DNA from: an uncultured Bacteroidales bacterium
GTDB lineage: Bacteria > Bacteroidota > Bacteroidia > Bacteroidales > CAZLJX01
NCBI GenBank assembly: GCA_964559985.1
Contig: CAZLJX010000003.1
Location: 109,416-173,415, forward strand
Length of the DNA: 64,000 bases
Direction: 5' to 3'
Shown: positions 1 to 64,000 of the stretch, in pieces
Layout of the letters: the number at the start of each line of letters is the position of its first letter
How positions within the stretch are numbered: the first letter of the stretch is position 1
Translations under genes and position numbers: made by a program
The notes under the pieces: model-generated
What the model was told of the DNA's origin: nothing
Seen by the model: the letters and a program-made list of their open reading frames with translations, nothing else
Database searches by the model: none

Positions 1-1958
1 TCGGGAATAATCACATCATCAAGGTTGAATGATAATCCCCCCTGAAATGCCATTTTGTAACCCAGGTCTTTGATATCATCGAGAAAAGCCGATGTAGCTT
101 GTGTGCCGCAGCGTTTATATATTTTGCTGATAATATCGCGGAGTGATTTTTTAGTTAACAGATCATTGATATAACCCATTTCGGCAGGCACAAACTGGTT
201 AAAAAGTAACTTACCGATGGTAGTTTCAATCATTTTTACAACGGGTTGTCCGTTTTCAATATCATGGGTTTTAACTTTTACCTTTGCATGCAGGTCTACT
301 TTATTTTCGTTATATGCAATAATTGCTTCTTCGGGAGAATAAAATTTTAATCCTTCACCGGTAACACCTTTACGTTCTTTTGTCATGTAGTAAAGTCCAA
401 GCACCATGTCCTGTGAAGGAACAGTGATAGGTGCGCCATTTGCCGGGTTGAGGATGTTATGGCTACCGAGCATCAGCAGCTGGGCTTCAAGAATGGCAGC
501 ATTTCCCAGAGGGAGATGTACGGCCATCTGGTCACCGTCGAAGTCAGCATTAAAAGCAGTACATGATAAGGGGTGTAGTTGAATGGCTTTTCCTTCAATC
601 AGTTTTGGCTGGAAAGCCTGAATACCCAGACGGTGCAATGTCGGAGCACGGTTGAGCAGTACCGGATGGCCTTTAAGTACATTTTCAAGAATATCCCAAA
701 CCGTCGCATCACGCCTATCGACTATTTTTTTAGCTGATTTTACAGTTTTAACAATGCCTCTTTCGATTAATTTACGGATAATGAACGGCTTGTAGAGCTC
801 AGCGGCCATATCTTTTGGTAATCCACACTCGTGCATTTTCAGTTCAGGGCCAACCACAATAACCGAACGGGCTGAGTAATCAACACGTTTACCAAGCAGG
901 TTCTGACGGAACCGGCCTTGTTTTCCTTTCAAACTATCGCTCAACGATTTAAGGGGCCTGTTGGAATCTGTTTTTATAGCATTGGCTTTCCGTGAGTTAT
1001 CGAAAAGCGAGTCAACAGCTTCCTGAAGCATTCGTTTTTCATTGCGAAGAATCACTTCGGGGGCTTTAATTTCGATAAGCCTTTTAAGACGGTTGTTACG
1101 GATTATCACCCTGCGGTAAAGATCGTTAAGATCTGATGTGGCAAAACGTCCGCCATCAAGAGGAACCAAAGGACGCAATTCGGGCGGAATAACAGGTACA
1201 ACTTTAATGACCATCCATTCCGGACGATTGGTGGTTTTTGAAACCCTGAAAGCTTCAACAACCTGTAACCTTTTTAATGCTTCATTTTTACGCTGTTGCG
1301 ATGTTTCTTTACTGGCCTGATCACGCAGATTAAAAGATAAAGTGTCCAGGTCAAGATTCTGGAGGAGTTCATAAATGGCTTCAGCTCCCATTTTGGCAAC
1401 AAACTTATTGGGATCTTTATCATCAAGATATTGATTTTCTTTCGGGAGCGATTCAACAATGTTGAGATACTCTTCCTCAGTCAGAAAATCAAACTGATGT
1501 ACTCCTTCTTCGGCTTTTACCCCCGGATTTACTACAATATATCTTTCGTAATAAATGATAGAATCGAGTTTTTTTGTCGGAATTCCGAGCAAATATCCTA
1601 TTTTGTTGGGTAAAGTCCTGAAATACCAGATATGGGCAACAGGAACGGTAAGGTTGATGTGTCCCATGCGTTCACGGCGGACTTTCTTTTCGGTTACTTC
1701 AACTCCGCATCGATCGCATACAATGCCCTTGTACCTGATACGTTTATACTTTCCGCAATGACATTCATAATCTTTCACCGGTCCGAAAATACGTTCACAG
1801 AACAATCCGTCACGTTCGGGTTTATAGGTACGGTAATTGATCGTTTCAGGCTTTAACACTTCACCACTCGACCTTTCAAGTATTTCTTCGGGCGATGCAA
1901 GGCTGATGGTTATTTTGGAAAATGAGCTTTTGACTTTTGTTTCCCTTCTGAAGGCCAT
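1..1958 (-). CDS. rpoC: DNA-directed RNA polymerase subunit beta-prime, N-terminal ~652 codons (gene continues past the left window edge)
   Basis: Absent from the ORF track because it is open at the window edge. My translation of the minus strand from ATG 1958..1956 gives [89 protein letters not shown] (beta-prime Zn-finger N-terminus). The same frame carries the catalytic [12 protein letters not shown] motif (522..551) and stays open to nt 1. It lies directly downstream of rpoB. Confidence 0.95.
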
Positions 1959-1993
1959 ATTATATATGTTTAAATTTTAAACCTGTAATTAAA

Positions 1994-4900
1994 TTAATCA
2001 AGACTGATGTTGAGTCCAAGTCCTCTGAGTTCATGAAGCAAAACATTGAACGATTCCGGGATTCCGGGTATCGGCATAGCTTCGCCTTTAACGATTGATT
2101 CATACGCCTTTGCCCTGCCTACCACATCATCAGACTTAATGGTCAGGATTTCCTGCAGAATATTGGCAGCACCAAATGCTTCGAGTGCCCATACTTCCAT
2201 TTCACCAAATCGTTGTCCACCAAACTGGGCTTTACCACCAAGTGGTTGCTGGGTGATGAGTGAATATGGTCCAATGGAGCGGGCATGCATTTTATCGTCA
2301 ACCATATGGCCGAGTTTAAGCATATAAATCATGCCCACAGTAGCAGGTTGATGAAAACGTTCGCCGGTACCTCCATCGTATAAATATGTCTTACCGTACT
2401 TGGGCAATCCTGCCTTATCGGTATATTCGGTAATCTGTTCAAGGGTAGCACCGTCAAAAATGGGTGAAGCAAATTTTAACCCAAGGGTCTTTCCTGCCCA
2501 TCCCAGAACAGTTTCGTAAATCTGTCCCAGGTTCATTCGGGATGGTACACCCAGTGGGTTTAAAACGATATCAACCGGTGTTCCGTCCTCAAGGAATGGC
2601 ATGTCTTCAACACGTACAATTCGCGAGACTATCCCTTTATTACCATGGCGACCGGCCATTTTGTCGCCCACCTTGACTTTGCGTTTCTGGGCAATATATA
2701 CTTTGGCAAGCTGAATAATGCCGTTAGGCAATTCATCTCCAATGGTAACGTTGAATTTTTTGCGCTTATAATCACCATCAATTTCTTTGAATTTGATCAT
2801 ATAATTACGCAGCAATTCTTTTATCAGGTTATTTTTATCTTTATCGGTAGTCCACTTATTGGGATTGACATTCAGATAATCTACTTCCTGAAGGATTTTC
2901 TGGGTGAATTTGTTGCCTTTTCCAATAATTTCATTCCCGAAATAATCGCTGACCCCCTGAGAAGTTTTACCATTCACCAGGATAAACAATTTATCGATAA
3001 GTTTTGATTTCAACTCATCGGTTTTGCGTTTAAAATCGTCTTCAATTTTTGTCAGGGCGGGTTTTTCGTTTACTTTTACTTTTTTATCTTTTACGGCACG
3101 TGAAAAGAGCTTTTTATCTATTACCACACCATTGAGCGATGGACCTGCTTTTAAGGAAGCATCTTTAACATCACCTGCTTTATCGCCGAAAATGGCACGT
3201 AGCAGTTTTTCTTCAGGGGAAGGATCGGTTTCACCTTTGGGTGTAATTTTTCCAATCAGGATATCACCTGGTTTTACTTCGGCTCCTATCCGGATAAGGC
3301 CATTTTCGTCGAGGTTTTTGGTAGCTTCTTCACTGACATTGGGAATATCGGATGTAAGTTCTTCCATACCTCTTTTGGTATCTCTTACTTCGAGAATATA
3401 TTCATCAATGTGAATAGAGGTAAAAACATCATCACGAACAACGCGTTCTGAGATTACAATTGCATCCTCAAAATTATAGCCTTTCCAGGGCATGAATGCA
3501 ACTTTCAGGTTTCGTCCAAGTGCCAGTTCGCCTTCAGCTGTACCGTATCCTTCGGTAATAACCTGCCCTTTAACCACTTTTTGACCTTTTCGGACAATAG
3601 GTTTTATATTTACTGTGGTATTCTGGTTGGTTTTTAAAAATTTCAATAGTTGATAATGAACAATATCATCATTAAAACTGACAAATTTTTCTTCGTCGCT
3701 GCGGCTGTACCTGATAACTATTTCATCAGCATCGACATATTCAACAATACCGTCGCCTTCGGCCAGGATAAGATTTCTGGAGTCTACAGCCACACGTCCT
3801 TCAATGCCTGTACCCACAATCGGGGCTTCAGGATTAAGCAGAGGTACTGCCTGGCGCATCATGTTCGAACCCATAAGGGCGCGGTTGGCATCATCATGCT
3901 CGAGAAAAGGAATGAGCGAAGCGGCAATAGAAGCAATCTGGTTAGGAGCCACGTCCATCAGGTGAACTTCTTCGGGTTCAACCACCGGGAAATCACCTTC
4001 GTAACGCGATTTGATACGGTTATCGATAAATTTTCCCGAATCATCGACCAATGCATTGGCCTGGGCAATAATTTTTTCTTCTTCTTCCTCGGCACTCAGG
4101 TAAATCACATCTTCGTTAAGCCTAACATTGCCACTTACAACATTCCGGTAAGGTGTTTCGATAAAACCAAGGTGATTTATTTTTGCATAAACGCATAGCG
4201 AAGATATAAGACCGATATTTGGACCTTCAGGGGTTTCAATAGGGCATAACCGGCCATAATGGGTATAATGAACGTCGCGCACCTCAAATCCGGCTCTTTC
4301 GCGCGAAAGGCCACCAACTCCAAGTGCCGACATACGTCTTTTATGTGTCATTTCGGCAAGCGGATTGGTCTGATCCATAAACTGCGAAAGGGCATTGGTC
4401 CCAAAAAATGAATTGATAACCGATGAAAGGGTTTTTGAATTAATCAGGTCAACGGGTGTAAAAACTTCGTTATCTCTAACATTCATCCTCTCACGAATGG
4501 TACGTGCCATACGGGCAAGACCAATACCAAACTGGTTGTAAAGTTGTTCACCAACTGTTCTTACACGGCGGTTGCTCAGGTGGTCAATATCATCCACATT
4601 CGCCTTACTGTTGATCAATTCAATCAGGTATTTGATAATCTGGATAATATCTTCTTTTGTAAGTACTTTTGTCTCAATAGGAGTATTGAGTTGCAATTTT
4701 TTATTGATCCGGTAACGCCCAACATCCCCAAGGTCGTACCGTTTATCAGAAAAGAACAATTTATCAATTACATCGCGTGCTGTAGCTTCATCGGGGGGTT
4801 CGGAGTTACGTAACTGCCGGTAAATATACAAAACGGCATCTTTTTCCGAATTGCACGGATCTTTTTGTAAAGTATTGTAAATGATTGAATAATCACTATG

Positions 4901-5806
4901 CAGATGCGTTTCTTTATGCAGAATGATGGTTTTTGCCCCTGAGTCGAGAATAGCATCAATATGATCTTCTTCAATGATGGTTTCGCGGTCAAGAATTACT
5001 TCATTTCGTTCGATAGAAACCACTTCTCCGGTATCCTCATCCACAAAATCTTCAATCCACGACCTGAGGACACGTGCAGCGAGTTTGCGTCCAACTACCT
5101 TTTTCAATCCGGTTTTTGATACTTTTATTTCGTCGGCAAGGTCAAAAATCTCAAGAATATCTTTATCACTTTCAAAACCAATAGCACGCAACAATGTGGT
5201 TACGGGCAGTTTTTTCTTACGGTCAATGTAAGCATACATCACGTTGTTGATGTCGGTGGCAAATTCAATCCACGATCCTTTGAAAGGGATAATCCTGGCC
5301 GAGTACAATTTTGTACCATTGGCATGAATACTTTGTCCGAAAAATACTCCCGGTGAACGATGAAGCTGAGAAACAACAACTCTTTCAGCACCATTGATCA
5401 CAAAGGTTCCTTTAGGAGTCATGTATGGAATGGTTCCAAGATAAACTTCCTGAATAACCATATCAAAATCTTCATGTTCGGGGTCGGTACAATAAAGTTT
5501 CAGTTTTGCTTTTACCGGCACACTGTAGGTCAATCCACGTTCAAGGCATTCCTGGATGGCATACCTGGGTGCATCGATGGAATAATCAATAAATTCAAGA
5601 ACAAAATTATTCCTGGTGTCGGAAATGGGAAAATTTTCGCAAAAAACTTTATAAAGGCCCTCTTCTTTTCTTTGTTCGGGAGTAGTATCAATTTGGAAAA
5701 AATCGGCAAATGACTTTAATTGAACTTCAAGGAAATCAGGATAATCCATCAGGTTTTTGGTTCCTGAGAAATTGATCCTCTTATTAATTTTTTGGGTAGA
5801 GGACAT
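1994..5806 (-). CDS. rpoB: DNA-directed RNA polymerase subunit beta
   Basis: Track ORF of 1270 aa with diagnostic beta-subunit blocks ([36 protein letters not shown]). rplL lies upstream and rpoC downstream. Confidence 0.98.
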
Positions 5807-5840
5807 ATCGTAAAAGATAAAGTTAAACTAAAATTAAAAG

Positions 5841-5881
5841 AAAACAACAAAAAGGCTTAAGGCTTATTTGGTTAATAAGCC
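5841..5881 (-). terminator. Hairpin in the rplL-rpoB spacer (possible attenuator/partial terminator)
   Basis: Perfect 8-bp stem GGCTTATT / AATAAGCC (5861..5868 and 5874..5881) with a 5-nt loop. On the transcribed minus strand it is followed by TTAAGCCTTTTTGTTGTTTT. A partial terminator at this position is classical for the rplKAJL-rpoBC cluster in E. coli. Confidence 0.45.
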
Positions 5882-5914
5882 CTAAACCTCATTCATTTTA
5901 TTGGCTGAAGCGTA

Positions 5915-6289
5915 CTATTTAATTTCAACTTCTGCTCCGGCTTCTTCTAATTGTTTTTTCAGTCCTTCAGCTTCTTCTTTTGATACTCCCTGTTTTACTT
6001 CTTTAGGTGAAGAATCAACCAGTTCTTTGGCTTCTTTCAGACCTAAACCGGTAAGTTCCTTCACCAGTTTAACGATTTGTAACTTCTGGGCACCAGGGCT
6101 TTTTAAGATTACATCAAAAGCGGTTTTTTCCTGAGCTTTGGCACCTTCGCCGGCAGTAGAGGCAACAGCAACAGCGGCAGCAGCAGCCGGTTTAATGTTG
6201 TATTCTTTTTCAAGTATTTCTGCTAATTCGTTGACCTCTTTTACAGTAAGGTTCACTAATTCTTCTGCAAACTTTCTTAAATCAGTCAT
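5915..6289 (-). CDS. rplL: 50S ribosomal protein L7/L12
   Basis: 124 aa with an Ala-rich hinge ([15 protein letters not shown]) and the typical C-terminal domain ([17 protein letters not shown]). Sits between rplJ and rpoB. Confidence 0.97.
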
Positions 6290-6324
6290 TTTTCTAGTTT
6301 TTAAAATTATTAATTTTTGTTTAT

Positions 6325-6843
6325 TTATTCACGTTCTGACAGTGTTTTTACAACACCGGCAATGGTATGGCCTCCTGATTGAAGCGATGAAATAACATTT
6401 CTGACCGGCGATTGGAGGAGACCAATAATTTCGCCTATCAGGTCTTCTTTAGATTTAATATTGGCTAAAGCATCAAGTTGATTATCACCAATATAAATAG
6501 ATTCTTCGACATAAGCACCTTTTAAAACCGGTTTGTCAAATTTGTTGCGTAACTCCTTGATTAATTTTCCCGGGACACTGTTTTCCTGGCAAAACATAAT
6601 GGAGGTTGATCCTGCCAGCACACTTTTCAGGCCATCAAAACGGCCGTCAAATTTTTCAAAGGCTTTGCCAAGCAGGGTGTTTTTAACAACAACCAGTTCT
6701 ATTTCCTTTTCAAAACATTTACGGCGGATGTACGAGGTATCCTCGGCATTCAGACCGGAAATATCAGTCAGGTAAAAATGGGCAGCATCGTTGATCTTTT
6801 GCGCTAATTCATCGATAATCCTTAATTTATCTTCTCGATTCAT
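6325..6843 (-). CDS. rplJ: 50S ribosomal protein L10
   Basis: 172 aa at the conserved position between rplA and rplL, with L10-like sequence. Confidence 0.93.
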
Positions 6844-6870
6844 GGTTCGTTTTTTCGTGGATTACAATTT

Positions 6871-7572
6871 TTAGTTTTTTTCTTCAACAGAACGAACATC
6901 AATCTGAATACCCGGGCTCATGGTGCTTGACATATAAATACTCTTTACATAAGTACCTTTTGCCGTTGAGGGTTTCAATTTAATGATCGTAGAGATTAGT
7001 TCACGGGCATTTTCTGTTAACTGCTGTGGAGTAAAAGAAATTTTACCGATCGAACTATGAACAATACCGTATTTATCGACTTTAAAATCGATTTTTCCGA
7101 GCTTAACATCTTTAACAGCGTTACCAATTTCCATGGTAACAGTACCGGTTTTGGGGTTTGGCATCAAACCGCGCGGACCAAGAATGCGTCCAAGGGCACC
7201 AATTTTTCCCATCACCGATGGCATGGTAATAATGACATCGACATCGGTCCAACCACCTTTAATCTTTTCGATATACTCATCCAGGCCAACATAATCGGCT
7301 CCTGCAGCTTTTGCTTCTTCTTCCTTTTCGGGGGTACATAAAACGAGTACTCGTTTTACTTTTCCTGTCCCGTGAGGTAAAGTAACAATGCCACGAACCA
7401 TTTGATTGGCTTTTCGGGGGTCAACACCTAACCGAACATCTAAATCAACAGAAGAATCGAATTTGGTATAGTTGATAGATTTTACCATTTCAGATGCTTC
7501 GGTTAATTTATACAGTTTACCCGGCTCAATTTTCTGTAAAGCAGTTTTCTGATTTTTTGTTAGTTTAGCCAT
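6871..7572 (-). CDS. rplA: 50S ribosomal protein L1
   Basis: 233 aa of L1 family sequence ([20 protein letters not shown]). Sits between rplK and rplJ. Confidence 0.96.
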
Positions 7573-7592
7573 CGTATAACTGATGTTTTAAG

Positions 7593-8036
7593 TTAATTTT
7601 TAAAAGGGGAGACACCTGTAACGGTGATACCCATACTACGTGCGGTACCTGCTACCATACGCATTGCAGCTTCGAGGGTAAAAGCATTTAAATCGGGCAT
7701 CTTCTCTTCGGCAATGGCCTTGATCTGATCCCAGTTTACCGAACCTACCTTATTACGGTTGGGCTCTGGTGAACCTCCTTTTACTTTCGATGCTTCAATA
7801 AGTTGCACAGCAACCGGTGGCCGTTTTACGACAAAATCGTATGATTTGTCGGTGTAAATAGTAATAACAACAGGCAGTAACTTGCCCATGCTATTTTGGG
7901 TTCTGGCATTAAACTGCTTGCAGAACTCCATAATGTTAAGGCCTTTTGAACCAAGTGCAGGACCTACCGGGGGCGAAGGATTAGCCTGCCCGCCTTTGAT
8001 CTGCAACTTAATTACGCCTACTACTTCTTTAGCCAT
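7593..8036 (-). CDS. rplK: 50S ribosomal protein L11
   Basis: 147 aa with the L11 signature [20 protein letters not shown]. Lies downstream of nusG. Confidence 0.97.
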
Positions 8037-8060
8037 AAATCTTTACTAAATTGATTGTAA

Positions 8061-8621
8061 TTACTCCTTTACAACTTGCATAAAACTCAACTCCAGCGGA
8101 GTTTTTCGTCCGAAAATTTTAACAATGACTTTCAGTTTTTTCTTTTCATCATTAACTTCTTCAATCACACCGCTAAAGCCATTAAAAGGCCCGTCAATCA
8201 CCTTCACTGTTTCACCCACAATAAATGGAATACCCAGTTCTTCTTCGCTTTCGGCTAGTTCGTCCACCTTTCCCAGAATCCGGTTTACTTCGGCCGGACG
8301 CATGGGTACTGGTTCGCCACCTTTTGTTCCCAAAAAACCAATCACATTGCTCATGTTTTTGATTAAATGAGGTATTTCGCCTATTAGCGCAGCTTCAATC
8401 AATACATATCCGGGGAAAAAATTTCTTTCCTTGCTCACTTTTTTACCTCCTCTAATCTGGTAAATCCGTTCGCTGGGAATTAATACCTGGGATATATAAT
8501 CCTGAAGATTTCTGTGGACTATTTCGCTTTCTATCAGTTCCTTTACTTTTTTTTCTTTACCGGCAATCGCCCTGACAACATACCATTTCTTTTCCATCTT
8601 AATCGCTGGTATTTTTGTCAA
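8061..8621 (-). CDS. nusG: Transcription termination/antitermination factor NusG
   Basis: 186 aa with an NGN domain ([14 protein letters not shown]) and a KOW motif ([21 protein letters not shown]). In the secE-nusG-rplK order. An alternative start at Met9 (8597) is possible. Confidence 0.93.
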
Positions 8622-8816
8622 TTAATAAAGGATACTGTAAATAAGCTCCATAATATTTCTGAATGAAATGTCCATCAGGAATATGATCATTGCAATAATT
8701 AAGGAAGCAGTCATTACTACAATTGAACTACCCTGAAGTTCAGACCATGAAGGCCACGAAACCTTATATATCATTTCGTTGTAAACATCCTGAAAATATA
8801 ATACTACTTTTTTCAT
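8622..8816 (-). CDS. secE: Preprotein translocase subunit SecE
   Basis: 64 aa with a single C-terminal TM helix (SSIVVMTASLIIAMIIFLMDISF). At the canonical position between tRNA-Trp and nusG. Confidence 0.85.
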   Translation of the reverse strand: MKKVVLYFQDVYNEMIYKVSWPSWSELQGSSIVVMTASLIIAMIIFLMDISFRNIMELIYSILY

Positions 8817-8858
8817 CTTTCGGGGGTTATTGTTTTTATTTTAAACCCAAATTTACTG

Positions 8859-8931
8859 CACGGGTGGAGAGACTCGAACTCCCAGCCAACGGTTTTGGAG
8901 ACCGCTACTCTACCAATTGAGCTACACCCGT
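8859..8931 (-). tRNA. tRNA-Trp (anticodon CCA)
   Basis: Folded by hand from the minus-strand read ACGGGTGTAGCTCAATTGGTAGAGTAGCGGTCTCCAAAACCGTTGGCTGGGAGTTCGAGTCTCTCCACCCGTG. Acceptor stem ACGGGTG/CACCCGT, anticodon loop CTCCAAA, T-loop TTCGAGT. At the conserved tuf-tRNATrp-secE position. Confidence 0.92.
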
Positions 8932-8952
8932 AAAAAAATGCCCTTTCGGGCA
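8932..8952 (-). terminator. Rho-independent terminator after tuf
   Basis: The minus strand reads TGCCC-GAAA-GGGCA followed by TTTTTTT, starting 10 nt after the tuf stop codon. Confidence 0.75.
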
Positions 8953-8962
8953 CTTATGTTGA

Positions 8963-10150
8963 TTAGTCCAGAATTTCTGTTACCTGTCCTGCACCTACTG
9001 TACGGCCACCTTCGCGGATTGCAAAACGCAGACCCTGGTTGATAGCTACCGGATAGATCAATTCTACAGTAATGGTAAGGTTATCACCTGGCATTACCAT
9101 TTCAACTCCATCAGGCAACTGAATTTCACCAGTTACATCAAGGGTTCTCAGATAAAATTGCGGACGATATTTGTTATGGAACGGTGTATGACGCCCGCCT
9201 TCTTCTTTTTTCAGAATATAAACCTCAGCCTTGAACAACTTATGAGGAGTTATACTGCCTGGTTTGGCAATAATCATACCACGTTTGATTTCGTCTTTAT
9301 CAACACCACGCAGAAGTAATCCTACGTTATCACCGGCCTGTCCGTCGTCAAGAATTTTGCGGAACATTTCAACACCGGTAACAACAGTTTTCTTACCATC
9401 GGCTGTAAGGCCAATAATCTGAACTTCTTCGCCGGTATGAACGGTACCTGTTTCAATTCTTCCGGTTGCAACAGTGCCACGTCCGGTAATAGAGAAAACG
9501 TCTTCAACGGGCATAAGGAAAGGTTTATCCACATCACGTACCGGAAGCGGTATATATTCGTCAACAGCTTTCATCAGTTCAACAACTTTATCTTCCCATT
9601 TTGCTTCGCCGTTGAGAGCACCAAGTGCAGATCCACGGATAATAGGAGCATTATCGCCGTCAAATTTGTAAAAACTTAATAATTCGCGTACTTCCATTTC
9701 AACAAGGTCGAGCAATTCTTCATCGTCAACCATATCTACTTTGTTAAGAAATACCAAAACTTTCGGAACATTTACCTGGCGTGCCAGAAGGATATGTTCG
9801 CGGGTTTGTGGCATTGGCCCATCAGTAGCAGCTACCACAAGGATAGCACCGTCCATCTGGGCAGCACCAGTAACCATGTTTTTAACATAGTCAGCGTGAC
9901 CAGGACAGTCAACGTGCGCATAGTGACGATTTTCTGTCTGGTATTCAATATGAGCTGTATTAATGGTAATACCGCGTTCTTTTTCTTCCGGAGCATTGTC
10001 GATAGAGTCAAATGACCTGATTTCTGACAAACCTTTTTTTGCAAGTACCATGGTAATTGCAGCAGTAAGGGTGGTCTTGCCATGATCGACGTGACCAATG
10101 GTTCCGATATTAACGTGAGGTTTTGTCCTCTGGAATTGTTCTTTAGCCAT
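8963..10150 (-). CDS. tuf: Elongation factor Tu
   Basis: 395 aa with GTPase motifs [18 protein letters not shown] and NKVD. Near-universal EF-Tu sequence. Confidence 0.99.
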
Positions 10151-10209
10151 AACCTTTATAAATTGATAGTTAGTGATTCATAAACATATTAAAAAAAAAA
10201 ATCTTTTTG

Positions 10210-10281
10210 AGCCAATGATGGGAATTGAACCCATGACCCCTTCCTTACCAAGGAAGTGCTCTACCCCTGAGCTACATCGGC
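10210..10281 (-). tRNA. tRNA-Thr (anticodon GGT)
   Basis: Minus strand GCCGATGTAGCTCAGGGGTAGAGCACTTCCTTGGTAAGGAAGGGGTCATGGGTTCAATTCCCATCATTGGCT. It forms a cloverleaf with anticodon loop TTGGTAA. Confidence 0.9.
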
Positions 10282-10289
10282 TTGAACAG

Positions 10290-10362
<73 letters not shown>

Positions 10363-10396
10363 TTGTCCGGCAGTTTTCACTGCCTGATATATTTTG

Positions 10397-10479
10397 TGGG
10401 GAGAGGAGGAATCGAACCTCCGAAGGCATCAGCCAACAGATTTACAGTCTGCCCCAGTTGACCGCTTTGGTATCTCCCC
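10397..10479 (-). tRNA. tRNA-Tyr (anticodon GTA), long variable arm
   Basis: Minus strand GGGGAGATACCAAAGCGGTCAACTGGGGCAGACTGTAAATCTGTTGGCTGATGCCTTCGGAGGTTCGATTCCTCCTCTCCCCA. Anticodon loop CTGTAAA and a class II variable arm. Confidence 0.9.
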
Positions 10480-10498
10480 TGAATATCATATTTGTCCG

Positions 10499-10572
10499 AG
10501 CCGATGGAGGGATTCGAACCCCCGACCAGCTGATTACAAATCAGCTGCTCTGGCCAGCTGAGCTACATCGGC
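10499..10572 (-). tRNA. tRNA-Thr (anticodon TGT)
   Basis: Minus strand GCCGATGTAGCTCAGCTGGCCAGAGCAGCTGATTTGTAATCAGCTGGTCGGGGGTTCGAATCCCTCCATCGGCT, with anticodon loop TTTGTAA. Confidence 0.9.
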
Positions 10573-10601
10573 AATTTCAAAGAACTTTTAGTTTTGGGTT
10601 G

Positions 10602-10633
10602 CAAATGTATGAACTTTTTACAATTATCCCAAT
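10602..10633 (-). promoter_or_regulatory. Bacteroidota-type promoter upstream of the tRNA-tuf cluster
   Basis: The minus strand reads ATTG-N20-TACATTTG, matching the TTG / TAnnTTTG (-33/-7) consensus established for Bacteroidetes sigma-A promoters. It lies about 30 nt upstream of the first tRNA. Confidence 0.45.
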
Positions 10634-10655
10634 TTTTTAATAATATTTTTTAAAA

Positions 10656-10958
10656 TTACAAACCGCGTAGTTTCTCCTTATGTTTGAGCAATTGTACCCT
10701 GATGGCCTCAACTGTCTGATCAATTGACTCTTCAAAACTTTTTGTCTGCCGTTTTGCAAAAATATCCTTCACATTAGGAACCTTAAGCATTATTTCGGCA
10801 ATCTTGTTTTCGGTTTTTTCATTTTTATCAAGCCTGAGATAAACCTCGGCACTAATAATATGATCGAAAAACTGAGGTAGTTTCCCAACCTTGGCATTCA
10901 CAAAATCGATCAGTTTTTGATCGGCATCAAATCGTACTGAATGAATTTTTATTTCCAT
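10656..10958 (-). CDS. hpf: Ribosome hibernation promoting factor / RaiA family (short form)
   Basis: 100 aa of the HPF/YfiA (sigma-54 modulation protein) type. At the conserved Bacteroidota position in rpsU-xer-hpf. Confidence 0.85.
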   Translation of the reverse strand: MEIKIHSVRFDADQKLIDFVNAKVGKLPQFFDHIISAEVYLRLDKNEKTENKIAEIMLKVPNVKDIFAKRQTKSFEESIDQTVEAIRVQLLKHKEKLRGL

Positions 10959-10977
10959 ATTATTTCCTCCGGACTTT

Positions 10978-11859
10978 TTATGCTCGCGGATGAGCTTGTT
11001 TATATATTTTTTTTAATTTTTCAAAAGTATTATGTGTATAAACCTGTGTGGCTGCAAGGTTTGCATGGCCAAGCAATTCTTTGATGGCATTAAGATCGGC
11101 TCCGTTATTCAACATGTGGGTGGCAAATGTATGCCTTAGCACATGGGGACTTTGTTTTTCAACAGCCGATATCATACTGATATAGCGTCTGACTATACGA
11201 TAAACCAACTGCGGATACATTTTTTCGCCCTTTTCGGTAATAAACAGGTAAGGTGATATCTGATCACCCAGTGCATCATTTCTGTATTTTATATATTTAT
11301 CAGTCAGCATCATAAGCTCATGACTAACAGGAACAATCCTTTGTTTATTGCGTTTACCGGTAAGTTTCAGGGTCATGTTTGAACGGTCGAAATCATTTAA
11401 CCTTATTCCAAGTAATTCTGCACGCCGCATTCCGGTCTGGTAAAGTAATTCGATAATCAGTTTATCTCTCAAACCGCAAAATGATTCGGGAAAAATATAT
11501 TTTCCCAGATTTTCCATGCCTTTCATCTCGACAAAAGAAGGAATATTTTTTGGTTGTTTCGGCCCGGATAATTTCTTTAAGGGATTAACCCCGATGATGC
11601 CATTTTTAACAAAAAACCTGTACATCGATTTCAAGGCTGATAATTTACGGTTTACAGAACTCGCTTTGTACCCTGCATCCATCAGGCTGACAATCCATGC
11701 ACGAATATCTGTAAGCGCTGCATTTTCAATATTTATTCCGTCCAGTTGATGCTGACAAAAATCCGAAAACTGCGAAATGTCCCGGATATAAGACTGAAGT
11801 GTTAAAACCGAGCATCTTTTCTCGGTTTTGAGATACCTGAAAAACTGATTTTCATACAT
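10978..11859 (-). CDS. Tyrosine recombinase, XerC/XerD family
   Basis: 293 aa with a C-terminal catalytic pattern (HVLRHTFATHML, LLGHANLAATQVYTH). Located between rpsU and hpf, a conserved core-genome arrangement in this phylum. Confidence 0.85.
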   Translation of the reverse strand: MYENQFFRYLKTEKRCSVLTLQSYIRDISQFSDFCQHQLDGINIENAALTDIRAWIVSLMDAGYKASSVNRKLSALKSMYRFFVKNGIIGVNPLKKLSGPKQPKNIPSFVEMKGMENLGKYIFPESFCGLRDKLIIELLYQTGMRRAELLGIRLNDFDRSNMTLKLTGKRNKQRIVPVSHELMMLTDKYIKYRNDALGDQISPYLFITEKGEKMYPQLVYRIVRRYISMISAVEKQSPHVLRHTFATHMLNNGADLNAIKELLGHANLAATQVYTHNTFEKLKKIYKQAHPRA

Positions 11860-11885
11860 ACCTGAAAAAAAGATTCAGGCGAAGC

Positions 11886-12083
11886 TTAAACGGATTGCTC
11901 CTCCTGATGTAATTGTTGAATGTACCGTGCTTTAATAAGTGCATGACGCTGTTTTACCGATGGCTTTTCAAATGCCTGACGTCCACGCAGTTCTTTTATA
12001 ATGCCGGTTTTTTCAAATTTACGTTTGAATTTTTTTAAGGCTCTGTCTATGTTTTCGCCTTCTTTTACAGGTATAATAATCAT
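11886..12083 (-). CDS. rpsU: 30S ribosomal protein S21
   Basis: 65 aa of basic S21 sequence (ALKKFKRKFEKTGIIKELRGRQAFEKPSVKQR). Confidence 0.93.
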   Translation of the reverse strand: MIIIPVKEGENIDRALKKFKRKFEKTGIIKELRGRQAFEKPSVKQRHALIKARYIQQLHQEEQSV

Positions 12084-12117
12084 TTTTAAATTATTTATTG
12101 GTTTTTAAACAGGACTG

Positions 12118-12148
12118 CAAAGATAAACACTCATTAGCAGAAAACAAA
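12118..12148 (-). promoter_or_regulatory. Bacteroidota-type promoter of rpsU
   Basis: The minus strand reads TTTG-N19-TATCTTTG followed by CAGTCC, with the -7 box about 35 nt upstream of the rpsU ATG. Exact match to the TTTG/TAnnTTTG consensus. Confidence 0.55.
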
Positions 12149-12193
12149 ATAAAATTTTAACATACAGTTGTAATATTTTGATTTAAAATAATT

Positions 12194-13255
12194 TTAAAGT
12201 TCAATATAGGGTTTTATTTTTTGATAGTTTTCCTTGCTTATCAGTTTGTTTTTCAGCAAAACATCGGGTGATCCGATTTTTTTCATGAGTTTACGGTACG
12301 AAATAATAGCCTTACATTCATCAAATGTTAAATAAGGATGTCGGTTTAGCTGATCGATGGTGGAAGTATTGATATTTATTTTTTTGATTTTAGAAGTATC
12401 GGCTAATAATGCCGGTTCAAAAACGATAAACTGCTGGTGAGTAATGCCTGGAATTTCAAGCAGTTGCGTTTTATTATAAAATCCACCCAGGAATTCACGG
12501 TATCTTATAATTCTTGCAGCTGTGGCAGGGCCAATGCCTTTCATTTTTTCGAGGGTTGCCGAATCGGCTGAATTCAGATCAACCATCGTTTCAGGTTCCT
12601 CTATTTTTAATGAATCGGCCGGTAATTCAATATAAGGTTGCAGCTTCTGAAACAATCCTGGGCCGATGGCATAAATTTTTTCCAGATCGCTTTTCCTTTG
12701 GAATGACCCCCCTGCTTTCTGGTAATTTCGAATTGCCCGGATCTGACCTTCATTCAGGCCAAGGTTAATGAAGTCATCATCAGTAGCTGAGTTGGGATTA
12801 AATAGAAACATTGAACCGGCAGGTTTCTGATCAGGCAATGACATCGTTGGGTTGTCAATAATAACAAATGGTTCTATTGCAGCAAATTGTTCTTCGGAAA
12901 TTACAAAAATCTTTTTTAATTGCTCTTTGCTTTTCAGAGGTTTTGCTTTTTGCACATAATTAAAAATAATACCTGCCTGTTTATGGCTGAATCCCATTTT
13001 GATCCATGATTGCACGCTGGCAGTATCTGGACAGAAAGGTATAATTTCCTTTTTAGAAATTATTGAAGATTCTGACAGGCTTGTATCAATCAATGATTTA
13101 TAGTGAGAAATAACGCTGTCGGCATATTGATTTGAAACAGGCTGATGCGGCTGGTAAAACCGTAACATAAACAGAAACAACATGATTAGAATAAGAACAA
13201 GTAAACCATTGCGTTGTCCGCGTGTAAAAGTGAAATATGTGGTTTTGATATTCAT
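12194..13255 (-). CDS. ComEA-like helix-hairpin-helix DNA-binding protein (N-terminal membrane anchor)
   Basis: 353 aa with an N-terminal TM helix and repeated HhH units (e.g. LNSADSATLEKMKGIGPATAARIIRYRE). Confidence 0.75.
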   Translation of the reverse strand: MNIKTTYFTFTRGQRNGLLVLILIMLFLFMLRFYQPHQPVSNQYADSVISHYKSLIDTSLSESSIISKKEIIPFCPDTASVQSWIKMGFSHKQAGIIFNYVQKAKPLKSKEQLKKIFVISEEQFAAIEPFVIIDNPTMSLPDQKPAGSMFLFNPNSATDDDFINLGLNEGQIRAIRNYQKAGGSFQRKSDLEKIYAIGPGLFQKLQPYIELPADSLKIEEPETMVDLNSADSATLEKMKGIGPATAARIIRYREFLGGFYNKTQLLEIPGITHQQFIVFEPALLADTSKIKKININTSTIDQLNRHPYLTFDECKAIISYRKLMKKIGSPDVLLKNKLISKENYQKIKPYIEL

Positions 13256-13258
13256 TTT

Positions 13259-14611
13259 TCAGAGCCAGTAAAAAAATCCAAACCCATTGAGAAAAACAAG
13301 GATTATGGCAACTGGTGTAAAATACCTCAGGATAAAATGGTACAAACCAAACCAGCGTATACGAAGGGTATTCTGATTGGATAATTCATCTTTTACCAGC
13401 TGCATGGGATAAAACCAGCCTAAAAACAATACAATGCACAAACCTCCGGCTGGCAGCAGTATGTTTGATGACAGGTATTCACAAAGGCCCATCAATGTAA
13501 GGCCCAGCATTTTATATTGACTTAATATACCGTTTGACAGTGAGCAAAATACTCCCAGCAATGTAATTGCCAGCCCTGATGAAAATGTTGCCCATTTCCG
13601 GCTTATGGCAAATTCTTCGGTCATATAGGCCACTACTACCTCAAGCAGCGAAATGGTAGATGTTATTGCAGCAATGGCAAGTAGAATAAAAAAAAGGGTT
13701 CCGAATAAAGAGCCACCACCCATTTGCTGAAAAACAACCGGTAAGGTTTTAAAAACCAGTCCTGGCCCTTCACCAGGCTGAAGCCCAAAGGCAAAAACAG
13801 CAGGAATAATAGCCAGGCCGGCGCAGATGGCGACTATTGTATCAATAATGGAAACCCCAATGGCTGTCATCCCCAAATTGACATCTTTTTTAACATATGA
13901 TCCATAAGTAATTAAAGCACCCATGCCCAGGCTTAATGAAAAAAATGCCTGTCCGAGTGCGGTAATGATGGTTGTTCCTGTGATTTTCGAAAAATCAGGG
14001 GTAAATAGAAAACGGTAACCTTCGCCAGAACCATCTAAAAATAAAGCCCTTGCATCTAGAATGATTATAATTAAAAGCAATAATGGCATAAATATTTTTG
14101 AAAATTTCTCAATTCCGTTTTTTACTCCTGAATATATTATTAGTGCGGTTAAAATCATTACCAGTACCTGCCATAGTACCGGCCTGAGATTACCGGTAAC
14201 AAACATGTCGAAATAATTGCTGATCTGTTGCGGCGATTGGTTTTGAAAAGCATTCACTGCCAGTTGATAAATATATTCGAATGTCCATCCTGCCACCACC
14301 GAATAAAACGATAGGATGACAAAAGATGCTACAATTCCCATAAAACCTACCAGATACCAATATGATCCCGGAGAAAGGCTGCGAAACGAACCAATGGCAT
14401 TGCGTCCGGCCCTCCGGCCAATGGCAAACTCACTCATCATAAGGGGAATGCCTAATAAAAATACGCATACGAGATAAATAATAATAAAAGCAGCTCCACC
14501 ATTTTGTCCTGCGAGATATGGAAAACGCCAGATATTTCCCAAGCCAACCGCTGAACCGGCAGCAGCAATTAAAATGGCAAACCTGCCCGAAAATGTTTCA
14601 CGTGCCTGCAT
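13259..14611 (-). CDS. Sodium-dependent transporter, SNF/NSS family
   Basis: 450 aa, polytopic, with the N-terminal signature AAGSAVGLGNIWRFPYLAGQNGGAAF. Confidence 0.9.
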   Translation of the reverse strand: MQARETFSGRFAILIAAAGSAVGLGNIWRFPYLAGQNGGAAFIIIYLVCVFLLGIPLMMSEFAIGRRAGRNAIGSFRSLSPGSYWYLVGFMGIVASFVILSFYSVVAGWTFEYIYQLAVNAFQNQSPQQISNYFDMFVTGNLRPVLWQVLVMILTALIIYSGVKNGIEKFSKIFMPLLLLIIIILDARALFLDGSGEGYRFLFTPDFSKITGTTIITALGQAFFSLSLGMGALITYGSYVKKDVNLGMTAIGVSIIDTIVAICAGLAIIPAVFAFGLQPGEGPGLVFKTLPVVFQQMGGGSLFGTLFFILLAIAAITSTISLLEVVVAYMTEEFAISRKWATFSSGLAITLLGVFCSLSNGILSQYKMLGLTLMGLCEYLSSNILLPAGGLCIVLFLGWFYPMQLVKDELSNQNTLRIRWFGLYHFILRYFTPVAIILVFLNGFGFFYWL

Positions 14612-14663
14612 ATACCAGATTTTTATTTTTCAATATAATTGTATAGTTCAATGATAAAACAAA

Positions 14664-16979
14664 TTAAAATGGATAACCGATACCTATATTTAATACATAT
14701 AAATCTTTTGTAACGGGAGTGGTTCCAAGCAGCCATTGTTTTCCATATTTTTCCGACGGGTCAAAAGCCTTCAACCCCAGGTCGAGCCTGATCACAAAAT
14801 AGCTTAAATCCATTCTCAAACCCATGCCGGTGCCCAATGCCATTTGTTTATAAAAACGATCGAAATAAAACCTGGCACCGTCGCGTTTTTCATGTGCGCT
14901 GATAGACCAGATATTTCCGCAATCGATAAAAAAAGCTCCTTTCATCACCCAGAAAATATCGAAACGGTATTCGGCATTCAATTCAATTTTAAAATCGGCG
15001 GTCTGGTTTGGAAAAGTTGAAGTAGTGTCAGTATAAATTCCCGGGCCAATTGATTTAACAATCCATCCCCTGATGCTGTTTGCTCCGCCAACATAAAACT
15101 GTTTGATAAAAGGCATTGCTGTGCTGTTTCCGTATGGAACCCCTGCCCCCATAGCAAAACGGTAAACAAAAGAATTACGCTGGTTTATAATATGATAAAA
15201 CCGGAAATCGAAATCAGAAATGGCAAACTGGGCAAAATCGAACCCGCCTACACGGTTTACCGAATCAAGCACAGTTCGTCCCAAACCATAGTTATAAAGC
15301 CATAATCCGTTTCCACCCGTTGATACATTGATTCTGAAATAAAAAAAATTGCCAGGTTTATTGATTTGCTGATTCCGGAAAATATAGGAATATCCCATTT
15401 CAGAAATGAAATAGTTTTTATAGGAATTTATCAGGAAGGTTGATTTGATTTTATCGTAAAATTCAGGGCTGATAGAAAATATCTTCACTGTATTCAGCCG
15501 GATGGGATAAACCTGATGTTGCGAAAAACGATTGGCATCCCAGTAGTATCCGAAGGAGGAGTTTGCAATGGTTCGGGTGTAATCGGGATTTTGCTGGTGG
15601 TTGTACGAAACAGATATGGCGGTACGTGGATTATATTTTTTATAAAAACTATAGAGACGAAAAGGAAGCAGGAACTGGGGCAGGTTAAGTCCGGTTTCGA
15701 GACCATATTCAAAAGTATTGAAACGGAATTTTTTAACCTGATCGCCTTCACTCACTGTTGGCTGGCCCTGAACGGCCAGATGTACCTTTGCATCAAACAC
15801 TTCGGCTCCGCCAAAAACATTACGGTGGGTATACGCTAAATTACTTTCAAGTCCGATAATGCCTGAAGAGTTGTTGCCTTCAAAATCAACCGAATAGCCT
15901 TGCGAGGTAAAAGGAGTTAGCTGGATATAACAATCGAGCTGATTTTCACCATAAGTTGTATCGGGTTCAGCAAACTGGATGTTGATAATTCTGAAAGTTT
16001 TTAAACCATTCAAGAATTTATAGGTTTGTTCAACATTGAGATAATTGTATTGCTGGTCGGGTGTAAGCTGGTTGGCCATAAGGATGACATTGGGATTGAA
16101 TCTCATTTTGTTGCGATAGATAAAATAAAATCCCTTGAAGAATAAAGTATCATATTTTTCATTTAAACGGCGCGTATATCCAAGACCGGGCTCATAATCG
16201 GGATAGAAAAAAACCTCCCTGATACGGTATTTTTTATGATTTTCTTCAATAATTTTCCCATCTTTGCCCTCATATATCATATTGTCAATAAAAACTGTGA
16301 TATTGACAGTACGTGTAGTGTGAAATGTATCGGCTTCGAAACGCACATGATCCTTGGTAAAATAGTAATATCCTATGGTTTTCAGCAGGCGTGATAAACG
16401 GTCACGTTCCTGGTCGAGTTTATCAATATCAAAAAAATCGCCAGACTTAAATAAGCGGTTCGATGAGTCGGAATAAATGAGAGGAGTAAGGAAAGTATCG
16501 TTGAAATGGTAATCAATACGAGAAATCCGGAAAGCTTTGCCGGCCGATATTTTATAGGTCAGGTTAACTTTTTTGTTAAAATAAAAAACTGAATCATGAA
16601 TACGCGATTCGAAATACCCTTTATTCCTGAGATACAATGACATCTGGGTAAGGCTGCGCTGGTTCAGATTAGGGTCAAAAATAACCGGTTCTTCGCCAAT
16701 CACGGTTGCTGTCCATCTGGTAATTTTACCCTGGGGCAGGCTTCTTGAAACATTATAAACCCCGAGATGAAAAGGCACAAAGATCAAAACTTTACGGTTG
16801 GGTTTCTGTTTTATATAACTTAACAGTTCTTCTTTATTGACCTGACGGTTATCGGTTTTCAGCTCAACTTTATTGAGCAGGTATTGTCCATCGGGAACAT
16901 AATACGTTGACCGGCAAGCTGAAAAAGCTGCTAAGACGGCAAAAATGACAAAAAAATATATTGCTTTTTTATAAACCAC
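14664..16979 (-). CDS. Omp85 (BamA/TamA) family outer-membrane protein
   Basis: 771 aa with a signal peptide and lipobox-like AFSAC, a large beta-barrel region and a C-terminal aromatic end (IGIGYPF). Confidence 0.75.
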   Translation of the reverse strand: MVYKKAIYFFVIFAVLAAFSACRSTYYVPDGQYLLNKVELKTDNRQVNKEELLSYIKQKPNRKVLIFVPFHLGVYNVSRSLPQGKITRWTATVIGEEPVIFDPNLNQRSLTQMSLYLRNKGYFESRIHDSVFYFNKKVNLTYKISAGKAFRISRIDYHFNDTFLTPLIYSDSSNRLFKSGDFFDIDKLDQERDRLSRLLKTIGYYYFTKDHVRFEADTFHTTRTVNITVFIDNMIYEGKDGKIIEENHKKYRIREVFFYPDYEPGLGYTRRLNEKYDTLFFKGFYFIYRNKMRFNPNVILMANQLTPDQQYNYLNVEQTYKFLNGLKTFRIINIQFAEPDTTYGENQLDCYIQLTPFTSQGYSVDFEGNNSSGIIGLESNLAYTHRNVFGGAEVFDAKVHLAVQGQPTVSEGDQVKKFRFNTFEYGLETGLNLPQFLLPFRLYSFYKKYNPRTAISVSYNHQQNPDYTRTIANSSFGYYWDANRFSQHQVYPIRLNTVKIFSISPEFYDKIKSTFLINSYKNYFISEMGYSYIFRNQQINKPGNFFYFRINVSTGGNGLWLYNYGLGRTVLDSVNRVGGFDFAQFAISDFDFRFYHIINQRNSFVYRFAMGAGVPYGNSTAMPFIKQFYVGGANSIRGWIVKSIGPGIYTDTTSTFPNQTADFKIELNAEYRFDIFWVMKGAFFIDCGNIWSISAHEKRDGARFYFDRFYKQMALGTGMGLRMDLSYFVIRLDLGLKAFDPSEKYGKQWLLGTTPVTKDLYVLNIGIGYPF

Positions 16980-17034
16980 TAAAATCAGGATAATACGGCC
17001 AATAAATCAAGCACAAATTAATAAATTATTCCAT

Positions 17035-17763
17035 TTATTCGCAATAACCAAGCATATCACAAATAACCACCGACGATAAAAAACAGCCAAACACAGCCGG
17101 CATATAACTGATGGTCCCGGTAATGGTTTTTTTATTCGGTTGGTCACTTTCAATCCATGATTGATGGTTTACTTTTTCGGTAGAATAAACAACTTTAAAA
17201 CCACTGAAAACACCCATTTTATGAAGTCTTTTACGCACCATACGAGCCAGCGGGCAATGGCGGGTTTCTGAAATATCACCAATTGTAATATCACCCACCG
17301 ATAATTTTCCGCCACTTCCCATGGAGCTTACAACTTTAAGGTTATTTTTTAACGCATAATAAATCAGAAAAACTTTTGGCGAAAGGGTATCGATGGCATC
17401 TATCACATAATCAAAATGGCAGGTTGAAACAAGATCAATCAGTTCCTGGTCGCGCAAAAAGCTGTGGATGGATTTTACCTCGCATTCCGGATTTATATCA
17501 CGAAGCCTTTCTTTCATCACGTCGGTTTTTTTCAGCCCTACAGTAGAATGCATGGCAATAACCTGACGGTTAATATTCGTAACATGAATGGTATCACCAT
17601 CAACAATGGTAAGCTTACCGACTCCTGCCCTGCATAACATTTCGGCCGCATACCCACCCACTCCGCCTAAACCGGCAACAAGCACATGGGCATTCTGAAG
17701 TTTAATTATACCGTCATCGCCTGTTAATAAACGTGTACGGTCCATCCATTCAGGAATTGCCAT
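17035..17763 (-). CDS. tcdA: tRNA threonylcarbamoyladenosine dehydratase (ThiF/MoeB/HesA family)
   Basis: 242 aa with a Rossmann motif VLVAGLGGVGGYAAEMLCRAGVGKLTIVDGD and NINRQ. Confidence 0.8.
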   Translation of the reverse strand: MAIPEWMDRTRLLTGDDGIIKLQNAHVLVAGLGGVGGYAAEMLCRAGVGKLTIVDGDTIHVTNINRQVIAMHSTVGLKKTDVMKERLRDINPECEVKSIHSFLRDQELIDLVSTCHFDYVIDAIDTLSPKVFLIYYALKNNLKVVSSMGSGGKLSVGDITIGDISETRHCPLARMVRKRLHKMGVFSGFKVVYSTEKVNHQSWIESDQPNKKTITGTISYMPAVFGCFLSSVVICDMLGYCE

Positions 17764-18421
17764 AAAAACAGTTTTGAAAATTTTTTTCTATGTCAAAAAT
17801 AAGACTATCTAAATTGGCAGATAATATTTCAGCTGCCGCTTTATAAACATTGCCAATGGCAATATTACTTTCATCGGTTTCAAAAAAGAGATGATCAACC
17901 GGTATAACAGGCAGTGACAAAGCAGCTTTTGATTTTTCAATGAGTAAAGCTTCGCCGAAAGAAAAATAAAAATCAAATTTCAGCAACGCTTTAGCCATGT
18001 GAGGTGACTGATTGAACCCATGGATGATCCATGGGTTGCGATGTCTCAATTGTTTTTTTAAGGCTATCAACTCATTAAAATATCTGACACAATGAATAAT
18101 AAGCGGTTTATCAAGCTTGGCTGCCAGTTCAGCCTGACAGGTAAAAACAGCAGTTTGCTTTTCAAGGTTTGGACCACGGACTTTATCCAGACCGCATTCA
18201 CCAATGGCAATCAGGTCTTTATACCTGCCGGCAAGGCTGGCAAGTTCATGTTCGGGAGAGTTTTTATAATCATCAATATACCAGGGATGAAGGCCCGCAG
18301 AAAAAAGCCTGCCGGCAGGACATTCCTTGTGTCTGCCCAGCAGATAATTGAATACCGAATGGCTTTGGCTGGCATCAGGAACTGCATTATGGGTATGAAT
18401 ATCAATAAAACCTGAAATCAT
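17750..18421 (-). CDS. TatD-family metal-dependent hydrolase
   Basis: The track ORF runs to 18583, but the homologous part begins at Met55 (MISGFIDIHTHN, ATG 18421..18419). The longer form would overlap the divergent trmH-like gene and its promoter region. Confidence 0.8.
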   Translation of the reverse strand: MISGFIDIHTHNAVPDASQSHSVFNYLLGRHKECPAGRLFSAGLHPWYIDDYKNSPEHELASLAGRYKDLIAIGECGLDKVRGPNLEKQTAVFTCQAELAAKLDKPLIIHCVRYFNELIALKKQLRHRNPWIIHGFNQSPHMAKALLKFDFYFSFGEALLIEKSKAALSLPVIPVDHLFFETDESNIAIGNVYKAAAEILSANLDSLIFDIEKNFQNCFYGNS

Positions 18422-18464
18422 AAGACAAAAATAAATAAATTTGCCTGTCAGAAAAGCCTGAAAT

Positions 18465-19241
18465 ATGCTAAGCCATTCAAAAATAAAATTTATAAAATCG
18501 TTGGCCATTAAAAAACACAGGGAAACTACAGGATTATTTGTTGTTGAAGGTGTCAAAATGGTAGATGAATTAATTAAAAGCACGCTACAGATTCATTCGG
18601 TTTATTATACCTCATCGTTTCGTGACCATTTACACAATACATCAAAAACATTTTATTCAGAGATGATTACTGATGATGAATTACAACGTATCAGTCATCA
18701 GAAAACACCCAACAAGGTAATTGCCCTGGCCTATATTCCCAGGAAATTCAGTGCCGGTAACAAAGGATTGATGATGGCGCTCGATAACATTCAGGATCCG
18801 GGAAATCTTGGCACCATTGTGAGAACAGCAGCGTGGTTCGGAATAAAAAAAATATACTGCAGTCCCGGGTCGGCTGATATATACAACCCAAAGGCCTTGC
18901 AGTCAACCATGGGAGCTATATTTAACACCGATATTGAATATGTTGCACTGGATCATATATTGAGCAATTTTCATAAGAACCATTTGCCCGTTTACGGAGC
19001 AAGCCTAGATGGTGATAATTTATATACTGCTGAGCTTCATGAAAATGCTGTAATTCTGCTTGGCAATGAGTCGAAAGGAATATCTTCAGAATTAATGCCA
19101 CTGGTAACGAAAAAAATTGTGATACCATTTTATGGCAGTAGTATCATTCATACTGAATCACTCAATGTTTCAATGGCAGCCTCTATTATCTGTGCCGAAT
19201 TCAGGAGAAGGCAGTATGTTGGTCAACCGTACAACCCATAA
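18465..19241 (+). CDS. TrmH/SpoU-family RNA 2'-O-methyltransferase
   Basis: 258 aa with SpoU motifs NIQDPGNLGTIVRTAAWFG, LLGNESKGIS and SLNVSMAASI. Confidence 0.88.
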   Translation: MLSHSKIKFIKSLAIKKHRETTGLFVVEGVKMVDELIKSTLQIHSVYYTSSFRDHLHNTSKTFYSEMITDDELQRISHQKTPNKVIALAYIPRKFSAGNKGLMMALDNIQDPGNLGTIVRTAAWFGIKKIYCSPGSADIYNPKALQSTMGAIFNTDIEYVALDHILSNFHKNHLPVYGASLDGDNLYTAELHENAVILLGNESKGISSELMPLVTKKIVIPFYGSSIIHTESLNVSMAASIICAEFRRRQYVGQPYNP

Positions 19242-20781
19242 ACCTTGCCACTGCGTCAGCTGCCCTTTCACCATCAATGGCCGATGAAACAATGCCTCCG
19301 GAATAACCCGCACCTTCACCGGCCGGAAAAAGCCCTCTTATACCAATATGCATTAGATTTTCACTATCGCGGGGTATTCTGACCGGGCTGCTGGTACGCG
19401 ATTCCACACCGGCAATAATAGATCCTGATGTTATAAAACCTTTCATTTTCCTGTCAAAAGCCAGGAAAGCATCGGCAAGCCTTTGCCTGATGAAAACCGG
19501 GATCCATTCGTGCATCGGAGAACTCACCAGTGCCGGTCGGTATGATGATTCCGGAAGTGTTGAAGAAGTCTTACCTGCCAGAAAATCTGTAAGCCTCTGC
19601 GCCGGGGCAATATGATGCTCTTTACCATGCTTAGCAGCAAGATGTTCGTAATATTTCTGAAACTCAAGGGTTGTCATGGCTTTAAATTGTGCCATACCAT
19701 TGATGCAATCTTCCGGTTTAATTTCAACAACAATGCCTGCATTGGCAAACAGACCGTTCCGTTTTGAGGCCGACATCCCATTAACCACCCTCTCACCAGA
19801 TCCGGTTGAGGCAGGTACAATAAATCCTCCAGGACACATACAAAACGAATAAACACCTCTTCCGGCCGATTGCATTGCAAGCGCATAAGCAGCTGGAGGA
19901 AGGAATTCCATTTCAGAGGCTCCGTGATATTGAATGCGGTTAATCAGTTGCTGGGGATGTTCAACCCTGACCCCCATGGCAAAACCTTTCGGCTGGACCA
20001 GTATCTGCTTTTTTTCAAGCAACTCATATATATCGCGGGCTGAATGCCCGGAGGCAAGTATCACCGATTGTGCCCTGTAAGTATTTCCATCGGAAGTTTT
20101 AATTCCCTCAATGCAATTATTGTTTATTAAAAAATCAATCACTTTTGCATTGAAAAAAAACCTGCCTTCTGAGTGTTCAATGGTATTACGCATTGAGGTA
20201 ATAATTCCCGGCAGTTTATCAGTACCAATATGAGGATGGGCATCATATAAAACCGATTCATTGGCGCCATGGATATAAAACAAGGAAAGGATACGATCAA
20301 TATTCCCTTTTTTGTGCGAACGGGTATATAGTTTCCCATCAGAAAAAGCACCTGCCCCACCTTCACCAAAAGCGTAATTTGAATCCGGGTCGATGGGTTG
20401 ATTGCGATGAATGGAAGCAATATCACGTTTGCGCCCGGAAACCTTTTTTCCCCTTTCAAAAATCAAAGGTTTCAAACCCAGTTCAATGCAACGTAAGGCT
20501 GCAAAAAGGCCGGCAGGACCTGCCCCAATGATGATTACCTCAGGAGCAACTGCAGTATTTTTAAACCTGAATGAATCAAAAGAAGGAAAAACAGGTGGCT
20601 GGTCAGTAATCTGAACTTTAAGATTAACTTTAATAGTTTTTTTCCTGGCATCAATTGACCTGCTTATTATTCTGAAAAAACCACCCTGTCTGATACCCGA
20701 TTTTGACAGCGCTTTGCTGAAAACCTTTTCATTATCCGAAGCTTCAGCCGGCGACAGGCACAGATCAATGATGATGGACAT
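19201..20781 (-). CDS. FAD-dependent oxidoreductase (COG2509-like)
   Basis: 526 aa with a dinucleotide-binding motif VIIIGAGPAGLFAALRC. Its 3' end overlaps the convergent trmH-like gene by 41 nt. Confidence 0.75.
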   Translation of the reverse strand: MSIIIDLCLSPAEASDNEKVFSKALSKSGIRQGGFFRIISRSIDARKKTIKVNLKVQITDQPPVFPSFDSFRFKNTAVAPEVIIIGAGPAGLFAALRCIELGLKPLIFERGKKVSGRKRDIASIHRNQPIDPDSNYAFGEGGAGAFSDGKLYTRSHKKGNIDRILSLFYIHGANESVLYDAHPHIGTDKLPGIITSMRNTIEHSEGRFFFNAKVIDFLINNNCIEGIKTSDGNTYRAQSVILASGHSARDIYELLEKKQILVQPKGFAMGVRVEHPQQLINRIQYHGASEMEFLPPAAYALAMQSAGRGVYSFCMCPGGFIVPASTGSGERVVNGMSASKRNGLFANAGIVVEIKPEDCINGMAQFKAMTTLEFQKYYEHLAAKHGKEHHIAPAQRLTDFLAGKTSSTLPESSYRPALVSSPMHEWIPVFIRQRLADAFLAFDRKMKGFITSGSIIAGVESRTSSPVRIPRDSENLMHIGIRGLFPAGEGAGYSGGIVSSAIDGERAADAVARFMGCTVDQHTAFS

Positions 20782-20784
20782 AGA

Positions 20785-21528
20785 TTATTCGAAATAAAAA
20801 CCCAATGTCAGAATTTTTGATGTCATTTTATCAATGGCTTTGGTATAGATGGTCTCATCCTCCTTCACCACGTCATTCAAACCAATGCTTAATTTCAGCT
20901 CGGTAGAAAATTTAAAATACACCATATAATAATCAATCCCAAAACCCAATTCGAAATATAAATCCGGACGGACAAGCCTGATTTTGGGCATCTCTTCAGC
21001 TTTTATTTTTTTTTGGGATTCCAGGTCGTAACTTGGATTGAGGCCGGCAATCAGGTATGGGCGGTAATTATTGACCCTGGCCGACCTGTATTTGATCAAA
21101 AAAGGTAACTGCAGGAAAGTAGATTCAATTTTCATGGTATGCCACGATTCTGTTTTTATCCCATTTTGAATGGTATCTCTTTTGTATGCCAGATCGCGCT
21201 GACCGAAAGCAAGGCCGGGAGTAAACCGCAAGTCCCAGTAATCGCCAAGACGCAGGTTGGTTACAATGTTGATATTAAATCCAAGGTTTCGCTGTGGAAT
21301 AATGGCATAAATATGTTCTGGTGCAGCAGGGTCATGATTCAGCAAAATTTCAGAAGGGTGAATGGAAAAATCCATAACATTCAACCCAAGCATGATGCCA
21401 AAATGGAACCAGTAAACATCGTAGCCGGGTTTATTTATAACCTGAATCTTTTTCTGGGCATGGCTTTGTGAAGCATTGACCAGCAAACCTGTTATGATTA
21501 TAAATACAAAAAAATACCGCTGCTTCAT
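20785..21528 (-). CDS. porT: PorT-family outer-membrane beta-barrel protein (T9SS-associated)
   Basis: 247 aa with a signal peptide and a PorT-like N-terminal block (KPGYDVYWFHFGIMLGLN). Lies immediately downstream of ubiE, as is common in Bacteroidota. Confidence 0.7.
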   Translation of the reverse strand: MKQRYFFVFIIITGLLVNASQSHAQKKIQVINKPGYDVYWFHFGIMLGLNVMDFSIHPSEILLNHDPAAPEHIYAIIPQRNLGFNINIVTNLRLGDYWDLRFTPGLAFGQRDLAYKRDTIQNGIKTESWHTMKIESTFLQLPFLIKYRSARVNNYRPYLIAGLNPSYDLESQKKIKAEEMPKIRLVRPDLYFELGFGIDYYMVYFKFSTELKLSIGLNDVVKEDETIYTKAIDKMTSKILTLGFYFE

Positions 21529-21540
21529 GTATTTACCTGG

Positions 21541-22278
21541 TTAAATATTTGGTTTTTCAGCTTTGTAAAGATAAGCAATTCCTCCCGATAATTGAAAAAA
21601 TGCCATCCGGGTAAATCCTGCTGCAGATATTTCATTGACAAAATTTTCGCCATAAGGGAATGCTGTAACCGACCTGTTCAGGTAACGGTATGCCTTTCGG
21701 CTGCCCGAAATAATGCCACCAGCAAAAGGCAGAAAATATTTAAAATAACAGGCATAAAACCATTTGATAAATCCTTTTTCAGGCATGCCAAACTCAAGAA
21801 TAAGCAATACTGCCCCGGGTTTCATCACCCGCATAAACTCGACAAACGATTTTTGCCTGTCCTCAAAATTCCGGATTCCAAAGGCCATTATTACTGCATT
21901 GAATGTGGAAGCAGGAAATGGGATATTTTCCGAATCACCAGGTATTAAATTAATCATGCCTGATAGTCCGGCACGCCTGATTTTTTCGGCTCCGATTTGC
22001 AGCATTTTTTCCGAAATATCAATTGCAGAAACTGGCACGTCTATAGTTTTGGCTGTCAATATGGCAAGGTCAGCAGTACCTGTTGCCACATCAAGAATAT
22101 GGACATTACTGTCAGCTTTTAGAAATTCCAGTTCCTTCACAAGGGCTTTTCGCCAGCGCTTATCAATACCACCGGAAAGCAGGTGATTAAGCAAATCATA
22201 GGTTGGTGCAATGCTGTTGAACATGCTTCTTACACCGGTCTTTTCCGGATATTTTATTTCCTTTTTAATTTCCTCCAT
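21541..22278 (-). CDS. ubiE: Demethylmenaquinone methyltransferase UbiE/MenG
   Basis: 245 aa with MFNSIAPTYDLLNHLLSGGIDKRWRK and the SAM-binding motif ILDVATGTAD. Confidence 0.92.
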   Translation of the reverse strand: MEEIKKEIKYPEKTGVRSMFNSIAPTYDLLNHLLSGGIDKRWRKALVKELEFLKADSNVHILDVATGTADLAILTAKTIDVPVSAIDISEKMLQIGAEKIRRAGLSGMINLIPGDSENIPFPASTFNAVIMAFGIRNFEDRQKSFVEFMRVMKPGAVLLILEFGMPEKGFIKWFYACYFKYFLPFAGGIISGSRKAYRYLNRSVTAFPYGENFVNEISAAGFTRMAFFQLSGGIAYLYKAEKPNI

Positions 22279-22326
22279 GAATTATCAAACGAAAAATACC
22301 CTCTGAAATTATATCGATACGAACTG

Positions 22327-23697
22327 ATGAAATTAAAATCCATGATACTTTTTTATCTTTGTCGCCAAAGAAATTGTACAATGTTGTTTGTTCTGCCTGT
22401 TATCTTTATAGTTGCACTGGCACTAGTAGCTGCAAAGTTGCCGTTTTTCAGGAATACTGGATTGTCTGTAAAAATACTGATTACACTTTTTCTGCTGAAA
22501 GCCGGCATGGCCATTTTGCTTAATGTATTATACACAACATATTATGATCGCGAAACCAGCGACATTTACCGTTATTTCTACGATGGTGAAATTATCTACC
22601 ACGCATTAAAAGAAAATCCGGCCGATTATTTTAAAATGGTGACTGGTATCGGGGGCAATGACCCGGCACTTAACAGGTATTATTACAGCATGGATAACTG
22701 GATAAAGGAATTTGATTTTAACCTGTATAACGAAAACCGCACCATTATTCGTTTTAATGCCATTGCAAGGCTTATTTCGTTTGGCAACATTCATGTTCAT
22801 GCAGTAATTATGGCTTTTTTATCATTCATCGGATGTATTTCCCTTTTTAAAGCATTTAGCAGGTTTATGCCCGAAAAAAAAATTCTGTTGCTTGGCTCTG
22901 TAATGCTTATTCCTTCAGTATTGCTTTGGGGAAGCGGACTGCTGAAAGAAGGAATTATAAGTTTTGCCCTCGGGGTAATGATCTATTGTTTTTTTGAGAT
23001 TTTATACAGAAAAACAAAGGTTTGGTACCTGGTAATTTTTATTTTAAGCATGATGTTGGTTTGGATTACCAAATTCTACGTGTTGCTTTCGGTTCTTCCG
23101 GGTTTACTGAGTTTTGCCGTAATTAAACTCACCCACTCACGCAGAAGTATCCTGATTTTTGCATCCGTTCATGTTCTTTTTTTTCTGATAGGGCTACTGA
23201 TTAAATACATCACACCGTACGATGTTTTCAGCATTATCAGCCTCAAACAGGAAGCATTTATTAAAATGGTGAGTTTCATGCCTGATGTCGGAAGCCCTAT
23301 AAAACTGCCGTTTGTTGATCCCTCGCCTTTCGGAATTTTAAAAATCCTACCCCTGGCACTTTTCAATGCATTTTTTCAGCCGTTACCTGTAAATGCACAT
23401 TCATTACTTATGATGGCCTCATCGGCTGAAAATATTTTCATTTTTGTTTGTCTTATCACGGCATTGATCTTCAGTAAATGGGATCATCAACATCTTTCGC
23501 TGGTGCTGATGGGTTTTTCTTTTACCTTTATCCTGTTCTGGATATGCGGCATGACCACACCGGTGGCCGGAGCCCTTGTGAGGTACAAATCACCCGCATT
23601 GCCATTCCTGCTGATTTCATGCATATTGATTTTTGATGAAAAGAAGATGCTGCGATTTTTAAATTTTATAAAACAAAACATTTTATCCTTGAAATAA
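22327..23697 (+). CDS. Polytopic integral membrane protein, function unknown
   Basis: The track ORF from 22183 overlaps the ubiE N-terminus. A plausible start is ATG 22327 (MKLKSM..) or 22381 (MLFVLPV..). It has about 10 or more hydrophobic segments and no motif I can assign. Confidence 0.6.
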   Translation: MKLKSMILFYLCRQRNCTMLFVLPVIFIVALALVAAKLPFFRNTGLSVKILITLFLLKAGMAILLNVLYTTYYDRETSDIYRYFYDGEIIYHALKENPADYFKMVTGIGGNDPALNRYYYSMDNWIKEFDFNLYNENRTIIRFNAIARLISFGNIHVHAVIMAFLSFIGCISLFKAFSRFMPEKKILLLGSVMLIPSVLLWGSGLLKEGIISFALGVMIYCFFEILYRKTKVWYLVIFILSMMLVWITKFYVLLSVLPGLLSFAVIKLTHSRRSILIFASVHVLFFLIGLLIKYITPYDVFSIISLKQEAFIKMVSFMPDVGSPIKLPFVDPSPFGILKILPLALFNAFFQPLPVNAHSLLMMASSAENIFIFVCLITALIFSKWDHQHLSLVLMGFSFTFILFWICGMTTPVAGALVRYKSPALPFLLISCILIFDEKKMLRFLNFIKQNILSLK

Positions 23698-24456
23698 ATG
23701 AAAAAAACAGTATTAATCACCGGGGCTACTGCTGGTATAGGAGAAGCATGTGCCCGATTATTTGCTTCGGAAAATTATCGTATCATTATCACCGGCCGCA
23801 GAAATGACCGGCTTGAGAAGTTAAAAAAAATCCTGTCAGCAAAAACCGAAATTTTCTCCCTCCATTTTGATATTCAACACTTTGATCAGGTAAAAAAAGC
23901 GCTTTCTTCGCTTCCACAGGAATGGCAACAAACAGATATTCTGATCAATAATGCCGGACTTGCAGCAGGACTTGATGCTTTTGACCAGGCCAATATCGGC
24001 GACTGGGAGCAAATGATTGATACCAATATTAAAGGATTGCTTTATATTTCACGGCTTGTTGCTCCGGGAATGACAGCCCGGAAATCGGGACATATTATTA
24101 ATATAGGTTCAATTGCCGGCAGGGAAGTTTATCCCAATGGAAATGTTTACTGCGCCACCAAATCGGCTGTTGATGCCCTCACAAAAGGTATGCGTCTTGA
24201 CCTGGCAAGGCATGGCATCAGGGTGTCGTCTGTTTGCCCCGGAATGGTTGAAACAGAATTTTCACTGGTCCGATTCAAAGGTGATAAAAAAAGGGCAAAA
24301 TCCGTCTATGATAATTTTGATCCATTGACGCCCGATGATGTGGCACGCACCATTCTTTTTATAGCAAACCAACCTTCCAATGTCAATATTGCCGATGTGC
24401 TTATATTACCAACCATGCAGGCAGGTGCTTCATTTATTTACCGTAACGATAAGTAA
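23698..24456 (+). CDS. Short-chain dehydrogenase/reductase (YdfG-like, NADP-dependent)
   Basis: 252 aa with TGATAGIGEA, NNAG and a YCATK catalytic motif. Confidence 0.88.
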   Translation: MKKTVLITGATAGIGEACARLFASENYRIIITGRRNDRLEKLKKILSAKTEIFSLHFDIQHFDQVKKALSSLPQEWQQTDILINNAGLAAGLDAFDQANIGDWEQMIDTNIKGLLYISRLVAPGMTARKSGHIINIGSIAGREVYPNGNVYCATKSAVDALTKGMRLDLARHGIRVSSVCPGMVETEFSLVRFKGDKKRAKSVYDNFDPLTPDDVARTILFIANQPSNVNIADVLILPTMQAGASFIYRNDK

Positions 24457-24678
24457 AAAAATAATGACCGTCTTGCTGGTTCTTAATACTTTTACCGCTG
24501 GTTTATATTCAACTGGCTTTCGATTTTTCATAAAAATACCACGAAAGTAGTATTTCAACGAGGGAAAAGGATTCCGATATTTGCCATAATAATAACAATA
24601 AAAAAACAGTGAAAAAATTTTATTCTACAAATCAGAATTTTTTTACATCTTTGACCCTAAGTTTAACTTAAATTTTTA

Positions 24679-25086
24679 ATGACTATGAAAAAAATCATTC
24701 TTGCAGCAATTAGTTGTATTGCACTTACTTCGTGTTTAACCATCAACTCTAACATGAGAGAAGGTGTTAAAATGCCGGGTCTTACGGTAAACCGTACAGA
24801 CTATATTCTTACTGATGACCTTACCGCTGAAGCCGAAGTGAAATATATTCTCGGTGGCCTTATCGTTCGCGGCGATGATCCGAAGAATGTAAAAGCTGGC
24901 AGCCTTGGTGGTATGACAGCCTCACGTGACGAACAGCTTGCTATTTACAATTTGCTCGAAAAAAATCCGCAAATTGACTATGTAACCAATGTCCGTTACC
25001 AGAAATCTTATGTGAAAAAAATCTTCTCGAAAACTTTTAAAACCAAAGTTATTGCCAAAGGTATTATTCTGAAGACTGATAAATAA
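24679..25086 (+). CDS. Small lipoprotein, unknown family (paralogue 1)
   Basis: 135 aa with a signal peptide and lipobox (ALTSC). Its C-terminal blocks are shared with the next gene. Confidence 0.65.
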   Translation: MTMKKIILAAISCIALTSCLTINSNMREGVKMPGLTVNRTDYILTDDLTAEAEVKYILGGLIVRGDDPKNVKAGSLGGMTASRDEQLAIYNLLEKNPQIDYVTNVRYQKSYVKKIFSKTFKTKVIAKGIILKTDK

Positions 25087-25135
25087 TAAGGTAATTTAGT
25101 GTAAATCAATGTTTAATCTTAAAAAATTTTCGATT

Positions 25136-25660
25136 ATGAAAATAAAAACCATCATTTTAATTGCACTGGTTACCTTGGCTGGCTCAACATTTCAATCATG
25201 TACTGTAAACATGACCCAGAAAGAAATAAGGGTTATGCCAATACATTTTAACCAGCTTGCCAGAACAGACTATACCATTGTAGGTAACCTCAAAGCTGAA
25301 GCCACAGTTACAAAAGACAAAAAAGGCAACCTGAAAGGCGATGCTGCCAAAAATTATAAAATGGGCGATTTTAACGACCTGATAAGCAAAGAAATATTTA
25401 TCCCTGCCACACAGGAAGCACCAAAATCACCGCTGGCTAAGTTTTTTGAAGCCCTTAAGCTCATTGCAAAACCTATGGCTGGCATCAAACGCGATGCTGC
25501 TGCCGACTTTGCCATGTACGCATTGTTCGAAAAATATCCTGATATTGACTATTTTACTAATGTTCGTTTCGAACGCCGTAAAGTAATTTCAGGTGCCGGT
25601 ATTGTTGAAACCATTTATGTTACTGCCACCGGTATTGAACTCAAAACCGACAAACAGTAA
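25136..25660 (+). CDS. Small lipoprotein, unknown family (paralogue 2)
   Basis: The track ORF starts at 25109, but the likely start is Met10 (MKIKTIILIALVTLAGSTFQSC, ATG 25136). It shares RTDY..L.AEA.V, P.IDY.TNVR and GI.LKTDK blocks with the previous gene. Confidence 0.65.
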   Translation: MKIKTIILIALVTLAGSTFQSCTVNMTQKEIRVMPIHFNQLARTDYTIVGNLKAEATVTKDKKGNLKGDAAKNYKMGDFNDLISKEIFIPATQEAPKSPLAKFFEALKLIAKPMAGIKRDAAADFAMYALFEKYPDIDYFTNVRFERRKVISGAGIVETIYVTATGIELKTDKQ

Positions 25661-25677
25661 TTTCAGACCAAATGATT

Positions 25678-25707
25678 AAAAGCCGCTCCGCAAGGTGCGG
25701 CTTTTTT
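25678..25707. terminator. Bidirectional terminator hairpin between the lipoprotein pair and ddl
   Basis: AAAAGCCGC-tccgcaaggt-GCGGCTTTTTT. A-run on the left and T-run on the right. Its right end overlaps the ddl stop codon (25706..25708). Confidence 0.7.
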
Positions 25708-26692
25708 ATTTTCTCCCTGTTGCATCATTAATCAGCAATTCAATAAATTGCCCCATAGATACCCCTGAAGTCCTGACCTGTTTGGGGACAATACTCGCTG
25801 CGCTCATTCCGGGAACAGTATTTACCTCAATAAAATTAAATATCCCGTTACGTAAAATATAATCGATACGTACAACACCATTACAGCCCAAAAGGTCATA
25901 AATTTTCAGGCTAAGATGCTGACATTGTTCAATTTGTTCCTGAGAAAGCCTTGCAGGTGTTATCTCTTCTGATTTGCCATCGGTATATTTGGCTTCGTAG
26001 TCGAAAAATTCGTTTTTTGGAATAACCTCGGTCGGGGGTAAAAAATATGGTTTACCATTTAACCTGCTTATGCCACAGGTAATTTCATTACCATCAACAA
26101 ATTCTTCGGCAATGGCCTCATTGTCATGCTTAAAAGCTTTGTTCAGTGCTTCAAACACATCATTTGATTGTTTCACTTTCGATGCACCAAAACTTGACCC
26201 TCCGTTATTTGGCTTGATAAATAATGGCAAACCCAAATGACCTGAAAGGTCTGATGGATCGATAATGTCATTTTTCCTGATCAGCAAGGCTTTGGGTGTA
26301 TGTATTTCAAATGCTTTCAGGTAAGCTTTGCAGGCAAATTTATTAAAGGTCAATGCTGAAACAAACATATTACAGGTAGTTACAGGGATTCCGAGCAAAG
26401 TGAAATATGCCTGCAAAAAACCATCCTCGCCCGGATTGCCGTGAATGGCCATCAGGACACAATCGAAAAGTATTTTACGGCCATCAATATGGAGGCTGAA
26501 ATCGTTTTTATCAATGTGAAAAACCCTTCCATCGTGCAGCGTACAGCTCCATTCAAGACCATTGACTTTTATGAGCCAAAGCTCAAATTTATGCGGATCA
26601 ATTTCTTTTATCAGCGATTCGGCACTCTTGACCGAAATAACAGATTCGGATGAGTTACCACCAGCCAGCAACGCGATTGATTTACGGCTCAT
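25706..26692 (-). CDS. ddl: D-alanine--D-alanine ligase
   Basis: 328 aa of ATP-grasp Ddl sequence (LLAGGNSSESVISVKSA, HGNPGEDGFLQ, VNTVPGMS). Confidence 0.93.
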   Translation of the reverse strand: MSRKSIALLAGGNSSESVISVKSAESLIKEIDPHKFELWLIKVNGLEWSCTLHDGRVFHIDKNDFSLHIDGRKILFDCVLMAIHGNPGEDGFLQAYFTLLGIPVTTCNMFVSALTFNKFACKAYLKAFEIHTPKALLIRKNDIIDPSDLSGHLGLPLFIKPNNGGSSFGASKVKQSNDVFEALNKAFKHDNEAIAEEFVDGNEITCGISRLNGKPYFLPPTEVIPKNEFFDYEAKYTDGKSEEITPARLSQEQIEQCQHLSLKIYDLLGCNGVVRIDYILRNGIFNFIEVNTVPGMSAASIVPKQVRTSGVSMGQFIELLINDATGRK

Positions 26693-26760
26693 TTTAAAAC
26701 ACTTTTATTAATTTAACTTCCTGAATTTTCATTACGAAAAAAAGTAAAATAAATCACTAT

Positions 26761-27831
26761 TTATCTTGTCAAGGCATAATTTTCCCATTTATTGATCAGA
26801 TTCTGCATGTCAGAAGGTAAATCAGCCTCAAACTTCATAAATCTACCCCCGGAAGGATGATAAAAACCAATTTCCCTGGCATGTAAGGCCTGCCGCGGGC
26901 AAATTTCAAAACAATTGGCAATATATTGTTTATAAGCTTGTGTATTAAGCCCTTTCAATATTTTATCCCCTCCGTACTCCCAGTCATTAAAAAGCGGATG
27001 ACCGATATATTTCATATGAACCCTTATCTGATGGGTTCTGCCGGTTTCGAGACTGCATTCAACCAGTGAAACATAATGAAAATCTTTCACCACTTTAAAG
27101 TGGGTAATGGCATGACGGCCAAAAGATCCATCGGGATATACGTCCATCACTTTTCGGTCGCGCAGGCTTCGCCCGATATGGCCGCTTATTGTTCCTTCAG
27201 GTTCTTTAAAAATTCCCCATACCAAAGCATGATAACGACGATGGGTGGTATGGTCAAAAAATTGCTTTGCAAGTTTATATTTGGCCAGTTCATTCTTAGC
27301 CACAACCAGCAACCCTGAAGTATTTTTATCGATTCGATGTACCAGTCCCGGACGAAGGTTATCGGTGCCAAACATCGGTAAATCTTTATAGTGCCATGCC
27401 AGTGCATTGACCAGTGTTCCGGTATGGTTTCCCACACCGGGATGCACCACCATTCCGGCTTCTTTATTGATAACTACCAGGTCATCATCCTCATATACGA
27501 TATTTATCGGGATATTTTCAGGAATAAGTTCTATTTCGCGTGGCGGATATGCCAGAACAATACTTATTACATCATGCGGCTTGATTTTATAATTTGATTT
27601 CGACGGTTTACCATTAACAATAATATTACCTGCATCGGCAGCAGCCTGAATTTTAGTTCGTGAAATAAAAGGAATTTTATGGGTCAGGAATTTATCAAGC
27701 CGCATCAGCCCTTGTCCTTTATCAACAATAAAGCGATGATGTTCAAATAAATCAGCTTCTTCATCCGGTTGATCATTCGCTTCTGGCTGTTCATCAGCCT
27801 GGTAAGCGGATAAGAAAAGCTCCTCGCTCAT
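26761..27831 (-). CDS. rluD: RluA/RluD-family 23S rRNA pseudouridine synthase
   Basis: 356 aa with an S4 domain and the catalytic HRIDKNTSGLLV motif. Confidence 0.9.
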   Translation of the reverse strand: MSEELFLSAYQADEQPEANDQPDEEADLFEHHRFIVDKGQGLMRLDKFLTHKIPFISRTKIQAAADAGNIIVNGKPSKSNYKIKPHDVISIVLAYPPREIELIPENIPINIVYEDDDLVVINKEAGMVVHPGVGNHTGTLVNALAWHYKDLPMFGTDNLRPGLVHRIDKNTSGLLVVAKNELAKYKLAKQFFDHTTHRRYHALVWGIFKEPEGTISGHIGRSLRDRKVMDVYPDGSFGRHAITHFKVVKDFHYVSLVECSLETGRTHQIRVHMKYIGHPLFNDWEYGGDKILKGLNTQAYKQYIANCFEICPRQALHAREIGFYHPSGGRFMKFEADLPSDMQNLINKWENYALTR

Positions 27832-27837
27832 ATCGGG

Positions 27838-29661
27838 TCAGTGTGCAATGGTTATTTTTACTATTTTTTTATAACCACCAGGCATTTCAATGTGTAAAAA
27901 ATATAAACCCGAAGGCAGGTTACCAACAATAATATGATTCCCGGAACAGGTATTTTTTTCAACCATTTTGCCCTGAATATTGAAAATGCTGTAACTCATC
28001 CATCCATTGATTCCTGAAATCCAGAATTCATTGTTTCCAGGATTGGGATATACAACAATATTTTTATCATTACTTTCTTTAATAACAGATGATATTTTTT
28101 TCCCTATTCTTGGTCTGATCAACAGGCTACCTGACGAAGCATATGCCGATGGTTGCCAGCTTCCGCCAAGATTGACAAAGATACGGTTCGTCGCTTTAAA
28201 ATTCCGGTCAAACCCTACGTTTAATTTATCGGCGGTGGTCTGTTCCCATCCTACAAAAAATAATCCACTTACAAAAACCGGTGTGTCAAGAACATAAGTT
28301 ACAAACTGATTAAACCCATCGCCGTAGGATGGCCTGACATTCCGTTTCTGGTAAATAACCTGGTCGGGCATGTTATCTGCTGCACTCCATACGGTGAGAT
28401 GAAAAAACTGTTGGCTGGCATTGTTTTTTGTACGGTTAAAAAAGAAGTCAACGGCACGCAACGTATCGTCAATATAACTGTTGAAGCGATAAGCAAGCTT
28501 AGCTGTCTCAGAATCAATGCCATAACCGTTCTCTGCCGATCCGTCATCATAGGCATAATAATCTTTGAAATCCTGGATAAGAAAAGCCCGGTTATTGGGT
28601 TTATAATCATATTCATCGGTAATGATGCGGGTTTCAACCTGAAAACGGGCCGAATCATCAAGATTCAGCGGGAAAGGCACATCATCGAAAGGATAGCTAA
28701 AATAAGAAAAACTATATGGAGCATAATTATCGGCAACCAGGTATGCAGAATCAATCAAAGTTGAATGCAACATATCTTTTATAAAATACTGGGTAGTGAC
28801 ATTGCGGACAATACTGTCATTATTCAGGAAACTGAAACTGACCGATCCCAGTTCGGCACTGTGGGCAACAAAATAATGTTTCCAGGGCATGGATGAGTAA
28901 GTATTGAGCAAAGGTTCGGAAGCACTTGTAAAGGCAACGTCATGAAGGGTGGTATCGGAAATAAAACGCGATTTTGCCAGTTTTATGTAATCGAGATTCC
29001 ACTGGTCGCAATTACCTCCCGAGGCAGGGTCGAATGAACCGGCAATGCTGGCTTTATTTTTAAAACGGAACCTGAATCCTTTCACCAGGTATTCAGGCTC
29101 GGTAATGGGTATCATTGTCTGTTTAAAAGGTTGAAGCGTTTTCCCGGCAGCCGACCATTTTTTATTCCACAGTCCGGTTGCGGGTGAAAAAAACTCGAGT
29201 ATAAGGCTGTCAGCAGTTTCGGGTGCATTACCGTTTCCCTGAGGCTGGTAAAAAAAACTAAGGTATATACTGTCTTTTGCCTGGTAGGCAAGATTAACCG
29301 GCAATGAAGTAAGCCTGTCGGCTTCAAAAGGATTGGTTTCGGCAAAACTGTACAATAAACCCTGGGCGTCTATAATATCAAATGTAGCAACGCCCGTTGA
29401 ACGTGGGTTAACAGCAAATGAATTATTTACAAAAACATACCGGTCGGCCCATTTTGTTGAATCGGGATATGGCCCCGGATAACTGAAATCGTCGAAAAAA
29501 GGAATTTCAATGGTATCAGATGTAAACGATTTTTTCGAAAAATCAGGTTGTTGCGATAGTATCCTGTTCTCGGCCAGACCCGTCAGCACTTCCTGGCCAT
29601 AAAGACGGCAAAAAGATGAGATTGCTGTAAAAACCAGGAATAATAAAAATTGATTATTCAT
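27838..29661 (-). CDS. T9SS-secreted protein of unknown function (C-terminal Por sorting domain)
   Basis: The C-terminus VVYPNPGNNEFWISG...LPSGLYFLHIEMPGGYKKIVKITIAH matches the T9SS CTD pattern. The likely start is Met14 (MNNQFLLFLVF, 29661), not the TTG at 29700, and it has a signal peptide. Confidence 0.75.
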   Translation of the reverse strand: MNNQFLLFLVFTAISSFCRLYGQEVLTGLAENRILSQQPDFSKKSFTSDTIEIPFFDDFSYPGPYPDSTKWADRYVFVNNSFAVNPRSTGVATFDIIDAQGLLYSFAETNPFEADRLTSLPVNLAYQAKDSIYLSFFYQPQGNGNAPETADSLILEFFSPATGLWNKKWSAAGKTLQPFKQTMIPITEPEYLVKGFRFRFKNKASIAGSFDPASGGNCDQWNLDYIKLAKSRFISDTTLHDVAFTSASEPLLNTYSSMPWKHYFVAHSAELGSVSFSFLNNDSIVRNVTTQYFIKDMLHSTLIDSAYLVADNYAPYSFSYFSYPFDDVPFPLNLDDSARFQVETRIITDEYDYKPNNRAFLIQDFKDYYAYDDGSAENGYGIDSETAKLAYRFNSYIDDTLRAVDFFFNRTKNNASQQFFHLTVWSAADNMPDQVIYQKRNVRPSYGDGFNQFVTYVLDTPVFVSGLFFVGWEQTTADKLNVGFDRNFKATNRIFVNLGGSWQPSAYASSGSLLIRPRIGKKISSVIKESNDKNIVVYPNPGNNEFWISGINGWMSYSIFNIQGKMVEKNTCSGNHIIVGNLPSGLYFLHIEMPGGYKKIVKITIAH

Positions 29662-30472
29662 GAGCCCGGATGTTATATAGCAATGAATCGGCCTGTGCAA
29701 GTTTCACAGAATCAATGGTAAGCCACAAATCGACAAATGAGCCGAGGTTGAGTTTTGAACCGGGTTCCGGAAGTTGTTTCCAGATAAGGGCATTAAGCGA
29801 ATCGGAACTATTTTTAACTGAATTATCATAAATAGCAGCACCGACATTAAGATATAGTTCAAAAATTTTATCCGAAGCCTGAATAAATGATCTTCCTATT
29901 AAAGGTGGTACTTTTGTAAGCTGGTCGGAATAACCACGTCCCACCACCACATCAATGGCCGATCCTTTATCTACCAGCTGACCTTCTTCAATGGTACGTC
30001 CCTGGTATCGCTGTTCAAGGATATTATTCTGGGCAAAATCAGGTACATAGATCAGCTTTCCGATCCGAAGCCCGTTGCTCTCCAGAATAGCCTGACCCTG
30101 ACGCAATGAAACGCCAACAATTCTGACCATCCTGACTTTTGGAACCGAAAAAGCATTGATGATTAAAAAAACGGTCCTGTTTTGTTTGACCTTAAACCCG
30201 GGATCGGGATTCTGATCTACGACAGAACCCCTGGGAGCATCATTCTGAAAAATGGAATCGGTAACCACCACCCGTAATCTGTGGTGTGCTGCAAGTTTAG
30301 CAGCATCTTCAATGGTCATTCCTTTAAAACTGGGGACAGGATAAGCCTGACCATGAAGGGTATAAATACGTAGCCAGATGATAATTATAATTATCAAAAC
30401 AAAAAAACCAATCAGGATATAGCCTACATGCTTTAAAAACAATTTGCTGGTCAAAAATTTTAACAGTTCCAT
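29654..30472 (-). CDS. PASTA domain-containing membrane protein
   Basis: 272 aa with an N-terminal TM helix followed by repeated PASTA-like units (VPSFKGMTIEDAAKL, VPKVRMVRIVGVSLRQG, VPPLIGRSF). Confidence 0.75.
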   Translation of the reverse strand: MELLKFLTSKLFLKHVGYILIGFFVLIIIIIIWLRIYTLHGQAYPVPSFKGMTIEDAAKLAAHHRLRVVVTDSIFQNDAPRGSVVDQNPDPGFKVKQNRTVFLIINAFSVPKVRMVRIVGVSLRQGQAILESNGLRIGKLIYVPDFAQNNILEQRYQGRTIEEGQLVDKGSAIDVVVGRGYSDQLTKVPPLIGRSFIQASDKIFELYLNVGAAIYDNSVKNSSDSLNALIWKQLPEPGSKLNLGSFVDLWLTIDSVKLAQADSLLYNIRAHE

Positions 30473-30529
30473 TGTAGTGAGCGATAATTTTGAGCAAATA
30501 TAATTTTTTTAAGCACTAATCGGTAAACG

Positions 30530-31627
30530 TTACCCTTGCTTATTTATTATATGGTATAATGAATCGCGTTCAACCGGTATAAAACCGTTGCGGCTGATCA
30601 TTCCACTGATTTCGTCGGTTGTCATCACCGGGTTTTGTTCGGCTGCACCTGCCATAGCATAAATTCTGGTGCTGTCGTCAATGGTTCCATCCAGATCGTC
30701 TACACCAAACCAAAGGCTCATGGTGGCTGTTTCTTTGCCGGTCATAGGCCAGTATGCTTTTAAATGAGGTATATTATCGAGGAAAATACGCGAAATGGCA
30801 TAATTTTTAAGTTCTTCAGATGGCGACACTTCTTTAATATTATCCATCTGGTTGTTTTTTGAAGTGAATTTTAAAGGTACAAAACAGTTAAATCCTCCGG
30901 TTTCGTCCTGCAAACGCCTTAATTGTTCAAGGTGATGCAGGCGGTGTGAAATATTTTCAATATGACCAAACAACATGGTAGCATTGGAAGGTATCCCCAG
31001 CATATGAGCTTTACGGTGAATTCCGAGCCATCGATCCCCGCTGATTTTATCGGGGCAAATCAATTTTCTGATTTCAGGATCAAAAATTTCAGCACCACCT
31101 CCCGGAAGGGTTTTTAAACCCGCCTGTTTCAGCATTTTTAAACCTGTTTCATCGCTCACACCCGATTTTTCGAACATATAAGCAAGCTCAACCGCTGTAA
31201 AAGCCTTGATATTGAGGGCCGGAAACTGATCATGAATAGTTTGCAGCAGGGCAACATAGTAATCAAGCCCCCGGTCGGGATGCACCCCGCCAACAATATG
31301 AACTTCGGTAATTTCATTGGTTACCGAACGAGAAATGAGTGCTGTAATTTCTTCAAGACTCATCACCCAGCAACCTTCATCTCCGGGTTTACGGCTGTAT
31401 GAACAAAAACGACAATGATTGATACAGATATTGGTTGGTTCGATATGAATGTTACGGTTGTAAAATACATAATCGCCGCTTAATCGTCTTTTCACATCAA
31501 GGGCAAACATCCCCAGATCTCCCGGGGAAGCATAATTATAAAGGGTTTCAGCCTCTTCGACCGATATTCTTTTACCCTGGCGTATTTTTTTAAAAACTGC
31601 CTGACAACTTTTTGCCTGGTTTGACAT
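30530..31627 (-). CDS. Radical SAM enzyme, CofH/MqnE/MqnC family (futalosine-route menaquinone biosynthesis)
   Basis: 365 aa with a CxxxCxxC cluster (NICINHCRFCSY). Overall MqnE/MqnC-like sequence. I cannot tell MqnE from MqnC by eye. Confidence 0.75.
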   Translation of the reverse strand: MSNQAKSCQAVFKKIRQGKRISVEEAETLYNYASPGDLGMFALDVKRRLSGDYVFYNRNIHIEPTNICINHCRFCSYSRKPGDEGCWVMSLEEITALISRSVTNEITEVHIVGGVHPDRGLDYYVALLQTIHDQFPALNIKAFTAVELAYMFEKSGVSDETGLKMLKQAGLKTLPGGGAEIFDPEIRKLICPDKISGDRWLGIHRKAHMLGIPSNATMLFGHIENISHRLHHLEQLRRLQDETGGFNCFVPLKFTSKNNQMDNIKEVSPSEELKNYAISRIFLDNIPHLKAYWPMTGKETATMSLWFGVDDLDGTIDDSTRIYAMAGAAEQNPVMTTDEISGMISRNGFIPVERDSLYHIINKQG

Positions 31628-31667
31628 GATATCGTTTTAAACCATTAAGATTATTATTCCGGTACTT

Positions 31668-31709
31668 AAATAAACAGCAAAGAGCAAAAAGTGTTTCTCC
31701 TTTTGCTCT
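31668..31709 (-). terminator. Terminator after rpmH
   Basis: 9-bp stem AGAGCAAAA/TTTTGCTCT (31681..31689 and 31701..31709). On the minus strand it is followed by TTGCTGTTTATTT. It starts 26 nt after the rpmH stop. Confidence 0.55.
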
Positions 31710-31734
31710 TTGCCATTCATGTAGGGGAACAAAT

Positions 31735-31893
31735 TTATTTCCGGCCTTTCTGTTCGTCAGAAACCGTGAGTTTTTTTCTTCCTTTTGCCCTGCGGGCTGC
31801 CAACACTTTACGGCCAGAAAGGGTTGACATTCTTTCTCTGAAACCGTGTTTGTTCTTACGCTTCCGGTTCGAAGGCTGAAATGTTCTTTTCAT
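31735..31893 (-). CDS. rpmH: 50S ribosomal protein L34
   Basis: Missing from the track (52 aa, under its 60-aa floor). My translation from ATG 31893 gives [52 protein letters not shown], stop TAA at 31737..31735. This is the canonical L34 sequence. Confidence 0.93.
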
Positions 31894-31988
31894 TATCCGT
31901 TATTTTTTACTTTGTTAATATATCCTGCAAAATTTAAAATCCATCAGAAAGAGTCTGTTGTAACAAACCGGAATTTCCGATCGGACTG

Positions 31989-32019
31989 CAAAAGTAAATC
32001 TTTTTAATTAATTAACAAA
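31989..32019 (-). promoter_or_regulatory. Bacteroidota-type promoter upstream of rpmH
   Basis: The minus strand reads TTTG-N19-TACTTTTG followed by CAGTCC, the same extended motif as the rpsU promoter. It implies a leader of about 90 nt. Confidence 0.4.
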
Positions 32020-32036
32020 TTTTTGTTGAATGAACT

Positions 32037-32690
32037 TCACCCTGAATATTTTACTATTGCTTTAACCATTGCATCTGCCCCGTGGAAAATATCAGCCACC
32101 GTGGCATTGAGCATATAACAGGGCGTGGTAACAATTTTATTTTCCATATCAACCACAATTTCTCCGTTTTGCGTTTCTTTATGCCTGGCACCCAGTTTTT
32201 GTAATACTTTCACAGCATCGTTAGGCTGGCCTAAGGTGAGCTCAACATTGCCCAACACTTTAGCGATGAGAACCGGTGAAATACAGAGTGCACCAATAAA
32301 TTTCTTCTGCTTGTAAGCTTCGCGGATTACTTGTTCAACTTCGGGTAAAACCTTCATTTTGTCACCATCAAAGGCATAGGTCGATAAATTTTTGGCGGCT
32401 CCAAAACCTCCGGGAAAAACAATAGCATCAAATGCCTGAACTGTAAGGTTGCTTATTTCTTTAATTTTACCACGGGCTATCCTGGCCGATTCAACCAGTA
32501 CATTACGGTTGATGGCTTCGGGCTTGCCTGTCAGGTGATTAATGGTGTGATACTGATCAATATCGGGTGCAAAAATTTCATATTCAGCTCCATTTATATC
32601 AATGGCAAGCAGGGTCATTACCGCTTCGTGTATTTCTGAGCCGTCATATACTCCACACCCTGAAAGAATAACCGCAAATTTCTTTTTCAT
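32037..32690 (-). CDS. elbB: Isoprenoid biosynthesis glyoxalase ElbB (DJ-1/PfpI superfamily)
   Basis: The homologous part starts at Met29 (MKKKFAVILSGCGVYDGSEIHEA, ATG 32690). The track start at 32774 would overlap the divergent mpl gene. Confidence 0.82.
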   Translation of the reverse strand: MKKKFAVILSGCGVYDGSEIHEAVMTLLAIDINGAEYEIFAPDIDQYHTINHLTGKPEAINRNVLVESARIARGKIKEISNLTVQAFDAIVFPGGFGAAKNLSTYAFDGDKMKVLPEVEQVIREAYKQKKFIGALCISPVLIAKVLGNVELTLGQPNDAVKVLQKLGARHKETQNGEIVVDMENKIVTTPCYMLNATVADIFHGADAMVKAIVKYSG

Positions 32691-32788
32691 AATCGGTTGA
32701 ATTAATTTATTATTGTATCCGAAATTCTGTATAAAAATAATGATATTTCCGGTACACTTAAATGCTGTCGGCAAAAAATTATAAAATA

Positions 32789-34159
32789 ATGGGTCATATA
32801 CATTTCATAGCTATTGGAGGCAGTGCCATGCACAACCTTGCCATTGCCCTGCATAAAAAAGGTTACCATGTAACAGGGTCTGACGACGAAATTTTTGAAC
32901 CCAGCCGTTCAAGGCTTACTGCCTGCGGCCTTCTGCCCGAAAATCAGGGTTGGTTTCCCGATAAACTGACTGAAAATACTGAAGCTGTAATACTGGGAAT
33001 GCACGCCATGGCCGATAACCCTGAACTTGCCAGGGCAAAGCTGCTTAACCTGAAAATATTTTCTTACCCCGAATACCTTTACGAGCAAACCAAAGATAAA
33101 CTGAGAATTGTGGTAGGCGGAAGCCACGGAAAAACAACCATCACTTCTATGATCATGCATGTCATGAAATTTAACAATGTGTGTTTCGATTATATGGTAG
33201 GCGCACAGGTTGAGGGTTTCGACACCATGGTCAACCTGGAGAAAAACAGCCGTATTGCCGTTTTTGAAGGCGATGAATACCTTTCATCGACCCTTGACCC
33301 ACGGCCTAAATTTCACCTGTACCACCCCAATATTGCCATTATCAGCGGAATAGCATGGGACCATATCAATGTTTTCCCCACTTTTGAAAATTACTGCCAA
33401 CAGTTCGAGAAATTTGCCACAATGATAAGCCCGGGCGGTGCATTGATTTATTTTGAAAACGACGAAAATATCAGGCAAATTGCTTTAAATCTTAATGCAG
33501 GAATCAGAAAATTTCCCTACCCTACTCATCCTTACAGAACCGACGGAACGAAAACTTTCCTGGTTACTCGGTACGGCGATATTGAACTTCAGGTTTTTGG
33601 TGAGCATAACCTGCAGAATATCAATGCAGCAAGATTGGCCTGCCACGAAGCCGGTATTGACGATGAAAAATTTTATGCTGCCATTTCCTGTTTTAAAGGA
33701 GCTGCCAAAAGGCTGCAAATATTGCAGCAAACCGACAAAACAGCTATTTTTCTCGATTTTGCCCATTCGCCATCAAAACTTGAAGCAACCATTAAAGCCG
33801 TTAAAATGCAGTATCCCGAACGCAAACTTATTGCCTGTATGGAACTGCATACTTTCAGCAGCCTGAACGCAACATTTCTGCCGCATTACAAAGGCACCAT
33901 GAATACAGCAGATATGGCCATGGTTTATTACAACCCCGAAACCATCCGGCATAAACGGCTCGAAATGATAAATACCGACCAGGTTAAAAATGCCTTTGAC
34001 CACCCCAACTGCCGTGTCTATAACGATGCTGACAAAATAAGGTCAGACCTCAGTAAACTCAATCTCGAAAATGCCAACCTGCTGCTGATGACCTCGGGAA
34101 ATTTCTCAGGCATTGATTTTAAAAACTTTAGTAAAGAACTGATTGATAAACAAATCTGA
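32789..34159 (+). CDS. mpl: UDP-N-acetylmuramate:L-alanyl-gamma-D-glutamyl-meso-DAP ligase (Mur ligase family)
   Basis: Likely start Met10 (MGHIHFIAIGGSAMHNLA, ATG 32789). Mur-ligase P-loop VGGSHGKTTITSM. Confidence 0.85.
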   Translation: MGHIHFIAIGGSAMHNLAIALHKKGYHVTGSDDEIFEPSRSRLTACGLLPENQGWFPDKLTENTEAVILGMHAMADNPELARAKLLNLKIFSYPEYLYEQTKDKLRIVVGGSHGKTTITSMIMHVMKFNNVCFDYMVGAQVEGFDTMVNLEKNSRIAVFEGDEYLSSTLDPRPKFHLYHPNIAIISGIAWDHINVFPTFENYCQQFEKFATMISPGGALIYFENDENIRQIALNLNAGIRKFPYPTHPYRTDGTKTFLVTRYGDIELQVFGEHNLQNINAARLACHEAGIDDEKFYAAISCFKGAAKRLQILQQTDKTAIFLDFAHSPSKLEATIKAVKMQYPERKLIACMELHTFSSLNATFLPHYKGTMNTADMAMVYYNPETIRHKRLEMINTDQVKNAFDHPNCRVYNDADKIRSDLSKLNLENANLLLMTSGNFSGIDFKNFSKELIDKQI

Positions 34160-34182
34160 AGAGGTTAGGCAGGCGGTCTGTT

Positions 34183-36474
34183 TCATTCTGTTTTAATAAA
34201 CTTCAGGCTTGTTTTATTTCCTGCAACATCGGTAACTGCGACAAAATATACCCCGTTTTTCAAACCAATGATATTCATTGAAAATGTAAGGGTATTAGCA
34301 TCAGTATCATATACCCTTTGGCCGGTAAAATCGTAAAAGGTTACATGTTTTATCAGCGTTTTACCCGATATGGTAAGTTGGTTTTTCACAGGATTGGGAA
34401 AAATATTCTGTTTTTCAGGCTTGATATCATCAATATCACCAAATGTCCACATTAAATTAAACACACAAGTATCTGATTGCGGATAAAAAGTAAAATCAAT
34501 AGGATAAACATAAATATAAGGTGAGGTAATGTGGAACCAAGCAGTATAACAAATATCCTTTTCAAAAATTCTTGTAATGCTGTAAATTGTATCTGATATT
34601 TTTATCAAGGTGTCGGGCGGATGGCCAAACTGATTAAATTCACCTGTGATAAAAATATAATTGATTTCAGGGTTGTAAAACAAATTTATTATATGTTTTA
34701 TATTCAGATTGATAGTGACTACCGATAAATTTGAGTATGCCAGATTCAGATCGATCATGCAATTTGTATTTAGTTGAATCCATCCGGCCTCACTAAAGTA
34801 AATCATATTTGTCATACAGGAAGGAAACTTCACAGTGCGATCTTGAACAATATAAAATTCATTATTATCATAATCATCACCTGTATAAAATTCCAGTGCA
34901 GCATAATAGGAAGAAGAAGAAGGGATTTCAAGATTTCCTTCATCTGCAAAATCAAGGGTAAGGAAGTTCCCCCTGTCAGCTTCAGTCAGGGTATAGCGAT
35001 TGGTGCTGGCTAAAGGGGTATTAACAATCTGGCCTTCTTCATCCAGACCAAACAAACGGCCAACGATTTCGAACTGGCCTGCTGCTATCATCGCCGAATC
35101 ATTCCGCAAGGGTATAAAGGTGGTAAGCGATTTAATTTTAATATTTTGTCTTGTTTCGGGAAAATCATATAAAACCGCTAAGCGTGAACCTTCTGTGCTT
35201 AAGCTATTCACAAAAACACCGCATGAGAATGTTGTATAATTTTCAATATTATGAGAAACTCGTGAATAGGTATAGTTGGAAACTTCAAACCGGAGCGTGT
35301 CTGAATTATTTAAAGGCAGCACATCAGGCTGATTTGATGAAACATGGAATATGATATTATACGCTCCAATTCTGTCAGGCGTAAAAGGTGTTGTAATTTT
35401 GCATGTATCCTCTAAGGTAGCAGGCAAAGAATTGATTGGTGTACTTTGCTGGCTATAAACCATAAGCCCGTTACGTTCAATACGGGTATTCAGAATTACA
35501 TTATTTTGGATCTGAGATCCATTATTTTTAACCGCAGCCCTGAACTGTACAAAATTGCCAACTATATTACGTGGTATTTGGGTATAACCTCCAAACCAGT
35601 CATTATCCGGATCTACACCAATGCCTGCAGGAGGCATAAAAAGATAATCAGCCCACGTATTTTGAATAACAAGGTCATATTGAGGAGGTTGCTCAAGGTA
35701 AACATCATCTATTATCCAATAATAATGACTGGCACCGGTCATACGCCACATGAGCCTGACATTGCCCTGCCCTGCAGCCGATTCAGTGATATTGATGGTA
35801 ATAATAAACGGATTTACTGTCGGACCATCCAAAGGGAAACCACCCTTTGCGGAATATTCTGTCCAATGGGCTCCCGATGGGTTATTGGCGTCGTAATCGT
35901 TTGAAACATAGACAGATATTTTATTCTGTCCACTGCAACACCAACGGAACTTTTCTGAAAATCTGAGTAGTACGAAAGAAGTTTCGCTGAGATCAATAGC
36001 TGGTGTCATGATATAGGAATCTAACTGAATATAATTTGGATTCATCATCCCATTAGGAAGAGTATTGAAATAATCCAGTTCTAGCATCATAACACCATTG
36101 TTGCAGGTTTCACTGGCAAGGTTATGAAGTGGGTTGGTTGTAGGAACCAGCGAGGTCATCAGGTCAGGAGATATATATGATGTATATCTTCCTCTTGGTC
36201 CAAGCACCGACCAGTGCCAGTGAAAATTATTTCCAGTTGCATCGTAAACCGACCATCCTTCGGGCATAAGCGAAGAATCGGCAAGCAGATTGCCCGAATA
36301 CATTGCCGGATTGTATGGGGAAACCGAAGCTTTCCAGTCAACCGAATCGAAATGCTCCTCCCAAAAAATTTTACCCGGCAAATGATTATTCCCTTTTAAT
36401 GCAGGTGTTTGCGCATGCAATCCCGCAAAAATTATCATCAATCCTGAGTAAATAATACCTGGGGCTGTTTTCAT
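34183..36474 (-). CDS. T9SS-secreted protein of unknown function (C-terminal Por sorting domain)
   Basis: 763 aa with a signal peptide. The C-terminus NIFPNPVKNQLTISG...GVYFVAVTDVAGNKTSLKFIKTE is a typical T9SS CTD. Confidence 0.75.
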   Translation of the reverse strand: MKTAPGIIYSGLMIIFAGLHAQTPALKGNNHLPGKIFWEEHFDSVDWKASVSPYNPAMYSGNLLADSSLMPEGWSVYDATGNNFHWHWSVLGPRGRYTSYISPDLMTSLVPTTNPLHNLASETCNNGVMMLELDYFNTLPNGMMNPNYIQLDSYIMTPAIDLSETSFVLLRFSEKFRWCCSGQNKISVYVSNDYDANNPSGAHWTEYSAKGGFPLDGPTVNPFIITINITESAAGQGNVRLMWRMTGASHYYWIIDDVYLEQPPQYDLVIQNTWADYLFMPPAGIGVDPDNDWFGGYTQIPRNIVGNFVQFRAAVKNNGSQIQNNVILNTRIERNGLMVYSQQSTPINSLPATLEDTCKITTPFTPDRIGAYNIIFHVSSNQPDVLPLNNSDTLRFEVSNYTYSRVSHNIENYTTFSCGVFVNSLSTEGSRLAVLYDFPETRQNIKIKSLTTFIPLRNDSAMIAAGQFEIVGRLFGLDEEGQIVNTPLASTNRYTLTEADRGNFLTLDFADEGNLEIPSSSSYYAALEFYTGDDYDNNEFYIVQDRTVKFPSCMTNMIYFSEAGWIQLNTNCMIDLNLAYSNLSVVTINLNIKHIINLFYNPEINYIFITGEFNQFGHPPDTLIKISDTIYSITRIFEKDICYTAWFHITSPYIYVYPIDFTFYPQSDTCVFNLMWTFGDIDDIKPEKQNIFPNPVKNQLTISGKTLIKHVTFYDFTGQRVYDTDANTLTFSMNIIGLKNGVYFVAVTDVAGNKTSLKFIKTE

Positions 36475-36640
36475 TTTATGCTGTGATTTTGGTTGTTACA
36501 AGTTATGAAGTTTCTTCTGCTTTTCCAAAAATTATTTACTGAATTGCTAAAACGGCACAAAAATGAAATGTTGCAGATCAATTGTTAAATTCACCATTAT
36601 CTGATAAAAATAATTTATGTAGAAATTAATAATGCCACGC

Positions 36641-36683
36641 AATAACAAAACAAAAACCCGGCCGTTGTTCACCAACCGGGTTT
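36641..36683 (-). terminator. Rho-independent terminator after hppA
   Basis: The minus strand reads AAACCCGG-ttggtgaacaacgg-CCGGGTTT followed by TTGTTTTGTTATT, about 18 nt after the stop codon. Confidence 0.7.
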
Positions 36684-36701
36684 CAATATCATGGAATGAA
36701 A

Positions 36702-39161
36702 TCAGACTTCAGCGATTTTTGAGATTCTCATTTTATAAAAACTACGGTACACAAAAATCAGGGCAACTGCAAGGAATAACAAGCCTGCAAAAGGTGCAGC
36801 ATCGCGGAAGTTTTCACTGATTGCAATTTCCATGGCCAACAAACCAAAAAGCGTTGTAAACTTAATAATCGGGTTAAGGGCCACGGAAGATGTATCTTTA
36901 AACGGATCGCCCACGGTATCGCCAACTACGGTAGCTGCATGCAGGTCGGTACCTTTTTGTTTCAGGTCAACTTCGACTACTTTTTTAGCATTATCCCAAC
37001 ACCCCCCGGCATTGGCCATAAATACGGCCTGGAACAACCCAAAAACAGCAATGGCAATTAGGTAACTCACAAAAAGCGCTACAGCATTGTTTCCACCAAT
37101 TCCCGAGGGTGACGACAGGCAGGCAAAAGCCAGCGCAAAGAAAAAGATACCGATAAAAATATTAAACATCCCTTTCTGGGCATATTGAGTACAAATGGTA
37201 ACCACCTCGGTAGATGCTTTGGCATCGGCTTTTTTAGGGGCATTCGGATCAAGGTTGATATGTCGTTTTATATATTCAACAGCCCTGTAAGCACCGGTAG
37301 TAACTGCCTGGGTTGATGCTCCGGTAAACCAGTAAATGACTGCACCTCCTAAAATGTATCCAAGAATTGAATAAGGGTTGAGTATATTCAGAATCATTTC
37401 AGGCTGAACGCCCAATGTTTTCTGAATCATTAAAATAAGTGAAAAAATCATGGTCGTAGCTCCCACTACAGCTGTACCAATAAGCACCGGTTTGGCAGTG
37501 GCTTTAAATGTATTCCCCGCGCCATCATTGGCTTCGAGATAATATTTTGATTTTTCCCAGTCAGGTTTAAAACCAAAATCTTTTTCAATTTCTTTATCCA
37601 CATCCGGAACTTCTTCAATGAGCGATAATTCATACACCGATTGGGCATTATCGGTTACCGGCCCGTAACTGTCAACAGCAATGGTTACCGGCCCCATACC
37701 CAGCAGCCCGAAGGCTACCAGCCCAAAGGCAAAAATTGAAGGATAAACCATTATCTCACTGAGTCCGAAGGTGCTGATAAAATATGCCGCGAACATCAAC
37801 ACGAAAAAAACGATACCCTGCCAGAAAGCACTGAAATTACCGGCAACAAAACCCGAAAGAATGACCAGTGAGGAACCACCTTCCCTGCCGGCGCTTACAA
37901 CTTCGCGTACATGGCCCGATTTGGGAGAGGTAAATATTTTGGTAAATTCAGGAATCAATGCTCCGCCAATGGTTCCGCAACTGATGATGGTCGAAAGGAT
38001 CCACCACATATCGGTATTGCCGTTTAAATCGGGAATCATGATATAGCTTGCAACAAAAGTAACGATAATGGAAAGCATCGAAGTTATCCAGACAAGGTGG
38101 GTAAGGGGTGCTTCGAAGTCAATTTCGTCCTTACCGCCATATTTTGATTCGTTAAAAAAACCATTGATATAAAATGCAGAAATTGATGTAAGGATCATCA
38201 GAATGCGCATCACAAAAATCCAGGACAATAATTTAATTTGTAATGAAGCGGTAAGCATTTCGTCCATGCCGAGCACCGAACCGCCCACAGCCAGCAGAAT
38301 AAATGAGATGAGTGCAACACCCGTTACCCCATAGGTTTCAAAACCATCGGCAGTAGGGCCAACGCTATCGCCGGCATTGTCGCCTGCACAGTCGGCAATA
38401 ACACCCGGGTTTCGAGGGTCGTCTTCGCCAATTTTAAAAACAACTTTCATCAGATCGGAGCCTATATCGGCAATTTTGGTAAAAATACCACCGGCAATCC
38501 TCAGGGCTGATGCGCCTAACGATTCACCAATGGCAAAACCAATAAAACAAGCCCCGGCCAGATGACCAGGCATAAACAACAAGATAATCAACATCATAAT
38601 CAGTTCAACACAAATCAACACCACACCAATGCTCATTCCGGCATTTAAAGGTATTTTCAGCAATTTAAGCGGGTTGCGTTGCAGCGATGCAAAAGCCATC
38701 CGTGCATTAGCCAGGGTATTCATCCTGATTCCGAACGCTGCGACACTGTATGAACCCATAATCCCGATCACTGTCCACAAAAGGATAAGCAATACCCCAC
38801 CAACGCCAAACAGTGAATTCCCGGCATGGTCTTTTGCCAGAAAACCAAAATAACCTGCTACAGCAGCGCCGATAAAAAGAAACAGAATGGCAATAAATTT
38901 ACCCTGCTGTTTCAGGTAGGCATTGCAGGTTTTATAAATAACATCTGCAATATCAAGCATTGATTTATGAGCTGGAAGTTTTTTAACCTTCATAAACTGG
39001 TAAAGCCCGAACAAAAGGCCCAGGGTGGTAATTAAAAACCCCCAGTAAAGGATTGATTCATGCTTTATCTGGGAGGGAATAACAAGCTCGGCTTCACTTG
39101 CATAAAGGAACCCTGGTGACAACATCGCCAGGAATGTTCCGGTGAGGATGGATTTTTTCAT
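36702..39161 (-). CDS. hppA: Membrane-bound ion-translocating pyrophosphatase
   Basis: 819 aa, polytopic, with the PPase motifs GDNAGDSVGP, DNVGD-type and GDTVGDPFKDT. The GNTFKATAKP segment has Lys where K+-independent enzymes do (tentative). Confidence 0.93.
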   Translation of the reverse strand: MKKSILTGTFLAMLSPGFLYASEAELVIPSQIKHESILYWGFLITTLGLLFGLYQFMKVKKLPAHKSMLDIADVIYKTCNAYLKQQGKFIAILFLFIGAAVAGYFGFLAKDHAGNSLFGVGGVLLILLWTVIGIMGSYSVAAFGIRMNTLANARMAFASLQRNPLKLLKIPLNAGMSIGVVLICVELIMMLIILLFMPGHLAGACFIGFAIGESLGASALRIAGGIFTKIADIGSDLMKVVFKIGEDDPRNPGVIADCAGDNAGDSVGPTADGFETYGVTGVALISFILLAVGGSVLGMDEMLTASLQIKLLSWIFVMRILMILTSISAFYINGFFNESKYGGKDEIDFEAPLTHLVWITSMLSIIVTFVASYIMIPDLNGNTDMWWILSTIISCGTIGGALIPEFTKIFTSPKSGHVREVVSAGREGGSSLVILSGFVAGNFSAFWQGIVFFVLMFAAYFISTFGLSEIMVYPSIFAFGLVAFGLLGMGPVTIAVDSYGPVTDNAQSVYELSLIEEVPDVDKEIEKDFGFKPDWEKSKYYLEANDGAGNTFKATAKPVLIGTAVVGATTMIFSLILMIQKTLGVQPEMILNILNPYSILGYILGGAVIYWFTGASTQAVTTGAYRAVEYIKRHINLDPNAPKKADAKASTEVVTICTQYAQKGMFNIFIGIFFFALAFACLSSPSGIGGNNAVALFVSYLIAIAVFGLFQAVFMANAGGCWDNAKKVVEVDLKQKGTDLHAATVVGDTVGDPFKDTSSVALNPIIKFTTLFGLLAMEIAISENFRDAAPFAGLLFLAVALIFVYRSFYKMRISKIAEV

Positions 39162-39301
39162 ATTTGTTTCTCCTAGTTTTTCATTTTAGCGTAAAATTAT
39201 AAGAAAAGCCGAATTATTTCAAAATACCGCAAAAAAAAACTGAATAATCCTTAAAAAATCTTATCAGTTTCATATTTTTGTATGGAATCATAATTGCTGA
39301 A

Positions 39302-39973
39302 ATGGGTAAAAAAGCGATCGTTTTTGGAGCTACCGGTTTAGTTGGAAGTCACCTGGTTGATCTTCTGGCCAGCGATGACCGTTATTCCGAAATCCTTGTT
39401 TTTGTTAGAAGACGTTACGTTCATCCCTCACCCAAAATAAAAACGATTCTGGCTGATTTTTCCATACCACATTCATTTGCCGGTGATGTAAAAGGTGATG
39501 AGGTTTTTTGCTGCCTTGGCACAACCATGCGCCAGTCGCAGCAAAGCCATACTGCTTTCCGTTCGGTCGATATCGATCTGGCTGTTAAAATTGCTGAAAC
39601 AGCTCATCATAACGGAATACCTTCTTTTATTGTTATTTCTTCAATAGGTGCATCGGCCCGAAGCCGCAATTTCTATCTCCGGACAAAAGGGAAAATGGAA
39701 CTTAAAGTGAAAAAGTTTGCTTTTAAAACCCTGGTCATTGTAAGGCCTTCATTACTTCTCGGAAAACGTACTGAAAAGCGTATGGCAGAAAAAGCCGGCC
39801 AGATTCTTAATCATATGCTGGGATTTGCTTTGTTCGGAAAATGGAAAAAATATAAAGCCATCCATGCCAGCACCCTTGCCTGTGCTATGATTGAACTTGC
39901 CAATACCAGCCAGGGTAATGTAATTGCCGAAAACGATTTGTTGCTGACCTACCGGAACAAAAAAAATCAATAG
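39302..39973 (+). CDS. NAD(P)H-binding protein (atypical SDR / NmrA-like)
   Basis: Likely start Met9 (MGKKAIVFGATGLVGSHLV, ATG 39302) with a Rossmann GxxGxxG motif. Confidence 0.7.
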   Translation: MGKKAIVFGATGLVGSHLVDLLASDDRYSEILVFVRRRYVHPSPKIKTILADFSIPHSFAGDVKGDEVFCCLGTTMRQSQQSHTAFRSVDIDLAVKIAETAHHNGIPSFIVISSIGASARSRNFYLRTKGKMELKVKKFAFKTLVIVRPSLLLGKRTEKRMAEKAGQILNHMLGFALFGKWKKYKAIHASTLACAMIELANTSQGNVIAENDLLLTYRNKKNQ

Positions 39974-39976
39974 TTT

Positions 39977-40783
39977 TCAGGGAACAAGCAGTTTCTGTAA
40001 CTCCTCTGATGAACCGTTGAAAACATTAAAATCAACATCACCGCGAATTCCAGGCACTTTCCCTTTATCGCTGTGTTGCCAGAACGTCCACAAATTGCTG
40101 CTCAGGTATAATTTAGGTTTATAATAATGGGCAATCCAGAACGGATAATCTGAAAAACCTTCATTTTGCATATGTTTCAGGTAAAACCCCAGGCTGGTAT
40201 AAATTACCGGCTTAACATGGTAGTGCTCTTCTATGATCCGCAGCCAGTTTTTTATTCCAAGCCTTGTATTGTCGACAGAATACCTGCCCGTAATTTCGAT
40301 ATCAAGAACCGGCGGCAGGTCGCCTTTTTCAAGTTTAACGGTCTGAATAAAATTCTTTGCCTGCAGCTTGGAATTTACATTGGGATTATAAAAATGATAT
40401 GCACCTCTTATTAAACCGTATCGTTTTGCCTGCCGCCAGTTATAGTTAAAATGCCGGTCATAATTATCGGCACCTTCGGTGGCTTTGATAAAGATAAAAG
40501 AAATCTTAACGCCATTATCTTCAGCTTTTCCAAGCTTATTCCATTCAATCTTTGACTGGTAACGTGAAATATCAATCCCATGAATCTCAAATCTTTTTGG
40601 TAAACCTATCCCAAAAGCAGCAATGCGTTCTTTTCCAACAGCATCTGAATTATCGAACAGGGTGTAATAAATCATATTGGCAACATACCCCAGCTCAACC
40701 CGGAAATAATAACCCGGAAATGTCAGCATTATCAAAACTGCACCTGACATGATCCACCATTTATATTTTTTCAATAAATCCAT
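39977..40783 (-). CDS. Glycoside hydrolase family 25 lysozyme (membrane-anchored)
   Basis: 268 aa with an N-terminal TM helix and GH25 blocks GIDISRYQ, FIFIKATEG and RGAYHF. Confidence 0.85.
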   Translation of the reverse strand: MDLLKKYKWWIMSGAVLIMLTFPGYYFRVELGYVANMIYYTLFDNSDAVGKERIAAFGIGLPKRFEIHGIDISRYQSKIEWNKLGKAEDNGVKISFIFIKATEGADNYDRHFNYNWRQAKRYGLIRGAYHFYNPNVNSKLQAKNFIQTVKLEKGDLPPVLDIEITGRYSVDNTRLGIKNWLRIIEEHYHVKPVIYTSLGFYLKHMQNEGFSDYPFWIAHYYKPKLYLSSNLWTFWQHSDKGKVPGIRGDVDFNVFNGSSEELQKLLVP

Positions 40784-40794
40784 TTCCGGCTTTT

Positions 40795-41502
40795 CTAAAT
40801 ATGCGAGATTTTAACCAACGCTTTATGATTTAGTATTTTAATCTTTCTTCTCTCCAGGCTGATGAATTTGTCGTTTTTAAATTCAGACAATTGCCTGATG
40901 ATAGTTTCTGTTGCCGTTCCCACCAGATTAGCCAGATCTTCGCGTGTCAGAGCAATCTGAATGTTTTGCTGATCATCGAGGCCAAAGGTCTCTTTCAAAT
41001 CAATTAATACCGCAGCAAGCCTTTCACGTACAGATTTTTGAGCCAGGTCGGTTATGTGTTCTCCATACCGGTTCAGTTCCCTGCAAAGGTATTGAATCAG
41101 GTGTAACGAAAAAGATGGGTTGGTATGGATAAAACCAAGAATGATTTCTGCCGGGATGACACAAATATGGGCATCTTCTATCACCCTGGCGGTATGACCT
41201 GAAATGTCACCTGAAAATGCCGACCGGTAACCAACAGTTTCGCCCTTTTTGACAAATGCAATAATCTGCTCTTTCCCCGATATTCCGGTGCGGTATAATT
41301 TAAGCTTTCCCTCGTTGATACAATATAAATGATTAATCCTCAGCCCTTCATTATAAACAATACTGCCACTGCGATACAAGCCGCATGTTTTTCTTTGATT
41401 GATAATTTCCAATTCAGCTTTTGACAGAAAAGAAAATAATCCCCTGGTACCGGTTATACATCCCGGGCATTCATTCAATCGCCTGGTTATTCTATGTTTC
41501 AT
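40795..41502 (-). CDS. Crp/Fnr-family transcriptional regulator
   Basis: 235 aa with a cNMP-binding beta-roll and a C-terminal HTH (LTREDLANLVGTATETIIRQLSEF). Confidence 0.85.
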   Translation of the reverse strand: MKHRITRRLNECPGCITGTRGLFSFLSKAELEIINQRKTCGLYRSGSIVYNEGLRINHLYCINEGKLKLYRTGISGKEQIIAFVKKGETVGYRSAFSGDISGHTARVIEDAHICVIPAEIILGFIHTNPSFSLHLIQYLCRELNRYGEHITDLAQKSVRERLAAVLIDLKETFGLDDQQNIQIALTREDLANLVGTATETIIRQLSEFKNDKFISLERRKIKILNHKALVKISHI

Positions 41503-41712
41503 CCCAGTTTTTCAATAGTACTTATAGTCATCGTATTCCATTTTTTACATTAAGAATCGGACAACCTTTTTACAAATAAACAAATTTTTTTATTATAAGT
41601 TTCATTGGGCTAAACATTGATAACTCAAAAATATCATTTTGTTTTCTGTAGATTTTCATTTTGGTAAATGAAAAATCATTATTTTTGGAATCTAATCTTA
41701 AAAAATTTTGAT

Positions 41713-42090
41713 ATGAATATTCCTGCTCAGTTAAAGTACACACACGACCATGAATGGATCAGGGTTGAAGGTAATTACGGGTATATTGGGGTTACTGATT
41801 ATGCCCAAAGCCAACTTGGCGACGTGGTTTTTGTCGAAATAGAATCGTTGGGTAAAAAATTGGCAAAGGGACAGGCTTTCGGAACCATCGAAGCTGTAAA
41901 AACCGTATCGGAAATGTATATGCCTGTTGCGGGCGAAGTGGTTGAAGTGAATACGGCCATCAACAACTCACCTGAAGTAGTAAACAAGGATCCTTATGGC
42001 GAAGGCTGGATGATAAAAATACTGATTACCAATCCTGCTGAACTCAATGATTTGTTCGATGCAGCAAAATACCAGGCCACATTAGGCTAA
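41713..42090 (+). CDS. gcvH: Glycine cleavage system protein H
   Basis: Likely start Met16 (MNIPAQLKYTHDHEWI, ATG 41713), with the lipoyl-lysine motif EAVKTVSE. Confidence 0.92.
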   Translation: MNIPAQLKYTHDHEWIRVEGNYGYIGVTDYAQSQLGDVVFVEIESLGKKLAKGQAFGTIEAVKTVSEMYMPVAGEVVEVNTAINNSPEVVNKDPYGEGWMIKILITNPAELNDLFDAAKYQATLG

Positions 42091-42109
42091 TGTTTTTCTT
42101 TTTATGTTA

Positions 42110-42170
42110 ATACCTGTAAAAACCTGTTTCCTGGTTTTATATAATAAGGGAAACAGGATTTTACAGGTAT
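42110..42170 (+). terminator. Long near-perfect hairpin after gcvH (terminator or structured element)
   Basis: Arms ATACCTGTAAAAACCTGTTTCC (42110..42131) and GGAAACAGGATTTTACAGGTAT (42149..42170) pair at 21 of 22 positions around a 17-nt loop. Followed by TTTAATTTTC. Confidence 0.6.
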
Positions 42171-42187
42171 TTTAATTTTCTATCAAC

Positions 42188-42874
42188 ATGTCAGGGAAAA
42201 ATGTCATTATTGTTGCCGGCGGAAAAGGCACCCGCATGAAAAGCGATATTCCCAAGCAATTTATGATGCTTGGCAATAAACCTGTTTTAATGCATACGAT
42301 AGAAAATTTTTATATCTCTGATCCACAAATCAATATACTGGTGGTTATCCCGTCAGCCTATCATCAATACTGGGAAGAATTATGCAGCGCCCTGAAATTT
42401 GAAATTCCTCATCAGCTTATTGCCGGTGGTGAAGAACGTTTTTATTCGGTAAAAAACGGGTTGGACCAGGTTCCCGAAAATGGATTAGTCGCCATACACG
42501 ATGGTGTGAGGCCGCTGGCAAGCCCTGCATTGATAAACCGTTGCTTTGAAACTGCAGCTAAACATGGCAGTGCCATACCTGTTACAGGGGTTTCAGAATC
42601 ACTCAGGCAAATCACTTCAATGCATTCAATTCCGGTCGACCGCAGCCAATACCGGTTGGTACAGACCCCCCAGGTTTTTGATACCAGGCTGATAAAAAAA
42701 GGCTATACGCTGCCATATCATCCATCTTTTACCGACGATGCCACCGTCTTTGAAGCTGCCATTGGCCCGGTAACCCTTACCGAGGGTGAAAAATCAAATA
42801 TAAAAATCACCTGCCCTGAAGATCTGGTTATAGCGGAGGCATTGATTAAAAATCAAAAAAAAAACCGGCATTAA
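42188..42874 (+). CDS. ispD: 2-C-methyl-D-erythritol 4-phosphate cytidylyltransferase
   Basis: 228 aa with IIVAGGKGTRM and VAIHDGVRP motifs. Confidence 0.92.
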   Translation: MSGKNVIIVAGGKGTRMKSDIPKQFMMLGNKPVLMHTIENFYISDPQINILVVIPSAYHQYWEELCSALKFEIPHQLIAGGEERFYSVKNGLDQVPENGLVAIHDGVRPLASPALINRCFETAAKHGSAIPVTGVSESLRQITSMHSIPVDRSQYRLVQTPQVFDTRLIKKGYTLPYHPSFTDDATVFEAAIGPVTLTEGEKSNIKITCPEDLVIAEALIKNQKKNRH

Positions 42875-42889
42875 AGTCGGTTTTTTTTT
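42855..42889. terminator. A-run/T-run hairpin at the ispD stop (possible bidirectional terminator)
   Basis: AAAAAAAAAACCG-gcattaaagt-CGGTTTTTTTTT. Only 3 G:C pairs plus A:T pairs. The ispD stop codon lies in the loop. Confidence 0.45.
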
Positions 42890-42909
42890 GATATAATTAC
42901 GTCATTTTA

Positions 42910-43647
42910 TCAATTTACAGCATTCAATTTAGATTTTATTTCATTCAGATTTCTGTAAAATAAAATCCTGTATCTTCTTTTAATCCAATATGTTCTATTC
43001 TCATGAATGAGTGAATCAATAACAGTGTTATTCTTTTTTATCACTTCAAGCATTCTATTTAATTTGACGATACTATCCGTGAGTATATGCATTGAATTAC
43101 TGTCTGTAATGTAGAATTTTAGTGTATCTGAGTAGTAAAGAGTATCATGCCGAACTATTATCCTGTTTTGCTGTTTTCCGGTTTTATAAAAAACAGATGA
43201 AGTTTTATAGTACTTATTGTTTTCCAATAGATTGTTTATAGTTAGTTTTGCTTCAGATACGTAATCACCTCCATTTATTTTTTTGACCCGGTTGCCCATC
43301 TGATTGAATATTAATATTGTAGGTGTATAAGTTATACCATCAAGATATCCAAGCATCAACGACACAGGCCTTTTATCATAATCTCTGTCATAACGGTTTT
43401 TTGTCAAGTTAATCTGATGAAGTATAACATATTGATTTTCTTTAAAGTATTTTATTAATTCTTTGTTAATCAGTTTACATGGGCCACATGTATGTGTAGA
43501 ATAAATGAATATATTCACTTTCCCAGGATGACATAAGCTGCTGAGGTTGTAAGCAACCTCACTTCCGTCGTATTCAAAAACAGTGATTTGCGCATTTATA
43601 AATGAGCTAATAAAGGCAAAAATTATTAATATTGTTATTCTTTTCAT
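42910..43647 (-). CDS. Exported thioredoxin-fold protein with C-terminal helical extension
   Basis: 245 aa with a signal peptide MKRITILIIFAFISSFINAQ, a CxxC active-site-like motif THTCGPCK and a cis-Pro-like TPTILIF block. The C-terminal ~100 aa is unassigned. Confidence 0.65.
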   Translation of the reverse strand: MKRITILIIFAFISSFINAQITVFEYDGSEVAYNLSSLCHPGKVNIFIYSTHTCGPCKLINKELIKYFKENQYVILHQINLTKNRYDRDYDKRPVSLMLGYLDGITYTPTILIFNQMGNRVKKINGGDYVSEAKLTINNLLENNKYYKTSSVFYKTGKQQNRIIVRHDTLYYSDTLKFYITDSNSMHILTDSIVKLNRMLEVIKKNNTVIDSLIHENRTYWIKRRYRILFYRNLNEIKSKLNAVN

Positions 43648-43650
43648 TTT

Positions 43651-44265
43651 TTAATTATTATCGTTAAAATCAATACCTGGCATACAACCACATTCACTTA
43701 TAGGTTTGAGAATGAGATTATCATGAGGGCTCCCATCAGGGCAACGCCCATGATAAACGTAGGTTGAATCGTATACTACATTATCTAATTGATAACTAAA
43801 CTCCTGCGTATAATAATACTGGTGGCATTTTGAACACCTATGTATTCTGCTCGGCGCTTTCACAGAGCCTTTACACCAAAATTTTGGGTCCCGGATTAAG
43901 TTTAAAAAATCAGGATGAACGAGCACTAAATCTTTATTCAAAGAATAAGTAAGTATATAAGATTCCCCTTTCCAATCAACAAACTGAAATTCGATGTTTC
44001 GTGCTCGTACCTTTATAACCAAGCCTTTAGCCTTTGCTGATGATGTTTGTATTTTCCCAGCAACATCATAAAATAAGAAAGTCGGATAAATACACTCGTT
44101 TGACAGACTATAATTAGCTGCAGAACTTATGGTTAATAATTCATCATTCGATTTTTGTATAAAGTCATCAACCGACAATGTACAAACTTCCTCATCGCAT
44201 AAAATCTGGCTATAGGTAATTTGGCTGTACATTACAACAATCAGAAAAATTATTTTTGATTTCAT
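43651..44265 (-). CDS. Exported Cys-rich protein, unknown function
   Basis: 204 aa with a signal peptide MKSKIIFLIVVMYSQITYSQ and nine Cys (LCDEEVC, HRCSKCH, GRCPDG, ECGCMPG). Its start overlaps the upstream stop (ATGA at 44262..44265). Confidence 0.6.
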   Translation of the reverse strand: MKSKIIFLIVVMYSQITYSQILCDEEVCTLSVDDFIQKSNDELLTISSAANYSLSNECIYPTFLFYDVAGKIQTSSAKAKGLVIKVRARNIEFQFVDWKGESYILTYSLNKDLVLVHPDFLNLIRDPKFWCKGSVKAPSRIHRCSKCHQYYYTQEFSYQLDNVVYDSTYVYHGRCPDGSPHDNLILKPISECGCMPGIDFNDNN

Positions 44266-45161
44266 GGTATTATTTTATTGAGGTTACTTTTTAATTCAAG
44301 TATTTTCATTAGTTTATCCTTCCGGTCATATTTTAAATAAATGGCTTCCAGGCCATCGTAATAGTGTATCAAACTGTACTTTACAATTTCATCTTGTGGA
44401 TTTTGAAGGAAATACTTTATTAATCTTTGATGAAGCTGACCAGTTTTATTAATATATTTAGTTAAATCTACTCCACGATTTGCCTTTGAATCCAGGTACA
44501 AAATTGAATCGGTAAGGCGATATAAAAGGGCCGATTGATTATGAATTTCTACCCTATTTTCAAGACTTTGAAGCTTACCCATCAGCAAATTATTCGCCAA
44601 ATTCAAGCTATCAATGGTTTTTGAATTTGTTTTTTTAATTCTTTTATTTTTAGCAAATTCTTCATTCATTTTTTCTATAACATGCTGCTTCAGGAGCATT
44701 TCTTCGTGCAAATACTTAAGCGTTCGGCTTCGGCGGGTCTTCTCAGTACCACAATTACAAAACAAGGGATATACAGGTTCAGCATTAATATCTTTCTGCG
44801 CTCCAACCAGCAAATAAACCTGCCCAAAAAAATTTTGCGGAAGAACGGGATATTGACACAAAACTTTATATTGAATAGCGTTTGAGAATTGAACCTGCAT
44901 ATTATTTATTTCTCTTCTTACCCCAACATAATTTATTTTTCTTCCTGTCAATTGGCCAATTTTAAATTCTACATCATCCATAGCATCCAGGTAGGCACTT
45001 TTCATATTAATGCCTGATCCCGAAGCGACAAAAACCTCTATTGTGCTATTACTTGGCGGCTTTTTAAATATCCACCCAGGAAGCTTTTGTGAAAAACCCT
45101 GGGCACAAAAAACACAAAGCATGAAAAAAATGGCAGCTATCAAAACCAGCTGCCATTTCAT
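44262..45161 (-). CDS. Exported protein, LPP20-like N-terminal region plus coiled coil, unknown function
   Basis: Likely start Met13 (MKWQLVLIAAIFFMLCVFCAQG, ATG 45161) rather than 45197. The segment VFVASGSGINMKSAYLDAMDDVEFKIGQL loosely resembles LPP20-type lipoproteins. Confidence 0.5.
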   Translation of the reverse strand: MKWQLVLIAAIFFMLCVFCAQGFSQKLPGWIFKKPPSNSTIEVFVASGSGINMKSAYLDAMDDVEFKIGQLTGRKINYVGVRREINNMQVQFSNAIQYKVLCQYPVLPQNFFGQVYLLVGAQKDINAEPVYPLFCNCGTEKTRRSRTLKYLHEEMLLKQHVIEKMNEEFAKNKRIKKTNSKTIDSLNLANNLLMGKLQSLENRVEIHNQSALLYRLTDSILYLDSKANRGVDLTKYINKTGQLHQRLIKYFLQNPQDEIVKYSLIHYYDGLEAIYLKYDRKDKLMKILELKSNLNKIIP

Positions 45162-45168
45162 TTTCGCT

Positions 45169-45921
45169 TTATTGAATAACCAACGAATCAGCCACATGTT
45201 GTTGCGTTTTATTCAGCTCATTATCAATCTCTTGCCACAGCCTCTCTTCATTAAAATCAACCTCCATTGATTTACGTTGATCGGCTATCGCTTTTTTTAT
45301 CGTTGATTTTCCGACACTAACAGTTATGTAACATTTATAGCTGCCATTTTTTAGCTGAGACATTTCCTGACAGGTAACTTTAAGATACTTGTTAATGGCA
45401 TTCCGGCTCGATTCAAATACTCCCGATTGAATTCTAGATATGTCTTTGGTCGCTCCACCGGCAACGTGAGTGTCAGATAGATACCTCTTTACGCCTTGTT
45501 TATAGGCTCCTGCCCATAATTGCATTAAGTTGGCTTTAGCCTGGCTATAAGCGGTATTATAAGCATCATTTTCCTGAAGTGATACTGATGAAATACCAGT
45601 TGCCCATATAACATCCATTGATGTATCTACCTGAAAACAAGGCACGTAAACAGACCTCTCGTTTACCGGAAGTTGTTTTTTTGCCAAAAAATTGCGTAAT
45701 GCAATCAACTCTGCATTGCGTTTCTCATCCGCAATTTTTGCTTCGAAAAACTGTTGCTTTGATTGTTCAGCCAGCCGTTGCTTTTCCAAAACCTGGCGGG
45801 TTCTTACTATCTCCAGACTATCCTGGATAATTCCACGCCGATACTGGGCGTTTTTTACTACGTTACACCCTATTATAAAAAGGAGGGCGATAACTAAAAT
45901 AATCATTTGTTTCATAGGCAA
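45169..45921 (-). CDS. Lipoprotein, LPP20-like, unknown function
   Basis: 250 aa with a lipobox LLFIIGC. The segment VIWATGISSVSLQENDAYNTAYSQAKANLMQL resembles the LPP20 family pattern. First gene of a four-gene operon. Confidence 0.5.
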   Translation of the reverse strand: MPMKQMIILVIALLFIIGCNVVKNAQYRRGIIQDSLEIVRTRQVLEKQRLAEQSKQQFFEAKIADEKRNAELIALRNFLAKKQLPVNERSVYVPCFQVDTSMDVIWATGISSVSLQENDAYNTAYSQAKANLMQLWAGAYKQGVKRYLSDTHVAGGATKDISRIQSGVFESSRNAINKYLKVTCQEMSQLKNGSYKCYITVSVGKSTIKKAIADQRKSMEVDFNEERLWQEIDNELNKTQQHVADSLVIQ

Positions 45922-45993
45922 TTAATTTTTAATATTTGAGTAATTCCTGTGTCCCGGATTTTGTCTTTGCAGAAGGCTCCGTTTTCCCCCTGT

Positions 45994-46019
45994 TATTTCA
46001 ACTTCCTGGAAATGAAATA
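45994..46019 (-). terminator. Hairpin between the HD-led operon and the exported-protein operon
   Basis: TATTTCA-ac-TTCC-t-GGAA-a-TGAAATA, 12 nt after the stop at 46031. There is no U-tract, so its function is uncertain. Confidence 0.3.
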
Positions 46020-46030
46020 CATCTGATTCT

Positions 46031-46561
46031 TCATATGTTTGATTTGTTAATATTTGATAAAATCGTTTCGACAGTTATTCCAAGTGTGTAAGCAAGAATG
46101 TAACGGTATTCCTTTAGTCTATCGATTTCAAACTTGAGTTGCTTATTCTTTATTCTGTAGGCCAAATTAATTTTTTGGCTTATGTGGTATCGCAAATCAT
46201 TAGTAGATATGCTAATATCACAGTTATTCATACCGTAACAATGCAATTCTTCCTTAAAAAAATACCGGTAACATTCATTAGCAATTCTCAGCAGCGCACC
46301 TTTATCATTATTGAAAGATAAAACGGGCTGGCCTCCTAACTTTATGAGCCTTTTTACTAAAATCGCATACAAAAAGGCAGCCGAAATATCTTTAACCAAC
46401 TGTTTATCAGTAATTAAACTAGACAAAATGGTCACCGGGTGTTCGTAAGCCGGGTTGCTGGCAACTACCCTGATAAATTCAATTATCGCTTCAGAAAGCA
46501 TTTCAAAATCGTCCGCGGTATAAATATGAAGAAAACAATATTTTAAATCTTCCTTTTCCAT
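46031..46561 (-). CDS. Hypothetical cytoplasmic protein (176 aa), third gene of the HD-led operon
   Basis: Track ORF with no signal peptide, TM helix or motif I recognise. Its ATG lies 1 nt after the upstream stop (TAA-T-ATG). Confidence 0.55.
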   Translation of the reverse strand: MEKEDLKYCFLHIYTADDFEMLSEAIIEFIRVVASNPAYEHPVTILSSLITDKQLVKDISAAFLYAILVKRLIKLGGQPVLSFNNDKGALLRIANECYRYFFKEELHCYGMNNCDISISTNDLRYHISQKINLAYRIKNKQLKFEIDRLKEYRYILAYTLGITVETILSNINKSNI

Positions 46562-46562
46562 A

Positions 46563-46931
46563 TTAATTGAGGCTTATCGGTATTAAATTTTCGTAGGCTT
46601 CAGCTATACGCTGAGATAGCTTATATTTTTTTATTTTGTTATTTTTCAACATATTTATGAAAAATGAATCGTTTGCTCTAAAAAGCATCACCTTGCAGGT
46701 AAGATACTTCAGCTCTTCTTCACACAAAAAGAAATTGGGTTTCAGCAATCTCACGATATACAATTGCTCGGTAACCCGACATAGCCATTGATATTCAATT
46801 ACTTGCTTCTTGCTCCAAATAATATTTCCCTGCAGTTTTTCTTCTTCGTATATTAATAATATGAGCAGAAGCTTGTCAATGAGCCATGAAGTAAAGGCAG
46901 CATTTTCTATGTTTTGAACTATCTCTCTCAT
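46563..46931 (-). CDS. Hypothetical cytoplasmic protein (~122 aa), second gene of the HD-led operon
   Basis: The track starts at TTG 46937. ATG 46931 (MREIVQNIE..) is the likelier start. Either lies within 7 nt of the upstream TGA. No recognisable motif. Confidence 0.55.
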   Translation of the reverse strand: MREIVQNIENAAFTSWLIDKLLLILLIYEEEKLQGNIIWSKKQVIEYQWLCRVTEQLYIVRLLKPNFFLCEEELKYLTCKVMLFRANDSFFINMLKNNKIKKYKLSQRIAEAYENLIPISLN

Positions 46932-46938
46932 AATCAAA

Positions 46939-47448
46939 TCAATTTATTAATTTCTCTAATTCCTTGTATAGTAATGGATTATATTTTCCCAGGCGTTCAG
47001 CAAGAAACCGACTTTCGTTTTTGTAATAATTTATTTTGTCCTCACTCCATGATAATCTTGGATTGGTGAGGTTTGCAAGACGGTCAGCCAATTTTACTAC
47101 TGCTGTTTCACGGCAACGTGTTTCAATGATTCTTTCGATACTATCTTCAATCTGATCCGTTTTTTTCAGACTTTTATCTTTGGACAGTCCTAAAACGGCA
47201 GGAAGAATCTCAATAAAGCCATAACGTGTTAAATCGTCGGAGGTGCAAGGGGTGTCTTCAATGATATCGTGCAGATAACCAATGTTAATGGCAAGCTCCA
47301 GATTAAAATCCTGCTTTTTAACATATGTCAATCGCAGAATTTTTTCTATCTTGCAAAGGTGACCATCGTAATAAGATATCCCCTCGGGCAGATAAAACTG
47401 ATTTCGGTGGTACCATTTCGCTAAAAGTTTTGCATTCATATTTGACAT
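46939..47448 (-). CDS. HD-domain protein of the RelA/SpoT hydrolase type (small alarmone hydrolase-like)
   Basis: 169 aa. AKWYHRNQF..YYDGHL, then IGYLHDIIEDTPCT and VKLADRLANL, match the H...HD(x)2ED...D and KLADRL blocks of the (p)ppGpp hydrolase domain. There is no synthetase domain. Confidence 0.65.
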   Translation of the reverse strand: MSNMNAKLLAKWYHRNQFYLPEGISYYDGHLCKIEKILRLTYVKKQDFNLELAINIGYLHDIIEDTPCTSDDLTRYGFIEILPAVLGLSKDKSLKKTDQIEDSIERIIETRCRETAVVKLADRLANLTNPRLSWSEDKINYYKNESRFLAERLGKYNPLLYKELEKLIN

Positions 47449-47453
47449 TTTTG

Positions 47454-47526
47454 ATTCAAATATATTGAATTTTTTTATCCGATATAACTGATAATCAATA
47501 CTTTAACTAGACGTCTATAAGACGTC
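47454..47526. promoter_or_regulatory. Divergent control region with palindromic elements
   Basis: The intergenic region is 87 bp. It holds an inverted repeat ATTCAA-atata-TTGAAT (47454..47470), which contains a minus-strand TATATTTG -7-like box. It also holds two copies of the palindrome GACGTC (47510..47515 and 47521..47526) spaced 11 bp centre to centre, ending 9 nt before the ATG of the large NTPase gene. Confidence 0.35.
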
Positions 47527-47535
47527 CAAACGTAT

Positions 47536-50500
47536 ATGCCACCAAAATCAAATAAACCGATAACATCAACACAAGCAAAGATTTTAATTTTAGAACTCCT
47601 AAAAAATCAGGATCGGGAAATAGCTGATTTATTATATGAATTTCTATCATCACAAAAAGATAAAAACCAAATAAGTAAGCATGCTGCTTTTACAAAAGCA
47701 TATTCAAAACCACAGATTTTTATTGATGATCTACCAAAATTCTCGACTAAAAAAGATCGTAATGAATGGCCAGCATGGCAGAAAATTTTTCATGATTTAA
47801 AACCTGATACCTTCAAATTTGTAGAAAGAAAACCTCCTAATGAGATACGCAAAAAGATAAAGCAATACCTCATAAATCAACAAACAATTAATATCGCTGA
47901 TACGGATTTTTGGTCTCCTTCATTATCTCCCGAACTAAATGTTTTAACCCCAAGGGAGGAAGAAGTTGATAAATTATGCAGCTTTTTATTTAAAAAAAAT
48001 AAAATAACCATCTATTATGGAAACCCCCGTATCGGAAAATCTGAGATAATTAACCAATTGATTAGAAAATTAAAAAAAACTGAAAATAATTTCAGATACC
48101 GGATCCTGGATTGCAAGACGATAGATATAAGTGAAGAAAAACCATTTAGCAAAACCGATGATTTTTTTATGCGCCTGATTGATAATACCAGGTACTTGCT
48201 TATCTTAGAAAATGCTGAAGTACTTAATTTTAATAATTCAAAAATTGGTAGTTTTTTAAGTCGGTTGGCAGACCAAAGCAACAATAAGCAATTGAATTTA
48301 TTGATCATAAGCAGAATTAGAAATGATATTTTAAGTGTTGATAATGAGCATCTTAATATAATTGAATCGGAGCAATTCATCAACCCTGAAATTTTAAATA
48401 ATATTAAACAAATAATAAATAATGATGGTATTTTTATTACATTGATTGAACTTTATGACCATCACCGGCTGCACGTTGGCTTGTTGCAGAAAATAAAGCA
48501 ATCAGAAAATGAGGTTGGCCAATTATTAGAAATGGCTGAGAATAAAGATGTACTTAACCTGCTTAAAGATGATTATGCCGAACAATTCAATACTTTAAAT
48601 GATCCCGAGAAAAAATTCTTCATTACCAGCATTATAACCGGTAAAGTAGTTTTGAAAACAAACAATGATAAAGTCATCGCAAATAGCATTTGTTCAAAGG
48701 GCCTTTTTGACCGGACTTATAATAATGGCTATATCATTCATCCATACATTGCTGAAATAGCTTTTGAATTTTATAAAGAAAAAAAAGAGCTACATAAGAT
48801 TGCTGAACTAATTGTAACAGAATTAAACTTTAACGGGTCTTACTTTGAAAGCTTTATTATCTGTGCTAAATGTGATTTGACTAGTATTGATAACGAAGTA
48901 AAAGATTATATCACGCATTGTACCTTAAAGGAAATCAAGCACTTGAGCTCAGACCCTAACTATAATGTCGTTATTCTAAAAGCTATTATTAAATATAACA
49001 CAGATAAAGCCTTGCTGTTACTACTGGCTGAAAATTATAGATTGGCCGGGAAACTTTCTGAAGCAACTACCTACTTAGATAAAGTCAAAGATGATAAAAC
49101 AATGGCTTTTGGTTACAATACCGAATTGGGTTTTTATTTTAACGCAAAGGCTAATGAATCAAGATCAAACAATGATAAAGAGAAATATATAACATTCGCA
49201 AAAGGAGCTTTCGAAAAAGCAATTTCACTTCCATTAACTGAAAAACTTGCAGGCGAGAATGCCATCAACCGTTATCTTCAGCCTGTAATTGGTTTATATA
49301 ATTTAAATCCAGCCCCGGAAAAACAATTTGAAATCCTTTTTAACGCCTTTTGCGACCTGCATGCATATGACCAGAATTTGCCATTATATTATTTTGAGAA
49401 ATTAACTGCTTTTTTAAATACCCAACATACTCTTAATCAAAACTTTACAAAGTTCACGGAGTGTATCATATTTTATAAAAACAGGAAATTTAAAAAAGCC
49501 TATGCGATAATTCAAGAACTCGATAAAATCTCATTATTCAGTCAACAATTAATTTTTATCAATATTAAAGCCGCAGGCCTTAGAACATCGAACCCAGAAG
49601 AATCAGAAAAACTGCTTAAATCAAGTATTGAAAAAGAGAATAATGCAGAATACAACAGAATGGCATACAGGGAATTATTATTGACTTACTTTGTTAATGG
49701 TATGCTCAATAAGATTGAGTCAGATTCAGCTTTAAAATCAAATCAAGATATAATCGTTGAGGTTGCCCTGGAAGCACCTATTTGGTGGTTTGCAAAAATT
49801 ACTGACAACAATAAAAAAATAAAAGTACTTACATTCTTTAATAATAATTATAAGGAGGAGTTTAAAAATAACGGTTTATCAGACTGGTTATATGCCCAGA
49901 TAATCAAATCTTTTTTAGATGCAGGCATTAATGAAATTGATAAATACCTGCACGAACCTTGTATTCCTGATCCAAAGTCTTTTTCTGACCAAGAAGTTAA
50001 AAAAATAATTCCCATTTTACAATCTAAAATTATCGATAACCCAGATTTAATCTACCCACTGGCTCTTTTTTCATCCACCAATCAACATTATGAACAATTA
50101 CTCAGTTATTGTAATGAAATCTCAACTTTTAATGCAGAAAATTATCATTTTTTAAAATTGCTATGCAAATTAGCTGTAGACTTAAAAGACGAAAAATATA
50201 TTCCCCAACTTTCAAAAATTGATTCTTCAATTGCCAAAAATTTTTCTTATGAATTTTACCATGCAGCATTAATACTTGAAAAAACAGGCAAATATAGCTT
50301 GGCTGATGATTTTTTTAACAAAGCCATACTTCATGCATCTGAACCCGATTTTAATATGTTCTTTCATTATGCCTTCTATCTTTTAAGAAATTCAGATGTA
50401 AGTAACTTTAAAGTTCAAATTAGTGAGGCAAAAAAAAGCTGGATGTCTTCAAGATTACCAACCGACCGCCAGAGTAAACATCATGAAAAATGGTTCAATT

Positions 50501-51951
50501 TGCTCATCAAAAGCTATTTTATTAATTATGGCTTTTTCATTCATAGACCCGATAGAAATTTATTAACTAAATATAAGTCAGAGATCGATAATATTAAAAA
50601 TGAATATGATATTGATGTTAACGTGCTATACTACAGGTGGTTTGCTGACAATGGCAGTGAAAAAGAAAAAAAAGCAAATATTATAAAATTGAACAATTGG
50701 TGTAAGGATAACAAGCAATACTGGCCAACCCAAGGATTGACAGTTCAAAACTCAACAGAAATTATAAACAGTGAATCAGAAAAAGAAAAGTCTACTCATG
50801 AAAATACCTATAATCAAGCAAATAAACATTTCAACGATGGTTCTTATTCAAACGCTTTTGATTTATATTTAAAACTGGCTTTTGAAGGTTATTCACCTGA
50901 CAACAATAGGAAACAGGTGTTTTTTAATAATTTAATTTTTAGCAGTATAAGATCAGGAAAAGAAATTAATATTGCCGATATCCATGAAGAATTGTTGTTA
51001 GATGTGGGAAAAACCTATAAAAGTCTAAAGATAATGGATAAAAACATTGAATGTTTAGAAAAAATACCATCAAACCATAAAGATTATTATTCCTCATCTG
51101 TCATTCTTGCCAGAATATATCTCGAAGAAAACAATCTTATTGAAGCTGGCAAATATTTAAAAATCAATAAACTAAATAAAAAAGATCCGGAAAGTTTAAT
51201 AACCTATGCAGCACTGCTGGATGCTAAAAATAATTTTAAAGAAGCACTTACTTGCATAGACATGGCATTCAACAGCACACACGATTATGGCACATTAAAA
51301 TACAGGAGAAATCTGATTAAACGACATCCTGATGCTTTTCAATCTGATGAAAAGAAAATTACAGAGCTATTATACAAAATTGTACCGTTTATTAAGAATA
51401 AAAATTATAATTTATCCGATACGCAAATCATTGATTTAATAAGCTTAACAAAAAAACATCCTGATCATTTTGTGCTGGCCAGAAAAGCACTTCATATTAT
51501 TAATCATACAAGTAATGGATCAGGGCTAAAAAATTATGACGAAGAATTTGCAGAAATATTAGTCAACCATTACTTCTTTGGGATTTCTGAATTTTATAAA
51601 TTTTCTGTTTATATGAATGCCCCTGATGATGAATATTTTCATTTTTACAGAATGTTGGGTAACTTCTGCAAAGGGTGTAAATACTATCATATAGCCGAGT
51701 ACTTTTACCAGCATGCCTTATCAGTCATTAAAAATGATAAAAATAAAAAAGGTGTGATCAATTTAAACCTTGCCCTTCTGTACTATGAAAAAATTAAAAA
51801 TCACCAATCAGAAGATGAATTGAGGAAATTAAATTTGTTTAAATCAGAGGCAGAAAAATACTTTACAGAAACACGCAATAATGAAAAGCTTGTTCATTGC
51901 AACAATTTAACACTTGATTTAAATAAATTGAATCATGTGAATGATAATTAA
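47536..51951 (+). CDS. Giant STAND/AAA_16-type P-loop NTPase with long TPR-like C-terminal region
   Basis: 1471 aa. LTPREEEVDKLCSFL precedes the Walker A motif GNPRIGKS (48019..48042), and a Walker B-like YLLILENAE lies at 48196..48210. About 1100 aa of helical repeat sequence with TPR-like units follows (e.g. AENYRLAGKLSEATTYLDKV, ILARIYLEENNLIEAGKYLKI, NLALLYYEKIKN). The N-terminal ~140 aa is unassigned. Confidence 0.7.
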   Translation: MPPKSNKPITSTQAKILILELLKNQDREIADLLYEFLSSQKDKNQISKHAAFTKAYSKPQIFIDDLPKFSTKKDRNEWPAWQKIFHDLKPDTFKFVERKPPNEIRKKIKQYLINQQTINIADTDFWSPSLSPELNVLTPREEEVDKLCSFLFKKNKITIYYGNPRIGKSEIINQLIRKLKKTENNFRYRILDCKTIDISEEKPFSKTDDFFMRLIDNTRYLLILENAEVLNFNNSKIGSFLSRLADQSNNKQLNLLIISRIRNDILSVDNEHLNIIESEQFINPEILNNIKQIINNDGIFITLIELYDHHRLHVGLLQKIKQSENEVGQLLEMAENKDVLNLLKDDYAEQFNTLNDPEKKFFITSIITGKVVLKTNNDKVIANSICSKGLFDRTYNNGYIIHPYIAEIAFEFYKEKKELHKIAELIVTELNFNGSYFESFIICAKCDLTSIDNEVKDYITHCTLKEIKHLSSDPNYNVVILKAIIKYNTDKALLLLLAENYRLAGKLSEATTYLDKVKDDKTMAFGYNTELGFYFNAKANESRSNNDKEKYITFAKGAFEKAISLPLTEKLAGENAINRYLQPVIGLYNLNPAPEKQFEILFNAFCDLHAYDQNLPLYYFEKLTAFLNTQHTLNQNFTKFTECIIFYKNRKFKKAYAIIQELDKISLFSQQLIFINIKAAGLRTSNPEESEKLLKSSIEKENNAEYNRMAYRELLLTYFVNGMLNKIESDSALKSNQDIIVEVALEAPIWWFAKITDNNKKIKVLTFFNNNYKEEFKNNGLSDWLYAQIIKSFLDAGINEIDKYLHEPCIPDPKSFSDQEVKKIIPILQSKIIDNPDLIYPLALFSSTNQHYEQLLSYCNEISTFNAENYHFLKLLCKLAVDLKDEKYIPQLSKIDSSIAKNFSYEFYHAALILEKTGKYSLADDFFNKAILHASEPDFNMFFHYAFYLLRNSDVSNFKVQISEAKKSWMSSRLPTDRQSKHHEKWFNLLIKSYFINYGFFIHRPDRNLLTKYKSEIDNIKNEYDIDVNVLYYRWFADNGSEKEKKANIIKLNNWCKDNKQYWPTQGLTVQNSTEIINSESEKEKSTHENTYNQANKHFNDGSYSNAFDLYLKLAFEGYSPDNNRKQVFFNNLIFSSIRSGKEINIADIHEELLLDVGKTYKSLKIMDKNIECLEKIPSNHKDYYSSSVILARIYLEENNLIEAGKYLKINKLNKKDPESLITYAALLDAKNNFKEALTCIDMAFNSTHDYGTLKYRRNLIKRHPDAFQSDEKKITELLYKIVPFIKNKNYNLSDTQIIDLISLTKKHPDHFVLARKALHIINHTSNGSGLKNYDEEFAEILVNHYFFGISEFYKFSVYMNAPDDEYFHFYRMLGNFCKGCKYYHIAEYFYQHALSVIKNDKNKKGVINLNLALLYYEKIKNHQSEDELRKLNLFKSEAEKYFTETRNNEKLVHCNNLTLDLNKLNHVNDN

Positions 51952-51974
51952 TAGGTACTGGATTGCAAAACCAA

Positions 51975-52589
51975 CTACAAATTTGCAAACTGTATTCTCA
52001 ACTGTTTCTCAGTGAGTTTAAACGACCGGCGGTGATAGGGTGATATCCCAAATTTCTCAATCATCTGCCTGTGCATCTTTGTTGGATAACCTTTATTCCT
52101 GTTCCACTGGTAACAAGGATATTCCAGATGAATTTTCTGCATGTATTCATCCCTGAAAGTTTTAGCCAGCACTGAAGCTGCAGCAATTGACATATAAAGC
52201 GCATCGCCTTTTACAATGCATTTATGCTGCACTGAATCATAAGGTTTAAAACGGTTTCCGTCAACAATGATATAGCCCGGGTTGATGTTTAACGCATCGA
52301 GTGCCTTGTGCATGGTCAGAATAGAAGCATTTAAAATATTGACTTTATCGATGCAGGCTGCATCTGACTGTGCCACTGCCCATGCCATTGCATGCTTTAT
52401 AATCTCATCCCTTAGTTTTAACCGTATTTTTGGGCTAAGCTGTTTTGAATCATTTAACTCCGGGTGAAAAAAGTCTGCCGGCAAGATCACTGCGGCAGCA
52501 AATACAGGGCCAGCAAGGCATCCACGGCCAGCCTCGTCGCAACCTGCTTCATTTATCTTACCTGAAAACGACGTTTTGAGCATATACAA
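51975..52589 (-). CDS. rnhB: Ribonuclease HII
   Basis: 204 aa with GCDEAGRGCLAGPV and the DSKQLS motif. Confidence 0.93.
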   Translation of the reverse strand: MYMLKTSFSGKINEAGCDEAGRGCLAGPVFAAAVILPADFFHPELNDSKQLSPKIRLKLRDEIIKHAMAWAVAQSDAACIDKVNILNASILTMHKALDALNINPGYIIVDGNRFKPYDSVQHKCIVKGDALYMSIAAASVLAKTFRDEYMQKIHLEYPCYQWNRNKGYPTKMHRQMIEKFGISPYHRRSFKLTEKQLRIQFANL

Positions 52590-52736
52590 ATATAGGCGTT
52601 TTTTCTCCTGCTTATAAAGTCAGAAATATAAATTACATCAGGCAAATCAACGAAAAGCAACCATCCCGTCAATTATACCAATGATTATCGGTTTGAGTAT
52701 AAAAATTTATACATTTATAGCGTCATTTTAATTACT

Positions 52737-53483
52737 ATGTACCGTTGTCTTTTTTTTACTATTCTTTTGTTCTTATATGGTACTCTTTTTTGCCAGGTAA
52801 AAGATACTTCGGCGGTAATACCCATGATATCGTTTAATACTGGTTATGATATTCCGGCCGCTGACATGGCAAAGCGTTTTGGCCCTAATCTTAAAGCTGG
52901 TTTATCTTTTACCATCAAATGGCCACACTTTTTTCTACTGGGCGCTGATTTCAATTACCTTTTCAGCGAAAAACTCAATGAAACCGGAATTTTCGATAAC
53001 CTGAAAACCTCATCAGGAGTTATCATTAACCGTTTTGGCGAAATAGCACGCATAAAACTGAGCGAAAGAGGATTTTACGCCGGGATTAAAGCAGGTAAAT
53101 TGTTCCCGCGTTACGGTCCAAATCCACACTGCGGTATTATTGCCACTTTTTCGGCTGGTATGCTGCAACATAAAATCAATATTGAAAACGACGGAAATAA
53201 TGTACCACAATTGCTTGGCGATTACACCAAAGGTTACGACCGGCTTACCAACGGCCTTGCTTTGCAACAATTTGTTGGTTATATGTTTATGAACAATAAA
53301 GGAACCTATAATTTTTATGCCGGGTTAGAATTTACGCAGGGTTTCACACAAAGCCGCAGGTCGTGGGATTTTGACAGGCAGTGCCGCGATACCCAAAAAC
53401 GAATTGATCTTTTGTTTGGTATCCGTGCCGGATGGATTATTCCGCTTTACCGTCGAATGTCAACCGAATATTATTATTACTGA
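52737..53483 (+). CDS. Exported protein, probable outer-membrane beta-barrel, unknown function
   Basis: 248 aa with a signal peptide, alternating amphipathic strands and an aromatic C-terminus (EYYYY). Its stop overlaps the waaA start (TGATG at 53481..53485). Confidence 0.5.
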   Translation: MYRCLFFTILLFLYGTLFCQVKDTSAVIPMISFNTGYDIPAADMAKRFGPNLKAGLSFTIKWPHFFLLGADFNYLFSEKLNETGIFDNLKTSSGVIINRFGEIARIKLSERGFYAGIKAGKLFPRYGPNPHCGIIATFSAGMLQHKINIENDGNNVPQLLGDYTKGYDRLTNGLALQQFVGYMFMNNKGTYNFYAGLEFTQGFTQSRRSWDFDRQCRDTQKRIDLLFGIRAGWIIPLYRRMSTEYYYY

Positions 53484-54706
53484 TGCAGATTGTATATTCC
53501 ATATCGGTTTTATTTTACGGCTTCATCATCAGGCTTGCCTCTTTGTTTTCGGTCAAAGCAAGGCTTTGGGTCAAAGGACGAAAAAACTTTTTTTCACAAT
53601 TCAGTTTTACAAATCCGGAAAAAAGTAAAATCATTTGGTTTCATGCCAGTTCGCTGGGAGAGTTTGAACAGGGAAGACCGGTTATTGAAGCTTATCGCAG
53701 CCTAAACCCGCAACATAAGATTGTGCTCACCTTTTTCAGTCCATCGGGTTACGAAATCCGTAAAAATTATGCAAATGCAGATTATATCTGTTACCTTCCG
53801 CTCGATACTCCACGAAATGCCTGTCGGTTTATTGACAGGATACAACCTTCTGCTGTATTTTTTATTAAATATGATTTCTGGTATCATTATATCAACACCA
53901 TATCAAAAAGAAAAATACCTCTTTACTTAATCTCAGCTGTTTTCAGGGAAAACCAGATATTTTTCAAACCCTGGGGAAGGTGGTACGCATCGTTGCTGCG
54001 TAAATTTGACCATATTTTTGTCCAAAACGAAAATTCAGCCCTTCTGCTTAAAACCCTGCACCTTAACAATGTAACCGTTACAGGAGATACACGCTTTGAC
54101 AGGGTTCATGCCATTGCTATGCAACAAACTGAAAACGAATTGATAAAAAAATTTGCCGGGAATCATTTTGTTATTGTAGGCGGTAGTACCTGGCCTGCTG
54201 ATGAAGCGTTGCTTTTTCAATTTTTGCAAACCACACAGCACCCTGTTAGGCTGATGATTGCCCCTCATGAAATAGACGAAAACCATATTGCTGCCATTGA
54301 AAAGCTTGCCGGAAACAATTGCCGCCGTTACACACAAGGAAACATCGATGACGATACACGCGTTCTGATCATCGACACCATGGGTATGCTGGCTTCACTT
54401 TACAGATATGGCAAAATTGCCTATATTGGAGGAGGTTTCGGAAAAGGGATCCACAATATACTGGAAGCTGCAACTTATGGCCTGCCAGTGGTTTTTGGCC
54501 CGAATTACCATAAATTCAACGAAGCCACCGGACTTATTTCGCTGGGAGGGGCTTTCAGCATAAAAACCCAACATGAACTTATTTCCATTTTGAACAAAAT
54601 GATTGAGCAACCCGCCTTTTTAAAGCATACATCAGATCTTTGTTCTCAATTTGTTAAAAATAACCTGGGAGCTACCCAGCGCATTTTTTCAGTGTTAAAA
54701 GCTTAA
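53483..54706 (+). CDS. waaA: 3-deoxy-D-manno-octulosonic acid (Kdo) transferase
   Basis: Likely start Met18 (MQIVYSISVLFYG, ATG 53483), with the KdtA signature IWFHASSLGEFEQGRPV. Confidence 0.88.
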   Translation: MQIVYSISVLFYGFIIRLASLFSVKARLWVKGRKNFFSQFSFTNPEKSKIIWFHASSLGEFEQGRPVIEAYRSLNPQHKIVLTFFSPSGYEIRKNYANADYICYLPLDTPRNACRFIDRIQPSAVFFIKYDFWYHYINTISKRKIPLYLISAVFRENQIFFKPWGRWYASLLRKFDHIFVQNENSALLLKTLHLNNVTVTGDTRFDRVHAIAMQQTENELIKKFAGNHFVIVGGSTWPADEALLFQFLQTTQHPVRLMIAPHEIDENHIAAIEKLAGNNCRRYTQGNIDDDTRVLIIDTMGMLASLYRYGKIAYIGGGFGKGIHNILEAATYGLPVVFGPNYHKFNEATGLISLGGAFSIKTQHELISILNKMIEQPAFLKHTSDLCSQFVKNNLGATQRIFSVLKA

Positions 54707-54707
54707 T

Positions 54708-54730
54708 AGCTGATTTACAACAGCTTTTTT
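54708..54730 (+). terminator. Small terminator hairpin after waaA
   Basis: AGCTG-atttacaa-CAGCT followed by TTTTT, directly after the stop codon. The stem is only 5 bp. Confidence 0.45.
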
Positions 54731-54957
54731 ATTGATGTCAGAACATATTAACAAATTAAAACTCTCTATTCCAATATATTGCAGAGGTATGTAAACTTTA
54801 TGTTAATAATTGAATTAGTATTTGTTTTAATCTTCGTATTAAATTCGCAATACATCTTTTCTTAAATCAACTTTTTAATATTCATTTGATTAGTAGACTA
54901 ATCAGTAAAAATAAATGGACAATGGTAACGGATCAAATGATCGCTAAGAACGAAAAA

Positions 54958-57480
54958 ATGGCAACCACATTCAATTTTGACGAAGTACTGAGCCAATCGC
55001 TGAAATATTTTAATGGCGACGAACTGGCTGCCACAGTTTGGGCAAACAAATATGCATTAAAAGATTCTTTTGGCAATATCTACGAACGCACTCCCGACGA
55101 TATGCATCATCGCATAGCCCACGAAATAAACCGCATTGAAAAGCTTTATCCCAATCCGATGAGTGAAGCGGAAGTTTTTGAGCTGTTGCGCAATTTTAAA
55201 TACATTGTTCCGCAGGGAAGCCCTATGGCCGGAATTGGTAATAATTTCCAGGTCGCTTCGTTGTCAAACTGCTTTGTAATAGGGCATAAAAACCCTGCCG
55301 ATTCGTATGGCGGCATTATGAAGATTGACCAGGAACAGGTTCAGCTTATGAAACGCCGCGGAGGTGTTGGTCACGACCTTTCACACATCAGGCCTACCGG
55401 TAGCCCTGTAAAAAACAGTGCCCTGACATCTACCGGTATTGTACCGTTTATGGAACGGTACTCCAATTCAACCCGCGAAGTAGCACAGGATGGCCGGCGT
55501 GGCGCTTTAATGCTCAGCCTTTCCATTAAACATCCCGATGCCGAACGCTTTATCGATGCAAAAACCGAACAGGGAAAAGTTACAGGAGCCAATGTTTCGG
55601 TAAAAATTGACGATGAATTTATGCGCTGTGTTGTTGAAAACAGGCCTTATACGCAAAAATATCCTATTAATTCTGATAATCCGCTGGTCGAAACCGTTAT
55701 TGATGCCCGTAAACTTTGGAAAAAAATAGTGCACAACGCATGGCAGAGTGCTGAGCCTGGGATCCTTTTCTGGGACACCATTATCAGGGAATCTGTACCG
55801 GATTGTTATGCCGACCTGGGCTATCGTACAGTTTCAACCAATCCGTGTGGTGAAATTCCATTATGCCCTTACGACAGTTGCAGGCTGCTGGCCATTAATC
55901 TATACAGCTATGTTGAAAATCCGTTTACTGCACAGGCACATTTCAATTTTGAACTTTTTAAAAACCATGTAGCAAAAGCTGTCAGAATGATGGACGACAT
56001 CATTGACCTTGAACTTGAAAAAGTAGATGCCATCCTTGAAAAAATACGTCAGGATCCGGAAGATAGTGAAATTAAACGCATTGAACAAAAACTCTGGGAA
56101 AATATCCGCCTTAAAGCTGAAGAAGGAAGGCGCACAGGCATTGGTATCACAGCCGAAGGGGATATGCTTGCTGCCCTGGGGCTTCGTTACGGATCGGAAG
56201 ATGCCATTGATTTTTCGGTTGAAGTACATAAAACCCTTGCTATCAGTGCATACAAAGCATCGGCTATGCTGGCACGCGAACGCGGCCCGTTTGCCATTTA
56301 CGATTTTGACCGTGAAAAAACCAACCCGTTTGTTAACCGCCTCATTGAAGAAGATCCTGAGCTGAAAGAAATATTACAGCGCAACGGTCGCCGTAACATT
56401 GCATTACTTACCATTGCCCCAACCGGAACAACCAGTTTGATGACCCAGACCACCTCGGGGATTGAGCCTGTTTTTATGCCGGTTTATAAACGCCGCCGCA
56501 AAGTTAACCCCAATGATAAAAATGTAAAAGTTACATTTGTCGACGATATTGGCGATTCGTGGGAAGAGTTTAATGTTTTTCATCCAAAATTCCTCACCTG
56601 GCTTGAGGTAAATAACTTCAATATCGAAGAAGTGAAAAACTATAACGATGATGAGTTATCAAAAATGCTTGAAAAATCGCCTTATTATAAATCATCCTCC
56701 AACGATATTGATTGGGTAAGCAAAGTACATATGCAGGGACGGATTCAGAAATGGGTTGACCATTCCATCAGTGTTACTGTGAACCTGCCCACAGAAGTAA
56801 CCGAAGACCTGGTAGGCGACATTTATATTGAAGCATGGAAGAGCGGATGCAAAGGCGTAACCGTTTATCGTGAAGGATCACGCTCAGGGGTTTTATTGTC
56901 GAATAAAAAAGAACAAAAAACACCAGCCCGTGATGAACAGCTTAAACGCCCCAAAGAGCTTGAAGCCGATGTGGTAAGATTTATGAACAATAATGAAAAA
57001 TGGGTCGCCTTTGTCGGTTTGCTCAACAATACACCTTATGAAATTTTCACAGGGATGGAAGATGATGAAGTATTACCAATTCCAAAAGCTGTTCATAAAG
57101 GAAAAATTATAAAGAGCAAGGATGAAGAAGGCAACACCCGTTACGACTTTCAGTTTATCAATAAATTCGGATATAAAACAACCATTGAAGGACTTTCACA
57201 TAAATTCAACAAGGAATTCTGGAACTATGCCAAACTAATTTCCGGGGTTCTACGCTACGGAATGCCCATTGACCGGGTATTGAATTTAGTTGCTTCACTG
57301 CAGCTCGACAGCGAATCGATCAATACATGGAAAAACGGCGTTGGAAGGGCTTTACGGAAATATATTCCCGACGGTACCCAGGCCGACGGACAGGAATGCC
57401 CTTCATGCGGATCGACCAAACTTGTGTATCAGGAAGGTTGTCTCATTTGTAAAAGTTGTGGAACTTCAAAATGCGGATAG
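54958..57480 (+). CDS. nrdJ: Class II (adenosylcobalamin-dependent) ribonucleotide reductase
   Basis: The track ORF begins at TTG 54886. The likely start is ATG 54958 (MATTFNFDEVLSQSLKYFNGDELAATVWANKYALKD), with 54922 and 54937 as alternatives. Catalytic blocks SNPCGEIPL and TIAPTGTTS, plus a C-terminal Zn ribbon CPSCGS..CLICKSCG. Confidence 0.9.
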   Translation: MATTFNFDEVLSQSLKYFNGDELAATVWANKYALKDSFGNIYERTPDDMHHRIAHEINRIEKLYPNPMSEAEVFELLRNFKYIVPQGSPMAGIGNNFQVASLSNCFVIGHKNPADSYGGIMKIDQEQVQLMKRRGGVGHDLSHIRPTGSPVKNSALTSTGIVPFMERYSNSTREVAQDGRRGALMLSLSIKHPDAERFIDAKTEQGKVTGANVSVKIDDEFMRCVVENRPYTQKYPINSDNPLVETVIDARKLWKKIVHNAWQSAEPGILFWDTIIRESVPDCYADLGYRTVSTNPCGEIPLCPYDSCRLLAINLYSYVENPFTAQAHFNFELFKNHVAKAVRMMDDIIDLELEKVDAILEKIRQDPEDSEIKRIEQKLWENIRLKAEEGRRTGIGITAEGDMLAALGLRYGSEDAIDFSVEVHKTLAISAYKASAMLARERGPFAIYDFDREKTNPFVNRLIEEDPELKEILQRNGRRNIALLTIAPTGTTSLMTQTTSGIEPVFMPVYKRRRKVNPNDKNVKVTFVDDIGDSWEEFNVFHPKFLTWLEVNNFNIEEVKNYNDDELSKMLEKSPYYKSSSNDIDWVSKVHMQGRIQKWVDHSISVTVNLPTEVTEDLVGDIYIEAWKSGCKGVTVYREGSRSGVLLSNKKEQKTPARDEQLKRPKELEADVVRFMNNNEKWVAFVGLLNNTPYEIFTGMEDDEVLPIPKAVHKGKIIKSKDEEGNTRYDFQFINKFGYKTTIEGLSHKFNKEFWNYAKLISGVLRYGMPIDRVLNLVASLQLDSESINTWKNGVGRALRKYIPDGTQADGQECPSCGSTKLVYQEGCLICKSCGTSKCG

Positions 57481-57493
57481 TATCATTATTGAA

Positions 57494-57527
57494 GAAAAAG
57501 CCGGATTCAAATATCCGGCTTTTTTTA
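57494..57527. terminator. Bidirectional rho-independent terminator between nrdJ and the sensor array
   Basis: AAAAAGCCGGAT-tcaaat-ATCCGGCTTTTTTT, with a 9-bp stem flanked by an A-run and a T-run. Confidence 0.85.
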
Positions 57528-57530
57528 TTG

Positions 57531-59927
57531 TTAAATTTTCTTTTGTGTTTCAAGGACTTTGATTTCTTCCTCAAGCGCCCTGATTTGCTTTTCGAGCAAT
57601 TTATCTTCGGTAATGTCAATGACAATTAAAATAATCCGTTTTAAATCATCATATTCCATCACCGGGTTATAATGTTCTTCGAGCCATAATTCACGGGTAT
57701 GAAACTGCATATGCCTTAAACATTTCTGTTGCATGCCTTCATGCAGCGAATCGAAAATGCTTTTAAGCTGGTTTTGTTCCTCTTCTGTTTTGACAATAAC
57801 CTCATCGATCAGTTTACCAATCATCATTTCAGGAGTGCTGCCGTATGACTGAGCAAGTTTTTCGTTAATTTTTATCACAGTACCGTCAATATCGAGCTCA
57901 GCAACAAGGGTTATGACATTAATTGCAGCAAGAATACTACGCAATTCTGCTTCGCGTTTGGCAGTTTCTTCCTGCGTTGCCTGCATCTCTTCAAGGTTCT
58001 GGCGCATTTCCTCTTCCTGCTGGGCAAGTTCATCTTCAAGTTTGCGCGATTGACTTAACAACCTCTCAGTCCGTTGATTCACTTTTATACTTGCTATGGT
58101 TGATGCAATACTTTCGCCCAGTTTTTCAATAAATTCAATCTGGTAAGGTTCAAAAGGAGTAAACGAGACGATTTCAAGTACACCGTAGATATAATCGTTG
58201 AGATTGAGCGGGACTATCAGCACCGATCGTGGATTCTCAGCAATACTGAGACCCTGAACAATATACACATAATCAGGTGGAGCCTGCGGAATATAGATGG
58301 TGATTTTTTCATCAGCAGCTCTTCCAATCAATCCTTCACCGGTATAAACCCGTGCATCGAAAAGTTTGCGTCGTCCATAAGCTACTACCGATGCCAGGTC
58401 GAAAAAGACTTCCTCCGGATTATCATCATTAACAATGAATATTCCACACTGAGCGGTTTTTGCATAATCGGCCAGGTTTTCAGCTACGCTGTGTGCCAGT
58501 GCTTCAAGATTATCGCTGTGTTCGCGCAATATTTCACCAAATTTGGCAAGGCCCTGGGTGACCCAGTTACGTTTATCATCTTCAATTTTTTTCTCCTGTT
58601 CAAGCATCTGAGCGTTGATAAGATTGTTACGCATTTCAATCAACGATTGGCCTAAAATATCTTCATCGCCAAGTGAAACAAATTCTGCTTTCAGGTCACC
58701 CTCTCCTATTTTGTTGGCAAATTCAATGGTTTTATTCAGATTGATGATTAATTCATTAATGGCAAGATTCAATGATCCTATCTCATCGCTTGTCTGTATT
58801 TTATTAATTTTTGAAACATCAATTTCTCCCTGTGACATTTCCTGCAACAGGCGGGTAGTCCGAACAACGGGAGTTACAATACTTTTTGATATAAAGGTAA
58901 TAATGAGTGTCAAGATGATTAAACCAGCCATTCCTACAAATATGTTGTAATAAAAATTGCGGTTTGAAGTTTCAATCAGGGTTCTTTGTGGCACTATCAC
59001 GGCAAACGACCAGGGTGTTGGCGCATTTCCAACAAATACCGGTGCAAACGACATATAGCAATTTTGTTTCAGGAAGGAATCATATGCGTAGAGGGAAAAC
59101 TTTTTACCGTTTTTAATATTTTCAGATATCTTATTTTTATCTATATCGCCCGTAAGAAATTCTGTAATGTTTTTTTCAATCAGTTTAGTATCGGCATGTG
59201 CCACAAAAACCCCGTTGTTGGCAACAAGATAAGCATAACCGGTGCCAAAAGGTTTTATGCCATCAATCATGTTTTTGAAGGTCTGCAAGGGGACATCAAC
59301 ACCAATTACACCCTTAAAGTTGCCATTTTTTATAATGGGTTCTATAATGTTTGTTTGCAATACTTTATCGTTGGTATCGTTGGTGTAGGAATAATAAAAC
59401 GGATTGAGTAAAGTCTCGGACCGGGTATTTTTAGGTATGGTATAGTATTCACCCTGGAAAAGCACTGTGGAAGTGTTTTCCTGCAATAACACCTGGTTTC
59501 CCTTTTTATAATAGGTTGGAGAGAAATTACCTTTGAATGTGTTTCCCGGGGTATTGATCAGCATTGCGTCAAAGTTGTCGATAGTGTTAGGTTCCCATAT
59601 TGTCCAGATAGATATAAAATCATTATTCTGCATTAATACCTTGATGATGGTTTCGCTGAAAAGAACTCTCCGTTTTTTTTCAGGGACAAGGTCATAATTT
59701 TCAAAAATCTGTTTCAGATTACGTGCAGTTACCAGGTATTGCTCAAGATTGGTTTTTACCTGTCTGGCATTTTGCATAGCGTTATTATCGGCCATGGTGA
59801 TGGTATTACGCAGTGTTTGTCTTTTCAGGCTGAGGCTGATATATCCGATTGATATTCCGTATATCACCAGCGAGGTGGCCAGGATAAAAAGCATCATGCG
59901 TGTATTGAGTTTGAGTCGTAGCTTCAT
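57531..59927 (-). CDS. Membrane sensor protein: Cache-like periplasmic domain, TM, HAMP (x2), GAF, coiled coil, PAS; no output domain
   Basis: 798 aa with two TM helices flanking a ~290-aa extracytoplasmic region. HAMP (VVRTTRLLQEMSQGEIDV..SDEIGSLNLAINELI), GAF (GLIGRAADEKITIYIP..VLIVPLNLNDYIYGVLEIVSF), an acidic coiled coil (QQEEEMRQNLEEMQATQEE) and PAS. The protein ends right after the PAS domain. Confidence 0.75.
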   Translation of the reverse strand: MKLRLKLNTRMMLFILATSLVIYGISIGYISLSLKRQTLRNTITMADNNAMQNARQVKTNLEQYLVTARNLKQIFENYDLVPEKKRRVLFSETIIKVLMQNNDFISIWTIWEPNTIDNFDAMLINTPGNTFKGNFSPTYYKKGNQVLLQENTSTVLFQGEYYTIPKNTRSETLLNPFYYSYTNDTNDKVLQTNIIEPIIKNGNFKGVIGVDVPLQTFKNMIDGIKPFGTGYAYLVANNGVFVAHADTKLIEKNITEFLTGDIDKNKISENIKNGKKFSLYAYDSFLKQNCYMSFAPVFVGNAPTPWSFAVIVPQRTLIETSNRNFYYNIFVGMAGLIILTLIITFISKSIVTPVVRTTRLLQEMSQGEIDVSKINKIQTSDEIGSLNLAINELIINLNKTIEFANKIGEGDLKAEFVSLGDEDILGQSLIEMRNNLINAQMLEQEKKIEDDKRNWVTQGLAKFGEILREHSDNLEALAHSVAENLADYAKTAQCGIFIVNDDNPEEVFFDLASVVAYGRRKLFDARVYTGEGLIGRAADEKITIYIPQAPPDYVYIVQGLSIAENPRSVLIVPLNLNDYIYGVLEIVSFTPFEPYQIEFIEKLGESIASTIASIKVNQRTERLLSQSRKLEDELAQQEEEMRQNLEEMQATQEETAKREAELRSILAAINVITLVAELDIDGTVIKINEKLAQSYGSTPEMMIGKLIDEVIVKTEEEQNQLKSIFDSLHEGMQQKCLRHMQFHTRELWLEEHYNPVMEYDDLKRIILIVIDITEDKLLEKQIRALEEEIKVLETQKKI

Positions 59928-59937
59928 GGCATTTGGT

Positions 59938-62676
59938 TTATAACAATTCGCTGATGTTTTTAATCAGTTGACGTAATTCTTTTTCCACTTCTTTCCATAA
60001 TTCCTGGATTTCGGTCATTAATTCGGGAATTTCGGTCAGATTGGTTTTTTCAGTAGCATATTTTTCAATGTTTTTCGAATTATTAAGCATGGTTTTCAGA
60101 CCAAGATAGGTCATTTTTGTTTTCAGGGTGCTGGCTTTTGTACGCAACATTTCCCAGTTTTTATCCTTGTAGTACTTATCTATTTCTTCAATTTCTTCGG
60201 GAATAATGGTAATATAAAAGTTAAGGATATTATGAATTTTCTGGGCATCGCCTTTGTATACTTTTACCAGGTAATTCAGATCAATAAACTGAAGATTAAA
60301 CTCCTCGGCTACAAGACGTTCTGCAACTTTGCGTGTTTCAACTCCTTCGGTGTCGGTCAGGCGTTTCGACAGGATATCCCGTTTTTCGATCAGGCTTTTG
60401 ATTTTTTGCCTTTTATTCCGCGATTCGGTAATGTCAAAAGCAAGGCACAATACTTTTACCGGGTTACCGGTAGTGTCAAAAATGGGTGAATATGTTTCAT
60501 CGAGCCATATTTCACGGGTGGCGGTCCTGAAATACTGAATGTTGTTTTTTGTGCGTCCCTGTTTAAGTTCCATCCAGAATTCCTTCAGTTTTTCCTGTTT
60601 TTTCTCATCGGCAATGCGAAAACCAAAAGATTTGCCAATCATCTGGTCTTTATTCACTTTATATATTTTCAGCATGGCATCGTTAACATCAAGTATTTTG
60701 CCATCAATGTCATATTCAATTACCAGTAATGTATTCCTGAGTGCTTCAATGACTCCCCTCATTTCGTTTTCCCGGTTATTGGCTTCTTCCTGGGTGGCCT
60801 GCAGCTCTTCCATATTCTGGCGTATTTCCTCTTCCCGCTGAGCCAGTTCATCGGCCTGAATTTTCGATTGCTCCAGTAATGACGAAGTTTTTACATTGAA
60901 TTTTACCCGCGAAAGGGTAGCGGCAATGCTTACAGCTACTTTTTCAACAAATTTAACCTGGTAGTCTTCAAGCACCTTTATCGATTCAATTTCGAGAATA
61001 CCAACCATGACTTCGTTTAAGATCAACGGAACGATTAAAATGCATAAAGGCTTTGATTTTCCAAGTCCTGAACGGATATCAATATAATGTTCCGGAACCT
61101 CGGTAATGAAAATAGTATCTTTTTCAAGGTAACAGGTTCCCACCAGTGATTCGCCAGGTGCATAAGTCCGTTGTTCATATTTTTCTTTCCCAAAACCGAT
61201 ATACGCTTTCAATTCAATAAAAATATCTTCCGGGTCAACCTCATTAACCATGTAAATACCACCTTCAGAAGCATCGAGATAATGAATTAAAAAGCGGATG
61301 ATATCATAGGTTAGTTTGTTCAGATTATCGTTATTCTGCCTTAAAATTTTCCCGAATTCGGCAAGGCCTACCGAAGTCCAGGTAAGCTGTTCTTCAAGTT
61401 TTTTTCTTGCATCGGCTTCTTCTTTTGACCTTTTAAGGCTGTCGCGCATTTTTATAATAGCCCTGCCAAGGCTATCTTTTTCGCTCAGCTGATGATAATG
61501 TGCATCAAAATTCCCTTTTCCGAATTCACTGGCAAATGCTGCGGTAGTTTGAATGCTTTTTATCAGTGTATCAAGTGAATGCAACATGTCAGCGATTTCG
61601 TCTTTCGATTTCATTGCAACGATTTCAACATCTCTGAAATTCCCTGATGAGAGTTTCCTGATGATTTGAATGGTTCTTTTCAGCGGAATAGTAATGGTAA
61701 GCGTAATAATATATACTACAATGAATAATAGCAACAAACCAAAATATCCTATAATCCAGGCTTTTTCAAGATGGCTGGAAGTCTGGCCGGCAACAGAAGC
61801 AATATTGATTACCACAGCACAACTCCATGAGCAATCGTTTACGATTTCAACAGGGGCAAGGGAAATATAAAGACTGTCATTTCCGTTTTTATTATTCAGA
61901 TTAAAAGAAAATTTCTGCCCCGATTTTATCTTTTCTGTAACAGGTACTGCATTTTTTGAGAACAAATCGAGGCTTTGAAGGCTATTGCCAGTTTTCTCAT
62001 GCTGCGGATGGGTAACAATATCGCCCTGGGCAGATAATAAAATAACATACCCTTTTCCAAAAGGATGTAACGAATCAGTCATCCTTTGAAAACATTCAAG
62101 ATCAATACCGGCTCCAATATATCCGGCAATTTCATTATGCTTTTTCAAAGGGACAATGACATAGGAAACAAAATTCTCATCAATTTTTTTTGACGTATAG
62201 GTTTTAAAAACAGGCCTGGTAATCCATGCATCTTTTCCGGACGGAAATTTCAGATCTTCGTCAAACTGAAAAATAGTGCTTTTAGGTCTTACAAATTGCT
62301 GTACTGGCAGCAAAACTGAATCTGAACCATTAACCGATGGGTTCCAGCCAAGGCATGTGGCAACGAAGTCTTTGTTGTTCAGCAACATATTATTAAGTAA
62401 CCCACGATTAAAATCTGTATTTATCTGGTTTTCTATTGTGTTATCCTGTATTATAACATAGGAATGGGTATACAGTGAGTTAAAATACTGATTAAAAACA
62501 GACCGGAAATCTTTGGCATATTGTTGGGCATAGGCATCGGCCACAAACCTGGAGTTGGTTACAGCCGAATTTTTAAAATGGTTTATAATCAGGTTTATAG
62601 CAAGGAAATAAATCAAAGCTGAAACTCCCAGGATATACATTAGCATTTTAAAAAGTAAGCTGAATCTGATCTTCAT
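59938..62676 (-). CDS. Paralogous membrane sensor (Cache-HAMP-GAF-coiled coil-PAS) with extra C-terminal HPt-like domain
   Basis: 912 aa with the same architecture as its neighbours. It has an added C-terminus, IDLNYLVKVYKGDAQKIHNILNFY..WEMLRTKASTLKTKMTYLGLKTM, that resembles an HPt four-helix bundle. Confidence 0.75.
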   Translation of the reverse strand: MKIRFSLLFKMLMYILGVSALIYFLAINLIINHFKNSAVTNSRFVADAYAQQYAKDFRSVFNQYFNSLYTHSYVIIQDNTIENQINTDFNRGLLNNMLLNNKDFVATCLGWNPSVNGSDSVLLPVQQFVRPKSTIFQFDEDLKFPSGKDAWITRPVFKTYTSKKIDENFVSYVIVPLKKHNEIAGYIGAGIDLECFQRMTDSLHPFGKGYVILLSAQGDIVTHPQHEKTGNSLQSLDLFSKNAVPVTEKIKSGQKFSFNLNNKNGNDSLYISLAPVEIVNDCSWSCAVVINIASVAGQTSSHLEKAWIIGYFGLLLLFIVVYIITLTITIPLKRTIQIIRKLSSGNFRDVEIVAMKSKDEIADMLHSLDTLIKSIQTTAAFASEFGKGNFDAHYHQLSEKDSLGRAIIKMRDSLKRSKEEADARKKLEEQLTWTSVGLAEFGKILRQNNDNLNKLTYDIIRFLIHYLDASEGGIYMVNEVDPEDIFIELKAYIGFGKEKYEQRTYAPGESLVGTCYLEKDTIFITEVPEHYIDIRSGLGKSKPLCILIVPLILNEVMVGILEIESIKVLEDYQVKFVEKVAVSIAATLSRVKFNVKTSSLLEQSKIQADELAQREEEIRQNMEELQATQEEANNRENEMRGVIEALRNTLLVIEYDIDGKILDVNDAMLKIYKVNKDQMIGKSFGFRIADEKKQEKLKEFWMELKQGRTKNNIQYFRTATREIWLDETYSPIFDTTGNPVKVLCLAFDITESRNKRQKIKSLIEKRDILSKRLTDTEGVETRKVAERLVAEEFNLQFIDLNYLVKVYKGDAQKIHNILNFYITIIPEEIEEIDKYYKDKNWEMLRTKASTLKTKMTYLGLKTMLNNSKNIEKYATEKTNLTEIPELMTEIQELWKEVEKELRQLIKNISELL

Positions 62677-62685
62677 TTTCCTGTA

Positions 62686-64000
62686 TTATTTACCGGTTTT
62701 TTTATGTAGCATATTTTCAGTTATATCAACAGCAATATTGATTACTTTATAGGGATTTCCGTTAGCATCGGGAATAGGAGCATAAATTTCTGACAACCAT
62801 TTTTCTTCGCCTTTCAGGGTCAGTATTTTTTGAATTTTCTTTTGGGTATTGTTATTCCTGAGTTCGTTCCAGAACATTTCTTTTTCATGTTTATCTTCCA
62901 TATTATCAGAAAATGACCCCTGGTAACGTCCTACCATTTGTTCACGTGTGCAACCCAATAGGTCTAAGAAATTGCTGTTTATTTCAATAATTTTTCCGTT
63001 CAGGTCAAATTCGGCAACAAGCGAAATATCATAAATAGAATCAATAATGGCTTTCATTTCCGATTCACGTTTGGCTGTTTCTTCCTGTGTGGCATGCATT
63101 TCTTCCATGGTTTGCCTCATTTCTTCTTCCTGCTGGGCAAGCATATCGGCCTGCTCGCGTGATTGTTGCAGAAGTGCAGCTGTTTTTTCATTCATTTTGA
63201 CACTTGAAATGGTAGAGGCAATAATTTCACCGATACGTTCACAAAATTCAATTTTATATTTGTCGAGTTGATGAAACGAAGCCAGCTCCATCACGCCCAG
63301 CACTTCATCATTCAGTTTCAGGGGTACAAGTAATAAGCAGGTAGGATTAGCCGTTCCGAGTCCTGAAGTTATTTTAACATAATTTTTCGGAACATCAATC
63401 ATATAAATGGTTTCTTTTTCAAAAGCACACCTTCCTATCATCCCTTCGCCCTGGATAACTTGCTTTTTATCGGTACGGATACGGCCGTATGCTATGGCTG
63501 CTGTCATTTCAAAGTAAATGTTTTCAGGATCGTTGTCGTTCAGAATGTACACCGAACCGATAGGGATATCGATATAGGAAATCAGGTTTTTGACAATTTC
63601 GAACGATAACTGTTTTATATCATTGGTATACGAACGCAATATCTCACCCATCCGGGTTATTCCGGTGGTTATCCACTTTTGTTTCTCTTCTTCTGATTTG
63701 CGTTTTTCTTCTTCTTCGCGGGCATTGATGAGGCTTTTTTGCATCTCGATAAGCGATTTGCCGATACTATCCTCTTCGCTTAGTAATTCAAAATGGGCAT
63801 TCAGATTTCCTTTTCCGATTTGTGTGGCAAATTGTGCAGTACGGCCCAGGCTGTCCATTAAAGTATTGACCGATGTTGCCATCTGTCCAAGTTCATCCTG
63901 CGATTGAATGCCTATATGCGAAGTCGTATCAATTTTTCCCAATGCAAGATTTTTTAGTACTTCTATGGTATGAATAAGCGGGTTGGTGATATTACGGGCA
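62686..64000 (-). CDS. Third paralogous sensor (HAMP-GAF-coiled coil-PAS), N-terminus beyond the right window edge
   Basis: The track starts it at TTG 63942, but the frame stays open to nt 64000 (..ARNITNPLIHTIEVLKNLALGKIDTTSHIGIQSQDELGQMATSVNTL is a HAMP domain). The gene is therefore truncated by the window. Confidence 0.8.
   Translation of the reverse strand, partial: ARNITNPLIHTIEVLKNLALGKIDTTSHIGIQSQDELGQMATSVNTLMDSLGRTAQFATQIGKGNLNAHFELLSEEDSIGKSLIEMQKSLINAREEEEKRKSEEEKQKWITTGITRMGEILRSYTNDIKQLSFEIVKNLISYIDIPIGSVYILNDNDPENIYFEMTAAIAYGRIRTDKKQVIQGEGMIGRCAFEKETIYMIDVPKNYVKITSGLGTANPTCLLLVPLKLNDEVLGVMELASFHQLDKYKIEFCERIGEIIASTISSVKMNEKTAALLQQSREQADMLAQQEEEMRQTMEEMHATQEETAKRESEMKAIIDSIYDISLVAEFDLNGKIIEINSNFLDLLGCTREQMVGRYQGSFSDNMEDKHEKEMFWNELRNNNTQKKIQKILTLKGEEKWLSEIYAPIPDANGNPYKVINIAVDITENMLHKKTGK

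What the first reader, a model, noticed from the sequence alone, without database searches (positions are those of the whole stretch)
42890..51960. AT-rich ~9 kb accessory insert between ispD and rnhB
Seen: eight consecutive ORFs with no housekeeping assignment. Both borders are convergent ends of core genes (ispD stop at 42874, rnhB stop at 51975). My hand counts of G+C on single 60-nt lines are 17/60 (line 43021), 10/60 (46621), 20/60 (48001) and 13/60 (50101) inside the interval. Outside they are 21/60 (42241, ispD), 24/60 (52201, rnhB) and 32/60 (9001, tuf). Inference: this is a horizontally acquired or fast-evolving accessory locus. I found no integrase, tRNA or flanking direct repeat, so the route of acquisition is unknown.
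Basis: partly seen in the sequence, partly recalled or inferred. Interest (0 to 1): 0.55.

Follow-up and report, generated by a model that had tools for sequence, protein, structure and literature searches.

The report
Fast-evolving orphan gene cluster, Bacteroidota
The AT-rich 9 kb between ispD and rnhB is a real cluster of eight genes found only in one poorly sampled Bacteroidota lineage; it evolves unusually fast and looks like a resident conflict or envelope locus rather than a recently imported mobile island.

Summary
The interval 42890-51960 has 32.2% G+C against 40.0% for the rest of the window, about 15 SD below other 9-kb windows. It holds eight ORFs between the convergent ends of ispD and rnhB, with no integrase, tRNA or flanking repeat.

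The locus evolves fast, but nothing shows horizontal acquisition. Both other known variants of the lineage carry the same genes in the same order. One of them (L035) also shows the ispD junction. No empty site exists in the databases, and substitutions show no drift towards the 40% G+C of the rest of the window (equilibrium G+C 0.32, current 0.32).

The content is a seven-gene minus-strand operon:
- a small alarmone hydrolase;
- two cytoplasmic orphan proteins;
- an LPP20-like lipoprotein;
- two secreted proteins;
- a secreted CGPC thioredoxin-like protein.

These genes are under purifying selection (omega 0.13-0.56). The g2-g3 segment exists as deeply divergent alleles between near-identical flanks.

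A divergently transcribed 1471-aa P-loop plus TPR-like protein has no homologue among 1.84 billion representatives. It evolves at omega about 1 yet keeps its reading frame.

The likeliest role is a lineage-specific conflict or envelope module. That role is inferred, not shown.

The parts
42855..42889 (.). Bidirectional terminator-like hairpin shared by the convergent ispD and g1: A10, ACCGGC, a 6-nt loop, GTCGGT, T9. It overlaps the ispD stop codon.
   Evidence: Read directly from the sequence. The weak sub-threshold Rfam hits here reflect only this hairpin.
42910..43647 (-). g1, 245 aa. Secreted thioredoxin-like protein: signal peptide, a CGPC active-site motif, a cis-Pro 'TPT' loop and a C-terminal extension of about 110 aa. 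It is the last gene of the operon.
   Evidence: Pfam Thioredoxin_2 E 5e-5, 24 bits, below the 27-bit cut-off. PHROG thioredoxin domain E 9e-4. PDB thioredoxin f2 aligned over the CGPC motif, E 0.026. Hydrophobic N-terminus. omega 0.28.
43651..44265 (-). g2, 204 aa. Secreted Cys-rich orphan protein with 9 Cys, all invariant in the three variants. It is part of the hypervariable segment.
   Evidence: No family hit. Signal peptide. 80% aa identity to L044, with dS 0.66 and omega 0.18.
44262..45197 (-). g3, 311 aa. Secreted or membrane-anchored orphan protein: an N-terminal globular domain plus a C-terminal coiled-coil-like half. It is the most divergent gene between variants.
   Evidence: No family hit. 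63% aa identity to L044, with dS 1.25 and omega 0.18. Nucleotide identity falls to 64-77% across 43760-45160, between flanks at 97% and 86-90%.
45169..45915 (-). g4, 248 aa. Lipoprotein (lipobox IIGC) with a long N-terminal helix and a C-terminal beta-alpha-alpha-beta-beta domain that resembles LPP20-like lipoproteins in fold. It is the most constrained gene of the cluster.
   Evidence: omega 0.13-0.15. AF2 model mean pLDDT 64, C-terminal domain 66-89. Foldseek against BFVD: phage 'Lipoprotein' E 4e-5 and 'LPP20 lipoprotein' of Campylobacter phage CP8 E 5e-4, TM 0.3-0.43. No PDB match. Only two 90%-identity clusters exist in 5.8 billion.
45916..46030 (-). Remnant of a 39-40 codon ORF ('x40') between g5 and g4. 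It is intact and overlaps the g4 start in both relatives. In the window it is interrupted by an in-frame stop.
46031..46561 (-). g5, 176 aa, cytoplasmic orphan protein.
   Evidence: No family or PDB hit. omega 0.43-0.56. L044 carries a 15-codon in-frame deletion.
46563..46931 (-). g6, 122 aa, cytoplasmic orphan protein.
   Evidence: No family or PDB hit. omega 0.42-0.50.
46939..47439 (-). g7, 166 aa. Small alarmone hydrolase (single-domain RelA/SpoT-type HD hydrolase). It is the first gene of the operon.
   Evidence: PDB 6yvc/6z3o small alarmone hydrolase, E 8e-12, aligned over residues 8-164. NCBIfam spoT_relA E 3e-9. PHROG 990 E 9e-19. The HD, ED and DRxxN motifs are present and invariant in the three variants. 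omega 0.17-0.47.
47440..47535 (.). 96-bp divergent control region. It holds two elements. One is the palindrome TTGACAT-N5-ATGTCAA next to the g7 start; it is perfect in the relatives and has a 1-nt deletion in the window. The other is GACGTC-TATAA-GACGTC (47510-47526), 10 nt before the g8 ATG and invariant in all three variants. A TATATTTG motif on the minus strand matches TAnnTTTG, which I recall as the Bacteroidota -7 promoter consensus.
   Evidence: The promoter and operator roles are inferred. The relatives carry a 10-nt insertion, so the spacing is not conserved.
47536..51951 (+). g8, 1471 aa. Orphan giant protein in four parts: an N-terminal region of about 140 aa; a P-loop NTPase (Walker A GNPRIGKS at 162-169, Walker-B-like LLILENAE at 221-228); a region with no family hit; and TPR-like repeats towards the C-terminus.
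   Evidence: Only itself found in 5.8 billion clusters and, for residues 1-650, in 1.84 billion representatives by full HMMER. Only sub-threshold P-loop/STAND and TPR hits. No PDB hit. omega 0.87-1.15, all indels in frame, no stops. Shuffled DNA gives at most 136 stop-free codons.

Best explanation
The interval is a resident, lineage-restricted, rapidly diversifying gene cluster. It is not a recently inserted mobile island. It predates the split of the three known variants of this Bacteroidota lineage. Its low G+C is the steady state of weakly constrained coding sequence under AT-biased substitution.

It has two transcription units that share a 96-bp control region.

Unit 1 (minus strand, tightly packed; g2-g3 and g3-g4 overlap) encodes:
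- a small alarmone hydrolase that removes 3'-pyrophosphate from (p)ppGpp/(p)ppApp-type nucleotides;
- two cytoplasmic orphan proteins;
- four exported proteins: an LPP20-like lipoprotein, a coiled-coil protein, a nine-cysteine protein and a CGPC thioredoxin-like protein. The last probably manages the disulfides of the others.

Unit 2 encodes a 1471-aa P-loop NTPase with TPR-like repeats. I take it to be an NTP-dependent sensor or switch of the STAND kind, acting on or with the operon.

My reading is a conflict-type module (phage or interbacterial) acting at the cell envelope. It rests on near-neutral-looking but frame-preserving evolution of g8, deep recombining alleles of the exported g2-g3 pair, and an alarmone hydrolase of a kind known to serve as enzymatic immunity.

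Shown: composition, gene set, synteny in the relatives, selection regimes, mosaicism, SAH homology and absence of homologues.
Inferred: operon status, the regulatory link between g8 and the operon, the NTPase activity and the conflict role.
For: Composition and borders.

Same genes in the same order in L035 and L044, the same ispD junction in L035, and only island-bearing contigs for identical ispD and rnhB.

No amelioration (GC>AT 61, AT>GC 62, equilibrium 0.32, current 0.32).

G+C deficit mainly at codon positions 1 and 2 (0.405/0.283/0.329 against 0.490/0.349/0.379).

Purifying selection on g1-g7 (omega 0.13-0.56).

g8: omega 0.87-1.15 in all three pairs. About 160 substitutions separate the window from L035, and 5.7% of possible single-nucleotide changes would create a stop, yet no stop is present. 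All six indel events are in frame. Walker motifs are invariant..

Mosaic g2-g3 alleles (dS 0.66-1.25 against 0.08-0.14 for g5-g8; 64-77% nucleotide identity next to a 97% flank).

SAH assignment. SAH/Aph hydrolases act as immunity to (p)ppApp synthetase toxins: PMC10083569.

g4 LPP20-like fold.

Orphan status.

Short gaps or overlaps between operon genes.
Against: - No family model of any defence or immunity system reaches threshold (best is mads_8, E 1.3e-3, on the P-loop only).
- The STAND assignment of g8 rests on sub-threshold hits and motifs. Its AF2 model is useless (pLDDT 34).
- omega about 1 is also what relaxed constraint gives. With three sequences, positive selection cannot be separated from relaxation.
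- The flanks are housekeeping genes, not a defence island.
- No toxin or effector domain is recognisable.
- No relative lacking the locus is known, so even 'accessory' is unproven.
- The polarisation test assumes the tree ((window, L035), L044), and recombination could disturb it.
Confidence: 0.5

Rival explanations
1. A genomic island recently acquired by horizontal transfer from an AT-rich donor.
For: G+C is 8 points below the rest of the window, and the tetranucleotide correlation is the lowest in the window. Codon usage of g1, g3, g5 and g8 is 2-3 SD from length-matched core genes. GC3 of g8, g1 and g2 is 0.27-0.30 against 0.38 for the core. All products but one are orphans.
Against: There is no integrase, transposase, tRNA, att-like repeat or phage gene. 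Only 35 and 23 bp are left at the borders. The locus has the same gene order in all three variants and the same ispD junction in L035. No similar sequence exists in any other taxon. g4-g7 have native-like GC3 and g4 has native-like G+C. There is no amelioration signal.
Confidence: 0.13
2. A lineage-specific envelope biogenesis or stress operon with no role in conflict. g8 would be its STAND-type transcriptional regulator (N-terminal helix-turn-helix, NTPase switch, TPR sensor) acting on the conserved palindromes in the shared 96-bp promoter region.
For: The arrangement is divergent, with two palindromes conserved in all three variants. Four exported proteins include a thioredoxin-like protein and an LPP20-like lipoprotein. 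The flanks are housekeeping genes. The first 40 residues of g8 are predicted helical (low confidence).
Against: No DNA-binding domain is detected in g8. The N-terminal 400 codons of g8 evolve at pN/pS 1.0-1.5, which is unusual for a dedicated regulator. The deep allelic divergence of g2-g3 next to 97%-identical DNA suggests diversifying or frequency-dependent selection.
Confidence: 0.2
3. An array of orphan immunity genes against interbacterial toxins, like the acquired interbacterial defence clusters of Bacteroidales (that comparison is from my own knowledge). The SAH would neutralise (p)ppApp-synthetase effectors. The periplasmic proteins would neutralise envelope-acting effectors.
For: SAH/Aph-type hydrolases protect against Tas1/Apk2 (p)ppApp toxins (PMC10083569). 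The cluster mixes small cytoplasmic and periplasmic or lipoprotein products, has low G+C and is made of orphan sequences.
Against: No product matches a known immunity family. Gene content and order are fixed in three variants, where such arrays would show presence/absence shuffling. Overlapping or abutting genes suggest one co-translated system. No recombinase is associated. g8 does not fit the model.
Confidence: 0.12
4. Decaying, non-functional DNA in which the ORFs are accidents of annotation.
For: Low G+C, no homologues, g8 omega about 1. The small ORF x40 is broken in the window.
Against: g1-g7 have omega 0.13-0.56. A 1471-codon ORF compares with at most 136 stop-free codons in shuffles of the same DNA. 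All g8 indels are in frame, and no stop is present although about 10 stop-creating changes would be expected under neutrality. The catalytic motifs of the SAH and the Walker motifs are invariant.
Confidence: 0.03

Closest known systems
Small alarmone hydrolases (single-domain RelA/SpoT-homologue hydrolases, e.g. P. aeruginosa SAH, PDB 6yvc; Aph1 of Bacteroides caccae)
   Same: g7 aligns end to end with solved SAHs (E 8e-12) and keeps the HD, ED and DRxxN motifs. Like Aph1 and toxSAS-associated SAHs, it sits in a non-core gene cluster.
   Different: No (p)ppApp/(p)ppGpp synthetase toxin or Tis1-like partner is next to it. It matches Aph1 itself only weakly (7smg, E 0.17). None of 96 loci with distant relatives shares any neighbouring gene.
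STAND NTPases with N-terminal effector and C-terminal TPR sensor (Avs/AVAST-type antiviral proteins; 'novel STAND' conflict NTPases; MalT/AfsR-type regulators)
   Same: Size (1471 aa). Order of parts: a short N-terminal region, a P-loop NTPase, then TPR-like repeats. Walker A is present. There are weak hits to ATPase_2, nSTAND3, nSTAND6, NB-ARC and NPHP3_N, all starting at residue 140-152. It diversifies fast.
   Different: No model reaches its threshold. No PADLOC Avs hit. Walker B reads LLILEN instead of hhhhD[DE]. No recognisable effector or DNA-binding domain. No homologue at all outside the lineage.
LPP20-like lipoproteins (Pfam PF02169 kind)
   Same: g4 is a lipoprotein. The best Foldseek matches of its modelled C-terminal domain are phage 'Lipoprotein' and 'LPP20 lipoprotein' models (E 4e-5 and 5e-4, probability 1.0).
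   Different: No Pfam LPP20 hit at E <= 0.1. TM-scores are only 0.3-0.43, from a model of moderate confidence. g4 has an extra helical stalk of about 80 residues.
Classical genomic islands or islets of horizontally acquired DNA
   Same: Deviant G+C and oligonucleotide usage, orphan content, position between two core genes.
   Different: No mobility genes, tRNA or repeats. Same gene order in all known variants and the same ispD junction in L035. Compositional equilibrium rather than amelioration.

Membership tests
Small alarmone hydrolase (RSH HD-domain hydrolase) | Single-domain protein of about 170-200 aa, alignable over its whole length with solved SAH/Mesh1 structures | tested here: met
   6yvc E 8e-12, query 8-164 against chain 26-180. 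Also 6z3o, 3nqw (Mesh1) and 4yf1.
Small alarmone hydrolase (RSH HD-domain hydrolase) | Catalytic His-Asp, Glu-Asp and Asp-Arg-x-x-Asn motifs | tested here: met
   LHDIIEDT and KLADRLANL are aligned to the same motifs of 6yvc. They are invariant in three variants.
Small alarmone hydrolase (RSH HD-domain hydrolase) | Curated family model above threshold | tested here: inconclusive
   Pfam HD 20.6 bits against a 22-bit cut-off. NCBIfam spoT_relA E 3e-9, but that model describes full-length RSH proteins.
Small alarmone hydrolase (RSH HD-domain hydrolase) | Hydrolysis of (p)ppGpp and/or (p)ppApp | not testable with these tools
   Needs enzymology.
toxSAS-SAH or Apk-Tis-Aph toxin/immunity module | Adjacent RelA/SpoT-type synthetase toxin | tested here: not met
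   No RSH synthetase domain in any of the eight products at E <= 0.1.
STAND NTPase (Avs-like, nSTAND, NB-ARC, NACHT, MalT-like) | Walker A GxxxxGK[ST] | tested here: met
   GNPRIGKS at residues 162-169. G, GKS and the flanking residues are invariant in three variants.
STAND NTPase (Avs-like, nSTAND, NB-ARC, NACHT, MalT-like) | Walker B hhhhD[DE] | tested here: inconclusive
   The invariant LLILENAE (221-228) has Glu-Asn in place of Asp-Asp/Glu.
STAND NTPase (Avs-like, nSTAND, NB-ARC, NACHT, MalT-like) | Family model above threshold, or a significant match to a solved STAND protein | tested here: not met
   Best hits: AAA_14 E 8e-4, ATPase_2 1.4e-3, nSTAND3 0.01, NB-ARC 0.07, all below cut-off. 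PADLOC gives only mads_8 at 1.3e-3. PDB gives nothing.
STAND NTPase (Avs-like, nSTAND, NB-ARC, NACHT, MalT-like) | C-terminal repeat (TPR/WD40/LRR) sensor region | tested here: inconclusive
   TPR_8 E 2e-3, TPR_19 2.6e-4 and TPR_17 0.016, all sub-threshold and only in residues 900-1250. No internal repeats by self-BLAST.
Horizontally acquired genomic island | Deviant base composition | tested here: met
   32.2% against 40.0% G+C, about 15 SD.
Horizontally acquired genomic island | Mobility genes, tRNA target or flanking direct repeats | tested here: not met
Horizontally acquired genomic island | Presence/absence polymorphism among relatives, or similar DNA in unrelated taxa | tested here: not met
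   Present in all three variants and in all contigs with identical flanks. No homologues elsewhere. More distant relatives share no synteny, so an empty site cannot be defined.
Horizontally acquired genomic island | Amelioration towards host composition | tested here: not met
   Equilibrium G+C is 0.32, equal to the current 0.32, from 123 polarised GC<->AT changes.
Thioredoxin-fold oxidoreductase (g1) | CxxC active site, cis-Pro loop and family model | tested here: inconclusive
   CGPC and TPT motifs are present. Thioredoxin_2 scores 24 bits against a 27-bit cut-off.
LPP20-like lipoprotein (g4) | Lipobox plus LPP20 fold | tested here: inconclusive
   Lipobox IIGC. Foldseek hits to phage LPP20-type lipoproteins at E 4e-5 to 5e-4, but TM <= 0.43 and model pLDDT 64. 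No Pfam hit.

The most novel reading that the evidence does not exclude
g8 and the divergent operon together form a previously undescribed NTP-dependent conflict system. A fast-evolving STAND-like sensor with no detectable relatives would control an envelope-located effector set: the LPP20-like lipoprotein, hypervariable secreted partners and a dedicated thioredoxin. A co-encoded alarmone hydrolase would limit or reset nucleotide-based toxicity.
Probability: 0.12. Interest if true: 0.7.

Novelty: new variant of a known kind. Interest (0 to 1): 0.4.

Why it matters
The finding has three uses.

- As a caution. A sharp G+C trough between two core genes need not mark imported DNA. Here, substitution polarity and the distribution of the deficit over codon positions point to resident, weakly constrained sequence.
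- As a lead. A 1471-aa protein has no detectable relative among 1.84 billion representatives, yet its reading frame is kept at dN/dS about 1. It sits next to exported proteins with deep recombining alleles and an alarmone hydrolase. That is the profile expected of an undiscovered conflict system in an unsampled Bacteroidota lineage.
- In practice. The value is limited until a cultured or complete genome of the lineage exists.

Tried and rejected
Searches that found nothing above threshold:
- Pfam, NCBIfam, PADLOC and PHROGs on all eight products. Only the SAH and weak thioredoxin, P-loop and TPR hits appeared.
- PDB sequence searches for g1-g8, and a three-sequence profile of the g8 N-terminus. 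Only the SAH was found.
- Word-indexed search of 5.8 billion clusters with g8 and g4, and full HMMER of g8 residues 1-650 against 1.84 billion representatives. Only the lineage itself was found.
- Rfam and tandem repeats in 42000-53000: nothing above threshold.
- Sigma-70 promoter and terminator scan: counts at shuffle level.
- Literature search for the SRA run accessions, to learn the habitat: none found.

Structure work:
- AF2 of g8 residues 1-520 from a single sequence gave pLDDT 34 and was not used for fold search.
- The g4 model against PDB gave no match.

Synteny and context:
- The ispD-rnhB synteny test in 33 GTDB species representatives and two closer metagenomic relatives was uninformative. 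Nothing but ispD is shared.
- The search for an empty site through exact ispD and rnhB products found only island-bearing contigs of the same strain.
- 96 viral and metagenomic loci with distant SAH relatives share no neighbour with this cluster.

Ideas considered and dropped:
- Paralogy among island proteins: none.
- Relatedness of g3 and g4: hhalign aligns the expected regions but is not significant (E 0.09, probability 0.6%).
- A PD-(D/E)xK nuclease motif in the g8 N-terminus: the Lys is not conserved in L035.
- A diversity-generating retroelement or an invertible promoter as the source of variation: there is no reverse transcriptase and no suitable inverted repeats.


Full report
OBSERVATION

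The interval is as described. G+C is 32.2% for 42890-51960 and 40.0% for the rest of the window. The 369 other 9-kb windows have SD 0.52% and never fall below 38.7%. Tetranucleotide usage deviation correlates less with the rest of the window (0.871) than any other 9-kb chunk does, although the rpoB end is close at 0.876.

Eight ORFs fill the interval almost completely. I call them g1-g7 (minus strand) and g8 (plus strand). ispD, ending at 42874, and rnhB, ending at 51975, are confirmed by precomputed Pfam hits on the identical public contig. Both are convergent with the cluster. Only 35 bp and 23 bp of spacer remain at the borders.

There is no tRNA nearer than 10.5 kb in window coordinates. 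There are no flanking repeats beyond chance. No integrase, transposase or phage structural hit was found. No Rfam family reaches threshold.

GENE CONTENT

Minus strand, in order of transcription:
- g7 (46939-47439) is a small alarmone hydrolase. It aligns end to end with solved SAHs (6yvc, E 8e-12) and has the HD, ED and DRxxN motifs.
- g6 (122 aa) and g5 (176 aa) are cytoplasmic and match nothing.
- g4 (248 aa) has a lipobox (IIGC). Its model has a long helix followed by a beta-alpha-alpha-beta-beta domain (pLDDT 66-89 in that domain). The best Foldseek matches are phage proteins annotated 'Lipoprotein' and 'LPP20 lipoprotein' (E 4e-5 and 5e-4, TM 0.3-0.43). No solved structure matches.
- g3 (311 aa) and g2 (204 aa, nine invariant cysteines) have signal peptides and no relatives.
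- g1 (245 aa) has a signal peptide and a sub-threshold thioredoxin domain carrying the canonical CGPC motif.

Gaps between these genes are 7, 1, 115, -29, -4 and 3 nt. One operon is therefore the natural reading, though this is inferred. The 115-nt gap holds a 39-40 codon ORF that is intact in both relatives but has a stop in the window.

Plus strand: g8 (47536-51951) is 1471 aa. It starts 96 bp from g7.
- Walker A (GNPRIGKS, residues 162-169) and a Walker-B-like strand (LLILENAE, 221-228) are both invariant in three variants.
- It has only sub-threshold hits to AAA_14, ATPase_2, nSTAND3, nSTAND6, NB-ARC and TPR models.
- It has no PADLOC Avs hit and no PDB hit, even with a profile.
- The single-sequence AF2 model is unusable (pLDDT 34).

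The shared control region carries two palindromes conserved in all variants.

ORPHAN STATUS

- g8 finds only itself in 5.8 billion protein clusters.
- Its first 650 residues find only itself in a full HMMER pass over 1.84 billion representatives.
- g4 finds only two clusters, at 96% and 90% identity.
- Cluster look-ups of the other products show one to four members each.
- 96 viral and metagenomic loci with distant SAH relatives (at most 41% identity over the full-length matches) contain no relative of any other island gene.

RELATIVES AND SYNTENY

The window's own strain recurs at 100% identity in several sequencing runs, always with the cluster.

Two other variants exist.
- L035 is a 39.9-kb contig. 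It covers 10 kb of the left flank and the cluster up to codon 957 of g8, in the same order and with the same ispD junction.
- L044 is a 5.9-kb contig that runs from g8 to g1.

Beyond these, the nearest ispD is 61% identical. Neither those relatives nor 33 GTDB species representatives share any neighbour of ispD with the window. The lineage is therefore poorly sampled. The proposed test (are ispD and rnhB adjacent elsewhere?) cannot be answered in either direction. No empty site was found.

EVOLUTIONARY REGIME

Against L035, seven flanking core genes have 96.6-99.8% protein identity and omega 0.03-0.34. For g1-g7 the figures are 84-96% and omega 0.14-0.45. These are real genes under somewhat relaxed purifying selection.

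g8 is different.
- omega is 0.87, 1.15 and 0.97 in the three pairs.
- pN/pS is 1.0-1.5 in the first 400 codons and 0.4-1.0 further on.
- dS (0.066) is like that of the core, so the excess is in dN.
- The frame is nevertheless maintained. All six indel events between the window and L035 are multiples of three.
- No stop occurs, although 5.7% of possible single-base changes would create one. With about 160 substitutions, roughly 10 stop-creating changes would be expected under neutrality; this figure is my arithmetic.
- Shuffled g8 DNA never exceeds 136 stop-free codons.
- I therefore read omega of about 1 as a mixture of constraint and diversification rather than decay. Three sequences cannot prove positive selection.

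The cluster is also mosaic. Between the window and L044, nucleotide identity changes along the locus:
- 97% at the g1/g2 border;
- 64-77% across g2-g3 (43760-45160);
- 86-90% in g4;
- 92-98% in g5-g7.

In the same comparison dS is 0.66, 1.25 and 0.39 for g2, g3 and g4, against 0.08-0.14 for g5-g8, while omega stays at 0.13-0.18. This is the signature of old, functional alleles exchanged by recombination. It is typical of exposed or conflict-related proteins.

WHY THE LOCUS IS AT-RICH

The deficit is present at all codon positions but is largest at positions 1 and 2. The values are 0.405/0.283/0.329 for the cluster against 0.490/0.349/0.379 for the core. The products are enriched in Phe, Tyr, Asn, Lys and Ile. 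g4-g7 have core-like GC3, and g4 has core-like G+C.

I polarised the substitutions on the window and L035 branches, using L044 as outgroup, over g5-g8. This gives 61 GC>AT and 62 AT>GC changes. The equilibrium G+C is 0.32, identical to the present value. A recent import from an AT-rich donor should instead be drifting towards 40%.

Two caveats apply. Recombination could disturb the assumed tree, and no outgroup is available for the flanks.

MECHANISM

My best reading is a resident, lineage-specific conflict or envelope module.

Shown:
- an alarmone hydrolase with intact catalytic motifs;
- four exported and three cytoplasmic products under selection;
- a giant P-loop protein whose motifs are conserved on a fast-changing background;
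- recombining alleles of the exported pair g2-g3.

Inferred:
- g8 is a STAND-like, NTP-dependent sensor or switch that works on or with the divergent operon.
- The CGPC protein g1 services the disulfides of the Cys-rich exported partners.
- The SAH clears 3'-pyrophosphorylated nucleotides made during attack or by a partner. Aph1 and SAH enzymes do this against (p)ppApp-synthetase toxins (PMC10083569).

Rivals:
- a non-conflict envelope operon with g8 as its regulator (0.2);
- a recent horizontal island (0.13);
- an orphan immunity array (0.12);
- junk DNA (0.03).

COMPARISON WITH KNOWN SYSTEMS AND VERDICT

g7 is a member of the SAH family. g1 and g4 resemble thioredoxins and LPP20-type lipoproteins at motif or fold level only. 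g8 works like a STAND NTPase on paper but fails every threshold, so I do not file it as a member of that family. The locus fails the defining tests of a mobile genomic island except for composition.

The finding is real. Its 'fast-evolving' half is right and its 'horizontally acquired' half is unsupported. Function remains inferred. Interest is moderate: orphan clusters are common in unsampled lineages, but the g8 protein and the mosaic exported alleles make a reasonable lead.

Noticed in passing
window 45916-46030 (minus strand); L035 13735-13857; L044 3415-3534: A 39-40 codon ORF between g5 and g4 overlaps the g4 start by 4 nt. It is intact in both relatives and has a conserved C-terminal half (AFC[KR]DKIRDTGI). 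In the window strain it carries an in-frame stop at codon 15.
   Followed up: partly
window 47510-47526: GACGTC-TATAA-GACGTC lies 10 nt upstream of the g8 start codon and is invariant in all three variants. It could form a perfect 6-bp RNA hairpin in the g8 leader, or act as a DNA operator.
   Followed up: partly
window 47443-47463: The palindrome TTGACAT-N5-ATGTCAA abuts the g7 start codon. It is perfect in L035 and L044 but has a 1-nt deletion in one arm in the window. The relatives also carry a 10-nt insertion further into the intergenic region.
   Followed up: partly
window 42109-42171: A 23-nt inverted repeat (96% complementary, 17-nt spacer) lies between gcvH and ispD, outside the finding. 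It gives only sub-threshold miRNA/sRNA-type Rfam hits. It is probably a terminator or attenuator hairpin.
   Followed up: no
window 45116-45170: A 23-nt inverted repeat (78% complementary, 9-nt spacer) sits exactly at the g4 stop / g3 start overlap. It may be a translational-coupling or processing hairpin.
   Followed up: no
L035 7113-7783 (equivalent to window 39278-39973): The NAD-dependent epimerase-family gene upstream of the GH25 lysozyme gene is one ORF in the window strain (called as 223 aa in L034/L037). In the relative L035 it is split into 144-aa and 92-aa ORFs, probably by a frameshift or an assembly error.
   Followed up: no
window 43760-45160 against L044: A hypervariable block covers g2-g3 (64-77% nucleotide identity). 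It is bounded by 97%-identical DNA on the g1 side and 86-90% on the g4 side. This indicates allelic replacement by recombination inside the cluster.
   Followed up: yes

Follow-up and report, generated by a model that had tools for sequence, protein, structure and literature searches.

A lineage-restricted, AT-rich part of the chromosome of a little-sampled Bacteroidales-like bacterium is tentatively read here as two neighboring conflict-type units: a large STAND-like protein (gene D) and an operon headed by a stand-alone small alarmone hydrolase, or SAH (gene A, followed by B and C). A conflict-type locus overall is plausible but unproven, a role in phage defense is a guess, and functional coupling of D with A-B-C is at best unlikely. 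D is tied to A-B-C by no more than their adjacency and the conserved palindrome that separates them. The locus lies in a window of 64,000 nucleotides, the whole stretch of DNA that was analyzed.

Organization and Distribution of the Locus

Gene D (47536..51951, plus strand, 1471 aa) is transcribed divergently from A (46939..47448, minus strand; 169 aa, or 166 aa if the second ATG is used), and the intergenic region between them spans 87 bp (47449..47535). B (46563..46937, minus strand) encodes 124 aa from a TTG start or 122 aa from an ATG start, while C (46031..46561, minus strand) encodes 176 aa. The gap between A and B is 1 nt with the TTG start or 7 nt with the ATG start, that between B and C is 1 nt, and these junctions suggest translational coupling of the three genes. 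The open reading frames, motifs, gene junctions, and low G+C content reported in a first-pass annotation of this DNA are all borne out by the sequence.

The three-gene operon proposed in that annotation holds for the A-B-C junctions but may not hold for its limit to three genes, as four more genes follow on the same strand (42910..45921, minus strand). Their products of 250, 311, 204, and 245 aa are exported or lipoprotein-like, and the last, of 245 aa, carries a CGPC thioredoxin-like motif. These genes share the AT-rich stretch with A-B-C and keep their order in strains L002 and L037. No terminator is predicted in the 110-nt gap that separates them from C, so the operon may extend beyond A-B-C, and the four genes may be co-transcribed with it as putative members of the unit.

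G+C content is 29-33% over 43-52 kb versus about 38-44% in the flanks. This AT-richness agrees with the earlier description of an accessory insert, but the hallmarks of an insert are missing: a search for mobile-element features found no integrase, tRNA, or flanking repeats, and a search for a relative with an empty site found none. GC3 is 0.27 in D, 0.35-0.40 in A-C, and about 0.40-0.43 in housekeeping genes. Because the value for A-C lies closer to that of the genome than the value for D does, composition is slight evidence that the genes were not acquired together.

Three to four metagenomic strains, all closely related, show the same D / A-B-C gene order, which was found nowhere else. This order is identical in every related contig; since all of these contigs come from close relatives, the conserved order carries little weight. 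No relatives of D and C were detected outside one narrow lineage, and none of B were found in a database search that is unreliable for this protein. PADLOC models leave the locus unclassified, their only match being mad8 (E 1.3e-3, 16 bits), in keeping with the earlier remark that this gene combination was not recognized as a named system.

Gene A Resembles Small Alarmone Hydrolases

Judged by its sequence, A is a divergent stand-alone RelA/SpoT-type hydrolase with intact catalytic motifs. Its best match among solved structures is PaSAH of P. aeruginosa (6yvc, E 8.3e-12), aligned over its whole length (residues 8-164). Drosophila Mesh1 (E 2e-8), human MESH1, and Rel hydrolase domains are also matched, the PDB entries besides 6yvc being 3nqw (E 2e-8), 3nr1, 5vxa, and 1vj7. 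Together with matches to TIGR00691 (E 3e-9) and phrog_990 (E 9e-19) and with the intact catalytic residues, these similarities uphold the earlier assignment of A to the RelA/SpoT-type hydrolases.

The HD3/HD4 motifs are found in LHDIIEDT (residues 59-66, with H60 D61 and E64 D65; 47251..47274, minus strand) and the HD5/HD6 motifs in KLADRLAN (residues 119-126, with D122 and N126; 47071..47094, minus strand). With H30, the HD2-HD6 residues, whose definitions and roles are given in PMC9293644, are complete, and all are invariant in three strains. The HD1 arginine is missing, and Tyr19 occupies its position. PaSAH has a Leu at this position, yet it is active (PMC9293644), so Tyr19 does not exclude A from the SAHs. 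The 'HRNQ' context is common to both proteins. A also shares with PaSAH and metazoan Mesh1 a single-domain build, a similar size, full-length alignment, and intact HD2-HD6 motifs. It differs from known SAHs in being very divergent and in heading an operon with two proteins outside known families. Identity to solved SAHs is about 25-30%, as estimated from the alignment. Close relatives are confined to its own lineage, and outside it identity falls to about 25-40%. The sole Pfam match is PF01966, whose 20.6 bits fall short of the cut-off of 22; HD_4 (PF13328) is not matched, although relatives of A at 28-39% identity do score for HD_4. The dN/dS of A is 0.17-0.29.

The partners of A are less readily placed. 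The B frame is conserved in four strains with one in-frame 2-codon indel (dN/dS 0.44-0.51), and B is matched by nothing in Pfam, NCBIfam, PADLOC, or the PDB. C is conserved in five contigs with in-frame indels, one strain having a 15-codon deletion (dN/dS 0.43-0.56). It is predicted to be all-helical (AlphaFold pLDDT 48) and matches no family in Pfam, NCBIfam, or PADLOC and nothing in the PDB.

A stand-alone SAH gene in a tight operon with small partners recalls the toxSAS-SAH modules of FaRel/ATfaRel type, in which SAHs neutralize toxic alarmone synthesis (PMC7229694; PMC10083569). The likeness stops at the synthetase: neither B nor C nor any other part of the window contains a RelA/SpoT synthetase domain. 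PF04607 is absent from the precomputed Pfam matches of genes within 10 kb on each side, and tblastn with E. coli RelA found nothing within the window.

Gene D Encodes a Fast-Evolving Protein with a Conserved P-Loop Core

An open reading frame of 1471 codons has a chance probability of about 1e-55 at the local composition. D contains no stop codons where neutral simulation expects about nine (9.1), and all six indels between strains (6/6) are in frame. D is therefore a real gene, selected to stay open. It nevertheless evolves rapidly, with a dN/dS of about 0.87-1.15 along its length, and 1.26 at the N-terminus, versus 0.03-0.22 in flanking housekeeping genes, and with a nucleotide divergence three times that of the flanks. 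A dN/dS of about 1 in a maintained frame fits an immune-type, arms-race sensor, and relaxed constraint could partly account for it. Every metagenome assembly of another strain breaks off within D. An exhaustive search of 1.84 billion representative proteins with residues 1-620 returned only D itself.

D, a cytoplasmic protein, starts with an unassigned region of about 140 aa, which is followed by a P-loop NTPase core and then by about 1100 presumably helical residues. The Walker A motif GNPRIGKS (residues 162-169, with K168; 48019..48042, plus strand) keeps its G, G, K, and S in three strains and varies only at an x position (R165C). About 57 aa away, at canonical spacing, is the Walker B-like strand LLILEN (residues 221-226; 48196..48213, plus strand), in which Glu replaces Asp. 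This strand is invariant in three strains, as are an upstream Arg-Glu motif, REEE (residues 140-143; 47953..47964, plus strand), and LLIISR (residues 255-260; 48298..48315, plus strand), a candidate sensor-1 strand that forms a strand in a low-confidence structure model. We take REEE to correspond to the 'GRExE' helix of ATPase_2, AAA_16, and MalT-type NTPases, and the Ser-Arg end of LLIISR presumably occupies the position of the STAND hhhhT/S-R motif. Across three strains 28/30 motif positions are invariant against a background of 74.6% (P = 0.008). A further block (residues 561-600; 49216..49335, plus strand) is 100% identical in the three strains.

Family searches point in the same direction without reaching threshold. 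D scores 19.2 bits with ATPase_2 (cut-off 33.2), 16.1 with nSTAND3 (27.2), 15.3 with nSTAND6 (27.7), and 13.0 with NB-ARC (23.5). The matches, all sub-threshold and mostly of the AAA+/STAND class (also AAA_14, AAA_22, nSTAND5, and NPHP3_N), recur in all three strain variants. Those to AAA_14 and AAA_22 run from Walker A to past Walker B, while the ATPase_2 match (residues 140-226) starts at the Arg-Glu motif, which falls within it, and reaches Walker B when the 131-500 fragment is searched. A conserved P-loop core withstands scrutiny, the Walker motifs being kept in three strains.

The STAND class named in the first-pass annotation is a different matter. No P-loop or STAND family model reaches threshold in D, a PDB profile search returned noise only, and the AlphaFold model is unusable (pLDDT 34). 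No clear GxP of the helical and winged-helix modules is seen, a reading limited by the same pLDDT. In an hhalign run against E. coli MalT 1-400 the probability was 1.8%, over 18 columns covering the P-loop only. Sub-threshold models, a poor structure model, and a MalT alignment confined to the P-loop do not establish membership, and the place of D in the STAND class is a putative one.

The C-terminal arm is likewise reduced from its earlier description as some 1100 aa of TPR-like repeats. A single TPR-like stretch of about 85 aa, residues 1167-1250 (51034..51285, plus strand), scores, with TPR_19 (E 2.6e-4, 21.7 bits, cut-off 25), ARM_TT21 (E 3.2e-4), and ANAPC3 (E 0.05), each of them under its Pfam cut-off. 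A match at residues 492-519 is at noise level, and self-BLAST finds no internal repeats. D was rightly described as having no recognizable effector domain, and its residues 1-140 match no domain. The suggestion that effector or immunity roles are filled in trans by the operon fares less well: it has adjacency in its favor, and no domain common to the D N-terminus and B or C was found.

The Intergenic Region

The region between D and A is 87-97 bp long and is conserved across four strains except for a 10-bp indel. A Bacteroidota-type −7 box, TATATTTG (47464-47457, minus strand), lies 8 nt ahead of the A start codon (ATG) and is probably its promoter element. Toward D, the palindrome AGACGTCT-ATA-AGACGTC (47509..47526) lies 9 nt upstream of the start codon. 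It occurs once in the window, where chance would give 0 copies, is identical in four strains, and is predicted to form a hairpin of −8.8 kcal/mol. It is a candidate operator or 5'-UTR hairpin.

Possible Roles of D and the Hydrolase Operon

D resembles Avs and other STAND and nSTAND proteins in its size of >1000 aa, near-N-terminal P-loop core, and very long, presumably helical or TPR-like C-terminal arm. It also shows rapid evolution, low G+C content, and sub-threshold nSTAND3/5/6, NB-ARC, and NPHP3_N matches. It differs from them in having no Avs or other PADLOC match, no recognizable N-terminal effector, and no detectable homologues. In the preferred reading of two conflict-type units, D would be a cytoplasmic nucleotide switch of STAND-like build. 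Its helical arm would bind a fast-changing ligand, most probably a protein from a phage or another invader, and binding would license NTP-dependent oligomerization through the P-loop core, with output through the N-terminal 140 aa or so or through partner proteins. Ligand sensing and a defense role are what we infer for D. A, predicted to be a Mn2+-dependent SAH, would cleave the 3'-pyrophosphate off (p)ppGpp and/or (p)ppApp, and B and C would be two small helical proteins translationally coupled to it.

The same genes can be read as two units that have nothing to do with each other, an orphan SAH operon A-B-C, perhaps with the four exported-protein genes, beside an independent, fast-evolving D. 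The SAH would then serve housekeeping by trimming (p)ppGpp/(p)ppApp, or give protection from the (p)ppApp-synthetase toxins of competitors. This is a real if somewhat doubtful possibility. An orphan SAH with no cognate toxin is documented in PaSAH, which is not linked to T6SS genes (PMC10083569), and XccSAH (PMC9765508) is another. The missing synthetase nearby, the lack of a domain common to D and B or C, the differences in GC3 and dN/dS between A-C and D, and the fact that SAH relatives elsewhere mostly do not lie beside a large NTPase also speak for it. Set against these are the tight divergent arrangement with its conserved intergenic region and palindrome, the same order in all related strains, and two independent SAH-ATPase pairings elsewhere. 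The divergent layout, typical of regulator-target pairs, together with the perfect, unique palindrome just upstream of D in all strains, would also suit a MalT/AfsR-like transcription regulator that binds the palindrome and controls the SAH operon when its arm senses a ligand. Like MalT/LAL and AfsR-type regulators, D has a P-loop, a long, presumably helical/TPR arm, a divergent candidate target operon, a conserved intergenic palindrome, and motifs resembling 'RE..E', 'GKS/T', and 'hhhhSR'. Its order of N-terminal domain, P-loop, and arm resembles that of the AfsR type, which we count in favor of this role. Unlike them, D has no HTH, LuxR, or OmpR-type DNA-binding domain at either end at E up to 1, an outcome in favor of the first-pass annotation, which had named a MalT/LAL-type factor with a DNA-binding N-terminus as evidence against its defense or stress-signaling module. 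A dN/dS of about 1, and higher still at the N-terminus, is unusual for a DNA-binding regulator, and with the negligible hhalign probability against MalT it makes a regulator improbable.

Two further readings are quite improbable. A-B-C may be a toxin-antitoxin-like module in which B or C is a new growth-arresting toxin and the SAH its antidote, with D incidental or the trigger. The neutralization of toxic alarmone synthetases by SAH antitoxins (PMC7229694; PMC10083569), the 1-7 nt and 1 nt junctions, and small partners with no family match are consistent with this arrangement, while B and C bear no RelA/SpoT synthetase signature and C is predicted to be all-helical, in a low-confidence model, rather than to have the alpha/beta synthetase fold. 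Alternatively, the four genes may form one self-contained, undescribed defense system, with D as a hypervariable STAND-like sensor, B and C as effectors, and A as antidote or reset enzyme; triggered D would unleash or recruit B and C against pyrophosphorylated nucleotides or tRNA. Least probable of all is that D is not an NTPase but a large helical scaffold whose Walker-like motifs are fortuitous. Sub-threshold family matches, a PDB search of noise only, and the lack of D homologues in which motif conservation could be followed over deep time would allow it. However, a G....GK[ST] pattern is expected by chance only about 0.01 times in a D-like protein, as estimated from its composition; a hydrophobic strand precedes Walker A, and hhhhE and hhhhSR strands follow at canonical spacing. 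The motifs are also invariant though 25% of D positions vary, and the AAA_14/AAA_22 and ATPase_2 matches cover the region from the Arg-Glu motif to Walker B.

If D is an immune-type nucleotide switch, it founds a family for which no relative can be detected in about 15 billion predicted proteins, and under-sampled Bacteroidales lineages hold defense-like genes that current detectors miss. Should A-B-C act together with D, a STAND-type sensor would be tied to alarmone hydrolysis, a link for which a limited literature check found no description. A four-gene system, if true, would be a new wiring of alarmone chemistry into innate immunity in Bacteroidota. If the units are unrelated, a divergent orphan SAH beside a lineage-specific hypervariable gene would be of local interest only.

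Neighbors of Related Hydrolases in Other Genomes

Most contexts of other SAH relatives have no adjacent large NTPase, and some have no ATPase at all. The closest SAH relatives in PLSDB, at 38-41% identity, lie directly downstream of a defense-type ABC ATPase that PADLOC matches to NsnB (E 2e-104). These Menshen-related pairs, on Nostoc and Tolypothrix plasmids, contain the HD proteins that are the closest annotated-record relatives of A, and their ATPase and HD genes lie amid HNH, DUF262, and GIY-YIG genes. NsnB is proposed to control an effector bound to it (PMC12065111). The pairs differ from the present locus in that their ATPase is an ABC/DUF3696 protein of 361 aa, encoded upstream of the HD gene and in the same direction. 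D falls outside this class, with about 57 aa between Walker A and B and no NsnB match, and B and C are absent from those plasmids. In Burkholderia, one SAH relative follows an SbcC-like ATPase. These NsnB-like and SbcC-like pairings of an SAH with an ATPase offer a lead on coupling.

Organization of the Divergent Locus

The lineage-restricted locus at 46031-51951 is best described as a small alarmone hydrolase (SAH) of divergent sequence together with a large P-loop/helical protein that has no detectable relatives and carries an arms-race signature. The first-pass annotation presented its four genes as a candidate module for defence or stress signalling. The locus is real and most of its details were correctly described: the coordinates of the four reading frames match exactly, and the motifs GNPRIGKS, LLILEN, LHDIIEDT, and KLADRLAN are present. 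The module itself is neither refuted nor substantively supported. Gene D (47536-51951, plus strand) encodes the 1471-aa P-loop protein. Across an 87 bp spacer, the minus strand carries A (46939-47448, 169 aa), B (46563-46937, 124 aa from a TTG start or 122 aa from ATG), and C (46031-46561, 176 aa), with spacers of 1 or 7 nt between A and B and 1 nt between B and C. These tight junctions suggest translational coupling. Four same-strand genes follow 110 nt past C and no terminator is predicted, so the operon may be longer than A-B-C and reach the genes at 42910-45921.

All four genes are real. Stop codons would occur at a frequency of 8.3% per random codon at the composition of D, so a 1471-codon open reading frame has a chance probability of ~1e-55. 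Between the window and L037, a contig of a closely related metagenomic strain, D has accumulated 161 substitutions and six indels across 957 codons; the length of each indel is divisible by three, and no stop has arisen where neutral simulation expects 9.1 (0 of 2000 runs stop-free). The frames of B and C are likewise kept among strains, despite a 15-codon deletion in C in one of them.

The description of the locus as an AT-rich accessory insert holds in part. G+C falls to 29-33% across ~43-52 kb, against ~38-44% in the flanks, and GC3 is 0.27 in D versus 0.40-0.43 in housekeeping genes. No hallmark of an insert was found: integrase, tRNA, and bounding repeat are all absent, with no flanking direct repeats in a repeat search. 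Loci anchored on rnhB in 34 GTDB genomes (at most 66% identical) have no neighboring genes in common with the window and hence give no basis for inferring an empty site or ancestral synteny. An Rfam scan of 42.5-52.8 kb gave only chance matches below threshold.

The P-Loop Protein D

Judged by its motifs, D has a conserved P-loop core. The set comprises REEE (140-143), a hydrophobic strand, GNPRIGKS (162-169, with K168), LLILEN (221-226), and LLIISR; three strains show no difference at 28 of its 30 positions, where the background rate of invariance is 74.6% (hypergeometric P = 0.008). Family matches are all sub-threshold. They reappear among the variants from the three strains, and most belong to AAA+/STAND-class P-loop families: ATPase_2 in each of the three, followed by AAA_14, AAA_22, nSTAND3, nSTAND6, nSTAND5, NB-ARC, and NPHP3_N. 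In outline D works as STAND proteins do. It fails the one objective test of membership available, since no profile match rose above threshold. It can be assigned to none of the Avs, MalT/LAL, or PADLOC families; PADLOC gives D no family and finds no match for B and C, leaving the locus unclassified by its models.

Profile searches of both ends of D returned no DNA-binding or effector domain, in agreement with the earlier reading that no effector is recognizable. The case for ~1100 aa of TPR-like repeats in D is weaker than first described: a TPR-like score is confined to residues 1167-1250, lies below Pfam thresholds, and is accompanied by no detectable internal repeats. PDB profile searches with residues 131-500 and 1-150 gave noise or nothing, and an AlphaFold model of residues 1-520, built without an alignment, was unusable (pLDDT 34). 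A common adaptor in the N-terminus of D and in B or C, of the kind that effector-associated domains would provide, was rejected at hhalign probabilities of 0.1-1.7%.

Rapid Evolution of D

Gene order is identical in three to four related strains from other metagenomes (L002 with L057, L037, and L038-L040), whose DNA identity to the window ranges from 86.6% (L002) up to about 94-98% (L037). Within this frame D stands out. Its dN/dS is 0.87 against L037 (955 codons), 1.15 against L002 (640 codons), and 0.88 for the C-terminal 394 codons against L057, while flanking housekeeping genes of similar dS have values of 0.03-0.22. Sliding windows of 100 codons range from ~0.3 to 2.3, and several across residues 154-404, the P-loop core included, exceed 1. 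At the DNA level D has diverged three times as far as its flanks, and between-strain Ts/Tv is 0.50 in D, 0.65 in A-C, and 1.26-1.63 in flanking housekeeping DNA. An open reading frame, kept motifs, and a mean dN/dS of ~1 form the pattern expected under diversifying selection; with three alleles compared, constraint on D may also be partially relaxed. The metagenome assemblies of related strains (L002, L037, L038, and L057) all end within D, at residues 148, 641, and 957 and at 394 residues before the stop, which fits within-sample allele heterogeneity of the gene. Unusually low dS in the four-gene module, which would have suggested recent transfer, was rejected: module dS matches housekeeping dS.

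A separate observation concerns residues 561-600 of D (window 49216-49335), KAISLPLTEKLAGENAINRYLQPVIGLYNLNPAPEKQFEI, a 40-residue block that shows no difference at all among three strains, within a protein whose dN/dS is otherwise ~1. It may be a site important for function, or a stretch exchanged recently by recombination.

The Divergent Operon A-B-C

A is assigned as an SAH from its alignments and motifs, in keeping with the RelA/SpoT-type hydrolase first proposed. It aligns end to end with the Pseudomonas aeruginosa enzyme PaSAH (6yvc, E 8e-12), with Drosophila and human Mesh1, and with the hydrolase domains of long Rel proteins, and matches TIGR00691 (E 3e-9) and phrog_990 (E 9e-19). The catalytic motifs that define SAHs have been described (PMC9293644), and the corresponding residues H30, H60/D61, E64/D65, D122, and N126 are all present and invariant in three strains. 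On both sequence similarity and motif content A qualifies as an SAH, although it is too divergent for Pfam HD_4. Tyr19 replaces the HD1 arginine; PaSAH, which shares the 'HRNQ' context of A, has Leu at that position and is still active (PMC9293644). A dN/dS of 0.17-0.29 points to purifying selection.

The failure to recognize B and C was borne out by zero Pfam, NCBIfam, PADLOC, or PDB matches and only noise in PHROGs, with PDB profile searches giving noise or nothing. C is predicted, at low confidence, to be all-helical; its AlphaFold model was unusable (pLDDT 48), and Foldseek with that model gave nothing below E 0.79, which was disregarded.

Distribution of the Four Genes

An exhaustive phmmer search with residues 1-620 of D returned only D itself from 1.84e9 cluster representatives. 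A word-indexed search with D gave only the self-match, and nothing was found in JGI metagenomes, in IMG/VR, or by tblastn against plasmids and phages. A word-indexed search with A returned a single 95% relative; all others are about 25-40% identical. JGI metagenomes (C alignment) and IMG/VR gave zero matches to C, as did IMG/VR to B. A concatenated B+C query recovered two close relatives of C, both within the lineage. It missed the cluster to which B itself belongs, although that cluster is present in the database searched, so the absence of B relatives is unreliable. Sparse sampling of the host lineage also qualifies these negatives: no GTDB species representative has an RNase HII more than 66% identical to that of the host, and even the host's housekeeping proteins fall in three-member clusters.

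Is D Coupled to A-B-C?

The reading tentatively preferred here, at somewhat short of even confidence, joins two parts. D would be a nucleotide switch of STAND-like build, using its long helical arm to sense a ligand that changes fast and most probably comes from phage, and A would be, from its motifs, a predicted active alarmone hydrolase heading the translationally coupled trio. That the two sides are unrelated neighbors, A-B-C with an orphan SAH lying beside an independent D, is a real possibility of its own. Against a link, other SAH relatives have no ATPase neighbor, the N-terminus of D has no domain in common with B or C, no alarmone synthetase was found within the window, and the composition of A-C is nearer to that of the genome than D's. 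In its favor, the D|A-B-C order is kept, if only among close relatives; the intergenic region is conserved and includes a unique perfect palindrome as well as a putative Bacteroidota-type -7 box 8 nt 5' of the A ATG; and two sets of plasmid loci pair an SAH with an ATPase. The closest annotated SAH relatives of A (38-41% identity) lie directly downstream of an ABC ATPase on Nostoc and Tolypothrix plasmids (L060 6684-8432; L061 6809-8474; L062 4657-6378). The NsnB (Menshen) model of PADLOC matches this 361-aa DUF3696 ATPase with E 2e-104, its HD_4 partner has no convincing match among PADLOC models, and the neighborhood is rich in nuclease genes (HNH, DUF262, GIY-YIG); the pair may represent a two-gene variant of Menshen-like or PARIS-like type in which the partner is an HD protein. 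A further pairing, on a Burkholderia sp. JSH-S8 megaplasmid (L064 1143-7154), consists of four co-directional genes for an SbcD-like exonuclease, a 1156-aa SbcC/SMC-like ATPase with weak LmuB/PtuA N-terminal matches, the SAH-like HD_4 protein 3' of it, and a DUF429 protein matching PDC-S44 (E 8.5e-10). Functional coupling of D with A-B-C is doubtful at best, and interest in the locus would climb sharply only with demonstrated coupling or a phenotype.

Other readings change what the parts themselves do. The palindrome, at 47509-47526 and 9 nt 5' of the D ATG, offers a site on which D could act as a MalT/AfsR-like regulator. This is unlikely, however: the DNA-binding domain, which the first-pass annotation had named as evidence against its own proposal, was searched for at both ends of D and not detected, and hhalign with Escherichia coli MalT aligned just 18 P-loop columns. 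It is improbable that A-B-C forms a toxin-antitoxin-like module. The operon is not a toxSAS-SAH module, since no alarmone synthetase was found within the window. D as a non-NTPase scaffold would accord with its sub-threshold family matches; given the invariance of its motif positions, this is very improbable.

Neighboring Features

The four tightly packed genes at 42910-45921 (minus strand), within the AT-rich stretch, encode exported or lipoprotein-like products, one with a thioredoxin-like CGPC motif and another with a Cys-rich C-terminus. Unusually high dS marks these genes: their dS against L002 is 0.39-1.17, versus 0.06-0.18 in housekeeping genes, which suggests recombinational allele replacement in surface-exposed proteins. 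The 110 nt that separate C from the gene after it (45922-46030, minus strand) form a spacer that is well conserved between strains, folds at -19.9 kcal/mol, and has no Rfam match; a 39-40-aa open reading frame is called there in other strains, its frame in the window ending after 13 codons. At 57531-63942 (minus strand), just downstream of a ribonucleotide reductase gene, lie three consecutive large sensor proteins (dCache, GAF, PAS) with no output domain among their domain matches. Between gcvH and ispD, a 23-nt inverted repeat at 42109-42171, 96% complementary with 17 nt between its arms, probably acts as a terminator in both directions or as a regulatory hairpin.

Follow-up and report, generated by a model that had tools for sequence, protein, structure and literature searches.

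The window analysed here (the whole stretch of DNA, 64 kb) carries at positions 47536-51951 of the forward strand a complete and genuine open reading frame, a single ORF with an ATG start that encodes 1471 amino acids plus a stop codon; all features described below within this gene and immediately upstream of it lie on the same strand. The ORF has a GC content of 30.0% (GC3 27%) against 38.9% across the window, and it stands at the margin of a low-GC island in a Bacteroidota chromosome of ~39% GC. Divergent from it is a gene for a small alarmone hydrolase (SpoT/Mesh1-type HD domain; 46939-47448, reverse strand), downstream of which two tightly packed uncharacterised ORFs of 124 and 176 aa (46031-46937, reverse strand) presumably belong to the same operon. 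The hydrolase is a possible partner or regulatory target of the 1471-aa protein, as suggested by adjacency alone within strains of one species. A PADLOC scan of eight neighbours gave no match to defence families (best: AbiLii, E = 0.019), and the gene was not found adjoining rnhB in 34 other Bacteroidota.

Searched as a whole, the protein gave no match at cut-off in Pfam, NCBIfam, PADLOC or PHROG, its NTPase included, and a PDB profile search returned no relevant match. Word-index and exhaustive HMMER searches (5.8e9 clusters; 1.84e9 representatives) recovered self-matches only. The best PADLOC model was mad8 (E = 1.3e-3, 16.3 bits), with no STAND, Avs or defence model significant. As judged by these searches, the protein is a sequence orphan along its entire length, NTPase included. 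Among the STAND-class profiles, the best score was that of ATPase_2 (PF01637; 20.1 bits, cut-off 33.2), alongside nSTAND6 (15.9 bits, cut-off 27.7), nSTAND3 (15.8 bits, cut-off 27.2) and NB-ARC (12.3 bits, cut-off 23.5). Several sub-threshold profiles recurred among strain variants of the protein: ATPase_2 in all three, and AAA_14, AAA_22, nSTAND3 and nSTAND6 in two of the three. Because the STAND and ATPase_2 scores lie 7-14 bits under the curated cut-offs, membership in these families is not established.

A P-loop ATPase of the STAND/AAA+ kind is nevertheless suggested by short motifs. The Walker A P-loop GNPRIGKS (residues 162-169; 48019-48042) is the sole G....GK[ST] motif in the protein, and its G and GKS were unchanged in 3 strains, with an R165C replacement in strain C. 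It is followed by a Walker B-like strand, LLILEN (residues 221-226; 48196-48213), and a sensor-1-like strand, LLIISR (residues 255-260; 48298-48315), both invariant in 3 strains; the latter is similar, at the motif level, to the "hhhTSR" strand-4 motif of the STAND NTPases, a superfamily reportedly defined by Leipe et al. in 2004. The three motifs have the order and spacing seen in STAND/AAA+ ATPases. When the 1471-aa protein was shuffled, a Walker A motif alone arose in 1% of shuffles, and the ordered series Walker A, hhhh[DE], hhh[ST]R in none of 20,000. A second acidic residue is usual in the Walker B motif of STAND/AAA+ proteins (hhhhD[D/E]); E225 comes first among the acidic residues of LLILEN, N226 occupies the usual second acidic site, and the next acidic residue is E228. 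A REEEVDKL-type helix precedes strand 1.

Residues 301-440 (48436-48855) were assigned by eye as the presumed helical and winged-helix part of the NTPase module. This part includes YIIHPYIAEIAF (residues 399-410; 48730-48765), and within it residues 354-413 (LNDPEKKFFITSI...YIIHPYIAEIAFEFY) present, by eye, a STAND winged-helix-like pattern with a conserved His. No G.P occurs in residues 301-360, where the equivalent conserved stretch reads LYDHHRLH[VF]GLLQKIK; the GxP motif is missing from some STAND clades. Single-sequence AlphaFold2 models were of low confidence (pLDDT 50 and 34), that of residues 129-470 having a pLDDT of 34; its best Foldseek match was Avs4 (8dgf; E = 8e-3, non-significant), and the AAA+ proteins NSF, ORC and RFC came after it in the same list. 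The label of STAND-type NTPase given in the preliminary description is not confirmed by any STAND-class profile at its curated cut-off; the profile check proposed there for the NTPase region returned nothing significant, so that the label rests on motif order and sub-threshold matches.

Ahead of the P-loop lie ~160 aa, of which residues 1-137 (47536-47946; pI 9.5) constitute the N-terminal region proper, with no family or fold match. Its secondary structure was predicted with low confidence (helices at residues 11-23, 27-40, 49-53, 72-87 and 101-114; strands at 60-62 and 94-96). The preliminary description had seen no recognisable effector or HTH here, and this held: residues 1-140 gave no nuclease, TIR, SIR2, protease or HTH match in Pfam at E ≤ 10, Foldseek searches found no match for the region, and the whole-protein scans with PADLOC, NCBIfam, PHROG and PDB sequences placed nothing over it. 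The contrast that it implied, of an odd N-terminus on a recognisable STAND core, is false, the NTPase being equally orphan. Since the whole protein lacks a profile match, its unrecognisable N-terminus is part of a general orphan status and not special, and so tells little about the novelty of an output domain. A second copy of the domain was sought by hhalign against 7 island proteins (probability <1%) and with an HMM of the domain against all ORFs of at least 50 aa in the window, where it matched only itself. The two options offered in the preliminary description, a new effector or adaptor domain and signalling to separately encoded partners, were not told apart by these results.

The C-terminal ~1030 residues (48856-51948) are Gly/Pro-poor (G+P content ~5%, compatible with helices) and are presumed to form degenerate alpha-helical repeats; STAND proteins typically end in repeats that build superstructures (TPR, WD40, LRR and others). 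Weak TPR-like profile matches fell at residues 482-519, 907-933 and 1167-1250; with the C-terminal third scanned alone, an ARM_TT21/TPR-like match at 1167-1200 reached 28.1 bits (cut-off 27), and TPR_19, TPR_12 and ANAPC3 stayed sub-threshold. No clear repeat period was detected (best lag z ≤ 3). The earlier suggestion of helical or TPR repeat throughout this part is therefore weakly supported, by one short match above cut-off and the low G+P content, with the other TPR matches sub-threshold and no clear period.

Rates of change were measured between strain variants A, B and C of the same species, which were located via the neighbouring genes; the evolutionary evidence comes in total from 3-4 strains of one species. 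The dN/dS ratio was 1.15 for A/B (640 codons), 0.87 for A/C (949 codons) and 0.98 for B/C, and 0.86 over the C-terminal 390 codons, against 0.03-0.22 for housekeeping flanks and 0.13-0.56 for island genes at similar dS. Differences were spread flatly over the three codon positions (69/55/52, 55/58/51 and 22/24/22). The reading frame was kept throughout: no stop codon occurred in the alignments of 640, 949 and 390 codons (P ≤ 0.0004 for each of the first two and P = 0.02 for the third), where a neutral simulation turned ~5-6% of mutations into stops and led us to expect ~8 per strain pair, and all 8 indels between strains were multiples of 3. Neutral drift of a gene in decay and without function, be it a recent pseudogene or a silenced foreign gene, would account for a dN/dS of ~1, equal counts at the three codon positions, AT-rich DNA and the lack of homologues; set against the missing stops, the in-frame indels and an upstream region and start codon conserved in 4 strains, this explanation is very improbable and, from these sequence comparisons, appears close to refuted.

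The substitutions were clumped (dispersion index 4.9), with one hot spot spanning codons 41-80 and a second spanning codons 321-420, and 26 codons had been hit more than once where 14.7 were expected. A hypervariable patch at residues 41-80 (47656-47775) differed between A and B at 29 nucleotides over its 40 codons and had a 3-codon indel in strain C, whereas the block of residues 562-601 (AISLPLTEKLAGENAINRYLQPVIGLYNLNPAPEKQFEIL; 49219-49338) had zero nucleotide differences in all strain pairs. Clumping, the invariant block and the multi-hit excess would together fit a mixture of constraint and diversification. Missense changes differed little from random ones in how conservative they were (marginally more so, P ~0.05-0.07), so that most residues may also simply be unconstrained. 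This account is taken up by a rival reading, in which a P-loop ATPase with helical repeats acts outside of conflict, for instance as a scaffold or chaperone-like assembly factor, under very weak constraint because bulk helicity suffices. The flat codon-position spectrum, a dN/dS near 1 that extends to the NTPase module, the scarcely conservative missense changes and the lack of a defence neighbourhood all speak for it, as does the fact that 391 of the 589 prokaryotic STAND clades (about two thirds) are not defence-associated (PMC13581612). A housekeeping role ill suits a gene confined to one species-level lineage, low in GC and missing from 34 related Bacteroidota loci, and uniform relaxation is at odds with the clumping of substitutions, the invariant block of 40 codons and the multi-hit excess; we consider this reading unlikely.

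Variation was also unevenly placed along the protein. In an NLR or Avs receptor the C-terminal sensor is expected to be the most variable part, and the opposite was seen in the 1471-aa protein, where the N-terminal third was the most variable, above the putative C-terminal sensor, and the NTPase module had a dN/dS of at least 1.

Immediately upstream, AGACGTCTATAAGACGTC (47509-47526) holds a pair of GACGTC palindromes at a distance of 11 bp and ends 10 nt before the start codon. The 64 kb contain only 3 GACGTC sites, of which this pair makes up 2, and 4 strains share the pair unchanged next to coding sequence that varies freely. These features bring in the main rival reading, in which the protein is a transcription regulator that senses a signal, like MalT, AfsR or GutR. 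Its basic N-terminal helices would bind the GACGTC pair in the 87 bp of promoter DNA between the divergent genes, its helical repeats would sense a ligand, and in response the protein would control its gene, the small-alarmone-hydrolase operon or both. The divergent three-gene operon with the hydrolase first, the spacing of the palindromes by one helical turn and their conservation, and the basic N-terminus (pI 9.5), with three helices and then a strand predicted at low confidence, would all suit such a regulator. Yet residues 1-140 gave no HTH or winged-helix profile at E ≤ 10, HTH families were absent from all five protein segments scanned (Pfam, E ≤ 10), and hhalign against E. coli MalT returned a probability of 0.3%. 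The would-be recognition helix (residues ~44-58) lies within the patch that varies most, with an indel in the linker ahead of it, whereas the DNA motif does not vary at all, and a dN/dS near 1 is odd for a dedicated regulator. The pair can equally be read as a 5'-leader RNA hairpin (7 bp, -8.8 kcal/mol, z -2.8). A regulator of this kind is also given a low probability.

The reading that we favour, tentatively and at somewhat less than an even chance, is a lineage-specific, diversifying STAND-like sensor of the Avs type with a putative N-terminal output domain. The protein would be a strongly diverged P-loop ATPase of STAND/AAA+ (ASCE) type, restricted to one lineage, in which an N-terminal output domain of ~137 aa is followed by an NTPase module (~138-440) and then by ~1000 aa of degenerate helical repeats; Avs proteins are built in the same three parts, and the diversity of prokaryotic STANDs is great, with 589 clades (PMC13581612). 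A foreign ligand would be bound by the helical region, nucleotide-dependent oligomerisation would follow, and the clustered N-terminal domains may then give an output directly or through a recruited partner. Avs proteins are switched on by a phage protein, with cell death or defence as the outcome. Almost free amino-acid change in a frame that was never lost fits a sensor of this immune type caught in an arms race. The ORF, the motifs and their order, the orphan status, the low GC and the fast amino-acid turnover in a strictly kept frame are shown here; the STAND fold, ligand sensing, oligomerisation, the immune role and any activity of residues 1-137 are inferred. In weighing this sensor we counted in its favour the motifs, the weak STAND matches, fast evolution, the kept frame, clumped substitutions, orphan status, low GC and absence by rnhB, and to its disadvantage the lack of a significant defence profile, of defence neighbours and of G.P, the Walker B Asn, the MalT hhalign result of 0.3%, the low-pLDDT models, the barely conservative missense changes, the small sample of 3-4 strains, the fast NTPase and the N-terminal position of the variation. 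A bolder form, which we hold to be decidedly improbable, would make the protein the founder of a new family of bacterial pattern-recognition ATPases, with a ~137-aa new output module (effector or adaptor) and coupling to the hydrolase operon, such that invader sensing would lead to a change in (p)ppGpp/(p)ppApp-type signalling and not to direct killing by a nuclease or NADase.

If the immune-sensor reading is true, a STAND-like receptor family has been missed by every current profile library, fast-evolving and species-restricted immune diversity is hidden from homology-based defence finders, especially in Bacteroidota, and a new N-terminal output domain is open to characterisation; a weakly constrained scaffold or a regulator would be of local interest only. 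Whatever the function, missense change at a neutral rate over >1000 codons with nonsense and frameshift fully excluded is unusual and measurable, and lets the gene serve as a clean test of diversifying selection versus mere tolerance.

Among known systems, effector-associated domains (EADs) and bacterial Death-like adaptors occur on STAND and ternary conflict systems (Kaur et al. 2020, PMC7159879; 2021, PMC8195603), and the region studied here is like them in being a small, apparently non-enzymatic and mostly helical domain N-terminal to a STAND-like core. EAD-type homotypic adaptors are defined by a second domain copy on an adjacent effector gene (PMC7159879); here such a copy was absent from the island and the 64-kb window, and no Pfam match was obtained. 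The STAND regulators MalT, AfsR/SARP and GutR share the combination of an NTPase with helical or TPR-like repeats, and the divergent operon and conserved palindromic pair in a shared promoter region would agree with them; the protein differs in that the searches detected no HTH domain, be it LuxR, OmpR or another, in the negligible MalT hhalign probability and in an evolutionary rate far above that of neighbouring genes. nSTAND1-6 and archaeal ATPase_2 (PF01637) provided the best recurring sub-threshold profiles, running from Walker A to Walker B, and have a REEEVDKL-type helix before strand 1 in common with it, although every score was 7-14 bits short of the curated cut-off. Unlike the Avs/AVAST proteins, the 1471-aa protein is not significantly similar, in sequence or by profile, to any Avs or PADLOC model, it has no recognisable effector (in Avs proteins a nuclease, SIR2, TIR, protease, TM or other domain) and no defence-island neighbours (eight scanned), its variation is densest in the N-terminal third and not in the sensor, and its Walker B reads E-N where two acidic residues are found. 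It resembles them in its short N-terminal domain, P-loop NTPase and long helical C-terminal region, in being a single-gene unit, in its patchy distribution, low-GC DNA and fast evolution, and in its length of 1471 aa, against 1534-1541 residues for the chains of Avs4 (PDB 8dgf).

Two features set the STAND-like protein encoded at 47536-51951 (+) apart: detectable homologues are completely absent, and missense changes accumulate at a neutral rate within a strictly preserved reading frame. The gene is a single uninterrupted ORF with an ATG start and encodes 1471 aa. Its GC content is 30.0% (GC3 27%) against 38.9% for the window; because stop codons are frequent in such AT-rich DNA, we infer from composition that a 1471-codon open frame did not arise by chance. 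GNPRIGKS (residues 162-169) is the sole G....GK[ST] motif of the protein, so the roughly 160 residues placed ahead of the P-loop in the preliminary description are correct, and it is followed C-terminally by LLILEN (221-226) and LLIISR (255-260). In shuffles of the protein, Walker A alone occurred in 1% and the ordered triple motif in 0 of 20,000. The helix REEEVDKL, the usual opening of such NTPase domains, begins at residue 140, which delimits an N-terminal domain of approximately residues 1-137.

Whole-protein scans against Pfam, NCBIfam, PADLOC and PHROGs returned nothing above the curated threshold in any part of the sequence: the top Pfam matches (TPR_19, ARM_TT21 and ATPase_2) were below threshold, NCBIfam gave no useful match, PADLOC gave mad8 only (E 1.3e-3), and PHROGs gave one uncharacterised family (E 2.4e-4). 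For a Pfam rescan at E ≤ 10, the protein was cut into five pieces. Residues 1-140 matched no HTH, nuclease, TIR, SIR2 or protease model even at this permissive cut-off, which upholds the earlier observation that no recognisable effector or HTH precedes the P-loop. The NTPase piece produced sub-threshold matches to ATPase_2 (20.1 bits; cut-off 33.2), AAA_14, AAA_22, nSTAND3, nSTAND6 and NB-ARC, and the strain variants repeated these weak matches (ATPase_2 in 3 of 3; nSTAND3 and nSTAND6 in 2 of 3); the STAND label has support at the level of motifs only, and all STAND-class profiles stay below threshold. Scanned separately, the C-terminal third yielded one short ARM_TT21/TPR-like match barely over its cut-off (28.1 versus 27 bits), but a regular 34-residue TPR periodicity was sought and none was significant, leaving the TPR designation weakly supported. 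By these sequence comparisons the entire protein lies under the detection limit of current profiles. The preliminary description was largely correct in what it observed; its contrast between a missing effector and a well-recognised STAND core does not hold, as the whole protein falls below that limit.

AlphaFold2 models computed without an alignment had pLDDT values of 50 (residues 1-140) and 34 (residues 129-470). The structure search proposed earlier for the N-terminus gave no fold match (Foldseek against PDB and BFVD with the pLDDT 50 model; nothing below E 0.9). For the NTPase model (pLDDT 34), Foldseek ranked Avs4 first (8dgf, E 8e-3), followed by NSF, ORC and RFC-type AAA+ proteins, none of them significant; this ranking of a predicted model would fit an ASCE/STAND-type fold without amounting to evidence for one. 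Strands were predicted, at low confidence, at ITIYY (before the P-loop), LLILE and NLLIISR, the positions expected of strands 1, 3 and 4.

Homologues were sought by a word-index search of the full protein against 5.8 billion clusters and by exhaustive phmmer with residues 1-1200 against 1.84 billion representatives, both of which recovered the protein itself only. Searches of PDB sequences, run with the protein alone and with a three-strain profile, gave no match or irrelevant weak ones, plasmid searches (tblastn and megablast) gave no meaningful match, scans of GTDB representative genomes, JGI metagenomes and IMG/VR viral contigs gave no match, and phmmer detected no relative at 34 Bacteroidota rnhB loci. 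A word-index search with the NTPase alone (residues 129-440, E ≤ 10) missed even the parent protein, a caveat on that search. Strain copies of 641 and 957 aa, cut by contig ends, are absent from the protein collections, which therefore under-represent long genes from fragmentary assemblies; with the parent also unrecovered, the lack of homologues for long genes is weaker evidence than database size suggests.

Strain loci were found through a 95%-identical protein of the neighbouring small alarmone hydrolase, cluster membership of neighbour genes and contig look-ups. Gene order was identical at all four loci, which carry codons 1-641 of the STAND-like gene (L036), the last 394 codons starting at codon 1078 (L040, same sample as L036), the first 957 codons (L037) and the first 148 codons (L038). 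Contigs broke inside this gene in 3 of 3 other samples with the flanks assembled (one contig is 39.9 kb); the breaks could stem from the presence of several alleles in one sample or from low coverage where the DNA is very AT-rich, and are circumstantial.

Nei-Gojobori estimates between the window strain (A), L036 with L040 (B) and L037 (C) gave dN/dS of 1.15 for A/B over 640 codons (dS 0.087, dN 0.100), 0.87 for A/C over 949 codons (dS 0.067, dN 0.058), 0.98 for B/C and 0.86 for the C-terminal 390 codons of A/B. Across these strain pairs, the values were 0.03-0.22 for crp, gcvH, GH25, RNR, kdtA, rnhB and ispD and 0.13-0.56 for island genes; dS of the compared genes is in the same range, and the excess of the STAND-like gene therefore sits in dN. 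Differences were spread evenly over the three codon positions (69/55/52, 55/58/51 and 22/24/22 in three comparisons), the pattern to be expected if selection does not act on missense changes, and replacements were only slightly more conservative than chance would give (P 0.07, 0.05 and 0.34). That the gene is decaying is nearly excluded: in this sequence a stop would result from approximately 5-6% of neutral mutations, and simulations with the observed mutation spectrum predicted 8.4 and 8.7 stops in the two long comparisons (P of no stop 0 and 0.0004) against none observed, and all 8 indels between strains were multiples of three, which together indicate a gene held open by selection. Substitutions were strongly clumped (dispersion index 4.9), with hot spots at codons 41-80, in the N-terminal domain, and 321-420, no change in any strain pair across the 40-codon block 562-601, and 26 multi-hit codons against 14.7 expected. 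This distribution suggests that some parts of the gene are constrained and others change freely or adaptively, and recombination between alleles is possible because regional dS co-varies with dN. It is improbable, in our judgement, that the gene encodes a weakly constrained ATPase or scaffold with no role in conflict.

The flanking genes are those of an ordinary Gram-negative chromosome: H+-PPase, epimerase, GH25, a Crp-like regulator, gcvH and ispD upstream, and rnhB (convergent with the STAND-like gene), a 248-aa gene without known function, Kdo transferase, ribonucleotide reductase and PAS/GAF sensors downstream. The matches of RNase HII come from Odoribacter, Rikenellaceae and other Bacteroidota MAGs and do not exceed 66% identity, which makes the host a poorly sampled member of Bacteroidota, and synteny around rnhB was shared with none of 34 other Bacteroidota loci. 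Elsewhere in the window, a tRNA cluster unrelated to the STAND-like gene lies at 8858-10572 (-) and comprises Thr-Tyr-Gly-Thr, a 395-aa ORF (8963-10150), likely tuf as judged by position, and tRNA-Trp; a 1270-aa ORF lies at 1994-5806.

The STAND-like gene forms the end of a low-GC island (approximately 42910-51951), whose genes have a GC of 0.295-0.394 versus 0.39-0.44 in the flanks. Four genes without known function at 42910-45921 (-) encode proteins whose N-termini resemble signal peptides or those of lipoproteins; one of the four has a weak match of thioredoxin-like type. Three of them differ between A and B (L036 3531-5780) with dS of 0.39, 1.25 and 0.66 against 0.06-0.18 in the flanks, and the 311-aa protein among them is only 63% identical between these strains; at the sequence level, this suggests that recombination has replaced alleles across this section of the island. 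Also within the island, and divergent from the STAND-like gene, is a tight three-gene operon that opens with a stand-alone SpoT/Mesh1-type small alarmone hydrolase (46939-47448, -) and continues with two ORFs without known function (46563-46937 and 46031-46561, -). From end to end, the hydrolase resembles small alarmone hydrolases and Mesh1 of solved structure (6yvc, 6z3n and 6z3o, E 1e-11; 3nqw, 2e-8); it also matches TIGR00691 (3e-9) and phrog_990 (9e-19), and its dN/dS of 0.17-0.29 indicates ordinary purifying selection.

Several other relationships were considered and rejected. The N-terminus as a RelA/SpoT-type synthetase, with the hydrolase as its antitoxin, found no RelA_SpoT profile match, and the DxxGxR and EhQhRT motifs are absent by eye from the 137 aa. 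An EAD-type adaptor shared with a neighbour, following the EAD principle (PMC7159879), had an hhalign probability below 1% against seven island proteins and no counterpart among the window ORFs. Neighbour genes matched no PADLOC model, and no diversity-generating retroelement, other template/variable repeat pair or mobile-element terminal repeats were found.

The intergenic region shared with the hydrolase operon is 87 bp long and 94% conserved. Ten nt upstream of the ATG, AGACGTCTATAAGACGTC (47509-47526) is a pair of palindromic GACGTC sites with a spacing of 11 bp. The element does not differ among four strains, and its sites are two of just three GACGTC occurrences in the 64 kb; a 10-bp stretch (ACAACATTAT/A) present in L036, L037 and L038 is missing from the window strain at 47484-47485. 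Its sequence makes AGACGTCTATAAGACGTC a candidate for an operator or for a structure in the leader. The conserved divergent region and its invariant element would suit a protein that regulates the alarmone-hydrolase operon; however, residues 1-140 have no HTH profile match, hhalign against MalT was negative, a candidate recognition helix (residues ~44-58) lies where the protein varies most and fits an invariant operator poorly, and the GACGTC pair can also fold as a 7-bp RNA hairpin (-8.8 kcal/mol, z -2.8). We consider such a regulator unlikely.

The reading with most support, held at somewhat less than even confidence, is a lineage-specific, diversifying STAND-like ATPase with helical repeats and a putative N-terminal output domain. 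Such a protein would work as an Avs/NLR-type sensor, with the N-terminal domain providing the output; the probability left over falls to explanations not considered here. Among prokaryotic STANDs, only 198 of 589 clades are classed as defence-associated, and in 86 at least half of the members carry known effectors (PMC13581612), so that a STAND protein without a recognisable effector is common rather than exceptional. What would be new is a STAND-like tripartite NTPase that, as far as its sequence can be compared, appears to stand outside all described families.
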